64,000 bases of DNA from Lama guanicoe (Eukaryota). How positions within the stretch are numbered: position 1 is the first letter of the stretch; every line of letters begins with the position of its first letter. Below the pieces are notes generated by a model, which saw nothing but the letters and a program-made list of their open reading frames with translations, had not been told where the DNA came from and did no database searches. This document shows positions 1 through 64,000 of the stretch, piece by piece. Both the position numbers and the translations under genes were made by a program. The DNA lies in NCBI GenBank assembly GCA_013239625.1, contig MU056756.1, positions 310,001 through 374,000 of the forward strand, read 5' to 3'.

Positions 1-832
1 GGCAAGCAGCAAGAAAATCATCGTAATATTTAAGGAGCAAAACTTTAATGTTTCATTTTCCATCATCGTCAGTGTGGTTTCCCCTTCTTAGCAGAATGGG
101 TTTCTATTCTGTTTATAGAACCTGTTCCACGCTGCTTTCAGAGCAAGTGCTGTGGGGGTTATGTTTTCCACAAGATGAAAGGGTCCTTTTGAGGAATTTA
201 ACTTTTATTTATGTCTCTCTGTGTGAAGAAATCCGTGGTTGGTGCTGCAGCAAAGTCGGTTGTCACACTTGCTTCATTTCCTGGCTTCGGGTTTGGCAGT
301 TGGCTTCTGCGAGCTGTTCATGATCAAAAGCGCTGGGATTGGAGCTAACGATGCTACAGCAAAGTGTTTCCTGGAAGGCTCCTTTGTTTGTTTGTTTATT
401 TTTTTCTCTTTCCTGGTTTGAACACATACATGTACATGCAGATACATGCAGACACTCCCAGCAGCTGTGTGTTTATTCAGACACAGTATTTAAAAATGAC
501 GTGCTATTTTACTATCTGTGTTGAACGACCAAGCTCCGCTCTTAGACAGAAGCCTGGGGTTTGCAGCTAGCAGTTACTGTTAGGACTTGGGGCTTGTTTT
601 AGCATCATGTAAACGTAAATCTTTGGACCAAAGGTGTCATTAAGGTATTCTTGCTCACTGAATATTAGAATACCTTATATTTTTACAAATATTTATATTT
701 TCCATGGAATTCTTTAACAATATAAAAATTAAATAAAATGAACACAATACTTGCATTCCCCCATTGGATTGAATGCCCAGGAATTATCAGATAATGAATG
801 ACTGCTTAATTTAAATAAAACAAAACAGCAGA

Positions 833-960
833 GGGGAGAAGGGTATAGCTCAGCTGGTAGTGCAAATGCTCAGCATGCATGAGGTCCTGGGTTCAATCCC
901 CACTACTTCCTCCAAGAATAGATAAATACTAAGTAAACCTAATTACCTCCCCCGACCAAG
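833..960 (+). mobile_element. tRNA-Ala-derived SINE (camelid Vic-1 type)
   Basis: GGGGAGAAGGGTATAGCTCAGCTGGTAG (A box) ... GGTTCAATCCC (B box, 890-900), then the AATAGATAAAT...AAACCTAATTACCTCCCC tail. 16-bp target-site duplication AAAACAAA(A/C)CAGCAGA at 817-832 and 961-976. Confidence 0.9.
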
Positions 961-1921
961 AAAACAAACCAGCAGAAATTGATTTCTCAGTGGAAACTAA
1001 GATGATTTAGAACATTTGCATTTACAGTTTTGCGCTGTGTTAGTTTTGTGTTATTATGTTAGTCAAAATTTTGGAACTCTTGTGGACTGAGAGCAGATCC
1101 CTCCCATATAATCAAACCTTTACCTGGAAAGGTTTTTCATTATCAAATGTTTTCATTAATGCTTTTTGTTTATTTTATAAAAAGCACAGGGACACAATAA
1201 TAACAGCCTTCTTAGCTCATGCCACACAAAATAGATTTTTCTTCTCGGAGCATTTAACTGCACATACAAAATTAAAGAGTTTGCTCACAGCAACAAATGT
1301 TGACGTATCACATGCTCAGAAAAACTGTGACACGTGTGTGAAATAAACACGTATTCTAGGTGTTCATAAGGATCAACTTTCCAAACAGTTTTACCTGGAA
1401 ATCAGATCTATGGAACAGACACGTTGGTAGAGGAGGCTATTAATAGCATTTGTTGTGTGACCACTTCCTTGTGTCCAGTTATGTGGTGAAACTGTGACAA
1501 TCTCAGAACATAAAATAGTTTGCTAGTGGTTCAGGGCTGGTAAGATCTGTTATGGAGGAGGCAAAAGAAGATGAGTTTGTTTTCAATTTCAACTTATTAA
1601 ACTGCCAAACTGATTTGCACTTTCCGTCTTGGATGGTAGGACGGTGGTTTAGAGCTGTCCAAGCTCCCTAAGCTCCTCCTTCTGCACCGAGTGTCGATGT
1701 GGCCCGTGGTCTGCAGTCTCCATCCCTGGACATGTTAGCGCTTTATCTGATTTAATGTCTGGGTCAGATAATGAATATATATTTCCGCTTACCTCTCCTT
1801 GTCCCTTAGATTCCTTTACGCAGTATTTCATAGTCCTGTTGGCAAACATGTCTAATTAAAACTCTGCAGCCAAATGCCTCTCCTTTCTCAGGGCCAGCCG
1901 TCCTCCTGCGACGCCAGACAC

Positions 1922-1961
1922 CACCCTTTGGCTGTTCACCCTTGGCTGTTCACCCCTTGGC
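1922..1961. repeat. short tandem repeat, ~15-bp unit (CACCC(T)TTGGCTGTT) x2.7
   Basis: Units at 1922-1936, 1937-1950 and 1951-1961 read directly from the sequence. Confidence 0.85.
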
Positions 1962-2044
1962 CGCGCTCACTGATGCTCCGGGGCTCCCACTGGGGGAGAG
2001 AGGTGGCGGGTTCCACTGACGACGTTGCCAGGGTGGGCCCAGCC

Positions 2045-2200
2045 GGCCTGGGTCCTGACTCTTGCTTCATGATTTGGACAGAATATTTACTCTCCATCCA
2101 CCTCAGCTTCCCAGTATTTAACGTGAGAGGCAGTAGTACTTGTGTGAGTCCCTGGAAGGAACTGGAGGTGGCGTAATCGACGAGGCCGCGTGAGATGCAG
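2045..2200 (+). mobile_element. MIR SINE fragment
   Basis: TGATTTGGACAGAATATTTACTCTCC...CCTCAGCTTCCCAGTATTTAACGTGAG resembles the MIR core (ccttgggcaagttacttaacctctctgagcctcagtttcctcatctgtaaaatgg). Confidence 0.5.
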
Positions 2201-3451
2201 AAGCGGCGGGTGGTGTCGGGTGAGCCCCGCGCCTGCCAGGCGGGACTGTTTCACGACCAAGGTTCATTGCAATAACATTAGAAGCTAGAAAATTGTAACT
2301 CGTGTTTTAGAAGAACCCACCTGTGCTGTTTCCTGTTACAGCTTTTGATTAAATGGTCTCGGTCAAGTGCGCCCCGTGGAGTCATCTGGCAGCTGGGTCA
2401 GCCCACTCCTGACGCTGTGGCGTGTTCCTCTCAAGCATACACAGCTCCTGCAGGTCTAGATGTTGCAGTTTTGTTTTACTTAAGGACTGCGCACGGGGAA
2501 GGGCTGGATTCTTGCAGCTCCGCCTGTTTCTTTGTTCTGCGTACTTCAGCCTCTCCCATCGTGTGCTCCCCTTGTCCCTGGTGTATTTATTTAAATTTAG
2601 GGTTTTTCCATTCTTGGATGTGTGTTTCAAGAAGTTACGCTTTGTTCTTTTGGTTGCTGTAGGACTGGGGAAGAATTGCCTCCCCCCAGGCCAGCAGGAC
2701 CCCCAGCTCAGGGACCCCCTCGCGTGTGTAATGCGGTGTGCTGGGGAGAGACGCTCAGAAACCCTGCCTGACTTGGGGTTTAACCCCAGGAGCCCTGTCC
2801 GCGTTGTGACGGGGTTGACATCGGCCTTGCAGTCAGACAGAGCTGGACATGAATTCTGGCAGTGCCAGATAGTAGCTGCAGCAGCCAGTTTTTGGACAGA
2901 CCCCAGTCTCTTTGGTTTGGGATTGGAGATCCCCCCACGCCAGCCAGACCAGCCGTAGTGAGTAAATGCAGTTGTTGTGAAACTTCCGACAAGACCTGGG
3001 ACGGGGCTCAGGAAGAGGTAACCCCGCTTAATCCTTTCTGCCTTCACTTTCCCATGACCACAGCCAACACGCGGAGCTAAAATGTCACAAGGAAAACTCT
3101 CCTTGAAGAACCAAAGACGCCGTCTGTTAAAACAGAGAACTGAGGGCTGACGAAATAGTCAGACCCCAGACTGCTAAGTCCTACCGTGCGGTGGCTCGTT
3201 CTACCCAGAAAACGACTCTGAGTTGTGAAGTGGTTACTACCAAGTTCCGTCTCTGAGGCCTGAAAGTCTTCACCCTGAGAGTGGCTTGGACAGAGTCCCT
3301 GTTAGACACACAGGCAGGTACGATGCGTTGAAGTTAGTCATTGTTGTTAATTTAGGTTATTAGACAACACAAGCAAATTAAAATACATTTGAATACAGGT
3401 TGAGCTGGGTGACACAGTTCATGTTAATCTAAAGATTTAAATGTTGTGTGT

Positions 3452-3607
3452 GTTTTCTTTTTTAAAATTATTTTTAATTAATCTTTTTTAGGGGACTAGG
3501 GGAGGTAATTCAGTGTATTCATCTATTTATTCAATGAAGTACGGGGGCTTGAACCCAGCACCTCATGCGTGCGAGGCATGCACTCTACCACTGAGCCCAC
3601 CCTCCCC
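3452..3607 (-). mobile_element. tRNA-Ala-derived SINE (camelid Vic-1 type)
   Basis: Reverse complement reads GGGGAGGGTGGGCTCAGTGGTAGAGTGCATGCCTCGCACGCATGAGGTGCTGGGTTCAAGCCCC...AATTACCTCCCC plus an A-rich tail; homologous to the 833-960 copy. Confidence 0.9.
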
Positions 3608-4459
3608 ACCTTGCCTGTGTTTTAGGTTTTGCTAAATTACTCTCCCTTGTGATAGTTGCGTGAGCAAAGGCGTAAGTCATTAGCTGGTGAATTATTTTTC
3701 TCTTCTGTGGATGTAAGTGGTATTACCCTAAGCATTCTGCAGCTCATTGTTTCTGTAACTTACTGGCTGGATTGTCTTTTCACTTCCTATGCCTCCCTCT
3801 GAAAGAAGGTTAGGAGTCTCTATTCGAAAGACCACAAAATCCTTCTGGAGGTTATGAGCAGAGATCATGCAAACAAGAGAGCCTCCGGGGTAATTTTCTC
3901 TGAATGAGGTTTATCTGTGAACAGCTTGTGGCTTTGCGCCCTTACGAACTGTGGCTGTTCATTGACACCAGTGCTAGAGGTTAAAGTGTGAGACCAAGAA
4001 GACAAAAAGAAAGATGATGTTTCATTAAATGGAGCAAAACAAAGTACTTGTTGGAGCTTTGATGCTTAAGACTGGAGATTTAAAAAAAAGGGCTGAGATA
4101 ATGCTTACCTGTTCACCAGTTCTTAGATCCTTCGTTCTGCGTTAGAACTCTGACGGAAAGTTGCATAAAACACAAAGGCTTGTTTCCTTCTATTTTTGGT
4201 TGTGCACGCACCTGTGGTTATGCAAACAGACTCTCACTGGTGGCCGCATGTTCCTCTCAGCCGCTCCCAGGACAGGTGTTGGTGTGGCTTCTGTGTGCTC
4301 CCCACGCCGGGTCAGGGAAGCCCTTCCATGGGGAACTGGCCCGCCTTACTGAGCACGGGTCCCATTTCTGCCGTTCTGCTGGAATCTCTTCTTCTGGAAG
4401 TGAGACGTTGCTTCTCGGGCAGCTTGCTGTGAGAGCAAGACTGAGTGTCCGTCTGGACA

Positions 4460-4897
4460 CAAGGTGGTTAATTTTATGTGTCCGGTTGGCTGGGACGTCC
4501 ACACGGCTGGTGAAGCAGTCTTTCTGGGTGTGTCTGAGGGAGCCCAGAGAGGGCAGCCTTTGACTCTGTGGGCTGAGTCCAGCAGACCCAGACCTCCCGG
4601 TGCGGGCAGCGGCGTCCAGTCCACTGAGGGCCCGGGCAGAACCAGGAGGCAGAGGAGAGGGGGTCACGCTTTCTGCTCGAGCTGAGATGTCCGTCCCCTC
4701 CTGCCCTGCTGGTTCTCAGCCTTCAGAGTCGGGCTGCGTGGTGCCGCCGGCCGTGCCGGGTCTGTGGACGGCGACCCCTGGACTTCTCGGGCCACAGTCA
4801 CGTGGGCCAGCTCAGCACAGGAAAGCTCGTATCCGTCCTGGATCCGCGTCCATCCTTTCTTGGGCCCTGGGTTCTCTGGAGGGCCCTGGCTGATACC
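4460..4897 (+). mobile_element. MLT2 (ERVL) solo LTR
   Basis: Starts GTGGTTAATTTTATGTGTC, contains TTCTGGGTGTGTCTG and ends TCTCTGGAGGGCCCTGGCTGATAC, matching MLT2 termini. Confidence 0.8.
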
Positions 4898-6364
4898 ACC
4901 CACCAGAAACCCACAACATGGCTGAGGTCGCCCGGATTCAGTCGTGAAGGACGGTCCGACACCAGTTCTGAGCTCTTCATTAGCCGGCAAACCCACGGGC
5001 AGTTTGGTTCTGAGAGTGACTGTTGAAGCTCCTCGTGGGGCAGTTCTCGAGTCTTGGGTGGCGTCGCGACCACCGGGCGGTGGGGTGTGGTTCAGCAAGG
5101 GGGAGGCGGTGCTGATGGAGCGGGGCCGCGTGGGAGGCGGCTGGCATACTAGGGTCTGTTAAGCTCCAGTTTCGTGGTCACCACCTGGGGGGTTGACCTG
5201 TCACTGATGCGGTTCCTGGACCAGTGACCTCTAGTCACTCCGGACGAAGGTCGGGGCTGGTCTTGCCAGGTAAGAACTGTCTCAGACGTGGGTTCAAGGC
5301 CCACAGGACTGGACACAGAGGTGCCCTGACGTGACCCATGCGGGTGACCTAACACCTTCCACCTCAGTGTCCCTGGTGAGAGTGCCTGTCAGTCTACCCG
5401 AAAAGAGCTGATAAAACCTGTGTTCGAAGCCGGGAAAGTGTAATCCAACTCAGAGAAGCCTTATTTATCACCTGAGAGTCTCATCCGCAGTGGCTCCTCC
5501 CAGAACAGGACACACGCAGGACTCCCGTTCCGGGGACTGGTCCAGGGTCCCCCCTGCAGCCCTATGCCCAGGGCAGGACCTTGAACTGCCCTGAGCCACC
5601 CATGCCCCTCACCGCCCTCCACCCGGGCATGCCCTGTTCCCTGCATGCTCTCCCCACCCCGGCCCCAGTGTCCCTGGGTACCTAGGGGTCCCGTGGGAGG
5701 TGTTTGGTGTGTCTGCCAGGAGCCTGGGTCTGGAGCCACGTTCCTGGACTAGACCGTGTGGGCTTGTCGCTGGGCTCTGGCCCTCGCTGTGCCTCAGTCT
5801 CTCTGCCGGCTCCCTCATGGCGGTGACATGCTCCCATGTTCTGTACCTGTGGCTCCCCTGGGGTGGCGGGTCCACAGTAGGTGCCTGCTGGGTGGGGGTC
5901 GGCGACCCTGACTCCTCACATGCTCTCCGGGGGGATGCTGGTGTGGGAGCGCTGGGCTCTGCCTCTGTGTGGGTGCCAGAGACCAAGAGAACCCCACGTG
6001 CGGGGACACACCCAGTGGATGGCAGCAGGCAGTGGGCAAGCACGGGAGGACCTGGAGGACTAGGGACGCAGTGACAGCGTGAATTGTTGTCATCGTTCTG
6101 ATTGACAGCGACAGTGAAAATCACGTGGATTAAAAGCTGGAGGTTCCCAGGTGCTTCTGGGCTCTGGGGAGCCAGGAAAATGCTGGCGGAGATGCCCACA
6201 CAGCAAACCCGTGGTGCTGGGGAGGCTCGTCAGACGCGGCGGGAGGATATCAGGGTCCAGGATCTGTGTGGGGGGTGCCCCGTGACGCCAGAGGTGAGCT
6301 GTCCTGGGGAACCTGCTCCCCTGAATCAGTTCTGCTGATGTCTCCAGCCGTACGTGGTCGGGGG

Positions 6365-6722
6365 GGCTTCCTGGAGCTGCTATGGCCAGGAACCAGAGTG
6401 GGGGACTTGGGCCATCAGAAAGGGGCCGTCCCCGGTTCTGGAGAACAGATGTCCAACCTCAAGGTGTGGGCAGGGCTGGTTCCTTCCGGAGGCTCCGGGC
6501 AGGTCTGTCCCCTGCCCCTCCCCCAGCTTCCTGTGTGGCCGGCAGTGCCTGGGGCTCCCCATCTCTGACTGTTGCCTCTCTTAGAAGGTTCCCTGTCATT
6601 GCGTTTGGGGCCCATGGTACATCCATGGTCACTGCATCTCAAGATCCGTAATTAATTGTACCTGCAAATATATACCAAATGACCTCACATTCCGAGGTTC
6701 CAAGGGGCACAGTGCAACCCCC
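6365..6722 (-). mobile_element. MLT1 (MaLR) solo LTR
   Basis: GTTCTGGAG...GTCCAACCTCAAGGTGTGGGCAGGGCTGGTTCCTTC...CTCAAGATCCGTAATTAATTGTACCTGCAAA, typical antisense MLT1 motifs. Confidence 0.7.
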
Positions 6723-7907
6723 TGGAGGTGGTGGTGCTGTCCCCACCGAGTGACACACCCTGCGTGTCGGCCGGGCAGGGCAGGTGGCCAGTCTGTGCGT
6801 TCCCCGTCAAGGCCCCTGCGATCAGGCCGTGTTGCTCCTGGAAGCAGCCTGATGTATGTCTGAAGGTGCCTCCATGGGCTCCTCACGCGATGTCGCTCGC
6901 TCAGCGAAGGAGACATGAGCCCTGTCCATTTGGCCTTGTGCTGACTCTGTGCCCTGAACGCGGCGTCTCGGGCCGTGCGTGGACTTCACCTGGCGATGCC
7001 CCTTGTGGCTGGGCGTCCTGGGCACCCTCCCCGGGCACGCACGGACCCCAGCAGGGCAGGTCTCCTCTCCAAGGTGGGCACCCTGGCTGGGAATTCGTCA
7101 CGTGAAAACCTGAGCCCTGGAAACCCGCGGCACTGCAGAGCCTCGGTGATGGATCCAGAGTGCATTTCCGGTCAGGTCCTGGGCTGGTCCCGCACACCTG
7201 ACGTCTGCGGGCGCTACCAGCCTTCCTGACAGTGAACGGCCCCACGGAAAGACTGCCTCGCCCACATGGGTATCTGGGTCACTGGGGTCGTGGAGGGAAG
7301 TTTTGGCGGGTTTTGTCAGGAGACTGGCTCCTCCCTCATTCCCCCCACGTGATGACTCACCTGGACGTCTGCCTTCTGCACTCGTTCCCGCCGCCTGCGT
7401 CCTTGTGGGCGCGCGGTGACCGACTGAAGGTGCGTCAACAGAGCTCGCTCATGGCTCCTCCACGCGCCCTGAAGGAGGACCGGGGTGGACCCCGGGTGTC
7501 TCTGCCTCCCTGGGCTGGCCCCTTTCTGCTCCACCCCTCCGATCCGGAGTCCTGGAGTGAGTGCTGCCGGCGGGGGCGAGGCAGGGGGGGGGGAGGCAGG
7601 GGTGGGGCCCAGCTCTGGAAAAGCAGCAGCCACAAGGCCCCGCGGTCCTCTGCCCAGGGCCGCCCGAGGAGGCCGATGTGTCGGGGCCGGCGTGTCTGCT
7701 CCCGGCCGACCCCGCTCCTGTCTGGAGGTGGTGCCCTCCCCTGGAGTTGTTTGGAGCCGCTTGGGTGGGGCTTTCCTCCGCCTGTAACTTTTCAGGCATC
7801 AGGAGCACTTGTGGGGGGTGGGGGCGGGAGCTGCCCTGGGGACGGGGCCTCCGCGTGCCCTGCCCACTCACTTTCCAGGGGCCGTGTCGTCAGTGCTGTG
7901 ACATCCC

Positions 7908-7928
7908 CAGGAAGTTGCCCATTTATGG
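7908..7928 (+). promoter_or_regulatory. ETS site + CArG box (SRE-like module)
   Basis: CAGGAAGT at 7908-7915, 3 bp upstream of a perfect CC(A/T)6GG box CCATTTATGG at 7919-7928, in non-repeat sequence. Confidence 0.5.
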
Positions 7929-8318
7929 CCACTAGAGCAAATGATATCATCGCAATAGGTGGCTCCTGTCTAAATAGGGATCATTTGTGAAATGAGATTA
8001 TAGACGTTTCTCTGAAAAAACAGGAGAAGGAGGCACCTGCTTTCTGTAATTGATGTCCTGGGGGATAACGCTGCACGATAATTAAGGCATCCGTCTCCAC
8101 AGCTAATTCCATTACCAGCGGAGCCGAGAGCCTCCCTTTCTGCTGTGCACCAGGCGGCCCCCACATCCACACAGAGGCAGCTCCAGATCCGTGTTTTCCG
8201 TTACGCTGGGATATATGGGACATGCATCGCAACCCTATGCCTGCCACCCTCTGCAGTGCACTTGTCTGGCCGAGCCCTGTGGCCTCCTGGTCCAAGCCGC
8301 GCCTGACCCGGTCCCTGG

Positions 8319-8452
8319 ATGCACACGCTGTGGCGTCTGGCCTCTCTCTCTTGCAATGACTGCGACCCTCCCTCCGAACGCGCGTCTCCCCGGGTGCTGA
8401 GAAGCCTCCTGCATTCGGGCGCTGCAGGCAGCACAGCCAGAGTCTTGCCTCG
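8319..8452 (+). other. candidate alternative first exon (3' part), ending at donor TCG|GTAAGT
   Basis: Donor GTAAGT at 8453-8458. ATG 8319 opens a frame (MHTLWRLASLSCNDCDPPSERASPRVLRSLLHSGAAGSTARVLP, phase 2) that runs to the donor. Weak Kozak context; peptide not recognised. Confidence 0.3.
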
Positions 8453-10572
8453 GTAAGTCCAGGGTGACTGTCTCCGACTTTTCCCACCTTGGCTGTGTGG
8501 CTGCTGGTGCGGTGGCATCAGGCGGGCGACCAGGAGCGATTAGCACCCAGCTGGTCCCGGGAGCTGCCTGCCCTCGGCACTTTGCACCATGTTTCCCCGT
8601 CCTCCCTCCCGGCGTAGGTGGCTCTGCCTTTACGAGTGAAATACTCATCCCTCCATAGACACGGTAGCGGCAGCTCAGTTGCCGTGAGGATCTGGGGGAG
8701 AGCCGGCACGGCAGGCTAGAGCCGCACGGCTGTAATTCTGAGCAGACAAGTTCAGTCCCCAGTTAGCCCTGCTCCAGCCTCGCTGAATGCCGGCGCGGTT
8801 TGCACTGCAAGAACTCTTCTGGCTTGCTCTCCCCTGATTAGAGCAGAGATGCAGCAGCTGCTGCTGCTTCAGCGTTCCTCTGGGAATGAGGAAATCCAGG
8901 GACCCGCAGCTACTAAAGCCTGGCTCGTACGTGCCAGCCGTGGAGAGCAAAGCCTGTGAGGCGAGCATCCTTTGTGGTGCCTGGTGCAGCCAGAGACCCA
9001 CTCCTCCCGCAGCTGCATCGGATCGGAGGGCAGAAAAGGGAGAGGACGCTTTACGGAGGTGCTGGGAAGCCCTGCCGAGGGCTTATGCCGTGAAAGCCGA
9101 GAGCCCCTCGGAAGCAGGAGGTTTCAGGGTTTAGTGCCGCCAAGCAGCTGTCCTCTGCTGTCAGAGGTGACGGTGCCGGAGGGCGGAGGGAATTGCTGAG
9201 ACTGGAGGCGAAGCCGGCTTCAGAGCCACACGCTTTGTCGAGGGTCCCTGCGAGCCCGGGTCTCAGCTCAGCCCGTGCTCGGGGGTTGTGGAAGGGGAGG
9301 GGCAGGGTGGCCGCGCCTGGCGTGCACAGAGCAGGGAGAGGAGCTGTTCCTCAGGGTGTTTCTTCCTGGGCTGCTTGCTCTGCCACGCTGACGTGTTTTT
9401 TTTTTTTTTTTGCTTTTCCTTGTGCAAAACCATGCACTCCCCTCATCAGCAGTGGGCAGCCCCTGTCTAATGAGAGGGTGTTGATGTTAGAGTTATCATG
9501 CACTCAGGCATGCTGGTAACTGGTCTTACAAGTTCCTGGTACAAATGACCAAAATGCCTTCTCTGTGGAGTTACCCTCCTTACAGAACTGAGCAAGTCCA
9601 ATGAGACGCAGTTAGTGGTTTGCCCATATTTAGGTGAATATGGACTGTTTCATTCATAATTTTGTCCCCAGAGCTCAGGTGTGTTTCCAGGCAGAGGCTC
9701 CGAGTCACAGTGGAATATTTCATGGCCTGTGGTTTGTTCAGGAAGGGGAAGAGTCAGTGCCACTTGCCTGGACTGGTGAAGCACACTTTTCACCCAGCAA
9801 CAAGTGTTGGCCCACGATCCCTTACACTGGTGTCACTCATCCGTATGGCGGTCCAGCACGGAGCGGCAGGGCCCCCAGAGAGCAGCTAGGAGGTGGGAGT
9901 CTTGGTGGGAGTCGGGCCGCAAATGCAGAGTTTGATTCAGACCAACTGCAAGTGTGGGAGGTTGGGGCCACGGTGCGGGCAGATGCCCCCCTGAGAAGCA
10001 GGTGACATCTGACTGAGTTTAATTCTCAGCCACAGGTGCAGCTCTGATTCAATCAGAAGCACTGGCATGTCAGGACTGTCGCGTATTTTTTTTTTTACCA
10101 ACTCATTTCAATCTATTTGTGGCTCAAACAAAAATGAATAACCCGAAAATAAGGATGTATAGTAACACTGCTCAAATTGGAAAACTCTAACAGCAAGAGG
10201 TCCCCCCAGTTCTCTAAACATGACAGGCACCAGCTCTCCCACAGAACTGGAAATGCCCTCGGGGGCCGGGTGCGTTCGGCACCGGTAACTTCAGAGCAGC
10301 TTCCGTTTCCTAAGGCAGCATCACCTTTATTTCCGTGCTATCTAATTTGATACCTTTCTTCCTCTAAAACGAGCAGGCCTTTGCAGAATCAGACCAGACT
10401 GACGTGCTCTAAACAATACAGTGTCAGCGCAGGCTGAATGGGGGCTCTCAACACGCAGGGCGGATACAAATATTCCAGTGAGCTCTGCTGGTTCCGTGCG
10501 ACGTTTTGAGAGTGTTTCCCCCCTCCTTGAGTCCACTGCAGTGGCATTGGGGCTGGTCAGGAAGAAAGTGGC

Positions 10573-10710
10573 CACACACACTCACACACCCCTGCCCCAT
10601 CACACACACACACACACACAGATATCCACCCCATCACACACACTCACCTGCCCCATCTCACATACACACCCCTGCCCCATCTCACACACATCTGCCCCAT
10701 CACCCCCACC
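10573..10710. repeat. compound (CA)n / CTGCCCCATC(T)CACAC repeat
   Basis: CA runs interleaved with about 5 copies of (CTG)CCCCATC. Confidence 0.85.
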
Positions 10711-13700
10711 ACTCCGAGGGTCCCTCTGAGGATGGCAGAGGCCGAGGGCATGCAGCGTGGGCCCCATCGTGGGAGGTGCGGAAGGGCGTTTACAGGGCGC
10801 TGAGCGCCTGCAGCTTCCTTGGCATGTGGGTCTTGAAATGGGACCAGACGCCCCCGTGCAGTGTGTGTTTCTAACCCGGCGCACAACACGTGCATGGTAT
10901 TTCTGGTAAACACGCCCCCGCACACTAATTGTGACTTCCTTGGTTCCCTCTCTCCATCTAAGCATGAAGTTCCTCTCCAGGCGCCTGTGCACAGGAGCCC
11001 ACGTTCACGAGGCTTGTGGCTAAATTCTGACTCACTCAGTTTTTCCAGAGAATCAGCGTTGCCAGAAATTTGATCACTGGGTCATCATTTTATTCATGGT
11101 GGTTTCAGGAGAATGACCGGTAGTAAAATGAGCAGTCTTCCCTGACTGACATCGGGCGAAAGTCATCCCACTTCTACTCAGAGAACAGTTACCGTGAAAC
11201 TGCTCTCCTGTGTGCGCGTGCTTGTTAAAAAGGCGCCGTGTTCAGCAGGGCCCGAAGGTGGTGGATTTAGGTGGGAACCCTCCGTTTCAGTGATTTCACA
11301 GTGTTTGGTCTGCGTGTGGTGGGTCGGGGTGGAACTGCTGGAAAGTGAGCTCCTGACCTTGCAGGGGTTTCCTGCTGAGGGCGGAGTGCTCTGTGGAGGC
11401 CCCCGTCTGCTCCCGGGGGCGGGAGATGCTGAGTTCTCTTCAGGTGATCTCTCGCGACACTTCTGAGGTCCTTACAGCCTCTGGTCTGCGCCTCTGCTTC
11501 TGCCACCTAAGTATGCGGCTGTTGAGAGACAGAGCATCGCAACGATTAAGGCCCCCGAGGTTCATCGACGACTCCAGAGAGCTTCCCGGGCTGCTGGGCT
11601 CTGCAGCGGGCACTTGCCTCCAGGGTCACTCGCCCTCCCAGTCCCTTCCCAAGATGCCCCTCTGGGACCTCAGTGCGGCTGTCACGCAGGGACCACTCGT
11701 GCAGGGTCGGAGGACAAGGGCCCCACCCCACCCGCACCCTCCTTGTCCTCAGGCTGTGCACCTGGCACCTGCGGTCCCCACAGCTGGGAAGGCGGGGCTT
11801 GACTGGTCCAGAGCACTTTCCTGAGTGGGGAGGAAGATGACCGACACCAACCAGGTCCCCACTGGACCCAGGTGAGCTCTGCCCCACCCCACGTTCAGAA
11901 CACCTGCAAGGCCAGGGATTTCCTTTCCTCGGGACCCCCAGCTTCCAGGTGAGGAGCAGCACCCATTCTGTCACACCCAGGCCCTCCTGCTCCCAGCCCT
12001 GCCCCGGCCTTTCCTCTGGTTTGGTGGCTAAGCTGGGCTGTCGCGTCTCCCTCCTCATTGTTAGAGCCCATTTAAGGAAGAGTGGGCACCTCTGACCTGG
12101 GCCTCTCCCTGCCCAGTTCTAGGTGTGTGTGTGACCACGCGATCACACGCACCACCAGTCACCAGCCACCTGTCCCCTGTCTGCAGTCCAGACCCAGCCC
12201 TCCCAGTGCTTCCTTTCAAGTCCTGTGGTGATGGAGGTGGTGGTGGGACCCTCCTGTCCTGTGGTGATGCAGGAGGAGGGGTGAGTGGTCCTCAGGAGGG
12301 AGGGATGGAAGAAGGAGGTGAGTGGTCTCCAGTCGCATTTGCTAAGGTGGTTTTCTGGAAGCCCAGAGCCCAGGAACCAGAAGAGGTGGAGGAGCCTGCT
12401 GCCCGGGAAAGAGGGTGCGGTACAGAGCAGGTCCTGCTGGGAGGGGGGCTCGTCCACACTGGAGTCCCCCATCCCCTCCCCAAGCCTTTCAGGCCGACCC
12501 AGATAGTTGGGAGGATGCGAAACCGGAGGCAAAGCCGTGGACTTGGACCCGTGTGCTGGTGCTGGTTTGCAGCGAGCATGCTGGGTGCCCGTCCTTCGCC
12601 CACCAGGGGCGTCCAGTCCCTGGTGTGAAGACAGGACCACGCGTGTGCATCGACTTGTCATGTGTGAACGTGGTGGTTAACATGCCGCTGCGTCTCTGTA
12701 AATAGAATCCGGGAACGATGAGCAGTTACTCCGTCATCGGGGCTCCTGTGTGCCTGGTGCTGGCCAAAGGCGTGGCCCGCATGTCGCTTTGGTTTTTACA
12801 ATGAGATGACGTGGGTTTGGGGGAGACAGGTTCCAGGGTGGTGCCGGCGCCCCAGGGCCGGCGGAGCCTGGATGCTCCCCCAGGGTCATGAAGCAGGAGG
12901 GGAGGGAGGGACTTCAGATCAAAGCGTGACGAAGGCATGTTTAGCTTTGGAACATGTTTTCCTCCTGGTGCGCGTTCCAGCGTTCTTCCCAAACCGTGAG
13001 GCTGCTTCCAGTTTCGGCAAATCTGAGAAGGTCGTGGCCCGTTTGCTCAGCCCTTTGCTCTCTGCCGCTTGCATCTAAGCTGAGCTATAAGCCAAGCCCT
13101 CCCCCCGGGCTCGTCTCGGCTGCTGCTGCCTTGCTCTGGGGGCAGGGAGCTTGTTCGAGGAGGTGGCTTCAGGGCTGCTGGGGAGAGGGGCTTTCCCTCC
13201 TCCAGCTGGCGCTGGGTCACTGGGCGGAGGGGCAGCACCCCAGGCAGCCCTCAACCTGAGGCCCGCAGGCAGCGCCGCGGGCCGAGGGGAACCGAGGCCG
13301 GGCCGGTCCTTCTGTGCCGAGTGGGGGGCCTGTGGCTCTCAGTCAGCTTCGAGGATGGCCTGTCCTCTGCATCCGTCCGATCAACGTGCAACGCAGAGCC
13401 CTCCTGGGAGGCGCGTGTCCTGGGCGCTCAGTGAAAACCGTCTCAGCGGCAATCTGTCCAGTGTTTATTCCTGTTCTGAACAGAAAGCCAACTTCAAAAG
13501 CGCAGCTTTCTTCGTTTTTTTTGTTTGTTTGTGTGGTTTTTAAATTCTTTCCTCCAGTCACAGACAGGAAGAATGGGGGGGTCAGCCTTGACAGCGTTCT
13601 CTCCCCTCAGCCAGCATTTGGGGTGAACGCGTGCATTTGCGCCCGCGGGGCTTTTCCTGTGGATGCCGGGATTCCGGGCTGTGACTGTTCCGACGGTGCC

Positions 13701-15079
13701 GCCCACCGAGGAGCTGCCCTGGGGCTGGAACCAGAGCCCGGCAGGGACCCTTTCAAGTCCCGCTGATGTGCTGACGGAAGCCTCTTACAACCAGAAAAGA
13801 CGCTCAGCAGACAGGGTATCGCAGATGGAGCTCACTGTCGGCGGCCGGTTCACGGGATGCGCGCAGCCGCGCTCCTGAGCGCAGGGCCGGGCCAGTCCTG
13901 GCTCCTGGGTTGGCCCAGCGATTTCCTGGGGCTGCAGCCCCCGCAGGGCAGCTGGGCGGTGGCGTTGGTGCTTCTGCCTGGTGCCAGCGTTCGTGTGACT
14001 GCACGGCGTCCTCTTCTAGAGGAGCCAGCCTGTGATCCGGGTCCCCCGATGCCCTTCTCACGTGGGCGAGAGGAACGCCCCCTGCTCGACTCGGCCCCTC
14101 TGCTGGTCCCACAGCGCTTGGCTTCAGGGGTTCAGGGCAGCGTCCCTGGGGACCCCCCCAAGTGCGGCCTGGCGGGAGCCCCGGCTGGCTGAGCTCTCCC
14201 TGGACCCGAGTCGGCGGAGCCTTTGCTCCTGGACGTCTGAGGGGTGGCAGCTGGACAGGTGTCCCTCGGGCTCTGCGCCCCGACGGAACCAAGCCCGTGC
14301 TGCCCCCATGTCTCCCCACCCCCCCCACCTCTTTTTCCACTTACTCCAGGTTCTGAGGCTCATCTCTCTTTAAAGCATTTGTGAAGGTTGCCCAACCCCC
14401 TCGGGCCGCCAGTGCCCACGAGCTCCAGGTGTGTGTGTGCCTGTGTGTCTTGTGTAGATTTGTTTCCTGAATTTAATTTTATTTAATTTATTTCTCATCT
14501 CTGTGTGTGTATATAAATGTATATCAGTGAAATGAATATCTTTAATCACCCACTTACTGAATCAAAGAAGGAATTCTTCAGAAAAGCCGTGTGCTTTCCT
14601 GATGAGGTCCTGGAAGCCAGGAGAACCTTGTGCACATGAGGGCGGCCCCGACCAGGCCTGGAGACGCGTCCTCTCCTTGGTGGGGGCCTCCAGGCCCGTC
14701 TGCTCAAAGCCCATGGACCAGCTCCCTGCTTGTGTCTGTTTTCCCACATTTGTGTCTAACGCACGTCTTAACGTGATCGACGCGACGCATTGTGTAGCTG
14801 CAGTTTGCCGGAAAAGTCAGTCTTTTAGAAACTGTCTTTCAGATTGTCAATAAATTTTTGTCTTTAAATTTCAAAAAAAAAAAACAAAAACCAAACGCAT
14901 GGGGTGGGGCAGCGAGCGAGTGTCCGCTCAGGGAGGGGAGGGCCGCCGCAGGGACACCTGGTGGCGGCCTCCTCTCTTCCCGCCTCTTCCCATTTCCGGC
15001 CTGGCCGTTGGAGGTTGTTGTTGAGTTCTGTTAAGAACACAGTTTCCGCCTGTTAACCCTTTCTAAAACAACTTCTCTA

Positions 15080-15420
15080 GTTTTTAATTGAACACAGCTG
15101 ACTTACTGTCGCGTCGTTTCCGTCCCGCCCGCTAGCTGTCCATCCCTGCAGCTCGTGGTCCTGTCATGGCGAGCGCCCCTTGACGCGTGGGCGCTTCGTG
15201 CCCTCAGGTGAACAATGCTCTTGGGGCCTTGGACACTGGGGTCCTCTCTGGTATTGTTCTTGGGGACGTGACACCTGCTTAACCCCCTGGCGTCCGAGCC
15301 CCTGGGGGCCGTCCCAGAGCCGCGAGCGTGTGTGCTGATCGTGTGTCTCGAACTTCACTCTGCTCCCCGTTACCAGCACAGCAGGTCTGACGGCCGTGCG
15401 CCCCCCACATGCTCGCTCCC
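15080..15420 (-). mobile_element. highly diverged, GC-shifted L1 3' fragment
   Basis: TTTTTAATTGAACACAGCTGACTTAC start resembles an antisense L1 3' end; later similarity is weak. Confidence 0.35.
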
Positions 15421-16859
15421 TTAGGGGAGAAGACGAGATTCCCCTCACACAGAGAGCTCTGGGCTCTGGCTTCACAGGTTAAGGTGCCCGGCGGGATAGA
15501 CGTTTGCTGGGATGACACTGCGTGGCGAGTGTGTGGAAGACGGTCCCGTGCCTCCCGTGGGCTGAGACGGTCCCAGCGGCACTGGCCATGTGCCTGCAGC
15601 CAGGTGCTGACTCAGGAGTCCTCCCTGCTGACAAAACCGTGACACTTTCCAAGGGAGAGAGAGTGTTGTTACTGTATGAACTCACCCACGGAGTTCCTTT
15701 GGGGCACATTATGTTTTTTAATGGTGCCCCACTGATCATCATTCCCTGCTGTCCTCTGCTCTGCTGTCATCAGCATCCTTGAGGAAAGGCGCTCACCTTC
15801 CTGAAGGAGGAGTTGACGCCGGCGGGCGTCGCTGTGCAGTGAGGCGACCCCCAGCTTCCAGGTCGGCTCTCCACCTTCCAAAACGCTTCTTGAATAGAAA
15901 CCCTACAGAAATATCTGAGATCATCTTCCCTCCTGGCTTTGGAGCCTATCAATTCACATCTCCTTTTAAAGTTTGAAAAAGTGTGAGCAAAAAATATATA
16001 AATAAAAGATGTAGCAAAAATAGCCAAATTAGCTTTATTGGATGGCATGGAGCTGGAACAAGAAGTCACTGGCGTGTCTTTCTCTTTAATGACCGTGGAG
16101 GGTACCAGACCTTTGTCTGTAGAAATTTCGAAGTTTAAATATTTGCATATCAGTGTTAAAAAAACCACGGACAGGTGTGTGCAACTCAGCAAAGAGTGGA
16201 CACCTGCCCACGTGCTTGGAACTTTTAAAAGTGACACAGCTGGCCCCAAAGAAATAGAGTATCTTCTTTCTCTGACTCGTATAAGGATATTTTTGTTTGT
16301 CTTCTGGTGAGAAAGTGGCAGGCCGTGGCACAGAAGTGTGCAGAAGACATGGGCTCCCACGTGGACAGCTCGGGGGTGTGGACCGTGGGGACCCTGGTCG
16401 CTGAGTGGTCCCAACCCACCTCCTGCTACCTGGCTCTGGTGCAGAAGCAGGGAATCCTGAGAGCTGGCACTCTTCACTCTGTCTTTTCTGCACTTTTTAC
16501 CTTCTGCTACGCCGTGCTGAGCCCAGTGTGTTCATCTCTGCTTTTTTCCCCATTCACCCTTGGGAGCGAGGCTGAGCACACGTGATGCGTGGTCAGGGTT
16601 CCCTGTTGCAGAGGCGCACAGTTCAGCTCTGAGCTGGTCCACGCTGGGCTCACAGTCTGCCCACAGTGTGTGTGTGGGAGTGAAGTGAGTGCAGGGGTGC
16701 AGGGAACCCCGCCATCCATCCAAGGCCCACCCTGCGCCTGCTCTGGCCTTTCCTCCCACCACGAGGGAGCCGGGCAGGGGCCGAGACCCATTGGTAGGAA
16801 AGAGGTGGAGCTGGGGTGTCTGATCTGGTGTTTGTGGAGACAGGGCCCGTGCGGCCGGA

Positions 16860-17270
16860 TCCCAGTCCCGCAGCCTCTGACGGCCTGCACCCCGGTGGCC
16901 AGGCTGAGGGCCGGGGCCGGAGGCTGGGAGTCCAAGGTCAGGGTCTCTGGGGGGCCCTCCTGAGGCTCGGGGGGTCTGTTCCAGGCCGACTTCCCTGCTT
17001 TGCTGGCATTGTTGGCTTCCCTGGAGATCAGATGCACCACCCCAGTCTCTTCCTTCCTCCTCACCTCTCCTGCATGGTGTCTGCGTCCAGACTTCCTCCC
17101 TTTATAAAGACACCAGTCCTCTTGGGTTTGGGGCCCACCTGACTGGAGTGTGACCTCATCTTAACTGATCACACCTGCAACGGCCTATCTCCAAATAAGG
17201 TCACATCAGAGGGGCTGGGGTCAGGGCCTCAGCACATGAACTTGGCGGGGACACAGCTCAGCCCGTAACA
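16860..17270 (-). mobile_element. MLT1C-like (MaLR) solo LTR
   Basis: TTTATAAAGACACCAGTC...GGGCCCACC...TGACCTCATCTTAACTGATCACACCTGCAACGGCCTATCTCCAAATAAGGTCACAT...GGGGACACAGCTCAGCCCGTAACA. Confidence 0.85.
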
Positions 17271-18152
17271 CGCGGTAGGAACTGGTCTCAGGGTGCAGCT
17301 GTGGGGTTACCTCCATGGTTTGGGGAGCCGGTGGTAGGGGTGGGGTGAGGGCCTCAGCTTGTAAGCATCACCTTCATGATCCTAGCTGTCCCTGAGATAC
17401 TGCACTTTTAGCCCAAGATCGCTGGCCCCAGATTCAGTTCTCGGCTCCCTGTGGACTGGGTTTACAGTGCTGGGTAAGTGCGTCCCTGTCGCAGGTCTCC
17501 ACGATTCCTCTGTGGAATAACCATGACTGTCACGCTGACCCGCATGTTCACGAGGCTTGGGGCAGGGTGTACTCTCAGGATTTTTTGAACTGACAGTCGC
17601 CACACAGCATTTATGGGGAAATCTGCCAGAACCCCACATCTGAGTATTTTACTAAAAATGGTCTCGTGAAACCTTTAAGATATTTCTGTTGCCCAGCTGT
17701 CCCCGGGGAGAGGAGCTGTCCCCACCCCTAGCTGTGGCACTCAGTCACCACGGTGCCATCAGCCTGTCTGGCTGCCCCCTTCCACAGGGGGGAGCTCCTT
17801 TTGGGGGCAGCCCTGGGCGTCCACGGTCTCTGCTCTGTCCTTCAGTTTGCTGGCCCCCCACCTGCGGACATACTCCTGAACCCAGAGGGGTCCTCGGGCG
17901 GCATTCTTTGTGGCTGTTTCTTGGCCTGGACTGTGCTCTTGAAGGTCAAGTCCAGGTGAGGTTGGATCCAGCAGGGTCCTTGGGCTGGTTCCCCCCTGAA
18001 CTTTGAAATGGGAATAATCCTGTACACACCCCCCCACCACCAAGTCCCAGCTCCCTCTGCTGCTGGACCCCGGAGGACTCTCTCCTTGTTCAGAACGTCT
18101 GTGCAGCTAGAATGATATTAATAATGAAGCAGGAACAGCAGCTGGAGCCATC

Positions 18153-19092
18153 CTTTTTAAAGCTAATAGACTGTTTTTAAGAGCAGCTTCAGGTTTATGG
18201 AAGGATTGAGCAGCAAGGCAGACTCCCCACCGGCCTCCCCCCCACGTGCAGCTCCTTCTGGGTTAGCGTCTTGCGTCGGTGCTGCTCCCGTTACGCCTGA
18301 TGAATCCACGTTGGGGTTTCACTATTGATCAAAGTCCGTGGTTGACGTGGGGTCACTCTTGGTGTCGCACATTCTGTGGGTTTGGACAGACGTATTAGGA
18401 CATGTATCCACCAGGATAGGATCTTACTTAGCTTCACTGCCCCAAACGCTCTGTGCTCTGTTCACCCCCTTCCCGCAGCCCCTGGCACCCCTGATCTGTT
18501 ACTGCCTCCGCAGTTTGCCTCTTCCAGAAGGTCCTAGAGTTGGAGTCACGGTGAGCAGCCTTCTCAGATGGGCTTCTTTCACTGAATCATATGCAGCTAA
18601 GGTTCCTCCGTATCTTTTCATGGCCGGTAGCTCATTTCTTTTTAGCCGAATAATATTCTGCTGTCTGGATGCGCCAAGGTTGTATTCATTTACCTGCTGA
18701 AGGACATCTTATTTGCTTCCAGGGTTTGGAAATTATGAATAGAACTGCTCTAAAAATTTGAGTGCATGTTTTTGTGTGGCCCTAAGTTTCCGCTCATTCG
18801 GGTAAATACCAAGGAGTGTGATAGCTGGATTGTCTGGTAATCATCTGTTCAGCTTTTCCAGGACTCGCTGGGCTCTCTCCCAAAGTGGCTGTGTGTATGG
18901 CGTTGGCGTCTTTTCATGTGCGACTTGCCGTCTGTACACATTCTTTGGGGAGATGTCTGTTCAAGTCTTTTGCACGTTTTTAATTGAGTTGTTTATTTCT
19001 TATTGTTTTCAGAATTCTTTGTGTACCGTCTTTTAGCAGGCAGGTGTCTTACAAATACCTTTTCTCAGTCTGTGGCTTGTCTTTTCATTCTT
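18153..19092 (-). mobile_element. L1MC-type LINE-1 3' end
   Basis: Antisense L1 3'UTR/ORF2 end: CATTCTGTGGGTTTGGACA, GAAGGACATCTT, GGGTAAATACCAAGGAGTGTGATAGCTGGAT, GAGATGTCTGTTCAAGTCTTTTGC. Confidence 0.9.
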
Positions 19093-19326
19093 CAGTACTA
19101 TTTCAATATAAATACATAGATATATCTTTTTAAGTGGTAATGCTTTCATTTCTTGTGGATTATTCTGTTGAAACTATGTTTCAAAAACTTAAAAGTCAGG
19201 TTGGCAGCAGTTATGACTGCCTGTTAAACAGTCATGTGGCCATTGCGTGCTGCCTTACTCTGTCATCTGTGGCTTTTTCTGTATAAGTAGGTTCCCCACA
19301 AGGGTGTAGGCTCAAACAGTTGTGCG

Positions 19327-19700
19327 TTTATTTCATGAACATTTACTAACTGTGTATTGCAGGTAGGGACGCTCCTAGGTTCTGGAGACACAGAGACAAT
19401 TACAGTATGATTCCTATGCTGAGTGAGGTTGTGATCCAGCTGGGAAGATGGTCCTAGACATAAATGGTGTCACTACATGGCAAGCGAGAAAGCTTCCCGA
19501 GAAGCCGTGGACACAGTGCCACGGGGACCTTGGTGGTGAAGCTGGTTTACTCTGGGTTTGAAGGATCAGTGACCGCTTCTCGGAGGGAGCAGCTTTTGAT
19601 CGGACTTTGAAGTGCAGCTGGGTTTTTATGTTGGAATTGGAGGAAGTCATTTCAAGCTGAGAGATGGTGGGCAGGTGTCAGAGCGGCCAGGAGGAGGTAA
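19327..19700 (-). mobile_element. L2 LINE 3' fragment
   Basis: TTTCATGAACATTTACTAAC...CTAGGTTCTGGAGACACAGAG resembles an antisense L2 terminus. Confidence 0.6.
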
Positions 19701-20204
19701 GTGACTGTTGACAAGCCCTCGAGTGCCCCGGTCTGACCTCACCTTCGCGTGGTCGGCACGGGAATGTTGTCAGGGCAGAGACGGTGGTGCTGGAGCCAGA
19801 TCCTGTGGAGAACGTGTGTTCCGGACACGCGTGCAGGGGTGGCCCGCAGGCTCTTGCCGGGGCTGTGCTGGGACGGATCGTCTGTGGACTTCCGCGTTAG
19901 AACTTTCTCGCGGCTCTGTATCCCACTGAACACCAAGCTTGCCGTCAGGCACACGGCGGGCAGGTCGCAGCCTCTGGACTGTGTGAGGCAGGCAGACGCT
20001 GGTCCGGGGTGCAGGGGAGTGGTCCTTCCTCCGGGGCTGGTCTCCTCCCTCCTGGTAGAGCTCGGGGCCGTGGGCAAGGTGTGTGTCCTGAAGGTAACTC
20101 GTCACACCTAGGGCATCGCCCTCTGCCCTTGTCTGGAGCAGAGTCAGGTCAGGAGTGAGGAAGTCCGTTACCAAGGAAGTAGGGAGGGGAGGCCAGGCCC
20201 AGCA

Positions 20205-20225
20205 GGCGCTGTCCTTGGTGCTGAA
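20205..20225 (-). promoter_or_regulatory. RE1/NRSE (REST binding site)
   Basis: Reverse complement TTCAGCACCAAGGACAGCGCC versus canonical TTCAGCACCACGGACAGCGCC: 20/21 match, with the mismatch in the variable spacer. Confidence 0.85.
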
Positions 20226-20884
20226 CACGTGATCGCAGCTCCACGGAGGCCGTGGACGCGGGTGCCCGTGCCTCCAGGCCGTTTAGGAGCTGTAGACCCT
20301 CATATTACCAGGTTAAAAGCAGCCCGCAAGTGGTACGTCCTGCTGGGTTCGCCCACTTACGTGGTGCTCTGAGGAAGCCTCCTGTTCATTCGCTTGTACT
20401 GGAAGTGGATTGTGTTAAATGCTGCTTTAAGGGAGTGAAACACTGCCTGTGATCCTGAATTCTGAATACCTAGCTAGAGAATGTGTTCAGGAAATGGAGT
20501 GCCGTGGACAGCTTGGCCGTCTAACAGGATAAAGCTGCGTGTATATTACTTCATTTGCACACACAGGTGTCGTTCAGTATCTCGGACTTTAAAATAAGGC
20601 TTTATTCAGGAGATGATTACAAAGTCTAATTATATGTGCATTAATATGTTGTTCCACTTTTTTAATCAGTTGGATAGTAACGTTTAGACCTGCTGCATTT
20701 CTTAATGTTAGTTCCTGAAATAATGGTGACAGTAACGACCAGGCTAGTAACACTCACAGCAGTGTCCACCTCCTAGACTGACAGTCAGGCTGAAACGTTG
20801 GTCTGCGCGCACTGCTCACACGGTGAAAGCTCAGCAGCCATGCTTAGCCGCTGCTGTGTTACTACATTTCTGATTAATTATGAG

Positions 20885-20897
20885 GTAAACAGGAAGT
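20885..20897 (+). promoter_or_regulatory. FOX:ETS composite motif
   Basis: GTAAACAGGAAGT: forkhead GTAAACA overlapping ETS CAGGAAGT. Confidence 0.45.
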
Positions 20898-23559
20898 ATT
20901 TAGGAGAAATGTATCTACAGTGTGTTTCTTTTCTTCCTGGTTCCATTCCGTTCACGCATGTTGGTTCTCTCCTAGTGCAGGTTGCCCACTGCACAAGGGA
21001 CTTGGTAAAACTGAAGACACCATCACCTGTTCTGAACTTCGTGTCACCCGCAGGGTCAGAGAGAGGAAGGGTGTCCAGCACAATGTTCTACCTCTGCAGC
21101 CGCGAATGGCTCCTGGGCTGAGGCTGGTCTCTCCCTGGTCTTTTTAAGCCATAATCAGGATGACAGGGAGTGAATGTCCCATAGGCTGACTCAGAAGGAG
21201 AGGCTCCCAAAGGAAGGAACATGTGGGACCTTCTCTCGGCTCTGGTGAGGAGGGTGAGGCCCCCTGCAGGCAGAAGCCCAAGGCCCCTTCCTCTCCTCGG
21301 ATGGCGCCTGCAGGTGACGTCACATCTTCCTGCTGCTTTTTATTTTACTCTCTTGGAGATAGAACTCAAGCAGTAGGTTGAGAAGCACACCAGAAGTATG
21401 TTCTGTGAATAAACACAAAACAATTTCATGGACTTTTTGCAAAAAACAAAAACATTTTTCAAACTTATTTTTTTCTTTTGACTCTTTTTTGCCTTCACAT
21501 TTCTACATTCTCTTTGTTTTTTAGAACACACTCTATTTGGAGGGCAGTAGTCTAGATCTGTTAAGGGTGGGCCAGCAAACCTGGGGTGCCAGTGGAGGAA
21601 ATATTCTATCTACACTGAGGGATGCTGTGGCTCTCAGAGGCAGGCTGATAACATACTCATGGACAATTAAACTCAAAAGGAGAAGCACGTGCCCCTGGAA
21701 CGTACTTGCCAAATAATCCACATTTGGCACACGCCGGGCTGGGCACAGTGGTGGCTCCAAGCTGTGTCCATCTGTCTCCATCCGTGAGTCGCCTTCTAGA
21801 GAAGGACTGAAACGGCTTATTTGAGGACTGCTGGGTAGCCAGGGGTATCCATCACGCAAGAGGAGTATATCCACGCTTTCCTTTTTGTACGATTTTACCT
21901 AGATTAAAGAACCCGGTAGGGACAAAATGCCACTTCTTGGAGATCATCAGTGGTGACTGATTTGATTTGGGAAAAGCAGAATTCAAGGTCGGCTGTTTCT
22001 GAAACCATTTAAAATCAAGGCAGGGTGGAATTTAGGTATTATTTCCCAGATGTATTCATTTAAAACTTTAAAAATAAAACTTCTCTTTAAAAGGGTATGT
22101 TATGGGCTTATAAGTAAATTATATGGAAATATTAAAATGCATGTTGAAACTCCTGAAGAGGAGGAGGGTGAATGTTGGCCACAGCTGGTTACTTAGCTTT
22201 GAGACTTGATTCCAGGTTGAGTCAAGGCAGCAGGAAAAGTGGTCAGAAGGGGGAGGAGAAGGGTGAATTCTGAATGGCATTTTCCACTCAGGGTCACAGG
22301 GGACGCTGGGAGACGTGGACCCCAGCCCTCCTCCATCCGCTCACACCGGTGCCCTCCACCCACCCGGAGACCCGGCCGCTGCTCTGCGGGTGGCGGTGGT
22401 TCTCCATCAGCCCCTTTGGGGAGATCGGGAGAGCAGTCACCTTCTTTATTTCTGATTCTTCCTCACTTGATTTTAGCAAATTCCAGGTATGAGTGGGGAT
22501 TTTGAGGTCTTTTTTGACCTTTTATGGAATTTAGGTTTGTATTGACTTCACTACCCAAATTTACACTCTGGATACTTTAAATTGAGCTCATTCATTCCGT
22601 AAAGTGTACATATATTAATGTTTTATGAGTATTTTAAGTATGAATTTGAAATGGCCCTTTTCCTCATAATTATGCCAACTGGCGTCGTGAATCCCTGAGA
22701 ATCAGGTCTTAGTGGTTGACTGAACTGGGACAGTTTATGTGACGTTCATTAGTCTTTTGTTGGGGCGCACGTTTCTAGAGTGGGCCACTGAAGGGAGAAT
22801 CACGCACAAGGACCTGTGCACCGCTCAGCGCTGGCACCGAGTTCAGAAGCTGGAAGAAGTCAGAGCTATGGGTGTGCCTTAATGAAAAAAGGTCTTTTTG
22901 CACCACAATGAATTTTTTTTTCCTAAAATAGAAAGTGACTCACTACCCACGTTGGTGATAAGGGAGTGCGCTCTTGGCAAAACGCAAAATCCTAAGCTCG
23001 GAGGCCTCTCTTCCCAGTCTCACGGGGCATGAGTTTAACATACGGTGAAGGCATCTTACTTAGCTGTAAAATAAAGCAACGTTTCTACTTCATGAAAGTC
23101 TCCCTAGAATCAGGAAGAACGGAAACATCCATTACAAATCTGTGTTTTCCAGCACGTGCTGTGTGGGTCTGACCGATCATGCCGTTGATATGAGGCTGTT
23201 TGAAGGACCAAGGTGCCCCCCCACCCCAGATGGCGCCTCGAGTGCCTCCTGCTCCGTGTGCCCTGGGGTCTGGGCCCACGGTCTCCATCTTTGCGCTCTC
23301 CACTCCTCTCTTTCCACATGCAGACAGACGTGCGGAGCCCCTGCCTGCCTGTCCTCTGAAAAGACTGTCTCATCACCCTCTCCTTCCCCAGTTGAGGGCG
23401 CAGCCCAGACGCCGCCCCCACACCTGCTCCTCAGAGGCCATGGGCAGCGTCCAACCCTGTGGCACCGGGATGCCAGGCTGGACTCCAGACTGTCACGGGC
23501 TACTCCAGTAGCTGTCAGTCAGCTGTGCGCAGGAGCCCTTCCTCTCTCGTTCCAGCTGC

Positions 23560-24200
23560 AGGTGATTCTCAGGGTTCTCTCCTCCAGCTCTTCCACCTGA
23601 CCCTCTTTCTCTAAATGTCACCCTAGAGACTTTGACCCCCAGAGGGGAACGTGATCTTTGACTGTCTCCAGGGTCAGAGCCTCGACCCAAATTCCACTGA
23701 ACATTCACCTTGATGACCCGCGGTGACGGAGACACAGCATATCCTGAACCGGGTCTGTGGGGTCCCTCCTGCCCTCTGTGCTCCACTTGGCATGGCCCCC
23801 TCAGATACGCCAGCTCTGTGACCTGGTCAGGCCTCTGCTCTGGTGCTGCTGCCCGGAGTCTGCCCCTGTGTGGCCCTGCTCTCCTGGCTGCCCCTCGGTC
23901 TGAGCCTCTCCCCTCCCCTGCCTATGCCCTCTGGTCCTCCCCTTCTCCCAGGACCAAGACCAGCTTTGCCCGCCAGGGGTCAGTCCCCCCTCCCAGGCCT
24001 GTCTTCTAAGCACGTGGGGATGCTCACTTCCGTGGTCCGGTGTCTCTTCCCAGAGACACTCACAGCCGCTGCATCAGACGAGCTCCGAGCTGCCTGCGTC
24101 TGCCGGACACACTTGTCCGTGGTGCCCTCCAGGCCTCTTGGTCACCGGTGCTGGGCAGTCATCTGCACTTGGCTGGCGCTTTGCTGTCACTGGCTTACAT
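23560..24200 (+). mobile_element. diverged L2 fragment
   Basis: Pyrimidine-rich L2-like phrases (CCAAATTCCACTGAACATTCACCTTGATGACCC...CAGCATATCC); strongly diverged. Confidence 0.4.
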
Positions 24201-24286
24201 GCTGCTATTCTCCAACAAGCAGCCCGGAGTTTCACTTGCCTGGGAGCCTGTGTGCGGGATCTTCTGGAGGGAGGGGCCGGATGGAC

Positions 24287-24693
24287 TGTCTGGGCAGCGT
24301 GGGGCACAGGGCAGAACCAGTGGTGGGGGGGTGTCTGTACACAGAGTGAGGCAGACAGAGAAGGGGGAGAGAAAGTTTAAGGGGCTTATTTTAAAGAGTT
24401 GTGGAGCTGGCAGTTGTGAACTTTGCAGGGCAGACTGACTGGAGACCCAGGGAGGACTAATGCTTCAGCTGGGGTCCAAAGACAGGCGAGGTTGAGGCAG
24501 GATTCCCTCTGTCGAGGCCTTCAACTGATGGGGCGAGGCCCACCCATTCCATGGAGGGCCGTCTGCTCTATTTAGGGCCCACCAATTTGAGCGCAGTGCC
24601 CATGGATATATACCTTCGCAGACACCACTTGGCATCTGCCCAACTATCCGGTGCCATGGCCTCGCCGAGCTGACAGGTACTGTAACTGCCCCA
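24287..24693 (-). mobile_element. MLT2 (ERVL) solo LTR
   Basis: CTGGAGACCCAGGGAGG...AGGCCTTCAACTGATGGGGCGAGGCCCACCCATTCCATGGAGGG...CTGCTCTATT, the antisense MLT2 signature. Confidence 0.8.
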
Positions 24694-25715
24694 GACAGGC
24701 ACTTGCTCTGTTTCTTGGATATTCCTGCCTGAGTTAGCTCAGGGCCTGTTCTGCCTGCAGAGATGCTGCCTTGGCAGCTGGAGGTCGTCAGAGAGCGGGC
24801 TGCAGTCGGCTCCTCTTCCTCCACTGGTGCTAGTGGATAGGCCTGAGCTCTGAGGAGGGACAAGTCGGGGGGCAGGCTGGTCTCCCCTCCCAGGGGCCCA
24901 TGTGGGGAGACGGTCCTGATGGGGGCAGGCTCCCAGCGGTGGAAACTCAGTGCCAGCCAGGGGGCTGAGACTTCCGACAGGATTATAGCCTTGCACAGCT
25001 GAAGAATGAATAATTTCAGGCATTTTAACCTTAATTATGCTGTAAAAATGCTTTCTGCCCAGTCGTCTACCAGGGTTTGAAGGCTGTCGGTGGATCCAGG
25101 GTGAATCCCAGGGACAGAGAACTGGGTACTGATGGTGAAACCAAATGCTTCCGGTGCAGAGAACGAATAATTAAGTTTGTTTTTCCGGGGAAAAAATCCT
25201 TCAAGTGCTTTTCTCTGTTTTCTGCTGAGGCTTAAATTTTTCAGTGCTCTGACAATAACCCGTCCTCCAGTATGCCTTGTTTCTATGGAGACACCAATGA
25301 GCTGCAACTGGGATGCTCTGGTTCATCACAATGCAAGACTCCTCTCGGGGTTTATCCAGAGCCTTCAAACATACGCTCCGTTTTGTGTTTACTGAGTGTC
25401 GGGTGAGCACGTGGGCGGCCGGCGTGGCCGTGTCTGCCCACGGGTTCTCTGCGTGGAGGGGCAGCTTCTGTGCTCCCAGGGGCTGCGGACTCGAGGGCCC
25501 AGAGGGTCACCCCACCCGACGCTCTGAGCCTGCCGACGACTCTTTCTTCTGTGTCCGTTTTCATTCTTGTTTTGTGTGGGCCTGTTTTGTCGTGAGTGGG
25601 AAGGGCCGACCGAAGAGGAACAGAGCAGAACTGCTGTCCAGACGCGACTGCAGTGGGTCCCAGGGGCCGGTCTGCCCCGACCTGGAACCGTCTTCCGTTG
25701 GGTATCTGTGGAGTG

Positions 25716-26048
25716 CGTTCTTAGTCCGCTTGCCGGGGCCGCTTAACAGAAACACACCGGCCTGGGGGCCACGAGCACCAGACACGCACTTCTCTTCATT
25801 CCGGGGCTGGACGTTCAGGGTCACAGTGCCAGCAGATCCGGTGTCTGTTGAGGCTCCTTCCTGGTTCACAGATGGCGTCTTCTCTTGCTGTCCTCGTGTG
25901 GGGAAGGGGCTGGGGCTCTGTCATCAGGGCACTGACCCCACTTACGAGGGCTCCACTCCCACCACCTCATCACCCCCCAGTACCATCACATTGGGGTTAC
26001 GGTTCAACAGTCGGATTTGCGGGGGACACAGACATTCAGTCTGCAGTG
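25716..26048 (-). mobile_element. MLT1A (MaLR) solo LTR
   Basis: GTGCCAGCAGATCCGGTGTCTGTTGAGG...CCTGGTTCACAGATGGCGTCTTCTC...TACCATCACATTGGGG...GGGGGACACAGACATTCAGTC. Confidence 0.85.
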
Positions 26049-26399
26049 ATAACCCTGGTGTCCATTCAGCAGAGCAATGGGATCCTCTCTTCTTTTCTTG
26101 ACATTTTTAAATCATGGGCACAAAAGCACAGGAATGGAGGCTATGACAATTTGGACCAAATCTAGGAAGGAACAGAATCTTGCCAAAAAGTCCCAGAATG
26201 AGGAGGAGGATCACACGCTTCCTCTGTCCTGCCCCTTGGTGTGGACTCTCTGATAGGTGGGCCGTCTCTAAGCAGTGGACGCCACCCCCTGCCCACACCT
26301 GTGCTGGCCCCCCGACGCGATAGCATCTGCCAGGCTCTCCATCAAGGCTGGGTGGGGACTCTTCCCGGTTCCTTCTGTCGGCACAGGGGGTAGTGAATA

Positions 26400-26580
26400 G
26401 AAGACAGCTTGGAGCTTAATTCTTGGTTACATCCGTGAGCCTCCTGTGCCTTAACTATAATAATCGGATATGAATGCCCACCTTTCGAGATGGCCGTGCA
26501 GCTCAGAAGCCAGCAGCAACACCAGTGAACACAGCCTGGCACAGAGTGGGTGTGCAGTGAGCTGTCATCACCGTTGCCAT
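26400..26580 (+). mobile_element. MIR 3' fragment
   Basis: GTGAGCCTCC...ACAGCCTGGCACAGAGTGGGTGTGCAGTGAG resembles the MIR 3' end. Confidence 0.45.
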
Positions 26581-27139
26581 CACCGCCCTTCTCAGGACTC
26601 AGGCGAGACGGCCCCAAGCTGAGGAAGGAGGCTTTGCTCTTACGTAATCTTCTCTTTCAACCTCAGAAAAACTGCTTTAACTTTAGGATCCAAAGTAAAT
26701 GGGAAATAAAGCAGCTGCACATTAGTAAGAGTTCACTCATTTTCCAAAACAGATCTTGAGCATGAGACGCCTAAGAAAAGACCCTCGAGTAAATGTCTCT
26801 TGCCAAAGAGCGCGCTCCAGCTGCACGTAACAGGATGCCTAACAGTTTTAGGAAACTTGGCAAATTTTGAAAAAATAAAAGTTTATTTTTCAGCAGTCAA
26901 GGATGTTTAATGAAGAGGAGACTTAAAGTAAACCTTTTAAAAAACAGTTTTGTTTAGAAACGATGTCGCCCTGAGTCTTTTTTCAAAGTACAAGAAGGCA
27001 AACAGGTGCAAAACACCGTAGGCACGTCTGGGTTGGAACTGGACCCGCGTCCTGGCTCTGTTTGCTGTGGACCCTTCTTGGTTGTCACAAACCCAGAGAG
27101 ACTGATCATTTCCCAACTCCCGTCATAAGAAGCGCCTGA

Positions 27140-27270
27140 TCCCTGGTTAAAAGATGGAAAGGTCGTGAAGCCCGACTCACCTCCTCCACAGAAACTTGGA
27201 TTTGATGGGTCTAGGCTGGGGCTCAGAGATGCTGTGTTTAAAGTGCGTCTGGGTCCTACATGTCCCAGGG
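27140..27270. mobile_element. MER5-like hAT-Charlie fragment
   Basis: CAGAAACTTGGATTTGATGGGTCTAGGCTGGGGCTCAGAGATGCTGTGTTTAAAG resembles the MER5A core. Confidence 0.45.
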
Positions 27271-29429
27271 ACTCCAGGCAGCACTGAGTGGGGTGGTCAC
27301 AACACCGGCAGCCACGTCTTGGGAAGTGCCCTCCAGCAGAGCAAACCCTTGGCACTCTTGCTGGTTCTGGTCTGACAAGAACCCCTCGGTGAGTGACAGC
27401 ACTGGGGGACAGAGCTCTGGCGCTTGGAAACCAGCTCTCACGTGTGGAGCATTCTAGTCGTGCCTTTCCCCGGAACACACGCTCCCACCACTGAAACTCT
27501 GCCCTACCCCAACTTGTTTCCAAAAATATCCTTTAAATTTGGAAAGGAGCCACCTCAGATGCAAGGTAGGAAGCAAGAAGCTGGCCAGGTGCCCATGGGC
27601 CTCGGAGCCCGAGTGTGGACGACGCTGGTGGCTTTGCACTCTTGGTTACAGTGGCTCCCACGGGGAGGCGTGAGACAGCCTCGTGGGCAAACCTGAGAGT
27701 CCTGCACGGAATTCCTGGGACACAGCCGTGCTGTTTGGGAAACTGGATGAGGCCCTTTCTTCATTTCCCCCTGCTTTGGACGCTTCAGAAATCATCCATT
27801 TTAATGGGTTTCTGTTGAGTCCGCACCCTTCTGGTGGGCGGGGTGTGCATTTCAGCAGCGGAGCGCTTCAGGGCACTCCCCTGGGGCTCATGCGCGTTTG
27901 GAAAACACTGGTATTCAGGCATGTTAGAGAGATTCTTTGAAGGCAAAATGTGAAAAAAGAAACAGACCCGAAGCTCTCAGCACCGGTAACATTTCAGGCT
28001 CTTACGTGCCTTGGAATTTCACCGGATTTGCTCTTTCTTTTAGAGCCTGTACGAACTGCTATGAATCCTTCCCAGGTGCTTCTGGAAATTAATATTTTCT
28101 GTTAGCAGCTTGGCAAACTTCACAACTGAAAGAAAACAAGGAGCAATCTGTGTGCTCTGCAGAGATGCCATCGTGAGCAGTTGATGGTTTCCAAAACCGT
28201 TTGTCCGCTTCTGCGGGCCTGGGGTGCTCGGGGACAGGTTAGTGGCGCGGCTGGGAGCAGGTGCGGGGCCGATGTGGTCCGGCCCCACACCCTCAGCTGT
28301 GAGTGTCTTCACTCGGGGACTGTCCACCGGGTGGGGACGCGGGGGATAATGAGGCGGCTGTGGACGTGTGTCCATGTGGAATTTTGAAGCACGCTCCCCC
28401 TGGGTTTCCCACAGCAGTTAAGCCGGTAGCGTGAGTGGGGTCCGTTGGCTCACTCGCCAGAAGCAGCCTGACGTTTTGACGTTGACGATTCCTGTGTCTG
28501 TGTTCAGAAGCAGCATGGTCTTTGTGTTCACCCGACGTCAGGCATTCTGAAGATAATTCACTGACGCTCAGATAATTCCTTCTTAACGTGTGTAAACACA
28601 TGTTTAAGACCCTTGTTCAAGAAGAATGTATTGCTCTCACTGTCACAGGCTCTTGTGAAGAAGGGAAGGTGTGGCAGTCAGTCAACCGGCCTGTTTCAGA
28701 GGACACCCCTCAGGCAGCGGGTCTGACAGATGCAGAAAACGCCGCCAAGGTGGGCTCGGTGTCTCGGCTCCTGACCCCAGCCCCCTCCGCATGCGGGTGG
28801 GTCAGGAGGATGGAGTTAGGAAGGAAAGAAGAAAGAATTACATGTTCTAGAGAGACACTGAACTGGAAAAGTGATTTACATTTCCTACAGGTGATAGCAT
28901 TTAAAAGTCAATTTCTTAAAGCAACCCATTTGAACCAAAGCCTTTCAGTTGCTTTATAGCTGTCCACGTGAAAATTGCTTTAAAATTAAGCAAAACAAGC
29001 TACGTTTTATTTTGCCTGAGTCAGTTCCAGTGATTGGTGAGGGTCTTCCGCGAGGGAGCCGGGACGTCCCCGACCTGGGACGGCCTGTGGTGGGGGCACA
29101 GCACAGACGCTCAGTGAACCGATGTCATGAATCCACAGACGTGTGCACACTGACGGTGGGGCTACTGAATGTGTTGCCTCACAGGACTGGAAATGCAGCC
29201 GTTTGTCCACAGGTGCAGGCAGGAACCGAGGAACTCTGTGCTTCTGGACTTTCTGGATAACTGAGGGGGAAAGCCCTTCAATTATCAGGAAATCCCTGAG
29301 GGTGAATCCTGAAAGCTTTGCCTCCCCTTAAAGCCTCTTTAAAGGATTTTGACTGAAATGTAAAGTTAGTGACTTTCCAAGTGCTTTCTTGTTTATTAGG
29401 AAAGAAATGGGGGTTAGAAGCCAGTCTGG

Positions 29430-29803
29430 ATGGTCAGTGGAGTATTACTCAGCCGTGAAAAGGAAGGACACTCTGACACAGGCTGCAGCAGGGGGGAGCC
29501 TGGAGGACACTGTGCTCAGGAGGTGACCCAGGCACAGAAGGACAAAGCCTGCAGGACCCCACTTATGTGACATCCCTGGGGCCACCAGGCTTATAGAGAA
29601 GGAGGTCGACGGTGGGGCCAGGGCTGGGAGAGGGGTGGGAGTCAGCATTTACCAGAGGCAGAGGTTCACTTTGGGGTGATGAGAGACTTCTGCAGAGGGT
29701 GGTGGTGAGGGCTGCACAGGTGGAATGCGCTTAATGCCACTGAGCTGCACACCTAAAAATAGTGCAGAATAGGGAATTTTATGTTTATTTTACCACAAAT
29801 AAA
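29430..29803 (+). mobile_element. L1MB-type LINE-1 3' end
   Basis: GGAGTATTACTCAGCCGTGAAAAGGAAGG...CTTAATGCCACTGAGCTGCACACCTAAAAATAG...TTTTACCACAAATAAA. Confidence 0.9.
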
Positions 29804-30899
29804 GCAGCCAGCATGTCTCTTATCACAGAGGAACATTCAGTCCCATGGGGAATGCTCAAATAAAGAGAAAAGTCCTATTATGGAATAATACAGACTATAA
29901 AATACCTACTCTAAATCTCTTTGCATAGAAAATATCTGTATCTATATATATATATGTATCTGTCTGAAGTCACTCAGTGTGAGGAGTGCGCCCTCTGTGA
30001 GACCAGGTAGAGAGACCAAGTCAGATGAAAGACGCATGCCTTGAGTACAATTTCAGAGATGGTGAATCGTTTCCTTTAATTTGTTACGATTTGAAACTTT
30101 CGTAGACATGTGTTCTCCTGAGCTGAAAGCTGAAGATCTTAATTTGGTGTCTAAAATCTTCAAATCCTAGAGCTGACTTTCTGCAACTGGTTCGGAGGAG
30201 GCTAGTGGGGCGAGACAGGGAGGGGCGGTGGGCTGGCCTCTGGCTTCCCTCCTCCCCCGCCCCCTCCCAACCCCCCCCCAATCTCCTCCCCTCCCCCTCC
30301 CTCCTGCCAGAGCTCACAGTGAATCACAAAGCAGAGCCGCAGCAGCAAGGAAATGAAGGCCTCCGACCACTGGGGTGGGGGTGGGGCGTCCGCTGGGCCC
30401 TCAGCCCTGCTCTCCGTAGGATGGGAGGATGGGCGAACCCGGGGCCGCAGAAGGAGCCTCAGACGCTGAGTTCAGCCCTGGGAGGTGATGTCTTCACTCG
30501 GAAGGAGACACCCCGGGGCCACGAGGGCGGGAAGCCGCCTGGGGTCTCGGAGGAGACGCAGGGTGGGCAGGGCAGCCGCGCGGTGCCCCGGGTCCAGGCT
30601 GGGCTGGTTTGCATCCCCTCTGGTGGCGTTCGGAGACTTCCGGGGGGAGTGTCTCAAGCCCAAAACCCCAGCGACATTTTCCCCAGGAACATGCAGTTTC
30701 GGGGGGTGGCCGGTGCCTGGACACTTAGGAGGACGCACCTGCTGGGGGCGGGGCCCGGGCTCTGCACGCGGGAGGCACGAAAGGCCGTTTGGTGTGGCCT
30801 CTGGTGAGGGCGAGTCCTGAGTGAGTCCTCTGAGACTCATGTTCGTCCTTCTGGGGCCCCTCAGTTGTGGGGGGAAGCTGTCACCAGAAGCGGGTGGCA

Positions 30900-31350
30900 T
30901 TTGGGTCAGGGAGCACGGGCCGGCCGGCGTGTCCCGGGGCCGCGCACTGGGGGGCGGGGCGGAGCCCCGCGCTGGGGGCTGGGCTGGGGCCGCAGGCGGG
31001 GCCGAGGCGGTCCGGCTCCTGATCCAGCGGGGGCCCAGGGAAGGCCGGCGGGGGAGCGGCGCCAGGACTGAACTATGAAGAGTCGACGGCCCCACGTGGA
31101 GAGAGCCTGGACCCGAAGTCCAGTCCCAGGACCTGTTGTCGCGGACTCGAGCCTCGTGGGCGCGGGCAGAGCAGGTGCCCTGGGGGCGGAGCCAGCCCAC
31201 CGCAGACGCGGGCCCTGCACTACTGGCTCGGTTAGTCCGGGCGAGCACCTGGGAGGCCACGCTCGCCCACCCACGGAGGACGAAGCCTGGCCTGGCAGGC
31301 GGGGTCGGAGGTCCCCGCGGCTGCTGTGCGCCCTGGCCTGTGGGTGCCCC
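30900..31350. promoter_or_regulatory. small CpG island with GC boxes
   Basis: Very GC/CpG-dense unique sequence with tandem Sp/KLF sites GGGGCGGGGCGGAG (~30951-30964) and GGCGGGGC. Confidence 0.55.
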
Positions 31351-32234
31351 CTCCCCAGGGAGGGGGAGGAGGTAGGACGCCTGCTCCGTCTGCAGCCTCC
31401 CTCGAGCCCCAGCTTTCCTCCCGTTGGTGCCGAGAGAATTCCTGCAGCCAGCACCCCTGAAACTCGGAGGGGCAGTGAGAGTGAGGACAGAGGTCCCACG
31501 GGGCCACACTAGGGCCTCGTGCCTGCTGTACCCCGAGTTTTACCAGCCGGCCCGCTCGCCAGCGGAACTCCAGCTTTTCATGAGTGAGAATAAAGCCCTG
31601 AAATCACGACGGGGCCTGGGGTGGACTGTGAGCTGAGCAGGAAGGCCCCTCTGGTCGCTGTCCCGCGGCTCGGGGACCTGCCCACGGGGTTCAGGGCTTC
31701 GTGGGACGGGAGCACAGTGCGGAGGCAGGAAGGCCGTCAAGCTCCCAGAAGGACGCACAGCCGGTCCCGACAGCAAAGGGGCTTAGGCGCCCAGACGCCT
31801 CCCAGACGCCGCCTGGAGCAGGGCCTGCGGAAACGCGTGTGGCTGCTTGAATCCAATGAGTGAGTTGTTTACTTGGTGGATGCTGTTAACGATGTTTTTT
31901 CATGATGCTAGCCTGCATCTGGGAAGTAAAACTATCAACATTCAAGTCACAGCCCAGACCTCAGTGTGTCACCTTCCGGGAGGGCTGGGACCACACCCAG
32001 ACCCTGGGGGTGCACTCCTCCTCCCCAAGGCCTCAGGGCCACTGGGGCCACTTTAGATGCACCCTCTCCCCCTGCCCCAGATGCCTGTCTGCCCTGGGCC
32101 TCCTGGTCACCACCTGTCAGACCAGTGGGTGGGGTCAGGTGCCTGCAGGGGGGCCGTGTGAGTTCCTGGGACCCTCGCTCAGCACCGCCACATCAACAAC
32201 GCCTTGTGGGCGTGCACGGCACGTCAGGCGGTCG

Positions 32235-32279
32235 GAGGGCCCAGTGCCTCCGTGTAGAGGGCCCAGTGCCTCCGTGTAG
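32235..32279. repeat. exact 22-bp tandem duplication (GAGGGCCCAGTGCCTCCGTGTA x2)
   Basis: Copies at 32235-32256 and 32257-32278. Confidence 0.95.
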
Positions 32280-33939
32280 TGAATGTGGTCTGTGGCTTCA
32301 GATAACTTCCGGCTGCTGGTCCCGGAGGGGAGCTGGCAGCACGGCCCTGTGGTTCTGGAGGAAATTGTTGCCCAGCTCTCAATGGGGTTGAGGGAGTGTG
32401 TTTCTCTAGGTAGGGAATGAGGGTTAATTGAAAATGACCCGATGAGTCAAACTGTCCCGAGGATCAAGGACCTGTGTAAGGGTCCCCGGGGGCTCTCGAC
32501 CTATTGCTGACCCGGTAGGCGTCCTCGGGAGTGACTGCAGAGGGATGGTCCCCTGGGGCCTGCACAGTGTGCTCGTGTGCCGTGTGTCCCCTGGCAAACT
32601 CACGCTTTGTGGGTGTCTGTGGGGTTTTGGAAACAAGGGAGCTGCTGAGGACGGTTTTGCGGGTGAAGCCGGGTTGGTGACCCGGAGGGGTGAGCTGCGC
32701 CCTGCTGGGGCCTTGGGACGGCTGTGTCAGGGAGACGTCAGGGGAGCCGTTTGGACCCCGTGGTGAATAAGGTTCTAAGGGTCCTGGAAGCGGGTTTCTT
32801 AGGCACCTCAGACATGTTTCCTTCTGGGAAGAGTCTTAGTGAACGAGGAGAGCAAGGACAGACGGTCCATTACAGCAAATCTGTTTACTGCGTCGAGAAG
32901 GCAGAGCTACAGGCACCAAAAATGGATTTCCCTCCCTAATGAGATGTGACTTGTGTGCTGTTCGGGTCGGGAAACTCGCACACACACCAACAATGAAAGC
33001 CAGGAATGTATTTAAAGCGGCGCGTATGGAGGGGGCGGCTGGCAGTGGAGTCTGCTCAGCTTTGTTTGGAGGCTGAGTTTGCATCTGTGACGTGGGGGCA
33101 CTGAGGGACTGGGGGCCCCAGGGTCCTGGGAAGGCTCTGCAGCTGGTCGCCCTGCAGGGCGCAGGGTGAGGGCTGGACATGTAGCCCCTGCAGTGGAGGA
33201 GGCTCCTCGGCAGTGCGCCTGCCCCCGGGGGCCAGGAGGCCGGCCTGGGGTGGGGTCAGATACGCATTCAGCGGACAGGGCCGAGCCTCCCGCCTTGTCC
33301 GATGGAAGCCCTCCTGTGTGGGCCGGTCACTGAGCCGAGTGGGTCACATCTGACCCACACTCACAGAGAGGCTGCAGCTCAGAGTGGGCGCCTGCGTCCT
33401 GGCCTGAGGCAGGTGCTCCTGCCCCCTGAGCTGAAGCGGAGTCCCTGGTGGGAAGGCCAGGGCGGCCGGCTGGCAGGCAGCTGTGTGTGGCCGTGGTCGC
33501 CTGCTCGGGGCCTGGAGCTCTGGTTCTCTTCTCTTCCTGGCTCCCCTACAGTGGAGCCTTTTCATAAATTGCACACCTTCACCATTTTCACTTGCCTCGT
33601 GCCAAGGACACCGCCCCTCCCTGTTAAGTGGCAGCACCTCCTGTGCCCAGGCTGGGCTCGGGGGCAGGAGCAGCCCGAGGGCACGTCAGAGCGGGTCCCC
33701 TGCGGGACCACTGGCTGCTGCTTTTCTGAGGCGGGGGCCCTGGCCGTGGTCATTAAACCAGAGAGTGGTCTCAGCTCTCCTCCCTCAGGGCAGACGTCGG
33801 GGGAGTCCGCGCTTGTCCTGAGACCTTTCTGAAAAGAGCCGGAGCCCCAGCTTGGCTTCTGTTTGTTCTGCATTGTTGTGTTTTGGAGAAACCATCCTAA
33901 TTTCAGGGCCTTCTTTCAACTCATGGGAAGGATGTAAAT

Positions 33940-34366
33940 TACACCCACATTCACAGCGGCCAAAACATGGAAGCCATGGTGTGTCCATCCACAGGTGCGA
34001 GGTAGCAAACGTGGTCCTTCCACATGGTGGAGACTTGTTCAGCCCCAGAGGGAAAGGGGATTCTGGCCCATGATCCAGTGTGGGTGGGCCCGACCGAGGA
34101 CGTTCCACCCCCAAAATAATCCAGCCACAGAGGGACTCGGTGCAGGATCCCCTCGTGCAAGGAGGAGTCAGATGCATAGACAGACGGTAGACGATGGGGC
34201 CCTGGGTGGGGGACGGGGAGTCAGTGTTTAGGAGGGCCTGAGTCTCCGTTTAGGGAGCGGAGGGGATGGTCACACAATATTGAGATGCACCTGACGCCCC
34301 TGGCGGTGCACGTACCAGTGGCTACCATGGTGACTTATGTCCTGTGCGTTTTACTGCAATAAGGAA
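33940..34366 (+). mobile_element. L1MB-type LINE-1 3' end
   Basis: GCCAAAACATGGAAGC...GTGTCCATCCACAGGTG...GGGGAGTCAGTGTTTA...TTTACTGCAATAA. Confidence 0.8.
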
Positions 34367-34821
34367 ACGGGGAAGGGACATAGATGACAGTTGTGAGCAG
34401 GGTCAGGTCCTGAGCAGGAGGAGGGGGCAGAAAAGCCTGGGGAAATGACGTTGCCGAAATAGCCCATCTCATCCTAGTGTATTTGCAGACTTTCCTGAGA
34501 GCAGCTCCCACACTGGTCCAGGGGAGGCTTTCCTGCTTTGCCGGGAGACGGTCTGGGAAAAAGAAAGACAGTGTTGTGAGTTCTGCCCCGGTTGCCGGCC
34601 TGGCTTGTGTGTCTTGAGACCTGGAGGGCGAGTCCCGCCCAGATACCCGAGCCCTAGGGCCCGAGCAGCCGCAGCAGGTGCCCGGATGCAAACGTGGCTG
34701 CATCGGGAAATAAATTGGGCATAAAGCCCATGGGGGGATTTCACTCAGTGTCTCATTGTCCACGTGCCTGTCAGCCCCCAGGACAGTAATGGAAACCAGT
34801 CCCCTGCTCTCTGGAGAATCA

Positions 34822-35250
34822 GCATGGGGCAGAGGAAGGCCCGGATTCCGGGCCACGCCCCCAGGCCCACCGTTTCCTGGCTGTGTGACCTGGACCTGTT
34901 CCTTAACCTCTGGTGACTCAGACTTTTCATCTGATAATCTGGGTCATAAGAGTCACGATCTGCTGTGGACTGACTGTGTTTGTGTCCCTCCAAAATTCAC
35001 CTTGAACCCTAACCCCCTGGTGATGGTGTCAGGAGAGGGGCCTTTGGAAGGTGATGAGGTCATGAGGGTGGAGCCTCCACGAATGGGTTAGTGCCCGTGT
35101 AGCAGACCCCACAGAGCCCCCACCCTTACTGTACGTGAGGACACAGAACAGGGCCCCCGCCAGCCCTGCCGGCACCACCTCACAAGGTTGTTATGAGGAC
35201 TGGACGAGTGTCTGTCCAGCTCTTAACACAGTGCCTGTCCTGTCACAGAG
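34822..35250 (+). mobile_element. MIR split by an MLT1A insertion
   Basis: MIR core GCTGTGTGACCTGGACCTGTTCCTTAACCTCTG before 34961; resumes as ACCTCACAAGGTTGTTATGAGGA...CTTAACACAGTGCCTG from 35177. Confidence 0.75.
34961..35176 (+). mobile_element. MLT1A LTR, 5' part only
   Basis: TGCTGTGGACTGACTGTGTTTGTGTCCCTCCAAAATTCA...GGGGCCTTTGGAAGGTGATGAGGTCATGAGGGTGGAGCC. Confidence 0.85.
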
Positions 35251-38200
35251 GCGATTTTGTTGAACGGCATAAATACGGTGGAATTCTCAGGGGTCCTTCT
35301 ACTCTATAGCGAAGTCCAAATAACCCAGAAAATAAAGTTATAGCTATGAAACGCAGGTGCTGCCAAGCATCCCCTGGCAGGGGGACCATTGTCTCCCATA
35401 AAACGGGCCGGTGCTCTGGGCACAGGAGTTCAAATCAGTGGTCAGCCTCAGTCATCCTGAGGTGTAAGAATGACAAGTGATAACGTCCACCTTGGTGGTT
35501 TGTTTGCAGGGATCTGAGCTCTGCTCCTCCCCCGGTCCGTGTTCAGCCCCTGTCACCTTGCAGGGATGGCACAGGTGTGCTGGATGTGTCCGGGTGCTCA
35601 GTGACAGGAAGTGACGGGTCCCGATCCCCAGAAGACACGGGAGCGTCCCGCCTGGGCACCGGTGACCAGGGAGCCGTCACTGTGGGTGTCATGAGGGGCT
35701 GTTCCGCCTGACGAGAGATGCGTCCGCCAGCAAGCACGTGGGGGTTTCACAGAGGTTCTTGGAAGCGCTGGGGGGTGGGTCTTGGGGGGCTCCGTGGATT
35801 CCGAGAGCACGGCCTCCAGCGGGTGCCTGTTACTTACCTGGCGTGACCGACATCAGCAGGTGGACCCCCGCCTAGGCCTGAACGCGGCTCAGAGGAGCGA
35901 CCCCTTCCACCCTGAGTCCAGTCGGTGCTGCACGTCGGGTTTAGGGGGTTGTTGAGTGACTAAGTGATGGGCGGCTTTTCTGTGCCTTCCTCCCTCTTCT
36001 CACTGTGGCCTCATAGCCAGTGGAGGGGGGGCACGAAAGGGGACCTTGCTTCCCGAGGTCCAGGCAGAGGGCCAGGCTCGCAGGGGACGAGTGTGGCGGG
36101 TGCACGGCCCGGATGCCCGTGGGGCCGCCGGCCGTTGTGGGCTGACCTGCTCCTCGGGGAGCCCCGGTTGCACCGTGCTCTGCCTGCTGTGGCACCTACG
36201 ACGGCGTCCTCGTTGGCTTCACTGGCAGTCTGGGGTGAGGAGGAAGTGGAGTCAGGAAACCTGGGTGTGGGTTTCAAGTCTGCGAAGCAGGGGCCGTGCA
36301 GTGTATGGAAGGCGCGGGCGTTCACCTGCCCCTTCAGCCTCCAGGCCTGGAAGACCCCTCACAGCAAGAACGCGGCAGACAGTGTTTGAAAACACCCAGT
36401 ACAGTGTGCGGGACGCGGCAGGGTCGGAGCGCAAACTAGCCGGGTTTGAATCTGAGCATGGTTGGTGGGAAGACACAAACCAAAGCAAAAACTCACCGAC
36501 GGCCAGCAACTTAGGCCGAAGACGCAGACGGGAAGTCTCGGGTCTCTTTTGGCAAAAGGAGGCTGAAAGATCGCCGTGCTGCTCAGCCTGCGGCTAAACC
36601 CACAGCTTCTCTGCAGAGTCTGAAGGTTCTGGGGTTAAACCCCTCGCAGCCATCTCAGCTCCTGGACACCTGCCACAGAGAAGGGGCTGGAAAACCCAGC
36701 TGCGTCTCTCTGACCTGCCCTCGGGGAGCAGGCCTGTGGGTGCGGCCTGGATGGTGGCAGAATGGGGCTGCGTGGGGCTCCCAGTTTTGAGGCCCCGGAC
36801 GCTCTCTTGAGCAGGGATGTGCACATATCCTGCCTTGGGAGGCACCACTGCTGGGCTACGCCCTCCCCTGTGTCAAGGGAGTGAAGCCAGAGGCTGGGAG
36901 CAGGTAATAAATTACGGAGCATCACGCGTGGGGTCCCAGGAGAAGAGGAGCTGGCGCGTAGCTGGAGAAACGGGTGGCTTAGGAGTCGGGGAGGCGTCTG
37001 GGAGGCGCAGGTCCTCTGGATGGAGGCGAGTGAGGTGCGCTTGAGCCCAGATGTCCTGGGGACCCCGCCCTGGGGGCTCCGGCGTGGGGGCGGGGCGCTA
37101 AGGAGGGCAGAGGAGGCCCGTGTCCGTCCTGCGGGTCGGCAGGTGCACCTCCCCCTTACCCGCTGCCGGGGCTTGTAGCCTCCCCAGTGGGTAGCGTCTG
37201 TTCATGGATTTTCAATTACTTTTCCAGAAAGCAGACATAAGTATCAATAATGCAAATGCGAAGAAACACTCCAAAGTAAAGAAGAGAGAGTGGGTGCCCT
37301 TTTCCAGCTGGAGTAGACCCAGTGAAGTTATAACGTGGATCCCCCGGTCACGGTGGATTTTGAAGAGTTTTATGGGCTGCTTTGGTCCTCGGTGGTCTTG
37401 ACCTGAGCGCTGGGTCCCTTGAAGCGTTAGGGTTCAGGTGACCGAGGGGCCGGGTCGGGAGCTGGGCCTCCGCTCAGAAGGGTGTTGTGCCTTCTTCTAA
37501 AATGCATTTGGGACACGTGCAGTATGTGATGGCATGGATTCTGAAGAAGCGTGTCCTTGAGCCTGAGGGCGGCGAGCAGCAGAAACTGTCACTCCGCGGG
37601 GCCCAGGGAGGGTCTCCGCCCAGGGGTGAGGACTGGATCGGGGGGCAGCGACTTCCAGGAGCTGTGTCCACGTCACCCCCCCCACCAGCTCACACGCTCC
37701 CTCGGCTGCCAAAGAGGCCTCATTCACCTCAGGGCGAGCTCTGCCTGGATCCATGGCTCCTTCGTGACCCAGCAGCAGGGTCAGGAAGCAACGCTGAGTG
37801 GGGCAGAGGGGGCACGAGGGGAGGCACCCGGACTCTGGGAGGTCCGGCCTAGAGCCCGGAGACAGACTCTTCCTGGGGAGGGTCTGCACACGTCCCCAGG
37901 CGCCCTGCCCTGGGGAGTGGGGCTGGCAGGCCGTCCACTGGACTCCGAGTGCTGGACGTGCCCACGCCGCCTGGAGCCCTTCCCCCGACAGCGTCTGCCG
38001 GGCACCTGATTGTCTCTAGAAGGATGTGCATTCTTTCCCTTCATTTTGAGAAAAATGTTACATTTGTGTTTAATTATATAAGAAATATAAAATGTGTTCA
38101 TGTTGTTTAAAAGGCAGTGATCCAGCCTTCGAGGGGAAAACTAGAATCTCACGTGCTTGCCCCGGCTCTCAGAGGCTGCACCTGCAGCCACTGTGCTGAG

Positions 38201-38269
38201 CCAGGAGCAGCGCGTGCCTGTGTGTGTCTGTGTGTGTCTCTGCATGTGTGTGAGTCTAGGAAAGTGAGT

Positions 38270-38590
38270 GCTTCATGTTGAATATAACGCTTGCCGTGAG
38301 GGTCTGATACCCTTACGTTAGAGACATTCCTTTCGATTTCTAGTTTGTGAAGAGTTTTTACCTAGAATGTGTTTTGGATGTTTTGCTGCTTGGGAGACAT
38401 GTATCATGTGAATTGTGTTTTTCCCCTTGATTTATCAATCACGCTGTTACGTTTTGTGATTCCAAGGCCTTTGTCTGCTTCCAGGATAGACGCGGTTTGG
38501 TTACGATGCTCTTTTAAGGCCCTGCTGGATTTGGTGGGTGAATGTCTCACTTAGAATTCGTGCGTATTTGCTCAGAAGCCAGATTGTCAT
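38270..38590 (-). mobile_element. old L1 ORF2 fragment
   Basis: ACATTCCTTTCGATTTCTAGTTTG...TTTGGTTACGATG...CTGCTGGATTTGGT resembles the antisense L1 RT region. Confidence 0.55.
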
Positions 38591-39881
38591 GAATCTGAGA
38601 ATATCACTTGTGTCTTAAACTTGGCCAACTATTAGAGTGTCGGCTGTATTTAACTGTCAACATAGACAGAAGCGAGAACAGTGAAGCGAGAACGCCGGGA
38701 GGGCGGCGCGGTGATCTTTTGAAATGGAGGACCACTTTTCATTACGTGTGTTTACTGCAGGATCCACAAGGAAACACTGCGCCTCAGTGTCGAAAGCTGC
38801 TGTGGTATCTGAAAGAGGCTACTTGTGGGCCCACAGAGCGATGCTTTTGACGACTGACTTTTAAATCCCATGGAGTCTTTACTTTCTGTTGGTGGTTTTT
38901 AATTGCACCGCCTCTTACATAACCAGCTGGCTTGTAGCCCCTGCCAAGACGTAGACCTCACAGACCAGCGCGTGGAGCCCTGGTGGCTGAACAGGGTCCC
39001 CGGAACACCCATCCTGCCATGCCGTCCCAGCTTCCGTGCCTGTCCCCAGGATTAACAGAGGAGCACAGGGCTCATGACCAGCCAGTTAAGCCACTCTGGG
39101 CTTCAGCAATCAGTGCCGCCCGGGTGGGCGTTCTTGGCAACACGTTCGTTTACTGTGACACGTATGTGGGTAGCTCTCCATGGAATGCTGTGCTTAGAAG
39201 ATTATAGAAAGAATTCATCTTTCTGCAAAACTGGGAAGCCAAACTAGGAGACGACGACATTTTGTAACTTATTGGTGGGATAGATCGTCATGAGGCGTGT
39301 GTGGATGTGTAAGCCAAAAAAAATCGTGCGCTTTTTAATTTTAAGAGAGATTTGGGATGACACTTTATATTTATTTTCCAGAAAAAATAAGTCCAACTTT
39401 ATCAAAACAGATTTTGGGGCCTGTGACTGTCTTTCTCAAAGTATAAAGCTGATTTGGAATTAAGAAGGACCTGGACACAATCATTCTGATTACAAATCAT
39501 GTGGTTTGCATGTAATTGGCATATTATTCAGGTTTTATTCTAGCATCAAACTCCAGTTCAGCTGGCATCACAAATTTATATTAATATTAACCACATTAAA
39601 GTGAGCAAGGTAATTTAGAGTAATCTAAAACGGGGCTCTAAGTCAAACGAAAGGAAAGAACTCCCTCTGATTAAACTCTGATTATGAGTTTTAAGACCAA
39701 AGAGCCTTCTGGTAAAGTGATTTATTGATCTTCATTTTAATTTGATGGACGCATGCATTTCCTCCAGTCTGGTTATTGAAAAACATCCTCCCCCATGTCT
39801 TTAGCACCTTCACACGTGTGTCGTCCTTGGATCTTTCACAGCTTCGTCCTGGTATTAGTCACATAAAAGCAAAAGCGTAGG

Positions 39882-40353
39882 CATGTGGAGCAGACACACA
39901 GTGAAATATTACTCAGCCGTAATCAGGGAGGGAGCTCCAACCTTTGTGAAACAGGGATGGCCCTTGTGGGCGTTATGCTCTGTGAAATACGTCAGGCGGA
40001 GAAAGACACACACTGTATGGGCTCACTTACGTGTGGCGTCCAGAGAAACTGAGCTCTGAAGCAGGGAGCAGAACGGTGATTGTTGGGGGCTGGGCTTGAG
40101 AGGTGCTGGTCGAAGGGGATGGTCTCCCTGATAGAAGACGACTGAGTTCCCGGGGTCAGGTGCCTAGTGCGACCAGTTAGTGACGCTGTGCAGCGTGCCT
40201 GAGAGCCGCTCCGCATAGCTCTTGTGCATAAGCACCACATCGAGCAAGAAAGAAAGCAGCTCTGTGCGGTGAGCCTTTCACGGTGTGGATGTGAGTGACA
40301 CCGTCACATTCGCTTTAATACGTACAGTTTTATTTGTCAGCAAAGCTGGAGAA
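39882..40353 (+). mobile_element. L1MA9/10-like LINE-1 3' end
   Basis: GAAATATTACTCAGCCGTAA...GCGTTATGCTCTGTGAAATACGTCAGGCGGAGAAAGACACACACTGTATGG...TTTTATTTGTCAGCAAAGCTGG. Confidence 0.85.
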
Positions 40354-41379
40354 TTCAGAGCGTGGGCACTTCTCCTCGGTAAAGGAGCTGGCTTTTTGTT
40401 TGGGTTTGGGTTTGGAGTGAACAGATGTAAGTGTCTGAGTAAAACCTTCAGCCCCCAAACCAACTGCAGGACTCAGAAAGCAGCTGCGGGGCGCGGAGGA
40501 CAGCGAGCCTTGAATAACCTGAACAGCTGTCAGCGTGGACAGAGGAAGGTTTTGAAGTGTTTCTGTGAGTCACGCGGAGGTGGCTCCTTGCAAATTCCTC
40601 ACCTTGGATTATGGAAGGGACTTTTTTGGCCCACTTGTTGAGAAGTGTGAGACTCCAAAAAAGAGCACGTGGCTGCTTTGAAACGCGAACCCCCCAGCGT
40701 CCCCGAGGTGTCCTGTGGCTGCGGTTTGCTCCTGCGCTGGGACGTGGCCGGCAGCCCGGAAACGCTCTGGCGCGTCATTCCCATGAGGCGCCTGTGAGAT
40801 CGTGACCGTCGGTTAAAAAGCCAAACCTCAGGGTGAGAGCGTTCGTCCAGACGCGGGCGATGAAAGCCGCGTGGGCAAGTGGGAGCAGGTGAAGCCGGGA
40901 CCCGGGCCAACGCCAGAGTTGTGCGGATCGGGGGGGGGGGTCCTTTCGTCCTAAAGGGCCATTCCTGAGAGCTGCCAAGTGGGAAGAGGGCTGTTTTCCT
41001 GTTTGCCTGCTGCCACCGGCACGTCGGGGGGTGACCGTCCAAGAGTCAAACCGTGTTGAGGTCGAAAGACTCAGCCTTTCTCGGCTCAAAGCCACCATTC
41101 CCCAGCTTGCTAACAAAGACGCCCTGCTGTATCTGAGGGCCTCTTCTGGGAGTGCGGTGGCTTGTCTGTGCGCAGTGGGTCCCACCCTCTGAAGCCCCCT
41201 GGGTCCTGCCGCCCTCGGACCCGGCCCTGGGCTTCTGCAGGGCTGGCCTCAGTGTCTGGCCTCCCTCCGCCTGGTTGTCACACCTCGAGCTCTTAAACAC
41301 CCCACTGCGTTCAGCTATGAGAGGAGAGGCTGAAGTCGCGTCTGTGACTCGCCATTCGGGCAGGGGCTTGGTGGGGGGC

Positions 41380-41610
41380 TGCACCCCGACCTCACCGGGC
41401 ACGGCGGTCCCTGCAGGGTCCTCCCTGCACCTCCCTGTGTCTGTCTGTCTGTCTCCTTATTAGAGCAACAGTCCCATCTGACGAGGTCCCGCCCTGAGAC
41501 TCCATTTAACCTCCCCCCTGACAAAGACCCCGTCTCCAGACACAGTCACACTGAGGGGTAGGGCTTCAGCACACGGATCGGGGTGGGGGGGCACATTTCA
41601 GTCCATATCA
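41380..41610 (-). mobile_element. MLT1B-like LTR fragment
   Basis: CATTTAACCT...AAAGACCCCGTCTCCAGACACAGTCACACTGAGGGGTAGGGCTTCAGCAC...CACATTTCAGTCCATATCA. Confidence 0.75.
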
Positions 41611-43809
41611 GCAGTGCTCGCCCCACTGTGTGAACTGCCCCAACGAAAGGGTTTTCCATAGAAAACAATGTTGTGTTTAGGGTGAAATTTATGACCTGGC
41701 CCCGCGAGGACCTCACTTCATTACGTCAGCGCAGTCCCGTTGACTTTGGGACGACACCTTCCAATCTCAGATGTCACGAATTCCACACGAGGGTTCACAG
41801 AAGTGGGTTTGAGATGAGATCTGAGGTGTGTGATTTCCGTGGCCTCTCCAGACTTGGCTGATGGTTACCTCTGGAAAGCGTAGCTCCGGGTAGACTTTCT
41901 CAGGGTTTCTGGGTGCCCCTCAGAGGGTTTTGCAGACGTGGTAGGAGCCTGAGTGACATCTGGGGGTCTGCCCCGAGTTCCACAGGTTGCATTGACCCAG
42001 ATGGGAGCTGGGAGCCTGCAGGTCCCTTCCTGGCTGGAGGACGGATCTCCTGGGGAAGGCTGACGTGGGGATGGACCCCCGCTTGATGCTGGGGCTTGTC
42101 CCACGCAGCCCCGAGCCCCTGGCCCCTGTGCAGGAGGAGCGGGTGGGTGGAGCGGCAGCCTGCCAGGAAGGAAGAGTGTCTGCATCTGCGGCGGCCGCCC
42201 TGCGAGCAGCCTTTGGGGACAGTTGGGGCTGGGACGTGTCCCCCACCGCTCAGGGGCTGATTTCTTTAGAATTTATAAAGAAAGCTACATGGACACGTGA
42301 ATCAGAGCTCAGAGGTTCAAAGCGTGCCGGTATTAGACAAAGAAGAGAAAGTCAATACGAGTGATCGGTGGCGGGGTCAGAGGGGGCCGCTGTCACATGA
42401 TTAATGGGAATCCAGTTAGCTCTAACCTTTGTGAGAGACAGTGGCAATTCTAGAGTATTCTTCTGTGGATACAATCAAAGACATGGACGCACGTGTGCAT
42501 ATCAGCAAGGGCTTGGAGAGGACCTTAACATTCTAAAATAGAGGAGTGACAAAGTGGGTCGTGTTCTGGCCTGGTAACTGAGATCATATTTTTGAATAAT
42601 ATTTAATAACAGTAAAGTGCTTATGACACCAAAATAACTAAAAATATACGTGCTTCAAGGCTGACTATAAACAACAATACCAAAGGCTGATACTTGTGCT
42701 CGGATTTTGTATCTTTTTTTGTTTCTTTATTCTTTAAAAATTGCTCCCCAGATTTTCCGAAATGAATTCATATTCAGTTTATGATCAGTAAGCAGCTTAT
42801 AAAATGTTTATGGAGAAGAATTTATGAACAATTAGCTTACTTTCATTTATTTAAAAAACGATTTGAAAAAATCTCTCTCAGAGTGTTTGCTGTGTCCCGG
42901 GAGACGTGGGAGCCTTCACTGTCTGCCGGCGTGCACGCTGCGCCTGCGGTGACGTCACAAACTAGACGTCAGGCCTCCGCAGGAGCGCTCTCCGAGGACC
43001 TGGAGCACCGCCTCTGCCTGCTGCGTTCACGGAGCCGAGCCCTTAGAAGCGCTGGGGCTCGCTCTAGGGGTTTTGCGATGTGGGTGGTTGGGCAATGAAA
43101 CTGAGAATTACAAGGTGGCTCGCCAGGAGGTTGGAAGGTGGTCCAAAGTCCCCTTTCTTTTCTGGAGGAAAGAAGGGCAGTAAGTAGGCCAGGGGCTCTG
43201 AGCCGTAGGTGTCTCATGATTTAAAATCCGGTAGAAAATGAGTCCGTGTGTCTGCTCAGCGACCCCCCGGCCTGGGGGCTGAGCAGGAGGCAGCAGTTCG
43301 AGGGTCCGAACGTGAAGAGGGACTGGGAGGAAGGCTGTGTCTCTTAGGACTGTGCTGCGTGGTGTTTATGGACTGTTCGGGGTGGTGTAGGGGAACATCT
43401 TCTGTGAAAGTTCCAAAGGGGGTGAAGCTTGCACTTCTGCCTCTAGGAGCCGAAAGGGGCCAACACTGTAGAAGCTTTTCTTTCTGTAGAGCCCTGGTGT
43501 AAGGGGCTTCGGGGTGAAAGGCAGCCATTTCCGTGGAAAGTGCGCAGCGGCTACTCCGCCGGCCTGGGCCCTGCTTTCCTGCAGCAGGAGGGTCTGGAAC
43601 TTCCGTCCCGGACAGTCAGCCCGGGAGACGTCGAGGCTGAGGAGAACGTGTGTGGGGAGACAGGGAGGCGGAGCGGGGCAAAGTGTGAGCCCAGACCTGT
43701 CCTCAGGCCCAAAGTATTTCATTAAACGTGTTACACATGACAGATGAGTGTCACAGTGAAAGATGCGTTAAGAGCACGTGGATGGCCGTAGCTTCTGATT
43801 TCTCTGCAC

Positions 43810-43924
43810 CCTTAACCCTAACCCTCACGACCTCATCGCCCCCGAGCCCCCCACCCAACACCATGCTCTGGGGTTAGGATTCTGCCACTGAATTTGATGG
43901 GACACAAACATTAAGCCTGCAGCA
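43810..43924 (-). mobile_element. MLT1A LTR 5' fragment
   Basis: CCCTCACGACCTCATC...AACACCATGCTCTGGGGTTAGGATT...GGGACACAAACATTAAGCCTGCAGCA. Confidence 0.7.
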
Positions 43925-44259
43925 ACCGTGATTGGGAAATCGGAAAAAGATCCTAACTGTGCAGTTGATTTCAGCAAAACCCCCAAATTAAATGTCATTA
44001 ATATTCTGAGTCCTGGGTTCTCCGTTCTGCCTGAGGACGTAGTCTTTCCTTGGCGTGGCATCTGGAGCACTCCAGAATGTGGCCCCCGTTTGGCTGCGTG
44101 CCTGCTGTATGCCAGTCCTACGGAGCCAGTCCTTCTCTTGTGCCTTCCTGCCAGCCCTCCATGCTCTGCGGTGGCCCGTCCACCCCCTGCTCCACGCCCG
44201 GCCCATCGCTGAGGGCCATTGGCACAGCTTAGGGACGGAGGAACGCGGGACCGGACGGA

Positions 44260-44741
44260 TGTGCGGGAGGAAACTTCTTTTTCCTTGTCCCCTCTGGCGG
44301 GGCCAGCAGATTAGACCAACAACAGACAGACTGATAAGAGAAAAACCACCAGGCGTTTATTAGCACGTGCATCACGCACACACACGGGCGCCCACGGACA
44401 GGAGGAGCTCAGAGGGGAGCTTAGAGCTTGGGCTCGTGAGCATCTGAACAAAGGGCGTGAATTTGTACGAAGTGTCGACACAAAGCAAGAGGACTCTGAG
44501 TCTGTAGGGCGGCAGGTCATGGGAAGGTCCCGCCCGGTTTGTCACAAATGTTCCTGTGCAGCCGTCAGGGGATTACCCTGCGTGCCTCCTGGTGGAGAGG
44601 GCGGGACACCTTTGTACGTCCGTGTCCTCCTTTTAGGCCGACAGGGAGAGGGCAGAGGGCTCCCCTGTGCCTGCTTCTCTCAGCTGCCTTCAGCTCCGCG
44701 GTGGTTTAATACCAAAATGCAATATTATGGTCCCATACACA
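44260..44741 (-). mobile_element. ERV1-class solo LTR, copy A
   Basis: AGACAGACTGATAAGAGAAAAA...TTTATT (AATAAA on the minus strand)...CAGCTGCCTTCAGCTC...ATACCAAAATGC; homologous to 46822-47315. Subfamily not determined. Confidence 0.75.
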
Positions 44742-45283
44742 CGTTGGTTGTATGAATACCTTACCAGCTGAGGACAGGCAAGAGAACCGGGCAGAATCTT
44801 TGAAGACCAGGAGTTAGGACAGCATTCCACTCCAAGCGCTTCTCATGCTGTCAGCACTGTCACCAGGGTTCGTGCTTCTGCCCGGACGTGCAGAATAGGA
44901 GCAATTATACCAAGTAAATTAATGAGGGAAGTCACGGCAGAGTAAAGATGAGGCAAAAAAGAGAAGAGGGGAAGTTATTTCCAGTGGGCACATTTCTGCA
45001 GTCATGTGCTGGAAAGGCGTTTATGAAGATAATGAATATAAACTTACACTCTCCAAAAACAGATAGAAAATGCAGTGGAGCATTGGAGTGGATGATTAAA
45101 GAGAAAAACAAACCTGGAGGTAAAATGACTGCTCACAGGGCCAGGGAGGCTACCTGGAGAGGGTCAGTGGAGCTGTGCTGGGGAGAGGTCCAGGCTGCGA
45201 GGACCAGTGAAGCTGGCGGGAGCCTTCGGGGGCGGCTTCCTCTTGGCCTCTGAGTGGTTCTCCCCCCGTGTCTGTTCCTCTGA

Positions 45284-45307
45284 CTGGATGCTGGATGCTG
45301 GATGCTG
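45284..45307. repeat. (CTGGATG)x3.4
   Basis: Read directly from the sequence. Confidence 0.9.
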
Positions 45308-45858
45308 CCTTTGTATCCACCAAAATAAAGGGTTTTGCCTTATCTGTCTGTCCTCATGGCCACCTTCAGATGTTGCAGAGAATGGAGTCTTTTCCTGCCT
45401 TGTGTCCTCTTTCCTCCACAGCTGCAGGAAAATTAAGTCCAAACAGTTGTAGTTTCCTCTGCGTCTGCTTTTCTCTCCTCCCTGATGTAAGCACAGACAC
45501 CGCCCGGGGGGCTTTTGTTGTCCAGGTGGGACTTGAAGTCCGGCAGTGTCTCTCCTGGGCACCTGGTGCACGAGGGGGGCAGTCCTGGGCAGGTGTCCGC
45601 AGCGTGTTGGGAAAGCACTCACTCTGACAGCCCCCGGGACGTCGGCTTTGAGGAAAAGTGGCTTTTTCAGTGGCAGGTTTCTGTCTGTCTCTAGTCGCAG
45701 TAAACTTCCTAGTGAAACGCACGTGTGGGGGACATGTGCGCCCAGATGAGGACAGGACCCGGGCAGAGCAAGCGCAGCCTCGTCGCCAGCACCCAAGTCG
45801 GGAGCTGGAACATGACCGGCACCCCCCAGGCACTGCCAGGGAGAGCAGGCGCCCTCAG

Positions 45859-45877
45859 CCCCCCCCCCCCCCCCCCC
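45859..45877. repeat. poly(C)19 tract
   Basis: Read directly from the sequence. Confidence 0.9.
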
Positions 45878-46026
45878 AGGGCCCAGGAACCCAGAGCACA
45901 GGCTGGCCCCTCGTGCTCAGCGTGGGTGTGAGCGCTGACTGTGTGCTGGTGTTACGAGGCTTGTGTGCCGTCTTGTGCCGTGTGGCTGCACCGCAGCTCG
46001 CTTGTGCCCCTGACGTCAGGGGGTGC

Positions 46027-46160
46027 TTTCTCTTCTCCACCTCCTCCTCCTCCCCCCTCCTCCTCCTCCCCCTCGTCCTCCCTTCTCGTCCTTCCTCCTC
46101 GTCCTCCCTCCTCCATCCTCCTCCTCCCTCCCCCCTCCTCCTCCCCCCCCTCCTTTTGTT
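46027..46160. repeat. (CCT)n-rich polypyrimidine tract
   Basis: About 130 bp that is almost entirely C/T. Confidence 0.9.
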
Positions 46161-46821
46161 CTGGGTGGAACTCTTACAGATGCACTGCTGGGAACACGTG
46201 CGTAGTTTTGGAGAGTCTGTGGGTCTTTATGCTGTGTGTGTAGGATGCTGGGTCATGGAGCATCTGCATGTACAGATCAAATTCTACTGCCAGACTGTTT
46301 CCAGAGTCACCGAGTCAGTCCACACTCCTGCTACGAGCTCAGTGAGCCCCTGCCCGCACCCTCACCAGCCCCTGGCGATGGGGATCTCTGATAGAAGCCC
46401 CTCTGGACAGCAGGTGACCGATCTCCCTGCGGCTTTGATGTAAGTTTCCCTGACGACCAGCCACATGGAGCTCCTCTTCCCGTTGGGAGTGGCCATCTGG
46501 GGGCCTGTTTTAAGTAGTTCCTGTGCACGTCTTGTGCCCATTTTATACCATGTTGTCTTTTTCTCAGTGTAGTGCAGGTGTGAGACCTTTACAGTACAGG
46601 TTTGGCAAGTATCTCCCCCCACCTGAGGGCTGCCTGTTCATTCTCTTAGTAGCGTCTTTGGCGGCCAGAGTGTCTGTGATGTGGCTCAGTCATTCAGTGT
46701 TGCCTTCAGAGCTAGAACTTGTGTTGTCTCCCAGAACCGTTACTGTTTAACTTTACACTTGGATCCATAATACACCTGAAACACTCTGTGTGTGTCCCGA
46801 GTGCAGACGCAGCTGACCCAC

Positions 46822-47315
46822 GTAGGGGAGGAAGAACAGTCCATCTTAGGTTCTCCAGCTGGGGCCCTGCAGGATGAAAATTAGACTGACAGCAGACAGA
46901 TTGACCAGAGAAAAACCACCAAGCATTTATTAGCACGTGCATCGCGCACAGACACGGGCGCCCACGGATAGGAAGAGCTCAGAGGGGAGCTTAGAGCTAG
47001 GGCTCGTGAGCATCTGAACAAAGGGTGTGAATTTGTACGAAGTGTCGACACAAAGCAAGAGGACTCTGAGTCTGTAGGGCGGCCGTTGTGGGAAGGTCCT
47101 GCCGGTGTGTCACCAGGATTCCTGTGCAGCCATCAGGGGATTACCCTGCGTGCTTCCTGGTGGAGGGGAAGGGGCACCTCTGTGCGTCCGTGTCCTGTTG
47201 TTAGGCCGGGGAGAGGGCAGAGGGCTCCCCTGTGCCTGCTTCTCTCAGCTGCCTCCAGCTCTGTGTGGGCTGCTGCTGAGGGCTTGTCTGGGGAGGGGTG
47301 CTCTGCTGGCCCCAC
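46822..47315 (-). mobile_element. ERV1-class solo LTR, copy B, inserted in the ancient L1
   Basis: 46911-47083 aligns ungapped to 44341-44513 with 8 mismatches in 173 bp; L1 sequence lies on both sides. Confidence 0.8.
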
Positions 47316-47542
47316 TCCGCAGCGCCTGTTGGAAGGGCAGCGCTGCCGGGCTCTGCGCTGTGGCCGTCGCTGTGGTCCGGGAGCCATGCACATGACTATA
47401 AGAGGGCTCTCTTCAGCCCTCTGCTGAGGGCTTGTCTGGGGAGGGGTGCTCTGCTGGCCCCACTCCGCAGCGCCTGTTGGAAGGGCAGCGCTGCCGGGCT
47501 CTGCGCTGTGGCCGTCGCTGTGGTCCGGGAGCCATGCACATG
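47273..47542. repeat. exact 122-bp direct duplication with 26-bp spacer
   Basis: 47273-47394 is identical to 47421-47542; spacer ACTATAAGAGGGCTCTCTTCAGCCCT. Confidence 0.95.
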
Positions 47543-48715
47543 GCCTGTCCTGCCTGCCCGCGGGCGTCGCTGTTGTCTGCCAGCCCTCGGGCCGGGACCT
47601 GCTGCCGTGTTACTGTGTCTGGGTTTTTAAGTCCTCCGGCTGAGTCCTTCCTCCTGGCGGCTGGCTCTGCAGGACTGTGGCTGTGCGTTTCCACGTGAGA
47701 CTGAGGATCCGTGCCTCTGCTTTTGCGAAGAATCACTTACTAGGCTTTGACTGACGGTTTATTGAAGGCATAGATTAAACATAATTTCCTGATTGTTCAC
47801 TGCTGTTACATAGAAACAAAAGTTGCATTAACCTTGTTCTAGTGAAATTGCTGTGCTCACTCACTAATTTATTCTGATTTAGTTTTCTGTAGACATTTTA
47901 GACTTTCTACATCCATAATAGGTTGGTTACAGATGCCAGCTTTTTCTCTGGTTGTTTTATTCATTTTTAAAGCTGTTTTGAACTGGCTAAGGCCCCTGGG
48001 ACGCTGCTGAATAGAGGTGAGGACATTGGGCACCCAAGGTGTAGCCCTAAGTTCAGGGAGGGGCGGGGAGCTGCTCATATTTCTGTGCTGGCCGTGCTAG
48101 TTACCGTAGGATTGTGCATACCCTTGATCGGGATGGGAACATTTCTTTCCAGTTCCGATCTGCTTAAACTTTGTGCCATAAACCGAATTTTATCTAATCT
48201 TTATCTATCAGGATAATTACATAATTTTTATTCTTTTATATGGTGTTATATTGATTGATAAACCGGATTTGTCTTCCTGAAATAAACACAATATTTTTGT
48301 GTGTTCTTTTGTCCTTTTGAAATGTTGCATGATATTTGCTCATATTTTGTTTGGTACTTTTGTGTGTATATTTATAACAGATTGCCTCATTTTTCTAACC
48401 CCTTTGGTTTGGAATTAAGAGTAATCTGACCTCAAAACAAATCTGGGGAGTGTTCTTTTTTCTCTGCCCTGAAGAGTCTGTGTGATCAGCATCACTTATT
48501 CCCTAAACATTGAAAGTCTTTCTGAGGAAGCCATCTGCTTCTGGTGATTCTTCTATGTGAATGTTTGTGGTTCCAGATTTTACTTCCTTACTAGTCAGAG
48601 GATTGTTGAAATTTTTATTTCTTTTTGTGTGGTAGTTATTGTAAGCTGTGTTTTTCAAGGAATTATTTCATTTCGATTAACTTACCAATTTGTGCAGTAA
48701 AGTTGTTCACACTAT

Positions 48716-49217
48716 ATTCCACAAAAACTAAAGAGGAGAGAATGCTTCTGATCTCATTTTACAAGGCTAGCATCACCCTGATTCCAGAGACACTATAACA
48801 GAGAGAATTACAGGCCAATATCCCTGATGAATGTAGATGCAAACAGTCCTCAACAAATATTAGCAAACCAAGTTCCATCACACATTAGTGGGTCGCACAT
48901 CGCGATCAGGTGGGACTTACCCCAGGGAAGCAAGGATGGTTCGACACCCACAGGTCAGCTGAGTGTGATGAACACACTAGCGAAACACAGGGTGAAAGGC
49001 ACATGGTCATCTCAGGAGATGCAGGAAAGCATTTGTCAAGATTTAACATCCATTCATGATAAACTTCTCCACAAGTGGGCACACGGGGAACGTACTTCAG
49101 CATGACCGTGGCTGCGCACGGCAGACCCGCAGCTCAGGTCACACTCAGTGGAAAAGGCTGGCAGGTTTTCCTCTAAGGTCAGGAATGCGACAAGGATGTG
49201 CACTCTCACCGTTTTTA
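48716..49217 (+). mobile_element. internal L1 ORF2 (RT-domain) fragment, no 3' UTR or poly(A)
   Basis: Encodes [24 protein letters not shown]... and, after frameshifts, FPLRSGMRQGCALSPF; compare L1 ORF2p [24 protein letters not shown]...FPLRSGTRQGCPLSPLLF. Confidence 0.9.
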
Positions 49218-51449
49218 TGTTCTTAAAACCTTCTAGTGTCTATGGAATCTGTAGCAGTTTTTTTCCTTTTCTGTTTCTGGTGTTATTGCTTTAAGCCTTG
49301 TTTTGTTTCATTTCCTTAGCAAGGGTTTATGAATTTTATTAGAACAATTTTTTGACTGTTGATTTTTCTTGGTGCTGTGTTTCTTTTCTCTGTGTAACGA
49401 CTTTCTGACATTATCCTCATTGTTTTTATTTAGTCTTCATTGTCTGTTCCTACTTCCTGTGATGTGTATCCAATCACCAGTGCTCAGCTTCTACCCTTCC
49501 TGGTGCGTGGACTTAAGGCTGCAGATCTTTCTTATGTTCACTCTTAGCTGCATCCTGTGAGTTTTGATATGTAATGCTTTCAATACCTTTAGTTCAAAAT
49601 GTTTTGTAATTTCCACTCAATTTTCCCTTTGACAAGGAATTTTTAGAAATGTGTTACTTAGTTTTGAAATAATTGGCCATTTACTAGTTATCTGTTTTAT
49701 TATTGAGGTCAAATTCAATTCCACTCGAGTCAGAGAATGTGTTTTCTGAATGTTTTCAATCATTTGAAAATTGCTGGCCAGTTTTGGCAGAGGTTCTATG
49801 TGCACTTGAAAGAACGAGATGGTCGTATTCCTGGACTCAGGGTTCTGGACCAGTCAGTAGCTCAAGATTATTATCCATCCTGTTCGGGCCTTTCATGTCC
49901 TTGCTGATAGTTTCTGATTAATCTATCTGCTTAATCCTTCTAAGTTATCTAGATTATTTTTTCTTTTTCATTTGTCAGTTTCCGCCTCTTAATATTTTGA
50001 AATCACGCAGTGCCACGTGTAAGTCGGATGTTACATCTTCCCGGAAAACCCCCCCTTTTATTGTTATGAAATGCTCCGTCTCTGTCGGTGACTCTGGCTT
50101 TAAAACCCCCTTCATCTGACATTCGTGTATGTCGGCTCTCTGTGGTTTAACACTGGCACAGTTCATCTTCTTCGGTCATTTTACTTACGGGCTTGCTTTG
50201 TTCTTATGTTGAAGTTGTGTTCCTTTCATTTTGGTCAAACTGCTTACATTAGATGTAAGTCCTGGTCTACTTGGGTGTAAATTTGCCACCTTAGTAGCCA
50301 CGTCCTATTTGTAAATCCGTCGACACTGGGGGTTTTTTCTCCCTTTTGGCCTCCTGTTGTGTTAATCAAGACTTGCTTCTTTATCCCGTCGTCTCCTCTC
50401 TTGCCTGGCTGCCTGCGCGCCGCACTTCTAGCCTTTCTGGGCGTCACTGGGGACTGCCGCGGTCGCCCTTGTGCTCCTGGAGGCCACTCCGGGTGGAGCG
50501 GTCGTACCCCTCCGCAGACCCGCAAGCGCTTAACTCCTGCTCTTCCTCCCGCTTCGTGTTGTTTGGGACCCACATTTTGATTCGGCACATGTTCTAAACC
50601 AGCAAGAACCTCCTCCTGTTGTTTGCGAGGCTGACGCTGAGCGGTACTGCTTCCCCACGTGTCTCCCTCGCCAGCCTGCCGGCGCCTCTCCCTGCTCCTT
50701 TTCCTTCCGAGAACCCCCAGGTCCTGGCTTTATGGGACGCCTGTCGGCAGCACAGCCTCTCACTTCTTGATGCCCAGAGGCGTTTCGTTCTCCGGAACGT
50801 GTTCTCCAGCCGGGCTTGCAGGCGGGGGCTTCGTTCCTTCAGCTTTTGGGCGACGTCACCCGCCTTTCCCTCCCCCATTCACTGGCAGGGGTGCGCCGCA
50901 TCCTCGCTCGGGTGTGCGTCCCGGCCTCCTCGCTGTGCTGTCTTTGCCGGGTCTGCACACACCTGTGGCTCCGAGCGGGGCCGCCCTACGATGTGGGGCT
51001 TCGTGGGCTTGTCTCTCCTAGTGGGCATCCCCGGGGCCAGAGATGAGGACTGGCGCTTGTTCAGGATTCCAGTCACCCTCCGGGGCTTGTGAGACCCGAG
51101 GGGAGGGCAGCCGTCGGTCCGTGCGTGTGCATCTGCAGGACGGGGTGCCGCTCGGTTTGCTGGTGGCTCTGACACTGGGGAGGGACCGCAAGATCCACCG
51201 CTGTCCTGCTTCCTGAGAGACGGGAGCGAGACCGTCCACGTCAGGCTCTGAAATTCCGTGACAGTTAAGTGACTCTCCGACAAGCAGTCTCGTTACTGCA
51301 GCATCACCTCTTTGTCAGATACACTTTTCTGAGCTTAAACACAACACAAGCATGAAAAACGCATGTAATGTTGCTTTCTGAGAAAGTCGCCATCCGTCGG
51401 ATTCCTTTGTTTTCTTCTGGTGTTTGTACGCGTGTGTAAAACTTGCACA

Positions 51450-52150
51450 CGTGTGCACACGCAGACGGCGCGTGTCATCCACGTGGCTTGGTGTTCTGCT
51501 TTCTTCCAACGCCACGTGGTTAACAACTTCATGTTCCGTTAACTTTCTTTAACTCCCCGCAGGCGATGACTGGCTCATATCCCGTTGTGACCGGGCTTGT
51601 GTTGGTTTGACTGGGTCCCTGTCGCAAGGCGCTCGGCTTGTTCTAGGCTTTAGAGACTATTAGTGCTTTTGCTCTAGGCCTCCTTTTGCACGAATCCTTG
51701 ACTTCATTTCTGGCTGTTCAGTAGAATTAGTGTCAGAAGTAAGATTACAGGTCGGGTGTTACGATCACCTCGAAGGCTCGTGGCGTTCACAGGCAGAGCA
51801 CCTTTCGGGCTGTTTGGACGATTTCTGTCCTGCGGGAAGCTTATCGGTATGTTCCTCACCCGGAGCTCACGAGCGTCAGTCACACTTCAGTTTCAACTGT
51901 GCCCAGATTGAAAGGCGACCGTTGCCTCTTAAAATTTTCGTCCCTTCATTCCCTGGAGAGCACAGTGTGTGCTCAGGTATTTACTGGCTCTTCGCATTTC
52001 CTCTGTAAAGGCGATTTGCAGACTAATGTCTCCTTAGCTATGGGGGTGCTGGTGATTTTCCTGTTTTCTAAGAATTCTGTGTGCAATGTTGCTGCTAATG
52101 TTTTCTGCTATTTTTTTGAAATGTGTTTCCAGTTGGACCTTTGTCTTATT
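51450..52150 (-). mobile_element. old L1ME 3' fragment
   Basis: GCTTGTTCTAGGCTTT...CAGAAGTAAGATTACAGGTC...GTATTTACTGGCTCTTCGCATTTCCTCTGT resembles an antisense L1 3' end. Confidence 0.6.
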
Positions 52151-52391
52151 GTGTAAATACAGGTTCTGCCACGTAGAACCTGGGGCGCAGTCTGAGCGTC
52201 TCCCTCGGAGCGCACCCTCTGTCTGCTGGATGCTCAGAACGCAGGGTGAGTGGCCCACGCGCCTCAAAGAAGCAACGTCAAGTATTCAAACGGGGCACAG
52301 CGGAGTCTCTGAAGCTGCGAGCAACTGAGCGGCTTTTACTGTGTCCTGTGGTCCGGTTCTTGGGAAACAGAAAAATAGGTATTCTTTTTAT

Positions 52392-52960
52392 TGTAGGGAA
52401 GAAAAATAATTTTCCCTCTATTTTGAGTTCTAGGCTGAGACCTCTTGTAATGAAAGACAGATTAACAAGAGAAAACTGAAGTTTACTGACATGTGGACCT
52501 CGTGCTTAGCCGGGAGATACTTGGTGAAAATGAGAAACTCCGCAAGTGGCTTAAATTCAGGCTTAAAAACCACCTTCACAGGGAAAGGGGCTGATGGAGG
52601 CCTCTCAGGGGAGAGCCTACGACTTCAGGAAGGGTGACCGGGCCCCCGAGGAGCAGGAGGGGACATGGCTGGGGTGACCCAGTGTTTGTGGGTCTGGGTC
52701 CACCTCTCGCGGGTTGCCTCTCCTGCTGCTCTCTCCCTGGACACGACTCTGAACGACTTACAAAGTGCGAAGCAGTGAGTCGGTTAGTGGAGATGAAACG
52801 AGGGCTCTGAGGGCTCGCAGGGGCCACGTGAGACGTCCTCCTTCCAGGAGCCTCCTGGTGGGGGCGCGGCTTCGTGCGGCGGCCTGGGAGCACCGTCAGG
52901 TCTCAGGCGCGGGCAGAGACTCCTTCTGCCATCTCCTCGTGTCTCTGTGTCTTAAAAGGT
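52392..52960 (-). mobile_element. ERV1-class solo LTR, related subfamily (copy C)
   Basis: TGTAGGGAAGAAAAATAATTTTCCCTCT...AGACAGATTAACAAGAGAAAA; same terminal architecture as copies A and B. Confidence 0.7.
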
Positions 52961-55092
52961 GTCGTGTAACCAGCTTCCTCAGACACCAGAGTGAGCGGTG
53001 TGCCCTGAGCCAGCCGGGCCAGACCTACCCCTCACCTCTTGGCATCTTTGTCTCGCACGGTTTGCCATGTTCTCCCCCGAGACGGTTACTGGGCCTGCCC
53101 TCCGCTCGCCTTGGAAACCACGTAAGCGAGTTAGCGTGCTGTGAAATATAGAACCCTGTCCACTCAGACGTTTTCCCTGGTAATGCGTTTGGCACTCAAT
53201 AAAAATTCAAGCCGTTCTAAAGAAAGTTAAAAAAGGAAACTCGCCTCCTTTATTCGTTCGTAAGCCTCTTTTAGAAGGAGGAAAATGGTTTATTTCCAGA
53301 GCACTGTGTTTGGGAAAATCCTGTCTCTGCTTTGAAGTTGTCCTTGTTTATGCAGGAGGAGGGACCGCAGCTCTCTGATCCATGGTCGGCAGGCAGGGTC
53401 CTTGGCTCCCCCTGGTCTGAGCAGACAGGCCGTCCATCTTAAGTCAGAGCAGGTCCGGAGAAGTGGCGTGCTCTTCAGGAGGAGAAGCTATGCCTTTGGC
53501 ACTGGCTGTATCTCAGTCAGACCTGTCCACCCGAGCTCTCGACAGTTTATCGGGCTCCTAAGTGGAATGACTGCCTCTTTTCAGCGTGGGTTCAGTCAGC
53601 GTCGAACATTCTGTGGTTTTCTCCTCTCGCGGTGCAGGGAGCTTTCCGCCCAGCGGGTTTACACCCGCCCTCTCCTGCTGTGGACAGAACCCATCAGGAT
53701 GTCCCAGGAGGGGCACATGTGTGGTTCCAGCGGAGGTAATGAGCCTGCTTTTATTTTATTTGTTGCTTTAGAGTGAAATCATCAAACACTGGGTGAAAGT
53801 CTCAGACCCACAGCTTTGGTTTCAACTTCTCAGGGCACGTTGGGGTGTGACCTCAGTGGGAACCAATCCGTCCAAATTAGGCTCTTCTTGTTCGCCAGAC
53901 GATCGACATTGTTTCACTGCCATTGGCACTGCTTAGTGGTGCAGGTTTGCCACATAATTATTAAGAATACGGTATAATGTTTTTCAGAGCCATTTCAGTG
54001 ACAAAATGCCACCCAGTGAAGTCGTGATAAACTCATGTAGGCCTTCCCTGGAGGAAAACATGTGACATCAAAGTGTGGTCAGTGAGTGATGGGCTGTGTG
54101 TAAATTGCCGTTTGCTCCCTGTGCGGAGCCGATTGCGCAGGGGCAGTGGCCCCGTTTTCCCAGCTGTATTGCGATGTAACTGGCGTGCAGTGCGGTGTAA
54201 GTCTGAGGTGCACAGGTGTTGGTTTGACACCCGCCTGCTGTGGATCAGTTACCGCCGGGGCCTCCGTGAGCACCTGCGTCGCGTCGCCTCAGTGCCAGTT
54301 CTCCTCTGCGGCAAGAACGTCTGAGGTCCCAGCACAGTGACCGTGTTTCACGGCGCTTTTTGTCTTCTGTGTTTTCTGTGTTAAAAAATATATTTTGAAA
54401 GAAAGAAAAGAAGAGAAAGGAAGAAGGAAGGTAGAAAACAAGCAAGAAGGAAAGTAAGAGAATTACAATGTGCTTAATGAGATATTTTAGTCATTTTCTC
54501 CTGATTAATTTTCTTTGCTCTCTCATGGAGTAGGAACATTCTTTATATGCAAGTAATTCACGTTAGAAGGTGAGGCACACCTGCTACTTGACCAGGGAAG
54601 CTGCGGAACGTGAATAAAGAGCGTTTGATGATTTGTTTGGGGCGGACGTCCCCGTCTCTCCTCGGCAGGTCTTGGCCACTGTGTTGATGGACTCGGTCCG
54701 GTGGCTGCAGTGCGTTTGACCCCAACGCCACCATCACTGTGCATTGTATGTTTTGCTTGAAGGACGTGGTAATGACTTTAAATTGCCTCCTGCATCATTG
54801 CGATCCGCTCAGTCCTTGAGGTCTGCGCACACTGCTGCCTGTTCGCTCATGGCGTCGACGCGCCCTGTGCTTCTCACTCGGGTGCCTCCAGCCTGTGCGG
54901 GCCGCTGGGCGCTGGCATCGCCGTGGACGGTGACCCGATTCCTGCCTGCTGGGGTTGTGATTTTCTTTCTTTTCAGAGTCACGGGGTCGAGCGTAATTTA
55001 GTTGCACCCATTGGGTCTGTAATTTGAGAATATCCAGTTTAAAGGGAAGCCTTTTCTTAAATCCCGAGGCTGCTCCTTTGTGAAAGATTGTT

Positions 55093-55873
55093 TAGTGTTT
55101 TTACTGAAGCATAGCTGAGGCACAATGTCATGTAGGTTACAGGCGTGCAGTGTCGGGACTCACAGCTCTCAGAAGTTACGCTCCGTTCACCATCATCGCA
55201 GAACGTCGGCTGTGGGCCCTGGGTCACACGGTGTTCCTTGTTTCACAATAACGGTCCGTCCCCCGCCGCCCCCCCACTGGTGACCACTAGTCTGCTCTCT
55301 GTGTCTGTGAGTAGCTTCTGTTTTGTTGTCTTCACTGGTTTGCTGTAGTTTTTAGATTCCGCGTGTAAGTGAGATCTTGCAGCGTTTGTCTTTGACTGCT
55401 TCACTCAGCACAGCGCCCTCCAAGGCCGCCCCTGTTGCCAGTGACAACACTTCTTTCTCTCTTACGGCTGAGTGTTACTCCATGAGGTGTCTCCTCGCAC
55501 CTGTCAGGATGGCCGTCACGAAAAAGAACCCAAGTGACAGGTGCTGGAGAGGGTTTGGAGAAAGGCGCCCTCCCACACTGCCGGTGGGAATGCAGTTTGG
55601 CGCAGCCGCTGTGGAAGACAGTGTGGAGGTTCCTCAGAAGACTAAAGCTAGAGCTGCCACGTGATCCAGCAATCCCGCTCCTGGGCACGTATCTAAAAAC
55701 ACAAAAACACGAATTCGAGAGGATACATGCACCCCACGTTCATGGCAGCATTATTCACAGCAGTCAAGATAAGGAGGCAACCCAAGAGTCCAAAAACAGA
55801 GGACAGAGAAGATGCAGTACCTGGACACAGTGGAATAGTAATTGGCCATAAAAAGGAATGAAATAATGCCACT
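55093..55873 (-). mobile_element. 5'-inverted (twin-primed) L1 insertion
   Basis: 55093-55483 is an antisense L1 3'UTR/ORF2 end. 55482-55873 is the sense ORF2 C-terminus ([34 protein letters not shown]). Confidence 0.85.
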
Positions 55874-56002
55874 TGTTATTTAAGGTTTGAGTGTGTGCTG
55901 TTTTGTGTGAGAAAGTCAGTAAGTAGGTACCAGTGGGTGGAGAGGACGCTGACCTGGGAGGGTAGACGGGCAGACACAGTGCATCAAAGACCAGCCTGCA
56001 TG

Positions 56003-56224
56003 TGCCCCGGGCAGCCCTCACCAGGGCGACCTCAGACACGGGTGGGAGGGGAGCTGCCCCGGGCAGCCCTCACCAGGGCGACCTCAGCCCTGGGTGGGAG
56101 GGGAGCTGGGCCGGGCAGCCCTCACCAGGGCGACCTCAGCCCCAGGTGGGAGGGGAGCTGCCCCGGGCAGCCCTCACCAGGGCGTCCTCAGCCCCGGGTG
56201 GGAGGGGAGCTGGGCCGGGCAGCC
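56003..56224. repeat. 52-bp GC-rich minisatellite (VNTR), ~4.2 copies
   Basis: Unit (CC/GG)CCGGGCAGCCCTCACCAGGGCGACCTCAGCCCCGGGTGGGAGGGGAGCTG starting at 56005, 56057, 56109, 56161, and partially at 56213. Confidence 0.95.
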
Positions 56225-57460
56225 GCCGCTTCTCTGTCCTGGCTCCTGCCGACGTTTACGGTAAAGCGCATTCAGTTGGCCTTTGGGTCACATCTGCGGT
56301 TTGGATTTCAGCTGCTGTCCTGCCTCATTTTGTTCCAAACTCAGAGGTCCCCAGGGAACAAACATGGTGACTGTTTCAGACGAATCACGACCTCTTACTG
56401 TGAGGCCGACACCTGACCCCTCTCCTGGACGGTCCTTCCTTGGCTTCATGGCTCTTTCCTTCCAATTTGCCTTATTTCCTGATGCTTCCTCCAGGCGGGG
56501 CCCCACGTACAGTGTGTTCCTCCTTCAGGAAGGCCGGGAGCGTCACCCCGAGCTTCTATCCGGCTGGCCTTCCCCTCCTGCCTTTCATGGGCCCAGTGGA
56601 GAAGTGTGGGTGCAGTCAGTGTGGACTGGAGCCTGACAGTGCGGGCGCAGGTGCAGACGGGAGGACAGGTGTGGCTGGGGGCAGCTTGGACGGAGGAGGA
56701 TTGGGCAGGAAGTGGCTACTGTGCTGGGCTGCACAGAGGGAGCAGTGAAGTCCGGATTCTACGCACGGAGCATGTGATGCCGACCGCGCTTGGCTATGAG
56801 GCCAATACGTGAAATTAAAATCAGGCTCCTCTAATTTGCGGAGGGGCATCCTTGGTTGTTGCTGGAGGGGAGCTGAGCAGGCAGGCTCCTGTCTGAAGGG
56901 AGGCCGGCTCTGCCTCTCCGCTGCCCGGGACACGCGGGCAGGGTGACCCCAGGCGGCTTGGTGACCCTGTGTCGTGACAGCTCAGAGTGCAGGTGGCCCC
57001 CCGCTGCCAGTGGATGGAGTCACGCAGAGGGCACCGATGCCTCCGCTGGTTTTGAAGAGCTTTCCTCTGGGGCCTCGTGTGGGGTTGGATCACGTTAGCA
57101 GCTGCCTAGACGCCCAGGACGTCTCAGCCGACCTCTCAGCGCGCAGGTGTGGAGCAGAGAGCTACCGCGGGCGGGAATGAACCGTCCTCTTGTCATCCAT
57201 TTCCCATCCCCCTGGGGGCCTGGTCCACCTGCATCCTTGCCTCTGGGCTGCCCAGGCTCCCCCGACATGGGACCAGGAGGAGGGACGGGGTGGCCTGGGA
57301 GCTTTTCCAGGGCGATGAAGGATCCTTACTGCCCGCAGCACCCAGGCTGCCATCCAGGGACCTTGGGAAACTCATTCTAAAAATGATCTCTGGAACTTTC
57401 CAAAAAAGCTCTGTTGCAGGAGGGTATTTCAGGCAGCAGGGCTGTGCGCAGCGTGGGCAG

Positions 57461-57473
57461 GTTGCTAGGCAAC
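57461..57473. promoter_or_regulatory. RFX X-box
   Basis: GTTGCTAGGCAAC, a near-palindromic match to the X-box (GTTGC...GGCAAC half-sites). Confidence 0.55.
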
Positions 57474-58049
57474 CGTGAGCCCTGCCACATCTGGCGCATC
57501 CCCCTGGCGCCTGAAACGAGCTGAGACGAGGAAGCATCACCTGCGGTGGGGTCTGCGGGGCGGGGAGGCCTTTCCCACACCCCTGGACCCACGGGGCTGC
57601 CATGTGCACAGCAGGGAGTCCAGCCAGGCCTTAGTTTTCTGGGTCGTAGAAATCGGATGTTGCAGCTTTTTAAATGCAGGGACCTGTCCTAGCACCCTCT
57701 CGGTTCCCTGCTCCCCAAGACGTCCAGCCCCTTAGAGCCTGAGGGGAAGCCCTGACCTCACAGCCTCCCCGGTGTGGAGCAGAGCCACCGTGGGCAGGAA
57801 CGAACCGTCGTCCTCTCTTCATCCCTGCGCCTGCTTCTGGGGGCCTCCTGATCCACCTGCGTCCTTGCTTCTGACGCCCCCACCAGCCCTGCAGCGCTAG
57901 GGCAGTCCCGAGACGCCGTGTGGGAGGTTGCCAGCCTCCCCTCTGCCGCTGTCCGCACACGTTGGGCTTCCCTTCCCCACAGACCCTGCAGGTCCTGACC
58001 CCAGCACCCCCTCCAGGGTTGCCCCTCGCAGCTTCCTGGACTGGAACTG

Positions 58050-58197
58050 GCATCGCAGTCCCTGAATCCTGCTCGAGGCCACGAGCTCCTTGAGAACGCA
58101 GACGTCACATGCTTGTTTGTGTGCCCAGGGCCACAGAGCTCTCACCCCGGCTCAGGGCAGAGGCTCAGCGAGTGTTTGTTGACTGAGTGAGTGATGG
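58050..58197 (+). mobile_element. L2 3' terminus
   Basis: GAGCTCCTTGAGAACGCAGAC...GGCTCAGCGAGTGTTTGTTGACTGAGTGAGTGA resembles the L2 end (ctcaataaatatttgttgaatgaatga). Confidence 0.65.
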
Positions 58198-58929
58198 GTG
58201 AGGGTCCCAGAGGAGCGTCACGGGACAGAGGCAGGAAAGCAGGTGTTGCAAGGTGAAGGGGACGCGTCCTGGAGGTCGGCGTAGGCGTCTGGGTCCTCCC
58301 GCCCCCTGGTCCCTGCGGCCACATCCTGACGGGAGAGCTTTTCCTAAGTGGCCTCCCGCAGTCCTGGCCTTACACGCTGCGTGGCCATGACTTCCCACGA
58401 CGCCCTCTCCTTTTCTCCATGGGCACCGCTGGCTTCTCCTCTCCCCTCAGCCAGGATGCTCTGAAAAGAGCCTGGCGCCACCCGGAGGGGCAGCGGCTGT
58501 GCGTGCGAGGGGCTGTCCTTGAAGCCTGCGCCTGGCGGGGCAGCGTCGAACGCCGGCCCGGATGCCTCTTCCTCTGCTCACCTCACCAGCTGCCCGTTCC
58601 CCAGGCCTCCCCTCCCGGCACAGAGCCCTGCTGGTGCGGTTCTGCCAGATTCCCGCGAGGGACAGTTTTAATTAGGCTGAAATCCAGGAGCTCAGTGTGA
58701 GTTCTCCCTCCCCGTTTGCTTAACCAGGAGGGAGGGGAAGCCCCCGAGGAGGCAGTCCTCGGTGCGGGGGGGAGGGTCTTGGGAGGAGAGGTGGGCGGGA
58801 GCGGGCTGGCCTCTGCTTTGGGGCCGCCCTGGGTCAGGCAGCCTGCCGTGTGCTCTCCAGACGGTCCTGTGATGCTCTTGGCACCGAAAACCCCCTTTTC
58901 CCGAGATGGGCTCCGTGCTGTGGATAGTC

Positions 58930-59600
58930 TCCTCTGATAAAGACAATGACTGGTGAAACGGAGGTTAAACATGGACTCTCCCAGGTCACATGGCAAGGGA
59001 ACGGCAGGGTGGCGGAAGGTGGGTTGACCAGATGCCAGAGTGCCATGGCGGAGACGGGTCTGAAGCCTGCGTCAGGGACGTTGGCCCGAGCGCCCCACGT
59101 CCGGGGCCTGTGTTCTGCTTCGTGCTGACGGGTGTCCCTGTCGCCTGTGTCTCATGTGGCACGTTCATCTCCCACCCCACTGAGGCCCGCGGGGGCGGGC
59201 GGAAGTCCCCTCTGCCGTAGCACAGGGGAGGAGGTGGGTCTCAGGAGTCACCCCTCCACTCGAGGCCCCAGGCTGGTTCCCCGACCCAACCCTCTCCCCG
59301 CAAGTCTGGCCCGGCTCCTGCGGCTGCGGCTGTTCGGGGGGGCTCTCCCAGGCGTCGCCGGTGTCCAGTGAGTCACGTGGACCCCGAGGCACCAGGAGTG
59401 TCCCCTGCCTTTCCTGCTGACAGGAGCAGTCTTCCCGCCATTCCCTGTGGCCGGCCTCGAGCGGGAGGCCTGGGGGCCCAAGTGCCCAGGGGTGCAGTGG
59501 GGCCCAGGCCCACCGGGGGCCATGCGGGCTGGACGACATCCTTCTCGTTTTCAGGTGAGGAGAGTGACATTCAGGGACGCGGCAATGAGATCTTCTAGCT
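58930..59600 (-). mobile_element. cluster of MIR fragments
   Basis: GAGGTTAAACATGGACTCTCCCAGGTCACATGGC and CGTTTTCAGGTGAGGAGAGTGACATTCAG resemble antisense MIR cores. Confidence 0.5.
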
Positions 59601-62600
59601 CGTGGAGGAGGTTCTGTGTGAGGCGGTCGCAGCTGCCTTCTGGGAGCTTCGGTTTCCCTGAGAGTCCGGACTCTCCCCAGGGCACGCGCCAGGGACGCTG
59701 GAGCCATGGTTAGAGACCAGACTTTCAGCTTCCTGTTCCTTCCCCCCCAGGTCTGCGACTCCCGCTGATGCAGCCCTGGTGGCCAGTCTTAGTCCAGGCG
59801 AGTCGGGTCGTGCAGGGCCCGGTCCTCTCTCAGCCGGTGGAGGAAGACGCACTTCCCGCCCGCGTCCTGGGCCAGTCTGAGTCCTGCTTCCTGTCGGCAA
59901 GTGTGACCGGTTCTTGGTGTAGTAACACAGGGTGATGTGACGTCGTGGAGGAGGCTGGCCACCAGTGTGTGCCTGGCGCTTCCTGGCCTAAGTCGTTCTC
60001 CCAAAACAGCCTCATATTTGTGTATTTGTGTCAAAGAGGAGGTGGGGGACCTCACGGGGAATAGTGTGGGGTCCCCGGCCGTGCGACAGGTGCTTTGTAA
60101 GCTTCCCCTCCCCTGGTTTCCTGGGTCCCCTGGGAAGTGAAACGTCACTATCCACGTTTTCTTGCCCTGATTCAGTGACACCTGAAACAACACAGGAGCT
60201 GGATTCCAATTGTACAGACGAGGGCACTGGGTATCGAAGACACTAGATCACCGTCCACGTCCACGCAGCTATGATTCAGACACGCAGATTCAGCCTGTGG
60301 TTCTTTCCTTCCTAATACGCTGTGCCGCTGTGAGCGTACAGCCACTTAGATGAAGCTCATGTAACTGAAACCGTATTTGGTCACTCTACAGCTGCCAAGT
60401 AAAATAAACTATGTAATGATTTGTGTCAACCACATTACTTCTTAAAATTTAAAAAACAAAGCAAAGTAAAAAAAAAAACTCTGTGGTGCTGCATCGCACT
60501 GAGACATAAGCAGATGCCGTCTCGTCACTGCCGCGCCACGTGCGTCCCTGTGCGCGGGTGTGCAGTCTAGTCCTTCCCCGAGGTGCGCGAGCCGGGATGT
60601 TCACTTACTTGTGTTGAGAATGCCACCTTTACGCTTGATTCACAGTTCGTGCCACTCTGCCCTGAGTGATTTTGGGTTATTAGTTAAGATTATACATTTC
60701 AGGGCTGTGTGGGTAACCTTATAAATACGCTGTTTCCATGTGTAGAAATTGCTCTTTCATGACCTTGAAGAGTCACGGTCGCATAAGTGGCCTCGTGTGG
60801 AAGTCACTGCATCTGTACCAGGTGTTTAACCCGTGGGCCACCGTGCATGGTTGGCGTGGACCCACGTGGCCCTTTAAAGACAGGCTTGCCCTTGCTGGGG
60901 CCATCGTCCAGTCTCACCGGCCCTGCAGAGTGTCTGCCTGTGATTCCTCCACCGACAACTGTCAAGCTCATGTTCTGGTGATCTGATCACTTTAGGGACC
61001 CTTAGCGGGACCCTGACTTTCCATTTCCCAAAGGACGTGAGCGATCCGTGGAACTGAAACTGACTGAAATCGGAGGAAGCTTGCACGGACTGGCCCTGCT
61101 CGAGGTGCGAGCTTCTCTGGCTTCCCCCCCTCCCTCGTGCTCCTGCTGACGCCGGCGGGAATGGCTTGCTGCTTAAGAGCCCCGGCCTGCCTCATGTTTC
61201 GGAGAGAGCAGAGCAGACTGCCCTTGGTCTCTTTAAGGGATTTGTGTGACTGTGAAAAAGCGAGCTGATGCCGCCTTCGTCTCAGAAGCTGTTTGAATCA
61301 AGAAATACAGAAAACATGGAGGCCACCAGATTTACCTTTGAGGCTCTTGTACGCTTAAAGACTTTGGGGGTGCTTGGTTCCGTCTGTGAAGTGGTGACCA
61401 CTTGCTGTTTCTCAGGCGTCCCCGTGCCCTCATCCTTCACGGAGCTGCTGCAGTTGAACAGCCTGAGCAAGTCGCCGGGACTGTGAGTGTGACTACCCGG
61501 AGCAGGTTTGTTCTGAGGGTCCGGCTGCGTCCCAGCTCCTGAGATGAATCCCTGTGCAGCCAGCCCCTCACAGCCGCGGGCCCGTCTGTCCCCCCTGGGG
61601 CCCTGCACCCGGCTGGGCCCTCACCTGCTTGTCTGAGCTTCTGGAGAGAGGTGTGCGAGTTGCACACGCACCGGCCGGCACTCACTCAGCGTGTGCAGGC
61701 TTCTCTGGGTTTTCCTGGGGGAGGTGAAGTGCCTGCGTTGTCTGAAGCACCTCACGTGGGGAGAGGAGGCCACTTGGCATTTCAAGTGCATCTTCCTGTC
61801 ACAAGTGGTCGGTACAGTCAGGTGGGACTCGTGGTTACAAAACTTCTGTTGTAAATTGAGAGATTCCAGCAGCGCATTCGGGGAGCCGTCAGTGCAGACC
61901 CCCGTGTTCACTGACGACCTCGGCAGGAGGCCAGCCCGCCCCAGCTGTGGTGTGTACCAGGCCGCCCTCCCTGCTGAAAGCATCACAGAAGTGGGCACCG
62001 AGCGGCCCCGGGTGGGCCCCGCCTGGCACGCCGAGGGTGCAGCGTGCTGCAAGGAGGCGGCAGGCCTGGGCCCCCATGGGTGCTGGCAGAGGGCTCGCCC
62101 TCGAGCTGGGCTGCGGGGAAGCACCGTCCTCTGCGGCCCGGAGCCAGCGCAGCCAGCCCGTGAGTCCAGGTCCGGGTCCTGCGCATGAGACCTAGGCTGG
62201 CTGCTAGAAGTGGGCTGTTCAGTGCAGAAAACGCTCATGAAGACAGTGGTTTTCCATCTTGGTGAAGACCCTTGTGAACACAGCTCGCTGGCTGCAGTCG
62301 GAACCTGCAGAGCGGGGTCCCCGTCCTCGGGGCTAGTCGGAGGAAGGACACCCCCAACGTGGGGCCGGGTCCAGGACAGGAAGGGGCTGGTCCTTGTCTT
62401 CCGGTTTTCTGGGGGTGTGCGTGTGCATGTGTGTGACTTTCTCTGACCTTGGAGGCTCTTTTTTTTCACTTAAGAGACTCTTTTGTGATTATTTTTCATT
62501 GTGAACTGAGAAGGGTACGACGCATGTGCTGTTTGGTCTGGGGGGTACGCTGGTCAGCTTAGCAGTTTCCAGGGGACAGCTTCGTTCCTGCACAGAGCGA

Positions 62601-63789
62601 GTCCAGAAGCGACGGTGGCACCGCCGGTTTTGACGTGCCGCCTGGGCTGTGGACAGCTCGCTCCAGGAGGAGGGGCGGGACTCGCCTGGTGCAAGTCAGA
62701 AGCACCAGGCCGCCCCCAGGTCTTCTCGGGACCAGCCTGCCCAGGATGCCGTGTTTCCCACCGTCACACCGGCCATGATTCCGTTCTGTTCGCTCGTGTG
62801 TGTTTGTGGTACCAAATCCCGGCAGCCGGGTGAGTAAGTGGAGGCTGGTGATTCTGCAGGGTTTTCACTTAACAGGGCGTCACTCTCCCTCAGAGTCGCA
62901 GCACAGGCAGAGGCTCGGTGAGCGTGTCTCCGACGCCTGTGTCCTCGTGGGTTTATTTACATCTGACGTGACCCTGCAGGCATTTAAGCAGTGACAGGGT
63001 CTGGGGGAGCCTCGGTGTGGGTGTCCTCCGGTCACCAGTGATCGCAGTCCAGCGGGGCCTGTCTCACCCTGCAGTTTGCACCGGGCTCTCTGTAAGCACA
63101 TCGGACTCCCCCACTGTGCGCAGAGCCCCTCTGGGAGTGGACTGCTCACTGGTTTGTGAACGCTGCAAGCTCCCACCAGGTACCGTTGGAGAGCCGGCGG
63201 CCGATGGGAAGATGGTTTTGGATGCTGGCGGTCAGCGCAGAAGGCTACCCTGAGCTTCTGAGCTCCGTGATCAAAGGTCACCTCTGTTGTGGGGATCAGA
63301 GGGCTGACTGGGCAGCAGCCTGGCGGGCGGACGGGGCACAGGGCACCAGCGCCTCCAGGAGGCACCTTGGCAACCCGTCCCCCGCCTGGCTGGACGCAGC
63401 ACTGCCCGTTGGCCAGGTCAGCCCTGGAGCAGCAGCCAGTGTTGGTTCCGTGCTGGCCTCGCAACCACGTGAGGTCTGAGTGATTTGAGAGAGGAAGCGG
63501 TTCTGTGGGTCAAACTTGAAATCCGCGTGTCTCTGCTCCACTGAGAATCCAGCGGAAACCATCTCTGCAAACAGAACCTCCAGAGCGTGAGCCCCTCGCG
63601 GGGCCCCAGGAGCCACTGGCCGGGGCATCGGAGGCAGGGCGTCCTGGGAGGACTCCTGCGAGCAGCCATGTGGAGGTGACAGGGACACATGCAGGCGAGG
63701 CCTGTTCCCCCTGCGCCACGGCACGTGACTTAGAAATGGAATAAACACACGGAGCCGTGTCCGCGTCCCAGTCGCTTTAGCACCAGCTT

Positions 63790-63920
63790 TTCAGAAGGCA
63801 AGTTCCTGGGTCCTACCCAGGGTGCGTGAATTGGCCACCCCAGGAGCGAGGCGCAGGAATCTGCATTCGCACAGGTGCCCACGTTTCTCCTTATTTTCGT
63901 TAAAGTTTGTAAACTAGTCA
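63790..63920. mobile_element. MER5-like hAT-Charlie fragment
   Basis: TTCCTGGGTCCTACCC...CAGGAATCTGCATT...TAAAGTTTG. Confidence 0.5.
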
Positions 63921-64000
63921 GTTAGAATTCAGACAGGAGGCGCTGGGTGGGAGGAGCGTCCGGGGTGGGAGGGGCGGCACAGGTGGCAAGGTGCAGCGTG

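What the first reader, a model, noticed from the sequence alone, without database searches (positions are those of the whole stretch)
20205..20231. Near-perfect RE1/NRSE (REST) silencer element
Seen: GGCGCTGTCCTTGGTGCTGAA, the reverse complement of TTCAGCACCAAGGACAGCGCC. Both half-sites are perfect with canonical 2-nt spacing, a CACGTG E-box follows immediately (20226-20231), and it is not in a recognisable repeat. A 20/21 match is far beyond chance in 64 kb. Knowledge: such sites bind REST/NRSF and repress neuronal or neuroendocrine genes, often from introns. Inference: the host or a neighbouring gene is a REST target. This is the best functional clue to the locus.
Basis: partly seen in the sequence, partly recalled or inferred. 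Interest (0 to 1): 0.7.

Follow-up and report, generated by a model that had tools for sequence, protein, structure and literature searches.

The report
REST silencer site in DLGAP2 intron
This is a textbook docking sequence for REST, the protein that keeps nerve-cell genes off in other tissues, lying deep in an intron of the synapse gene DLGAP2 of a camelid; it is real and likely bound, but it is an ordinary example of a well-known switch in a gene region already known to bind REST in humans.

Summary
The motif is real: 20205-20225 (minus strand) matches 20 of 21 RE1 consensus bases, with about 1e-5 such matches expected in the window. The genome holds 542 exact RE1 cores against 5 in a reversed control, so the site is genuine but one of hundreds. 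The window lies wholly in the 148-kb second intron of the long form of DLGAP2 (SAPAP2), a postsynaptic scaffold gene, next to ERICH1, in an alpaca-type camelid. Two further strong RE1s lie in the same intron, in the same orientation. The site is single-copy, intact in three DNA runs, and unchanged in a relative about 4.6% diverged (not significant, P about 0.37). Published human ChIP-seq tables list REST peaks in the syntenic region, one in 11 of 15 non-neuronal cell types at nearly the same relative position; base-level orthology was not tested. The adjacent E-box looks coincidental (3 of 542 cores have one nearby; about 3.7 expected). Verdict: an ordinary intronic RE1, likely REST-bound, probably helping keep DLGAP2 off outside neurons; the target promoter is unknown. 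The scan noted similar RE1s before in other genes (UNC5A, KChIP1, HCN4), none in DLGAP2.

The parts
20205..20225 (-). Canonical RE1/NRSE, 20 of 21 consensus bases, both half-sites perfect, 2-base spacer; the strongest RE1 in the 464 kb scanned
   Evidence: (31.1 of 31.8 possible bits on a home-made matrix; above all 30 comparison core sites)
20226..20231 (.). CACGTG E-box abutting the RE1's 5' end; probably coincidental
   Evidence: 47 copies in the window and 0 of 39 other RE1 loci with one within 100 bp; 3 of 542 cores with one 0-10 bp upstream
1..64000 (+). Part of intron 2 (148 kb; contig C8339 270,058-418,326) of the long DLGAP2 isoform; no canonical DLGAP2 exon lies in the window
   Evidence: exon map; no credible Pfam hit in 300 window ORFs
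34770..34790 (+). Weaker RE1-like site (one mismatch in the 14-base core, poor tail); possible counterpart of a human/mouse-conserved REST peak, by position only
   Evidence: (17.5 bits; reversed control has 1 site above 17 bits)
61034..61104 (+). Exon-like segment (AG...GT, 71 nt) homologous to the alternative DLGAP2 N-terminus annotated in guinea pig and mouse lemur; here GTG stands where they have Met and the length would shift the frame into exon 3
   Evidence: (E 9e-7, 81% identity over 16 aa)

Best explanation
The 21-mer is a canonical RE1/NRSE in intron 2 of the long DLGAP2 isoform, likely bound by REST in non-neuronal cells and progenitors, where it would help keep DLGAP2 switched off. 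Shown: the motif, its non-chance nature, its host gene and position (148 kb from exon 1a, 97 kb from exon 1b, 60 kb after exon 2, 88 kb before exon 3), and two more strong RE1s in the same intron. From established knowledge: REST's zinc fingers read RE1 and recruit Sin3/HDAC1-2 and CoREST, lowering histone acetylation also at non-promoter sites. Inferred: that this site is occupied, that it acts additively with its two sister sites on DLGAP2 promoters or intragenic enhancers, that repression lifts in neurons, and that it is the orthologue of the strong human peak at hg19 chr8:1,004,06x. The E-box is a bystander.
For: Motif and chance. Genome-wide excess: 29 vs 0 exact matches, 542 vs 5 cores, so about 99% of such cores are not chance. 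Host gene; neighbour ERICH1. Sister sites at C8339 286,919-286,939 and 406,618-406,638, same strand; a second exact core in 148 kb has P about 0.04 at the genome-wide density. Human REST peaks assigned to ERICH1-AS1, LOC286083 and DLGAP2 (PMC4055426 Table S2 rows), the one at chr8:1,004,06x in 11 of 15 non-neuronal cell types; its relative place in the intron is 0.416 against 0.406 for this site (human exon coordinates recalled). 234 of 235 top-confidence canonical RE1s were REST-bound in that study, and gene-body and multi-peak targets were expressed lower. Dlgap2 proposed as a REST target in rat neurons (PMC4069008). No change at the site in a 4.6% diverged relative.
Against: No binding or expression data for this species. 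The nearest known start is 97 kb away, and no paper found shows DLGAP2 rising when REST is removed. The conservation seen is not significant (P about 0.37 for 21 unchanged bases). Orthology to the human peak rests on proportional position with recalled coordinates; that peak is listed as not conserved in mouse ES cells, and the other two strong camelid sites (0.114, 0.921) match no listed human peak closely. RE1 turnover is high (15.3% of human ES peaks conserved in mouse), so a bound site need not be regulatory.
Confidence: 0.72

Rival explanations
1. REST binds the site, but the binding has little or no effect on DLGAP2: a redundant or passive occupied site far from any promoter.
For: 97-148 kb from the two mapped first exons; high turnover of REST sites between species; the candidate human peak has no mouse peak; conservation in the related camelid is not significant.
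Against: A near-maximal 21-mer is unlikely to persist without selection; three strong sites cluster in one intron of a neuronal gene; gene-body REST peaks go with low expression.
Confidence: 0.18
2. The site acts on something more local than the main DLGAP2 promoters: an internal alternative start or exon in intron 2, or a non-coding transcript of the ERICH1-AS1 type, giving isoform-selective silencing.
For: A conserved exon-like segment lies 41 kb downstream in the same intron; databases annotate DLGAP2 isoforms that join exon 3 from other 5' sequence; the exon 1a CpG island faces ERICH1, recalled as broadly expressed, so it may not be fully silenced.
Against: No CpG island, exon or splice joint near the site; the exon-like segment has a splice acceptor, lacks the Met and would shift frame here; no Rfam family in 19,000-64,000.
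Confidence: 0.06
3. RE1 and the abutting CACGTG form a composite switch in which a bHLH-ZIP factor (USF, MAX or MiT/TFE type) competes or cooperates with REST.
For: Exact adjacency has a naive chance of about 0.15% in this window; the E-box is unchanged in the related camelid.
Against: Post hoc choice of motif; 0 of 39 other RE1 loci have CACGTG within 100 bp; 3 of 542 cores have one 0-10 bp upstream, about the 3.7 expected from the local density.
Confidence: 0.03
4. Chance match, assembly error, or a non-binding copy carried in by a transposable element.
For: About one in seven human RE1s overlap or flank LINE2 (PMC1557810); no repeat library could be run.
Against: Chance expectation about 1e-5; identical in three DNA runs; flanks single-copy; LINE2-derived RE1s mostly do bind REST.
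Confidence: 0.01

Closest known systems
Canonical RE1/NRSE (cRE1) sites of REST target genes such as STMN2/SCG10, SCN2A, SYN1 (PMC2687797 passages; PMC1794552 supplement rows)
   Same: 21-bp asymmetric motif, both halves intact, canonical spacing, in a neuronal gene
   Different: Lies 97-148 kb from the mapped first exons rather than near a promoter; binding not tested in this species
Intronic and clustered human RE1s (PMC1557810 passages: 29.4% intronic, clustering at 10-1000 kb, 101 genes with two or more)
   Same: Intronic; three strong sites 43 and 76 kb apart in one gene
   Different: Not a tandem pair within 100 bp; no sign of duplication or a transposon in the flanks
Human REST ChIP-seq peaks in ERICH1-AS1/DLGAP2, hg19 chr8:930.6k, 1,004.06k, 1,029.65k, 1,030.64k, 1,278.3k, 1,486.2k (PMC4055426 and PMC4499139 Table S2 rows)
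   Same: Same syntenic region between ERICH1 and the DLGAP2 coding exons; the 1,004.06k peak falls at nearly the same relative place in the intron
   Different: Those tables assign the peaks to ERICH1-AS1 rather than DLGAP2; base-level orthology not shown; the set of strong sites appears to differ between species
SAPAP2/Dlgap2 as a proposed REST target in rat hippocampal neurons after oxygen-glucose deprivation (PMC4069008)
   Same: Same gene, same proposed repressor
   Different: That paper is correlative and I could not see its Figure 7C, so which site it means is unknown

Membership tests
Canonical RE1/NRSE | 21-bp match to the RE1 consensus with intact left (TCAGCACC) and right (GGACAG) cores | tested here: met
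Canonical RE1/NRSE | Canonical spacing between the half-sites | tested here: met
Canonical RE1/NRSE | High matrix score relative to other genomic RE1s | tested here: met
   31.1 of 31.8 bits on a home-made matrix (7 columns from 30 genomic sites, 14 fixed); JASPAR matrix not available
Canonical RE1/NRSE | Not the non-binding ERV class I look-alike and not a repeat copy | tested here: inconclusive
   single-copy flanks; no repeat library, so an ancient element is not excluded
Canonical RE1/NRSE | Association with a neuronal gene | tested here: met
   intron 2 of DLGAP2
Canonical RE1/NRSE | Purifying selection on the motif across mammals | tested here: inconclusive
   unchanged in one 4.6% diverged relative, P about 0.37; no distant mammal genome available
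Canonical RE1/NRSE | Bound by REST in vitro and in vivo | not testable with these tools
   only indirect: human peaks in the syntenic region
Canonical RE1/NRSE | Confers REST-dependent repression | not testable with these tools
   no perturbation data found for DLGAP2
RE1 plus E-box composite element | Recurrent, enriched pairing of the two motifs | tested here: not met
   0 of 39 within 100 bp; 3 of 542 within 10 bp on the 5' side
Tandem or duplicated RE1 family | Second RE1 within 100 bp or shared flanking sequence with other RE1s | tested here: not met

The most novel reading that the evidence does not exclude
The three co-oriented RE1s of intron 2 form an isoform-selective silencer that acts on internal DLGAP2 starts or exons rather than on the CpG-island promoter shared head-to-head with ERICH1, letting REST silence the synaptic gene without touching its neighbour; the individual sites turn over between mammals while the cluster is kept.
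Probability: 0.1. Interest if true: 0.4.

Novelty: new member of a known kind. Interest (0 to 1): 0.1.

Why it matters
Little in itself: RE1s are among the best-characterised vertebrate cis-elements and this genome has over 500 exact cores. [quoted passage not shown] It would matter more if the intronic cluster proved isoform-selective or if the sites were shown to turn over with compensation.

Tried and rejected
Pfam scans of 300 of the window's 903 stop-free frames of 45 aa or more (the 150 first of 156 at 110 aa or more, and the 150 first of 308 at 70-109 aa) gave only two sub-threshold hits: no coding exon found that way; the host was found only by fetching 400 kb of flanks. Rfam on 19,000-64,000: 0 matches. 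E-box partnership rejected. Local duplication of the three RE1s rejected: no shared flanks. Human sequence of the site was sought in paper supplements: PMC1794552 lists no DLGAP2 or ERICH1 site, supplements of PMC1557810 could not be read, file 1 of PMC4499139 was not searched, and one paper asked for by a recalled id is not held; these unseen files may list the human motif. Searches for human exon coordinates gave none. No earlier scan note lies near this place. No structure or complex prediction was run: not relevant to a DNA motif.

Full report
Observation. The sequence GGCGCTGTCCTTGGTGCTGAA lies at 20205-20225 and is followed at once by CACGTG at 20226-20231. On the minus strand it matches all 19 fixed bases of the RE1 pattern TTCAGCACCNNGGACAGCGCC and is the only match in the window with up to 3 mismatches. 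Markov models of the window expect 1-3e-6 matches to the 19 bases and 3-8e-6 at 20/21 or better. The single departure from the recalled 21-base consensus is at position 11, a free column (A in 7 of 30 genomic core sites; the human STMN2 element is listed with the same AA in the supplement of PMC1794552). Three public DNA runs carry the site unchanged, each in one contig spanning the 1.5 kb laid; one may be the assembly's source. The 901 bases around it are single-copy and share nothing but the motif with 585 kb of fetched DNA, including 40 RE1 loci; an ancient repeat cannot be excluded without a repeat library.

How ordinary it is. The 2.05-Gb genome holds 29 exact matches to the 19-base pattern against 0 for the reversed control, and 542 exact 14-base cores against 5. 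About 1.7% of 64-kb windows would hold a core and 0.09% an exact 19-base match. The site is thus a real member of the REST site population, in its top tier: 31.1 of 31.8 possible bits on a home-made matrix, above all 30 comparison cores.

Host gene. Pfam found nothing credible in 300 of the window's longer frames. I fetched 200 kb on each side and scored exon candidates. The best is a DLGAP2 exon (best hit Camelus ferus, 91%), with GKAP-domain exons further along the contig; upstream on the other strand lies ERICH1, one exon 100% identical to the Vicugna pacos protein, so the genome is an alpaca-type camelid (inferred). On contig C8339 (+ strand): alternative first coding exons at 182,670 (in a CpG island facing ERICH1) and 232,958, exon 2 at about 270,003-270,057, exon 3 at about 418,327, exon 4 at about 547,213, exon 5 at about 557,646. 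The window (310,001-374,000) is wholly inside the 148-kb intron 2; the RE1 is 148 kb from exon 1a, 97 kb from exon 1b, 60 kb after exon 2 and 88 kb before exon 3. No CpG island or exon was found beside the site.

Sister sites. Two more strong RE1s lie in the same intron and orientation, at 286,919-286,939 (23.1 bits) and 406,618-406,638 (28.9 bits); in 464 kb, 4 sites exceed 20 bits, all in intron 2, against 0 in the reversed control. A second exact core in 148 kb has P about 0.04 at genome-wide density. Clustering of RE1s at 10-1000 kb and intronic location are described as common in human (PMC1557810, passages).

Conservation and human data. One run (X1) holds low-depth contigs of a relative with 36 substitutions and 6 indels in 917 interior bases; none falls in the RE1 or E-box, with changes at 20204 and 20233, but this is not significant (P about 0.37 for 21 bases). 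In published human ChIP-seq (PMC4055426, Table S2 rows for three gene names) REST peaks lie at hg19 chr8:930.6k (1 cell type), 1,004.06k (11 of 15 non-neuronal types; neurons have a different summit about 420 bp away), 1,029.65k (7) and 1,030.64k (2), filed under ERICH1-AS1, with others at 677.3k, 1,278.3k and 1,486.2k. With recalled human exon coordinates the 1,004.06k peak sits at 0.416 of intron 2 and the camelid site at 0.406. This suggests orthology but is not an alignment. Against: that peak is listed as not conserved in mouse ES cells, while 1,030.64k is (PMC4499139, Table S2 rows), and the two other strong camelid sites match no listed human peak closely. A weaker camelid site at window 34,770 (0.504) may correspond to the 1,030.64k peak (0.492).

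E-box. The window has 47 CACGTG, so exact adjacency has a naive chance of 0.15%, but the motif was picked after the fact. None of 39 other RE1 loci has CACGTG within 100 bp, and 3 of 542 cores, this one included, have it 0-10 bp upstream (3' side not searched genome-wide), about the 3.7 that the local density of 285 per 464 kb gives. I treat it as coincidental.

Mechanism. Shown: motif, non-chance status, host, cluster. From the literature: REST binds RE1 and recruits Sin3/CoREST with HDAC1/2, with histone deacetylation also at non-promoter sites (PMC2687797, passages); 234 of 235 top-confidence canonical RE1s were covered by REST peaks (PMC4055426, passage); genes with gene-body peaks or several peaks are expressed lower (section 10). 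Inferred: occupancy of this site outside neurons, additive repression of DLGAP2 with its sister sites, and release in neurons. Dlgap2 was proposed as a REST target in rat hippocampal neurons on correlative grounds (PMC4069008, passages and section 25; Figure 7C not seen). Three searches showed no paper with a direct test of REST on DLGAP2; subscription papers and unseen supplements may hold one. I give 0.9 to REST binding and 0.72 to the whole explanation; the main rival is passive or redundant binding (0.18).

Novelty and verdict. It works like, and by sequence is, a canonical intronic RE1; binding and repression are untested here. It is a new instance of a known kind in a region already known to bind REST in human cells. 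Earlier scan notes report the same kind of site in other genes and none here. Interest 0.1.

Noticed in passing
window 61034-61104 (+): Exon-like segment with acceptor and donor, homologous to the alternative DLGAP2 N-terminus annotated in guinea pig (P0059) and mouse lemur (P0025); here 71 nt, GTG in place of the Met codon, so it would shift the frame into exon 3 if spliced in.
   Followed up: partly
L028:6919-6939 and L034:2618-2638 (C8339 286,919 and 406,618, minus strand): Two further strong RE1s in DLGAP2 intron 2, same orientation as the finding; the first has a duplicated left half that also allows a 9-base-spacer reading. Two weaker sites lie at L033:9024 and 9605, 3-4 kb from the second.
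   Followed up: partly
window 34770-34790 (+) and 33736-33756 (-): A weak RE1-like pair about 1.03 kb apart, at the relative position of the human peak pair at hg19 chr8:1,029.65k and 1,030.64k (about 1.0 kb apart); may be coincidence, the second scores within the control range.
   Followed up: partly
L011-L018 (C8339 110-190 kb, ERICH1 and the shared CpG island): Human (13 cell types) and mouse have a strong REST peak in an ERICH1 intron, but no canonical RE1 with at most one core mismatch was found in this camelid stretch; possible site loss or a non-canonical site.
   Followed up: partly
L018:2001-4000 and L023:2928-2975: DLGAP2 has two alternative first coding exons here: one in a CpG island head-to-head with ERICH1, one 50 kb downstream; a further CpG island lies at L047:8501-9500, about 4 kb before exon 4.
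   Followed up: partly
window 47273-47542, 56003-56224, 32235-32279, 46035-46154: Tandem repeats: a perfect 148-bp unit in 1.8 copies, a 52-bp unit in 4.3 copies, a perfect 22-bp duplication and a CTC-rich tract.
   Followed up: no
window 50001-55000: Raised CpG observed/expected (0.8 or more in three 1-kb bins) at moderate GC, with a cluster of CACGTG at 50.0-52.8 kb; the whole window is CpG-rich for intron DNA.
   Followed up: no
window 20388: All three DNA runs read G where the window has A: a polymorphism or an assembly error 160 bp from the RE1.
   Followed up: no
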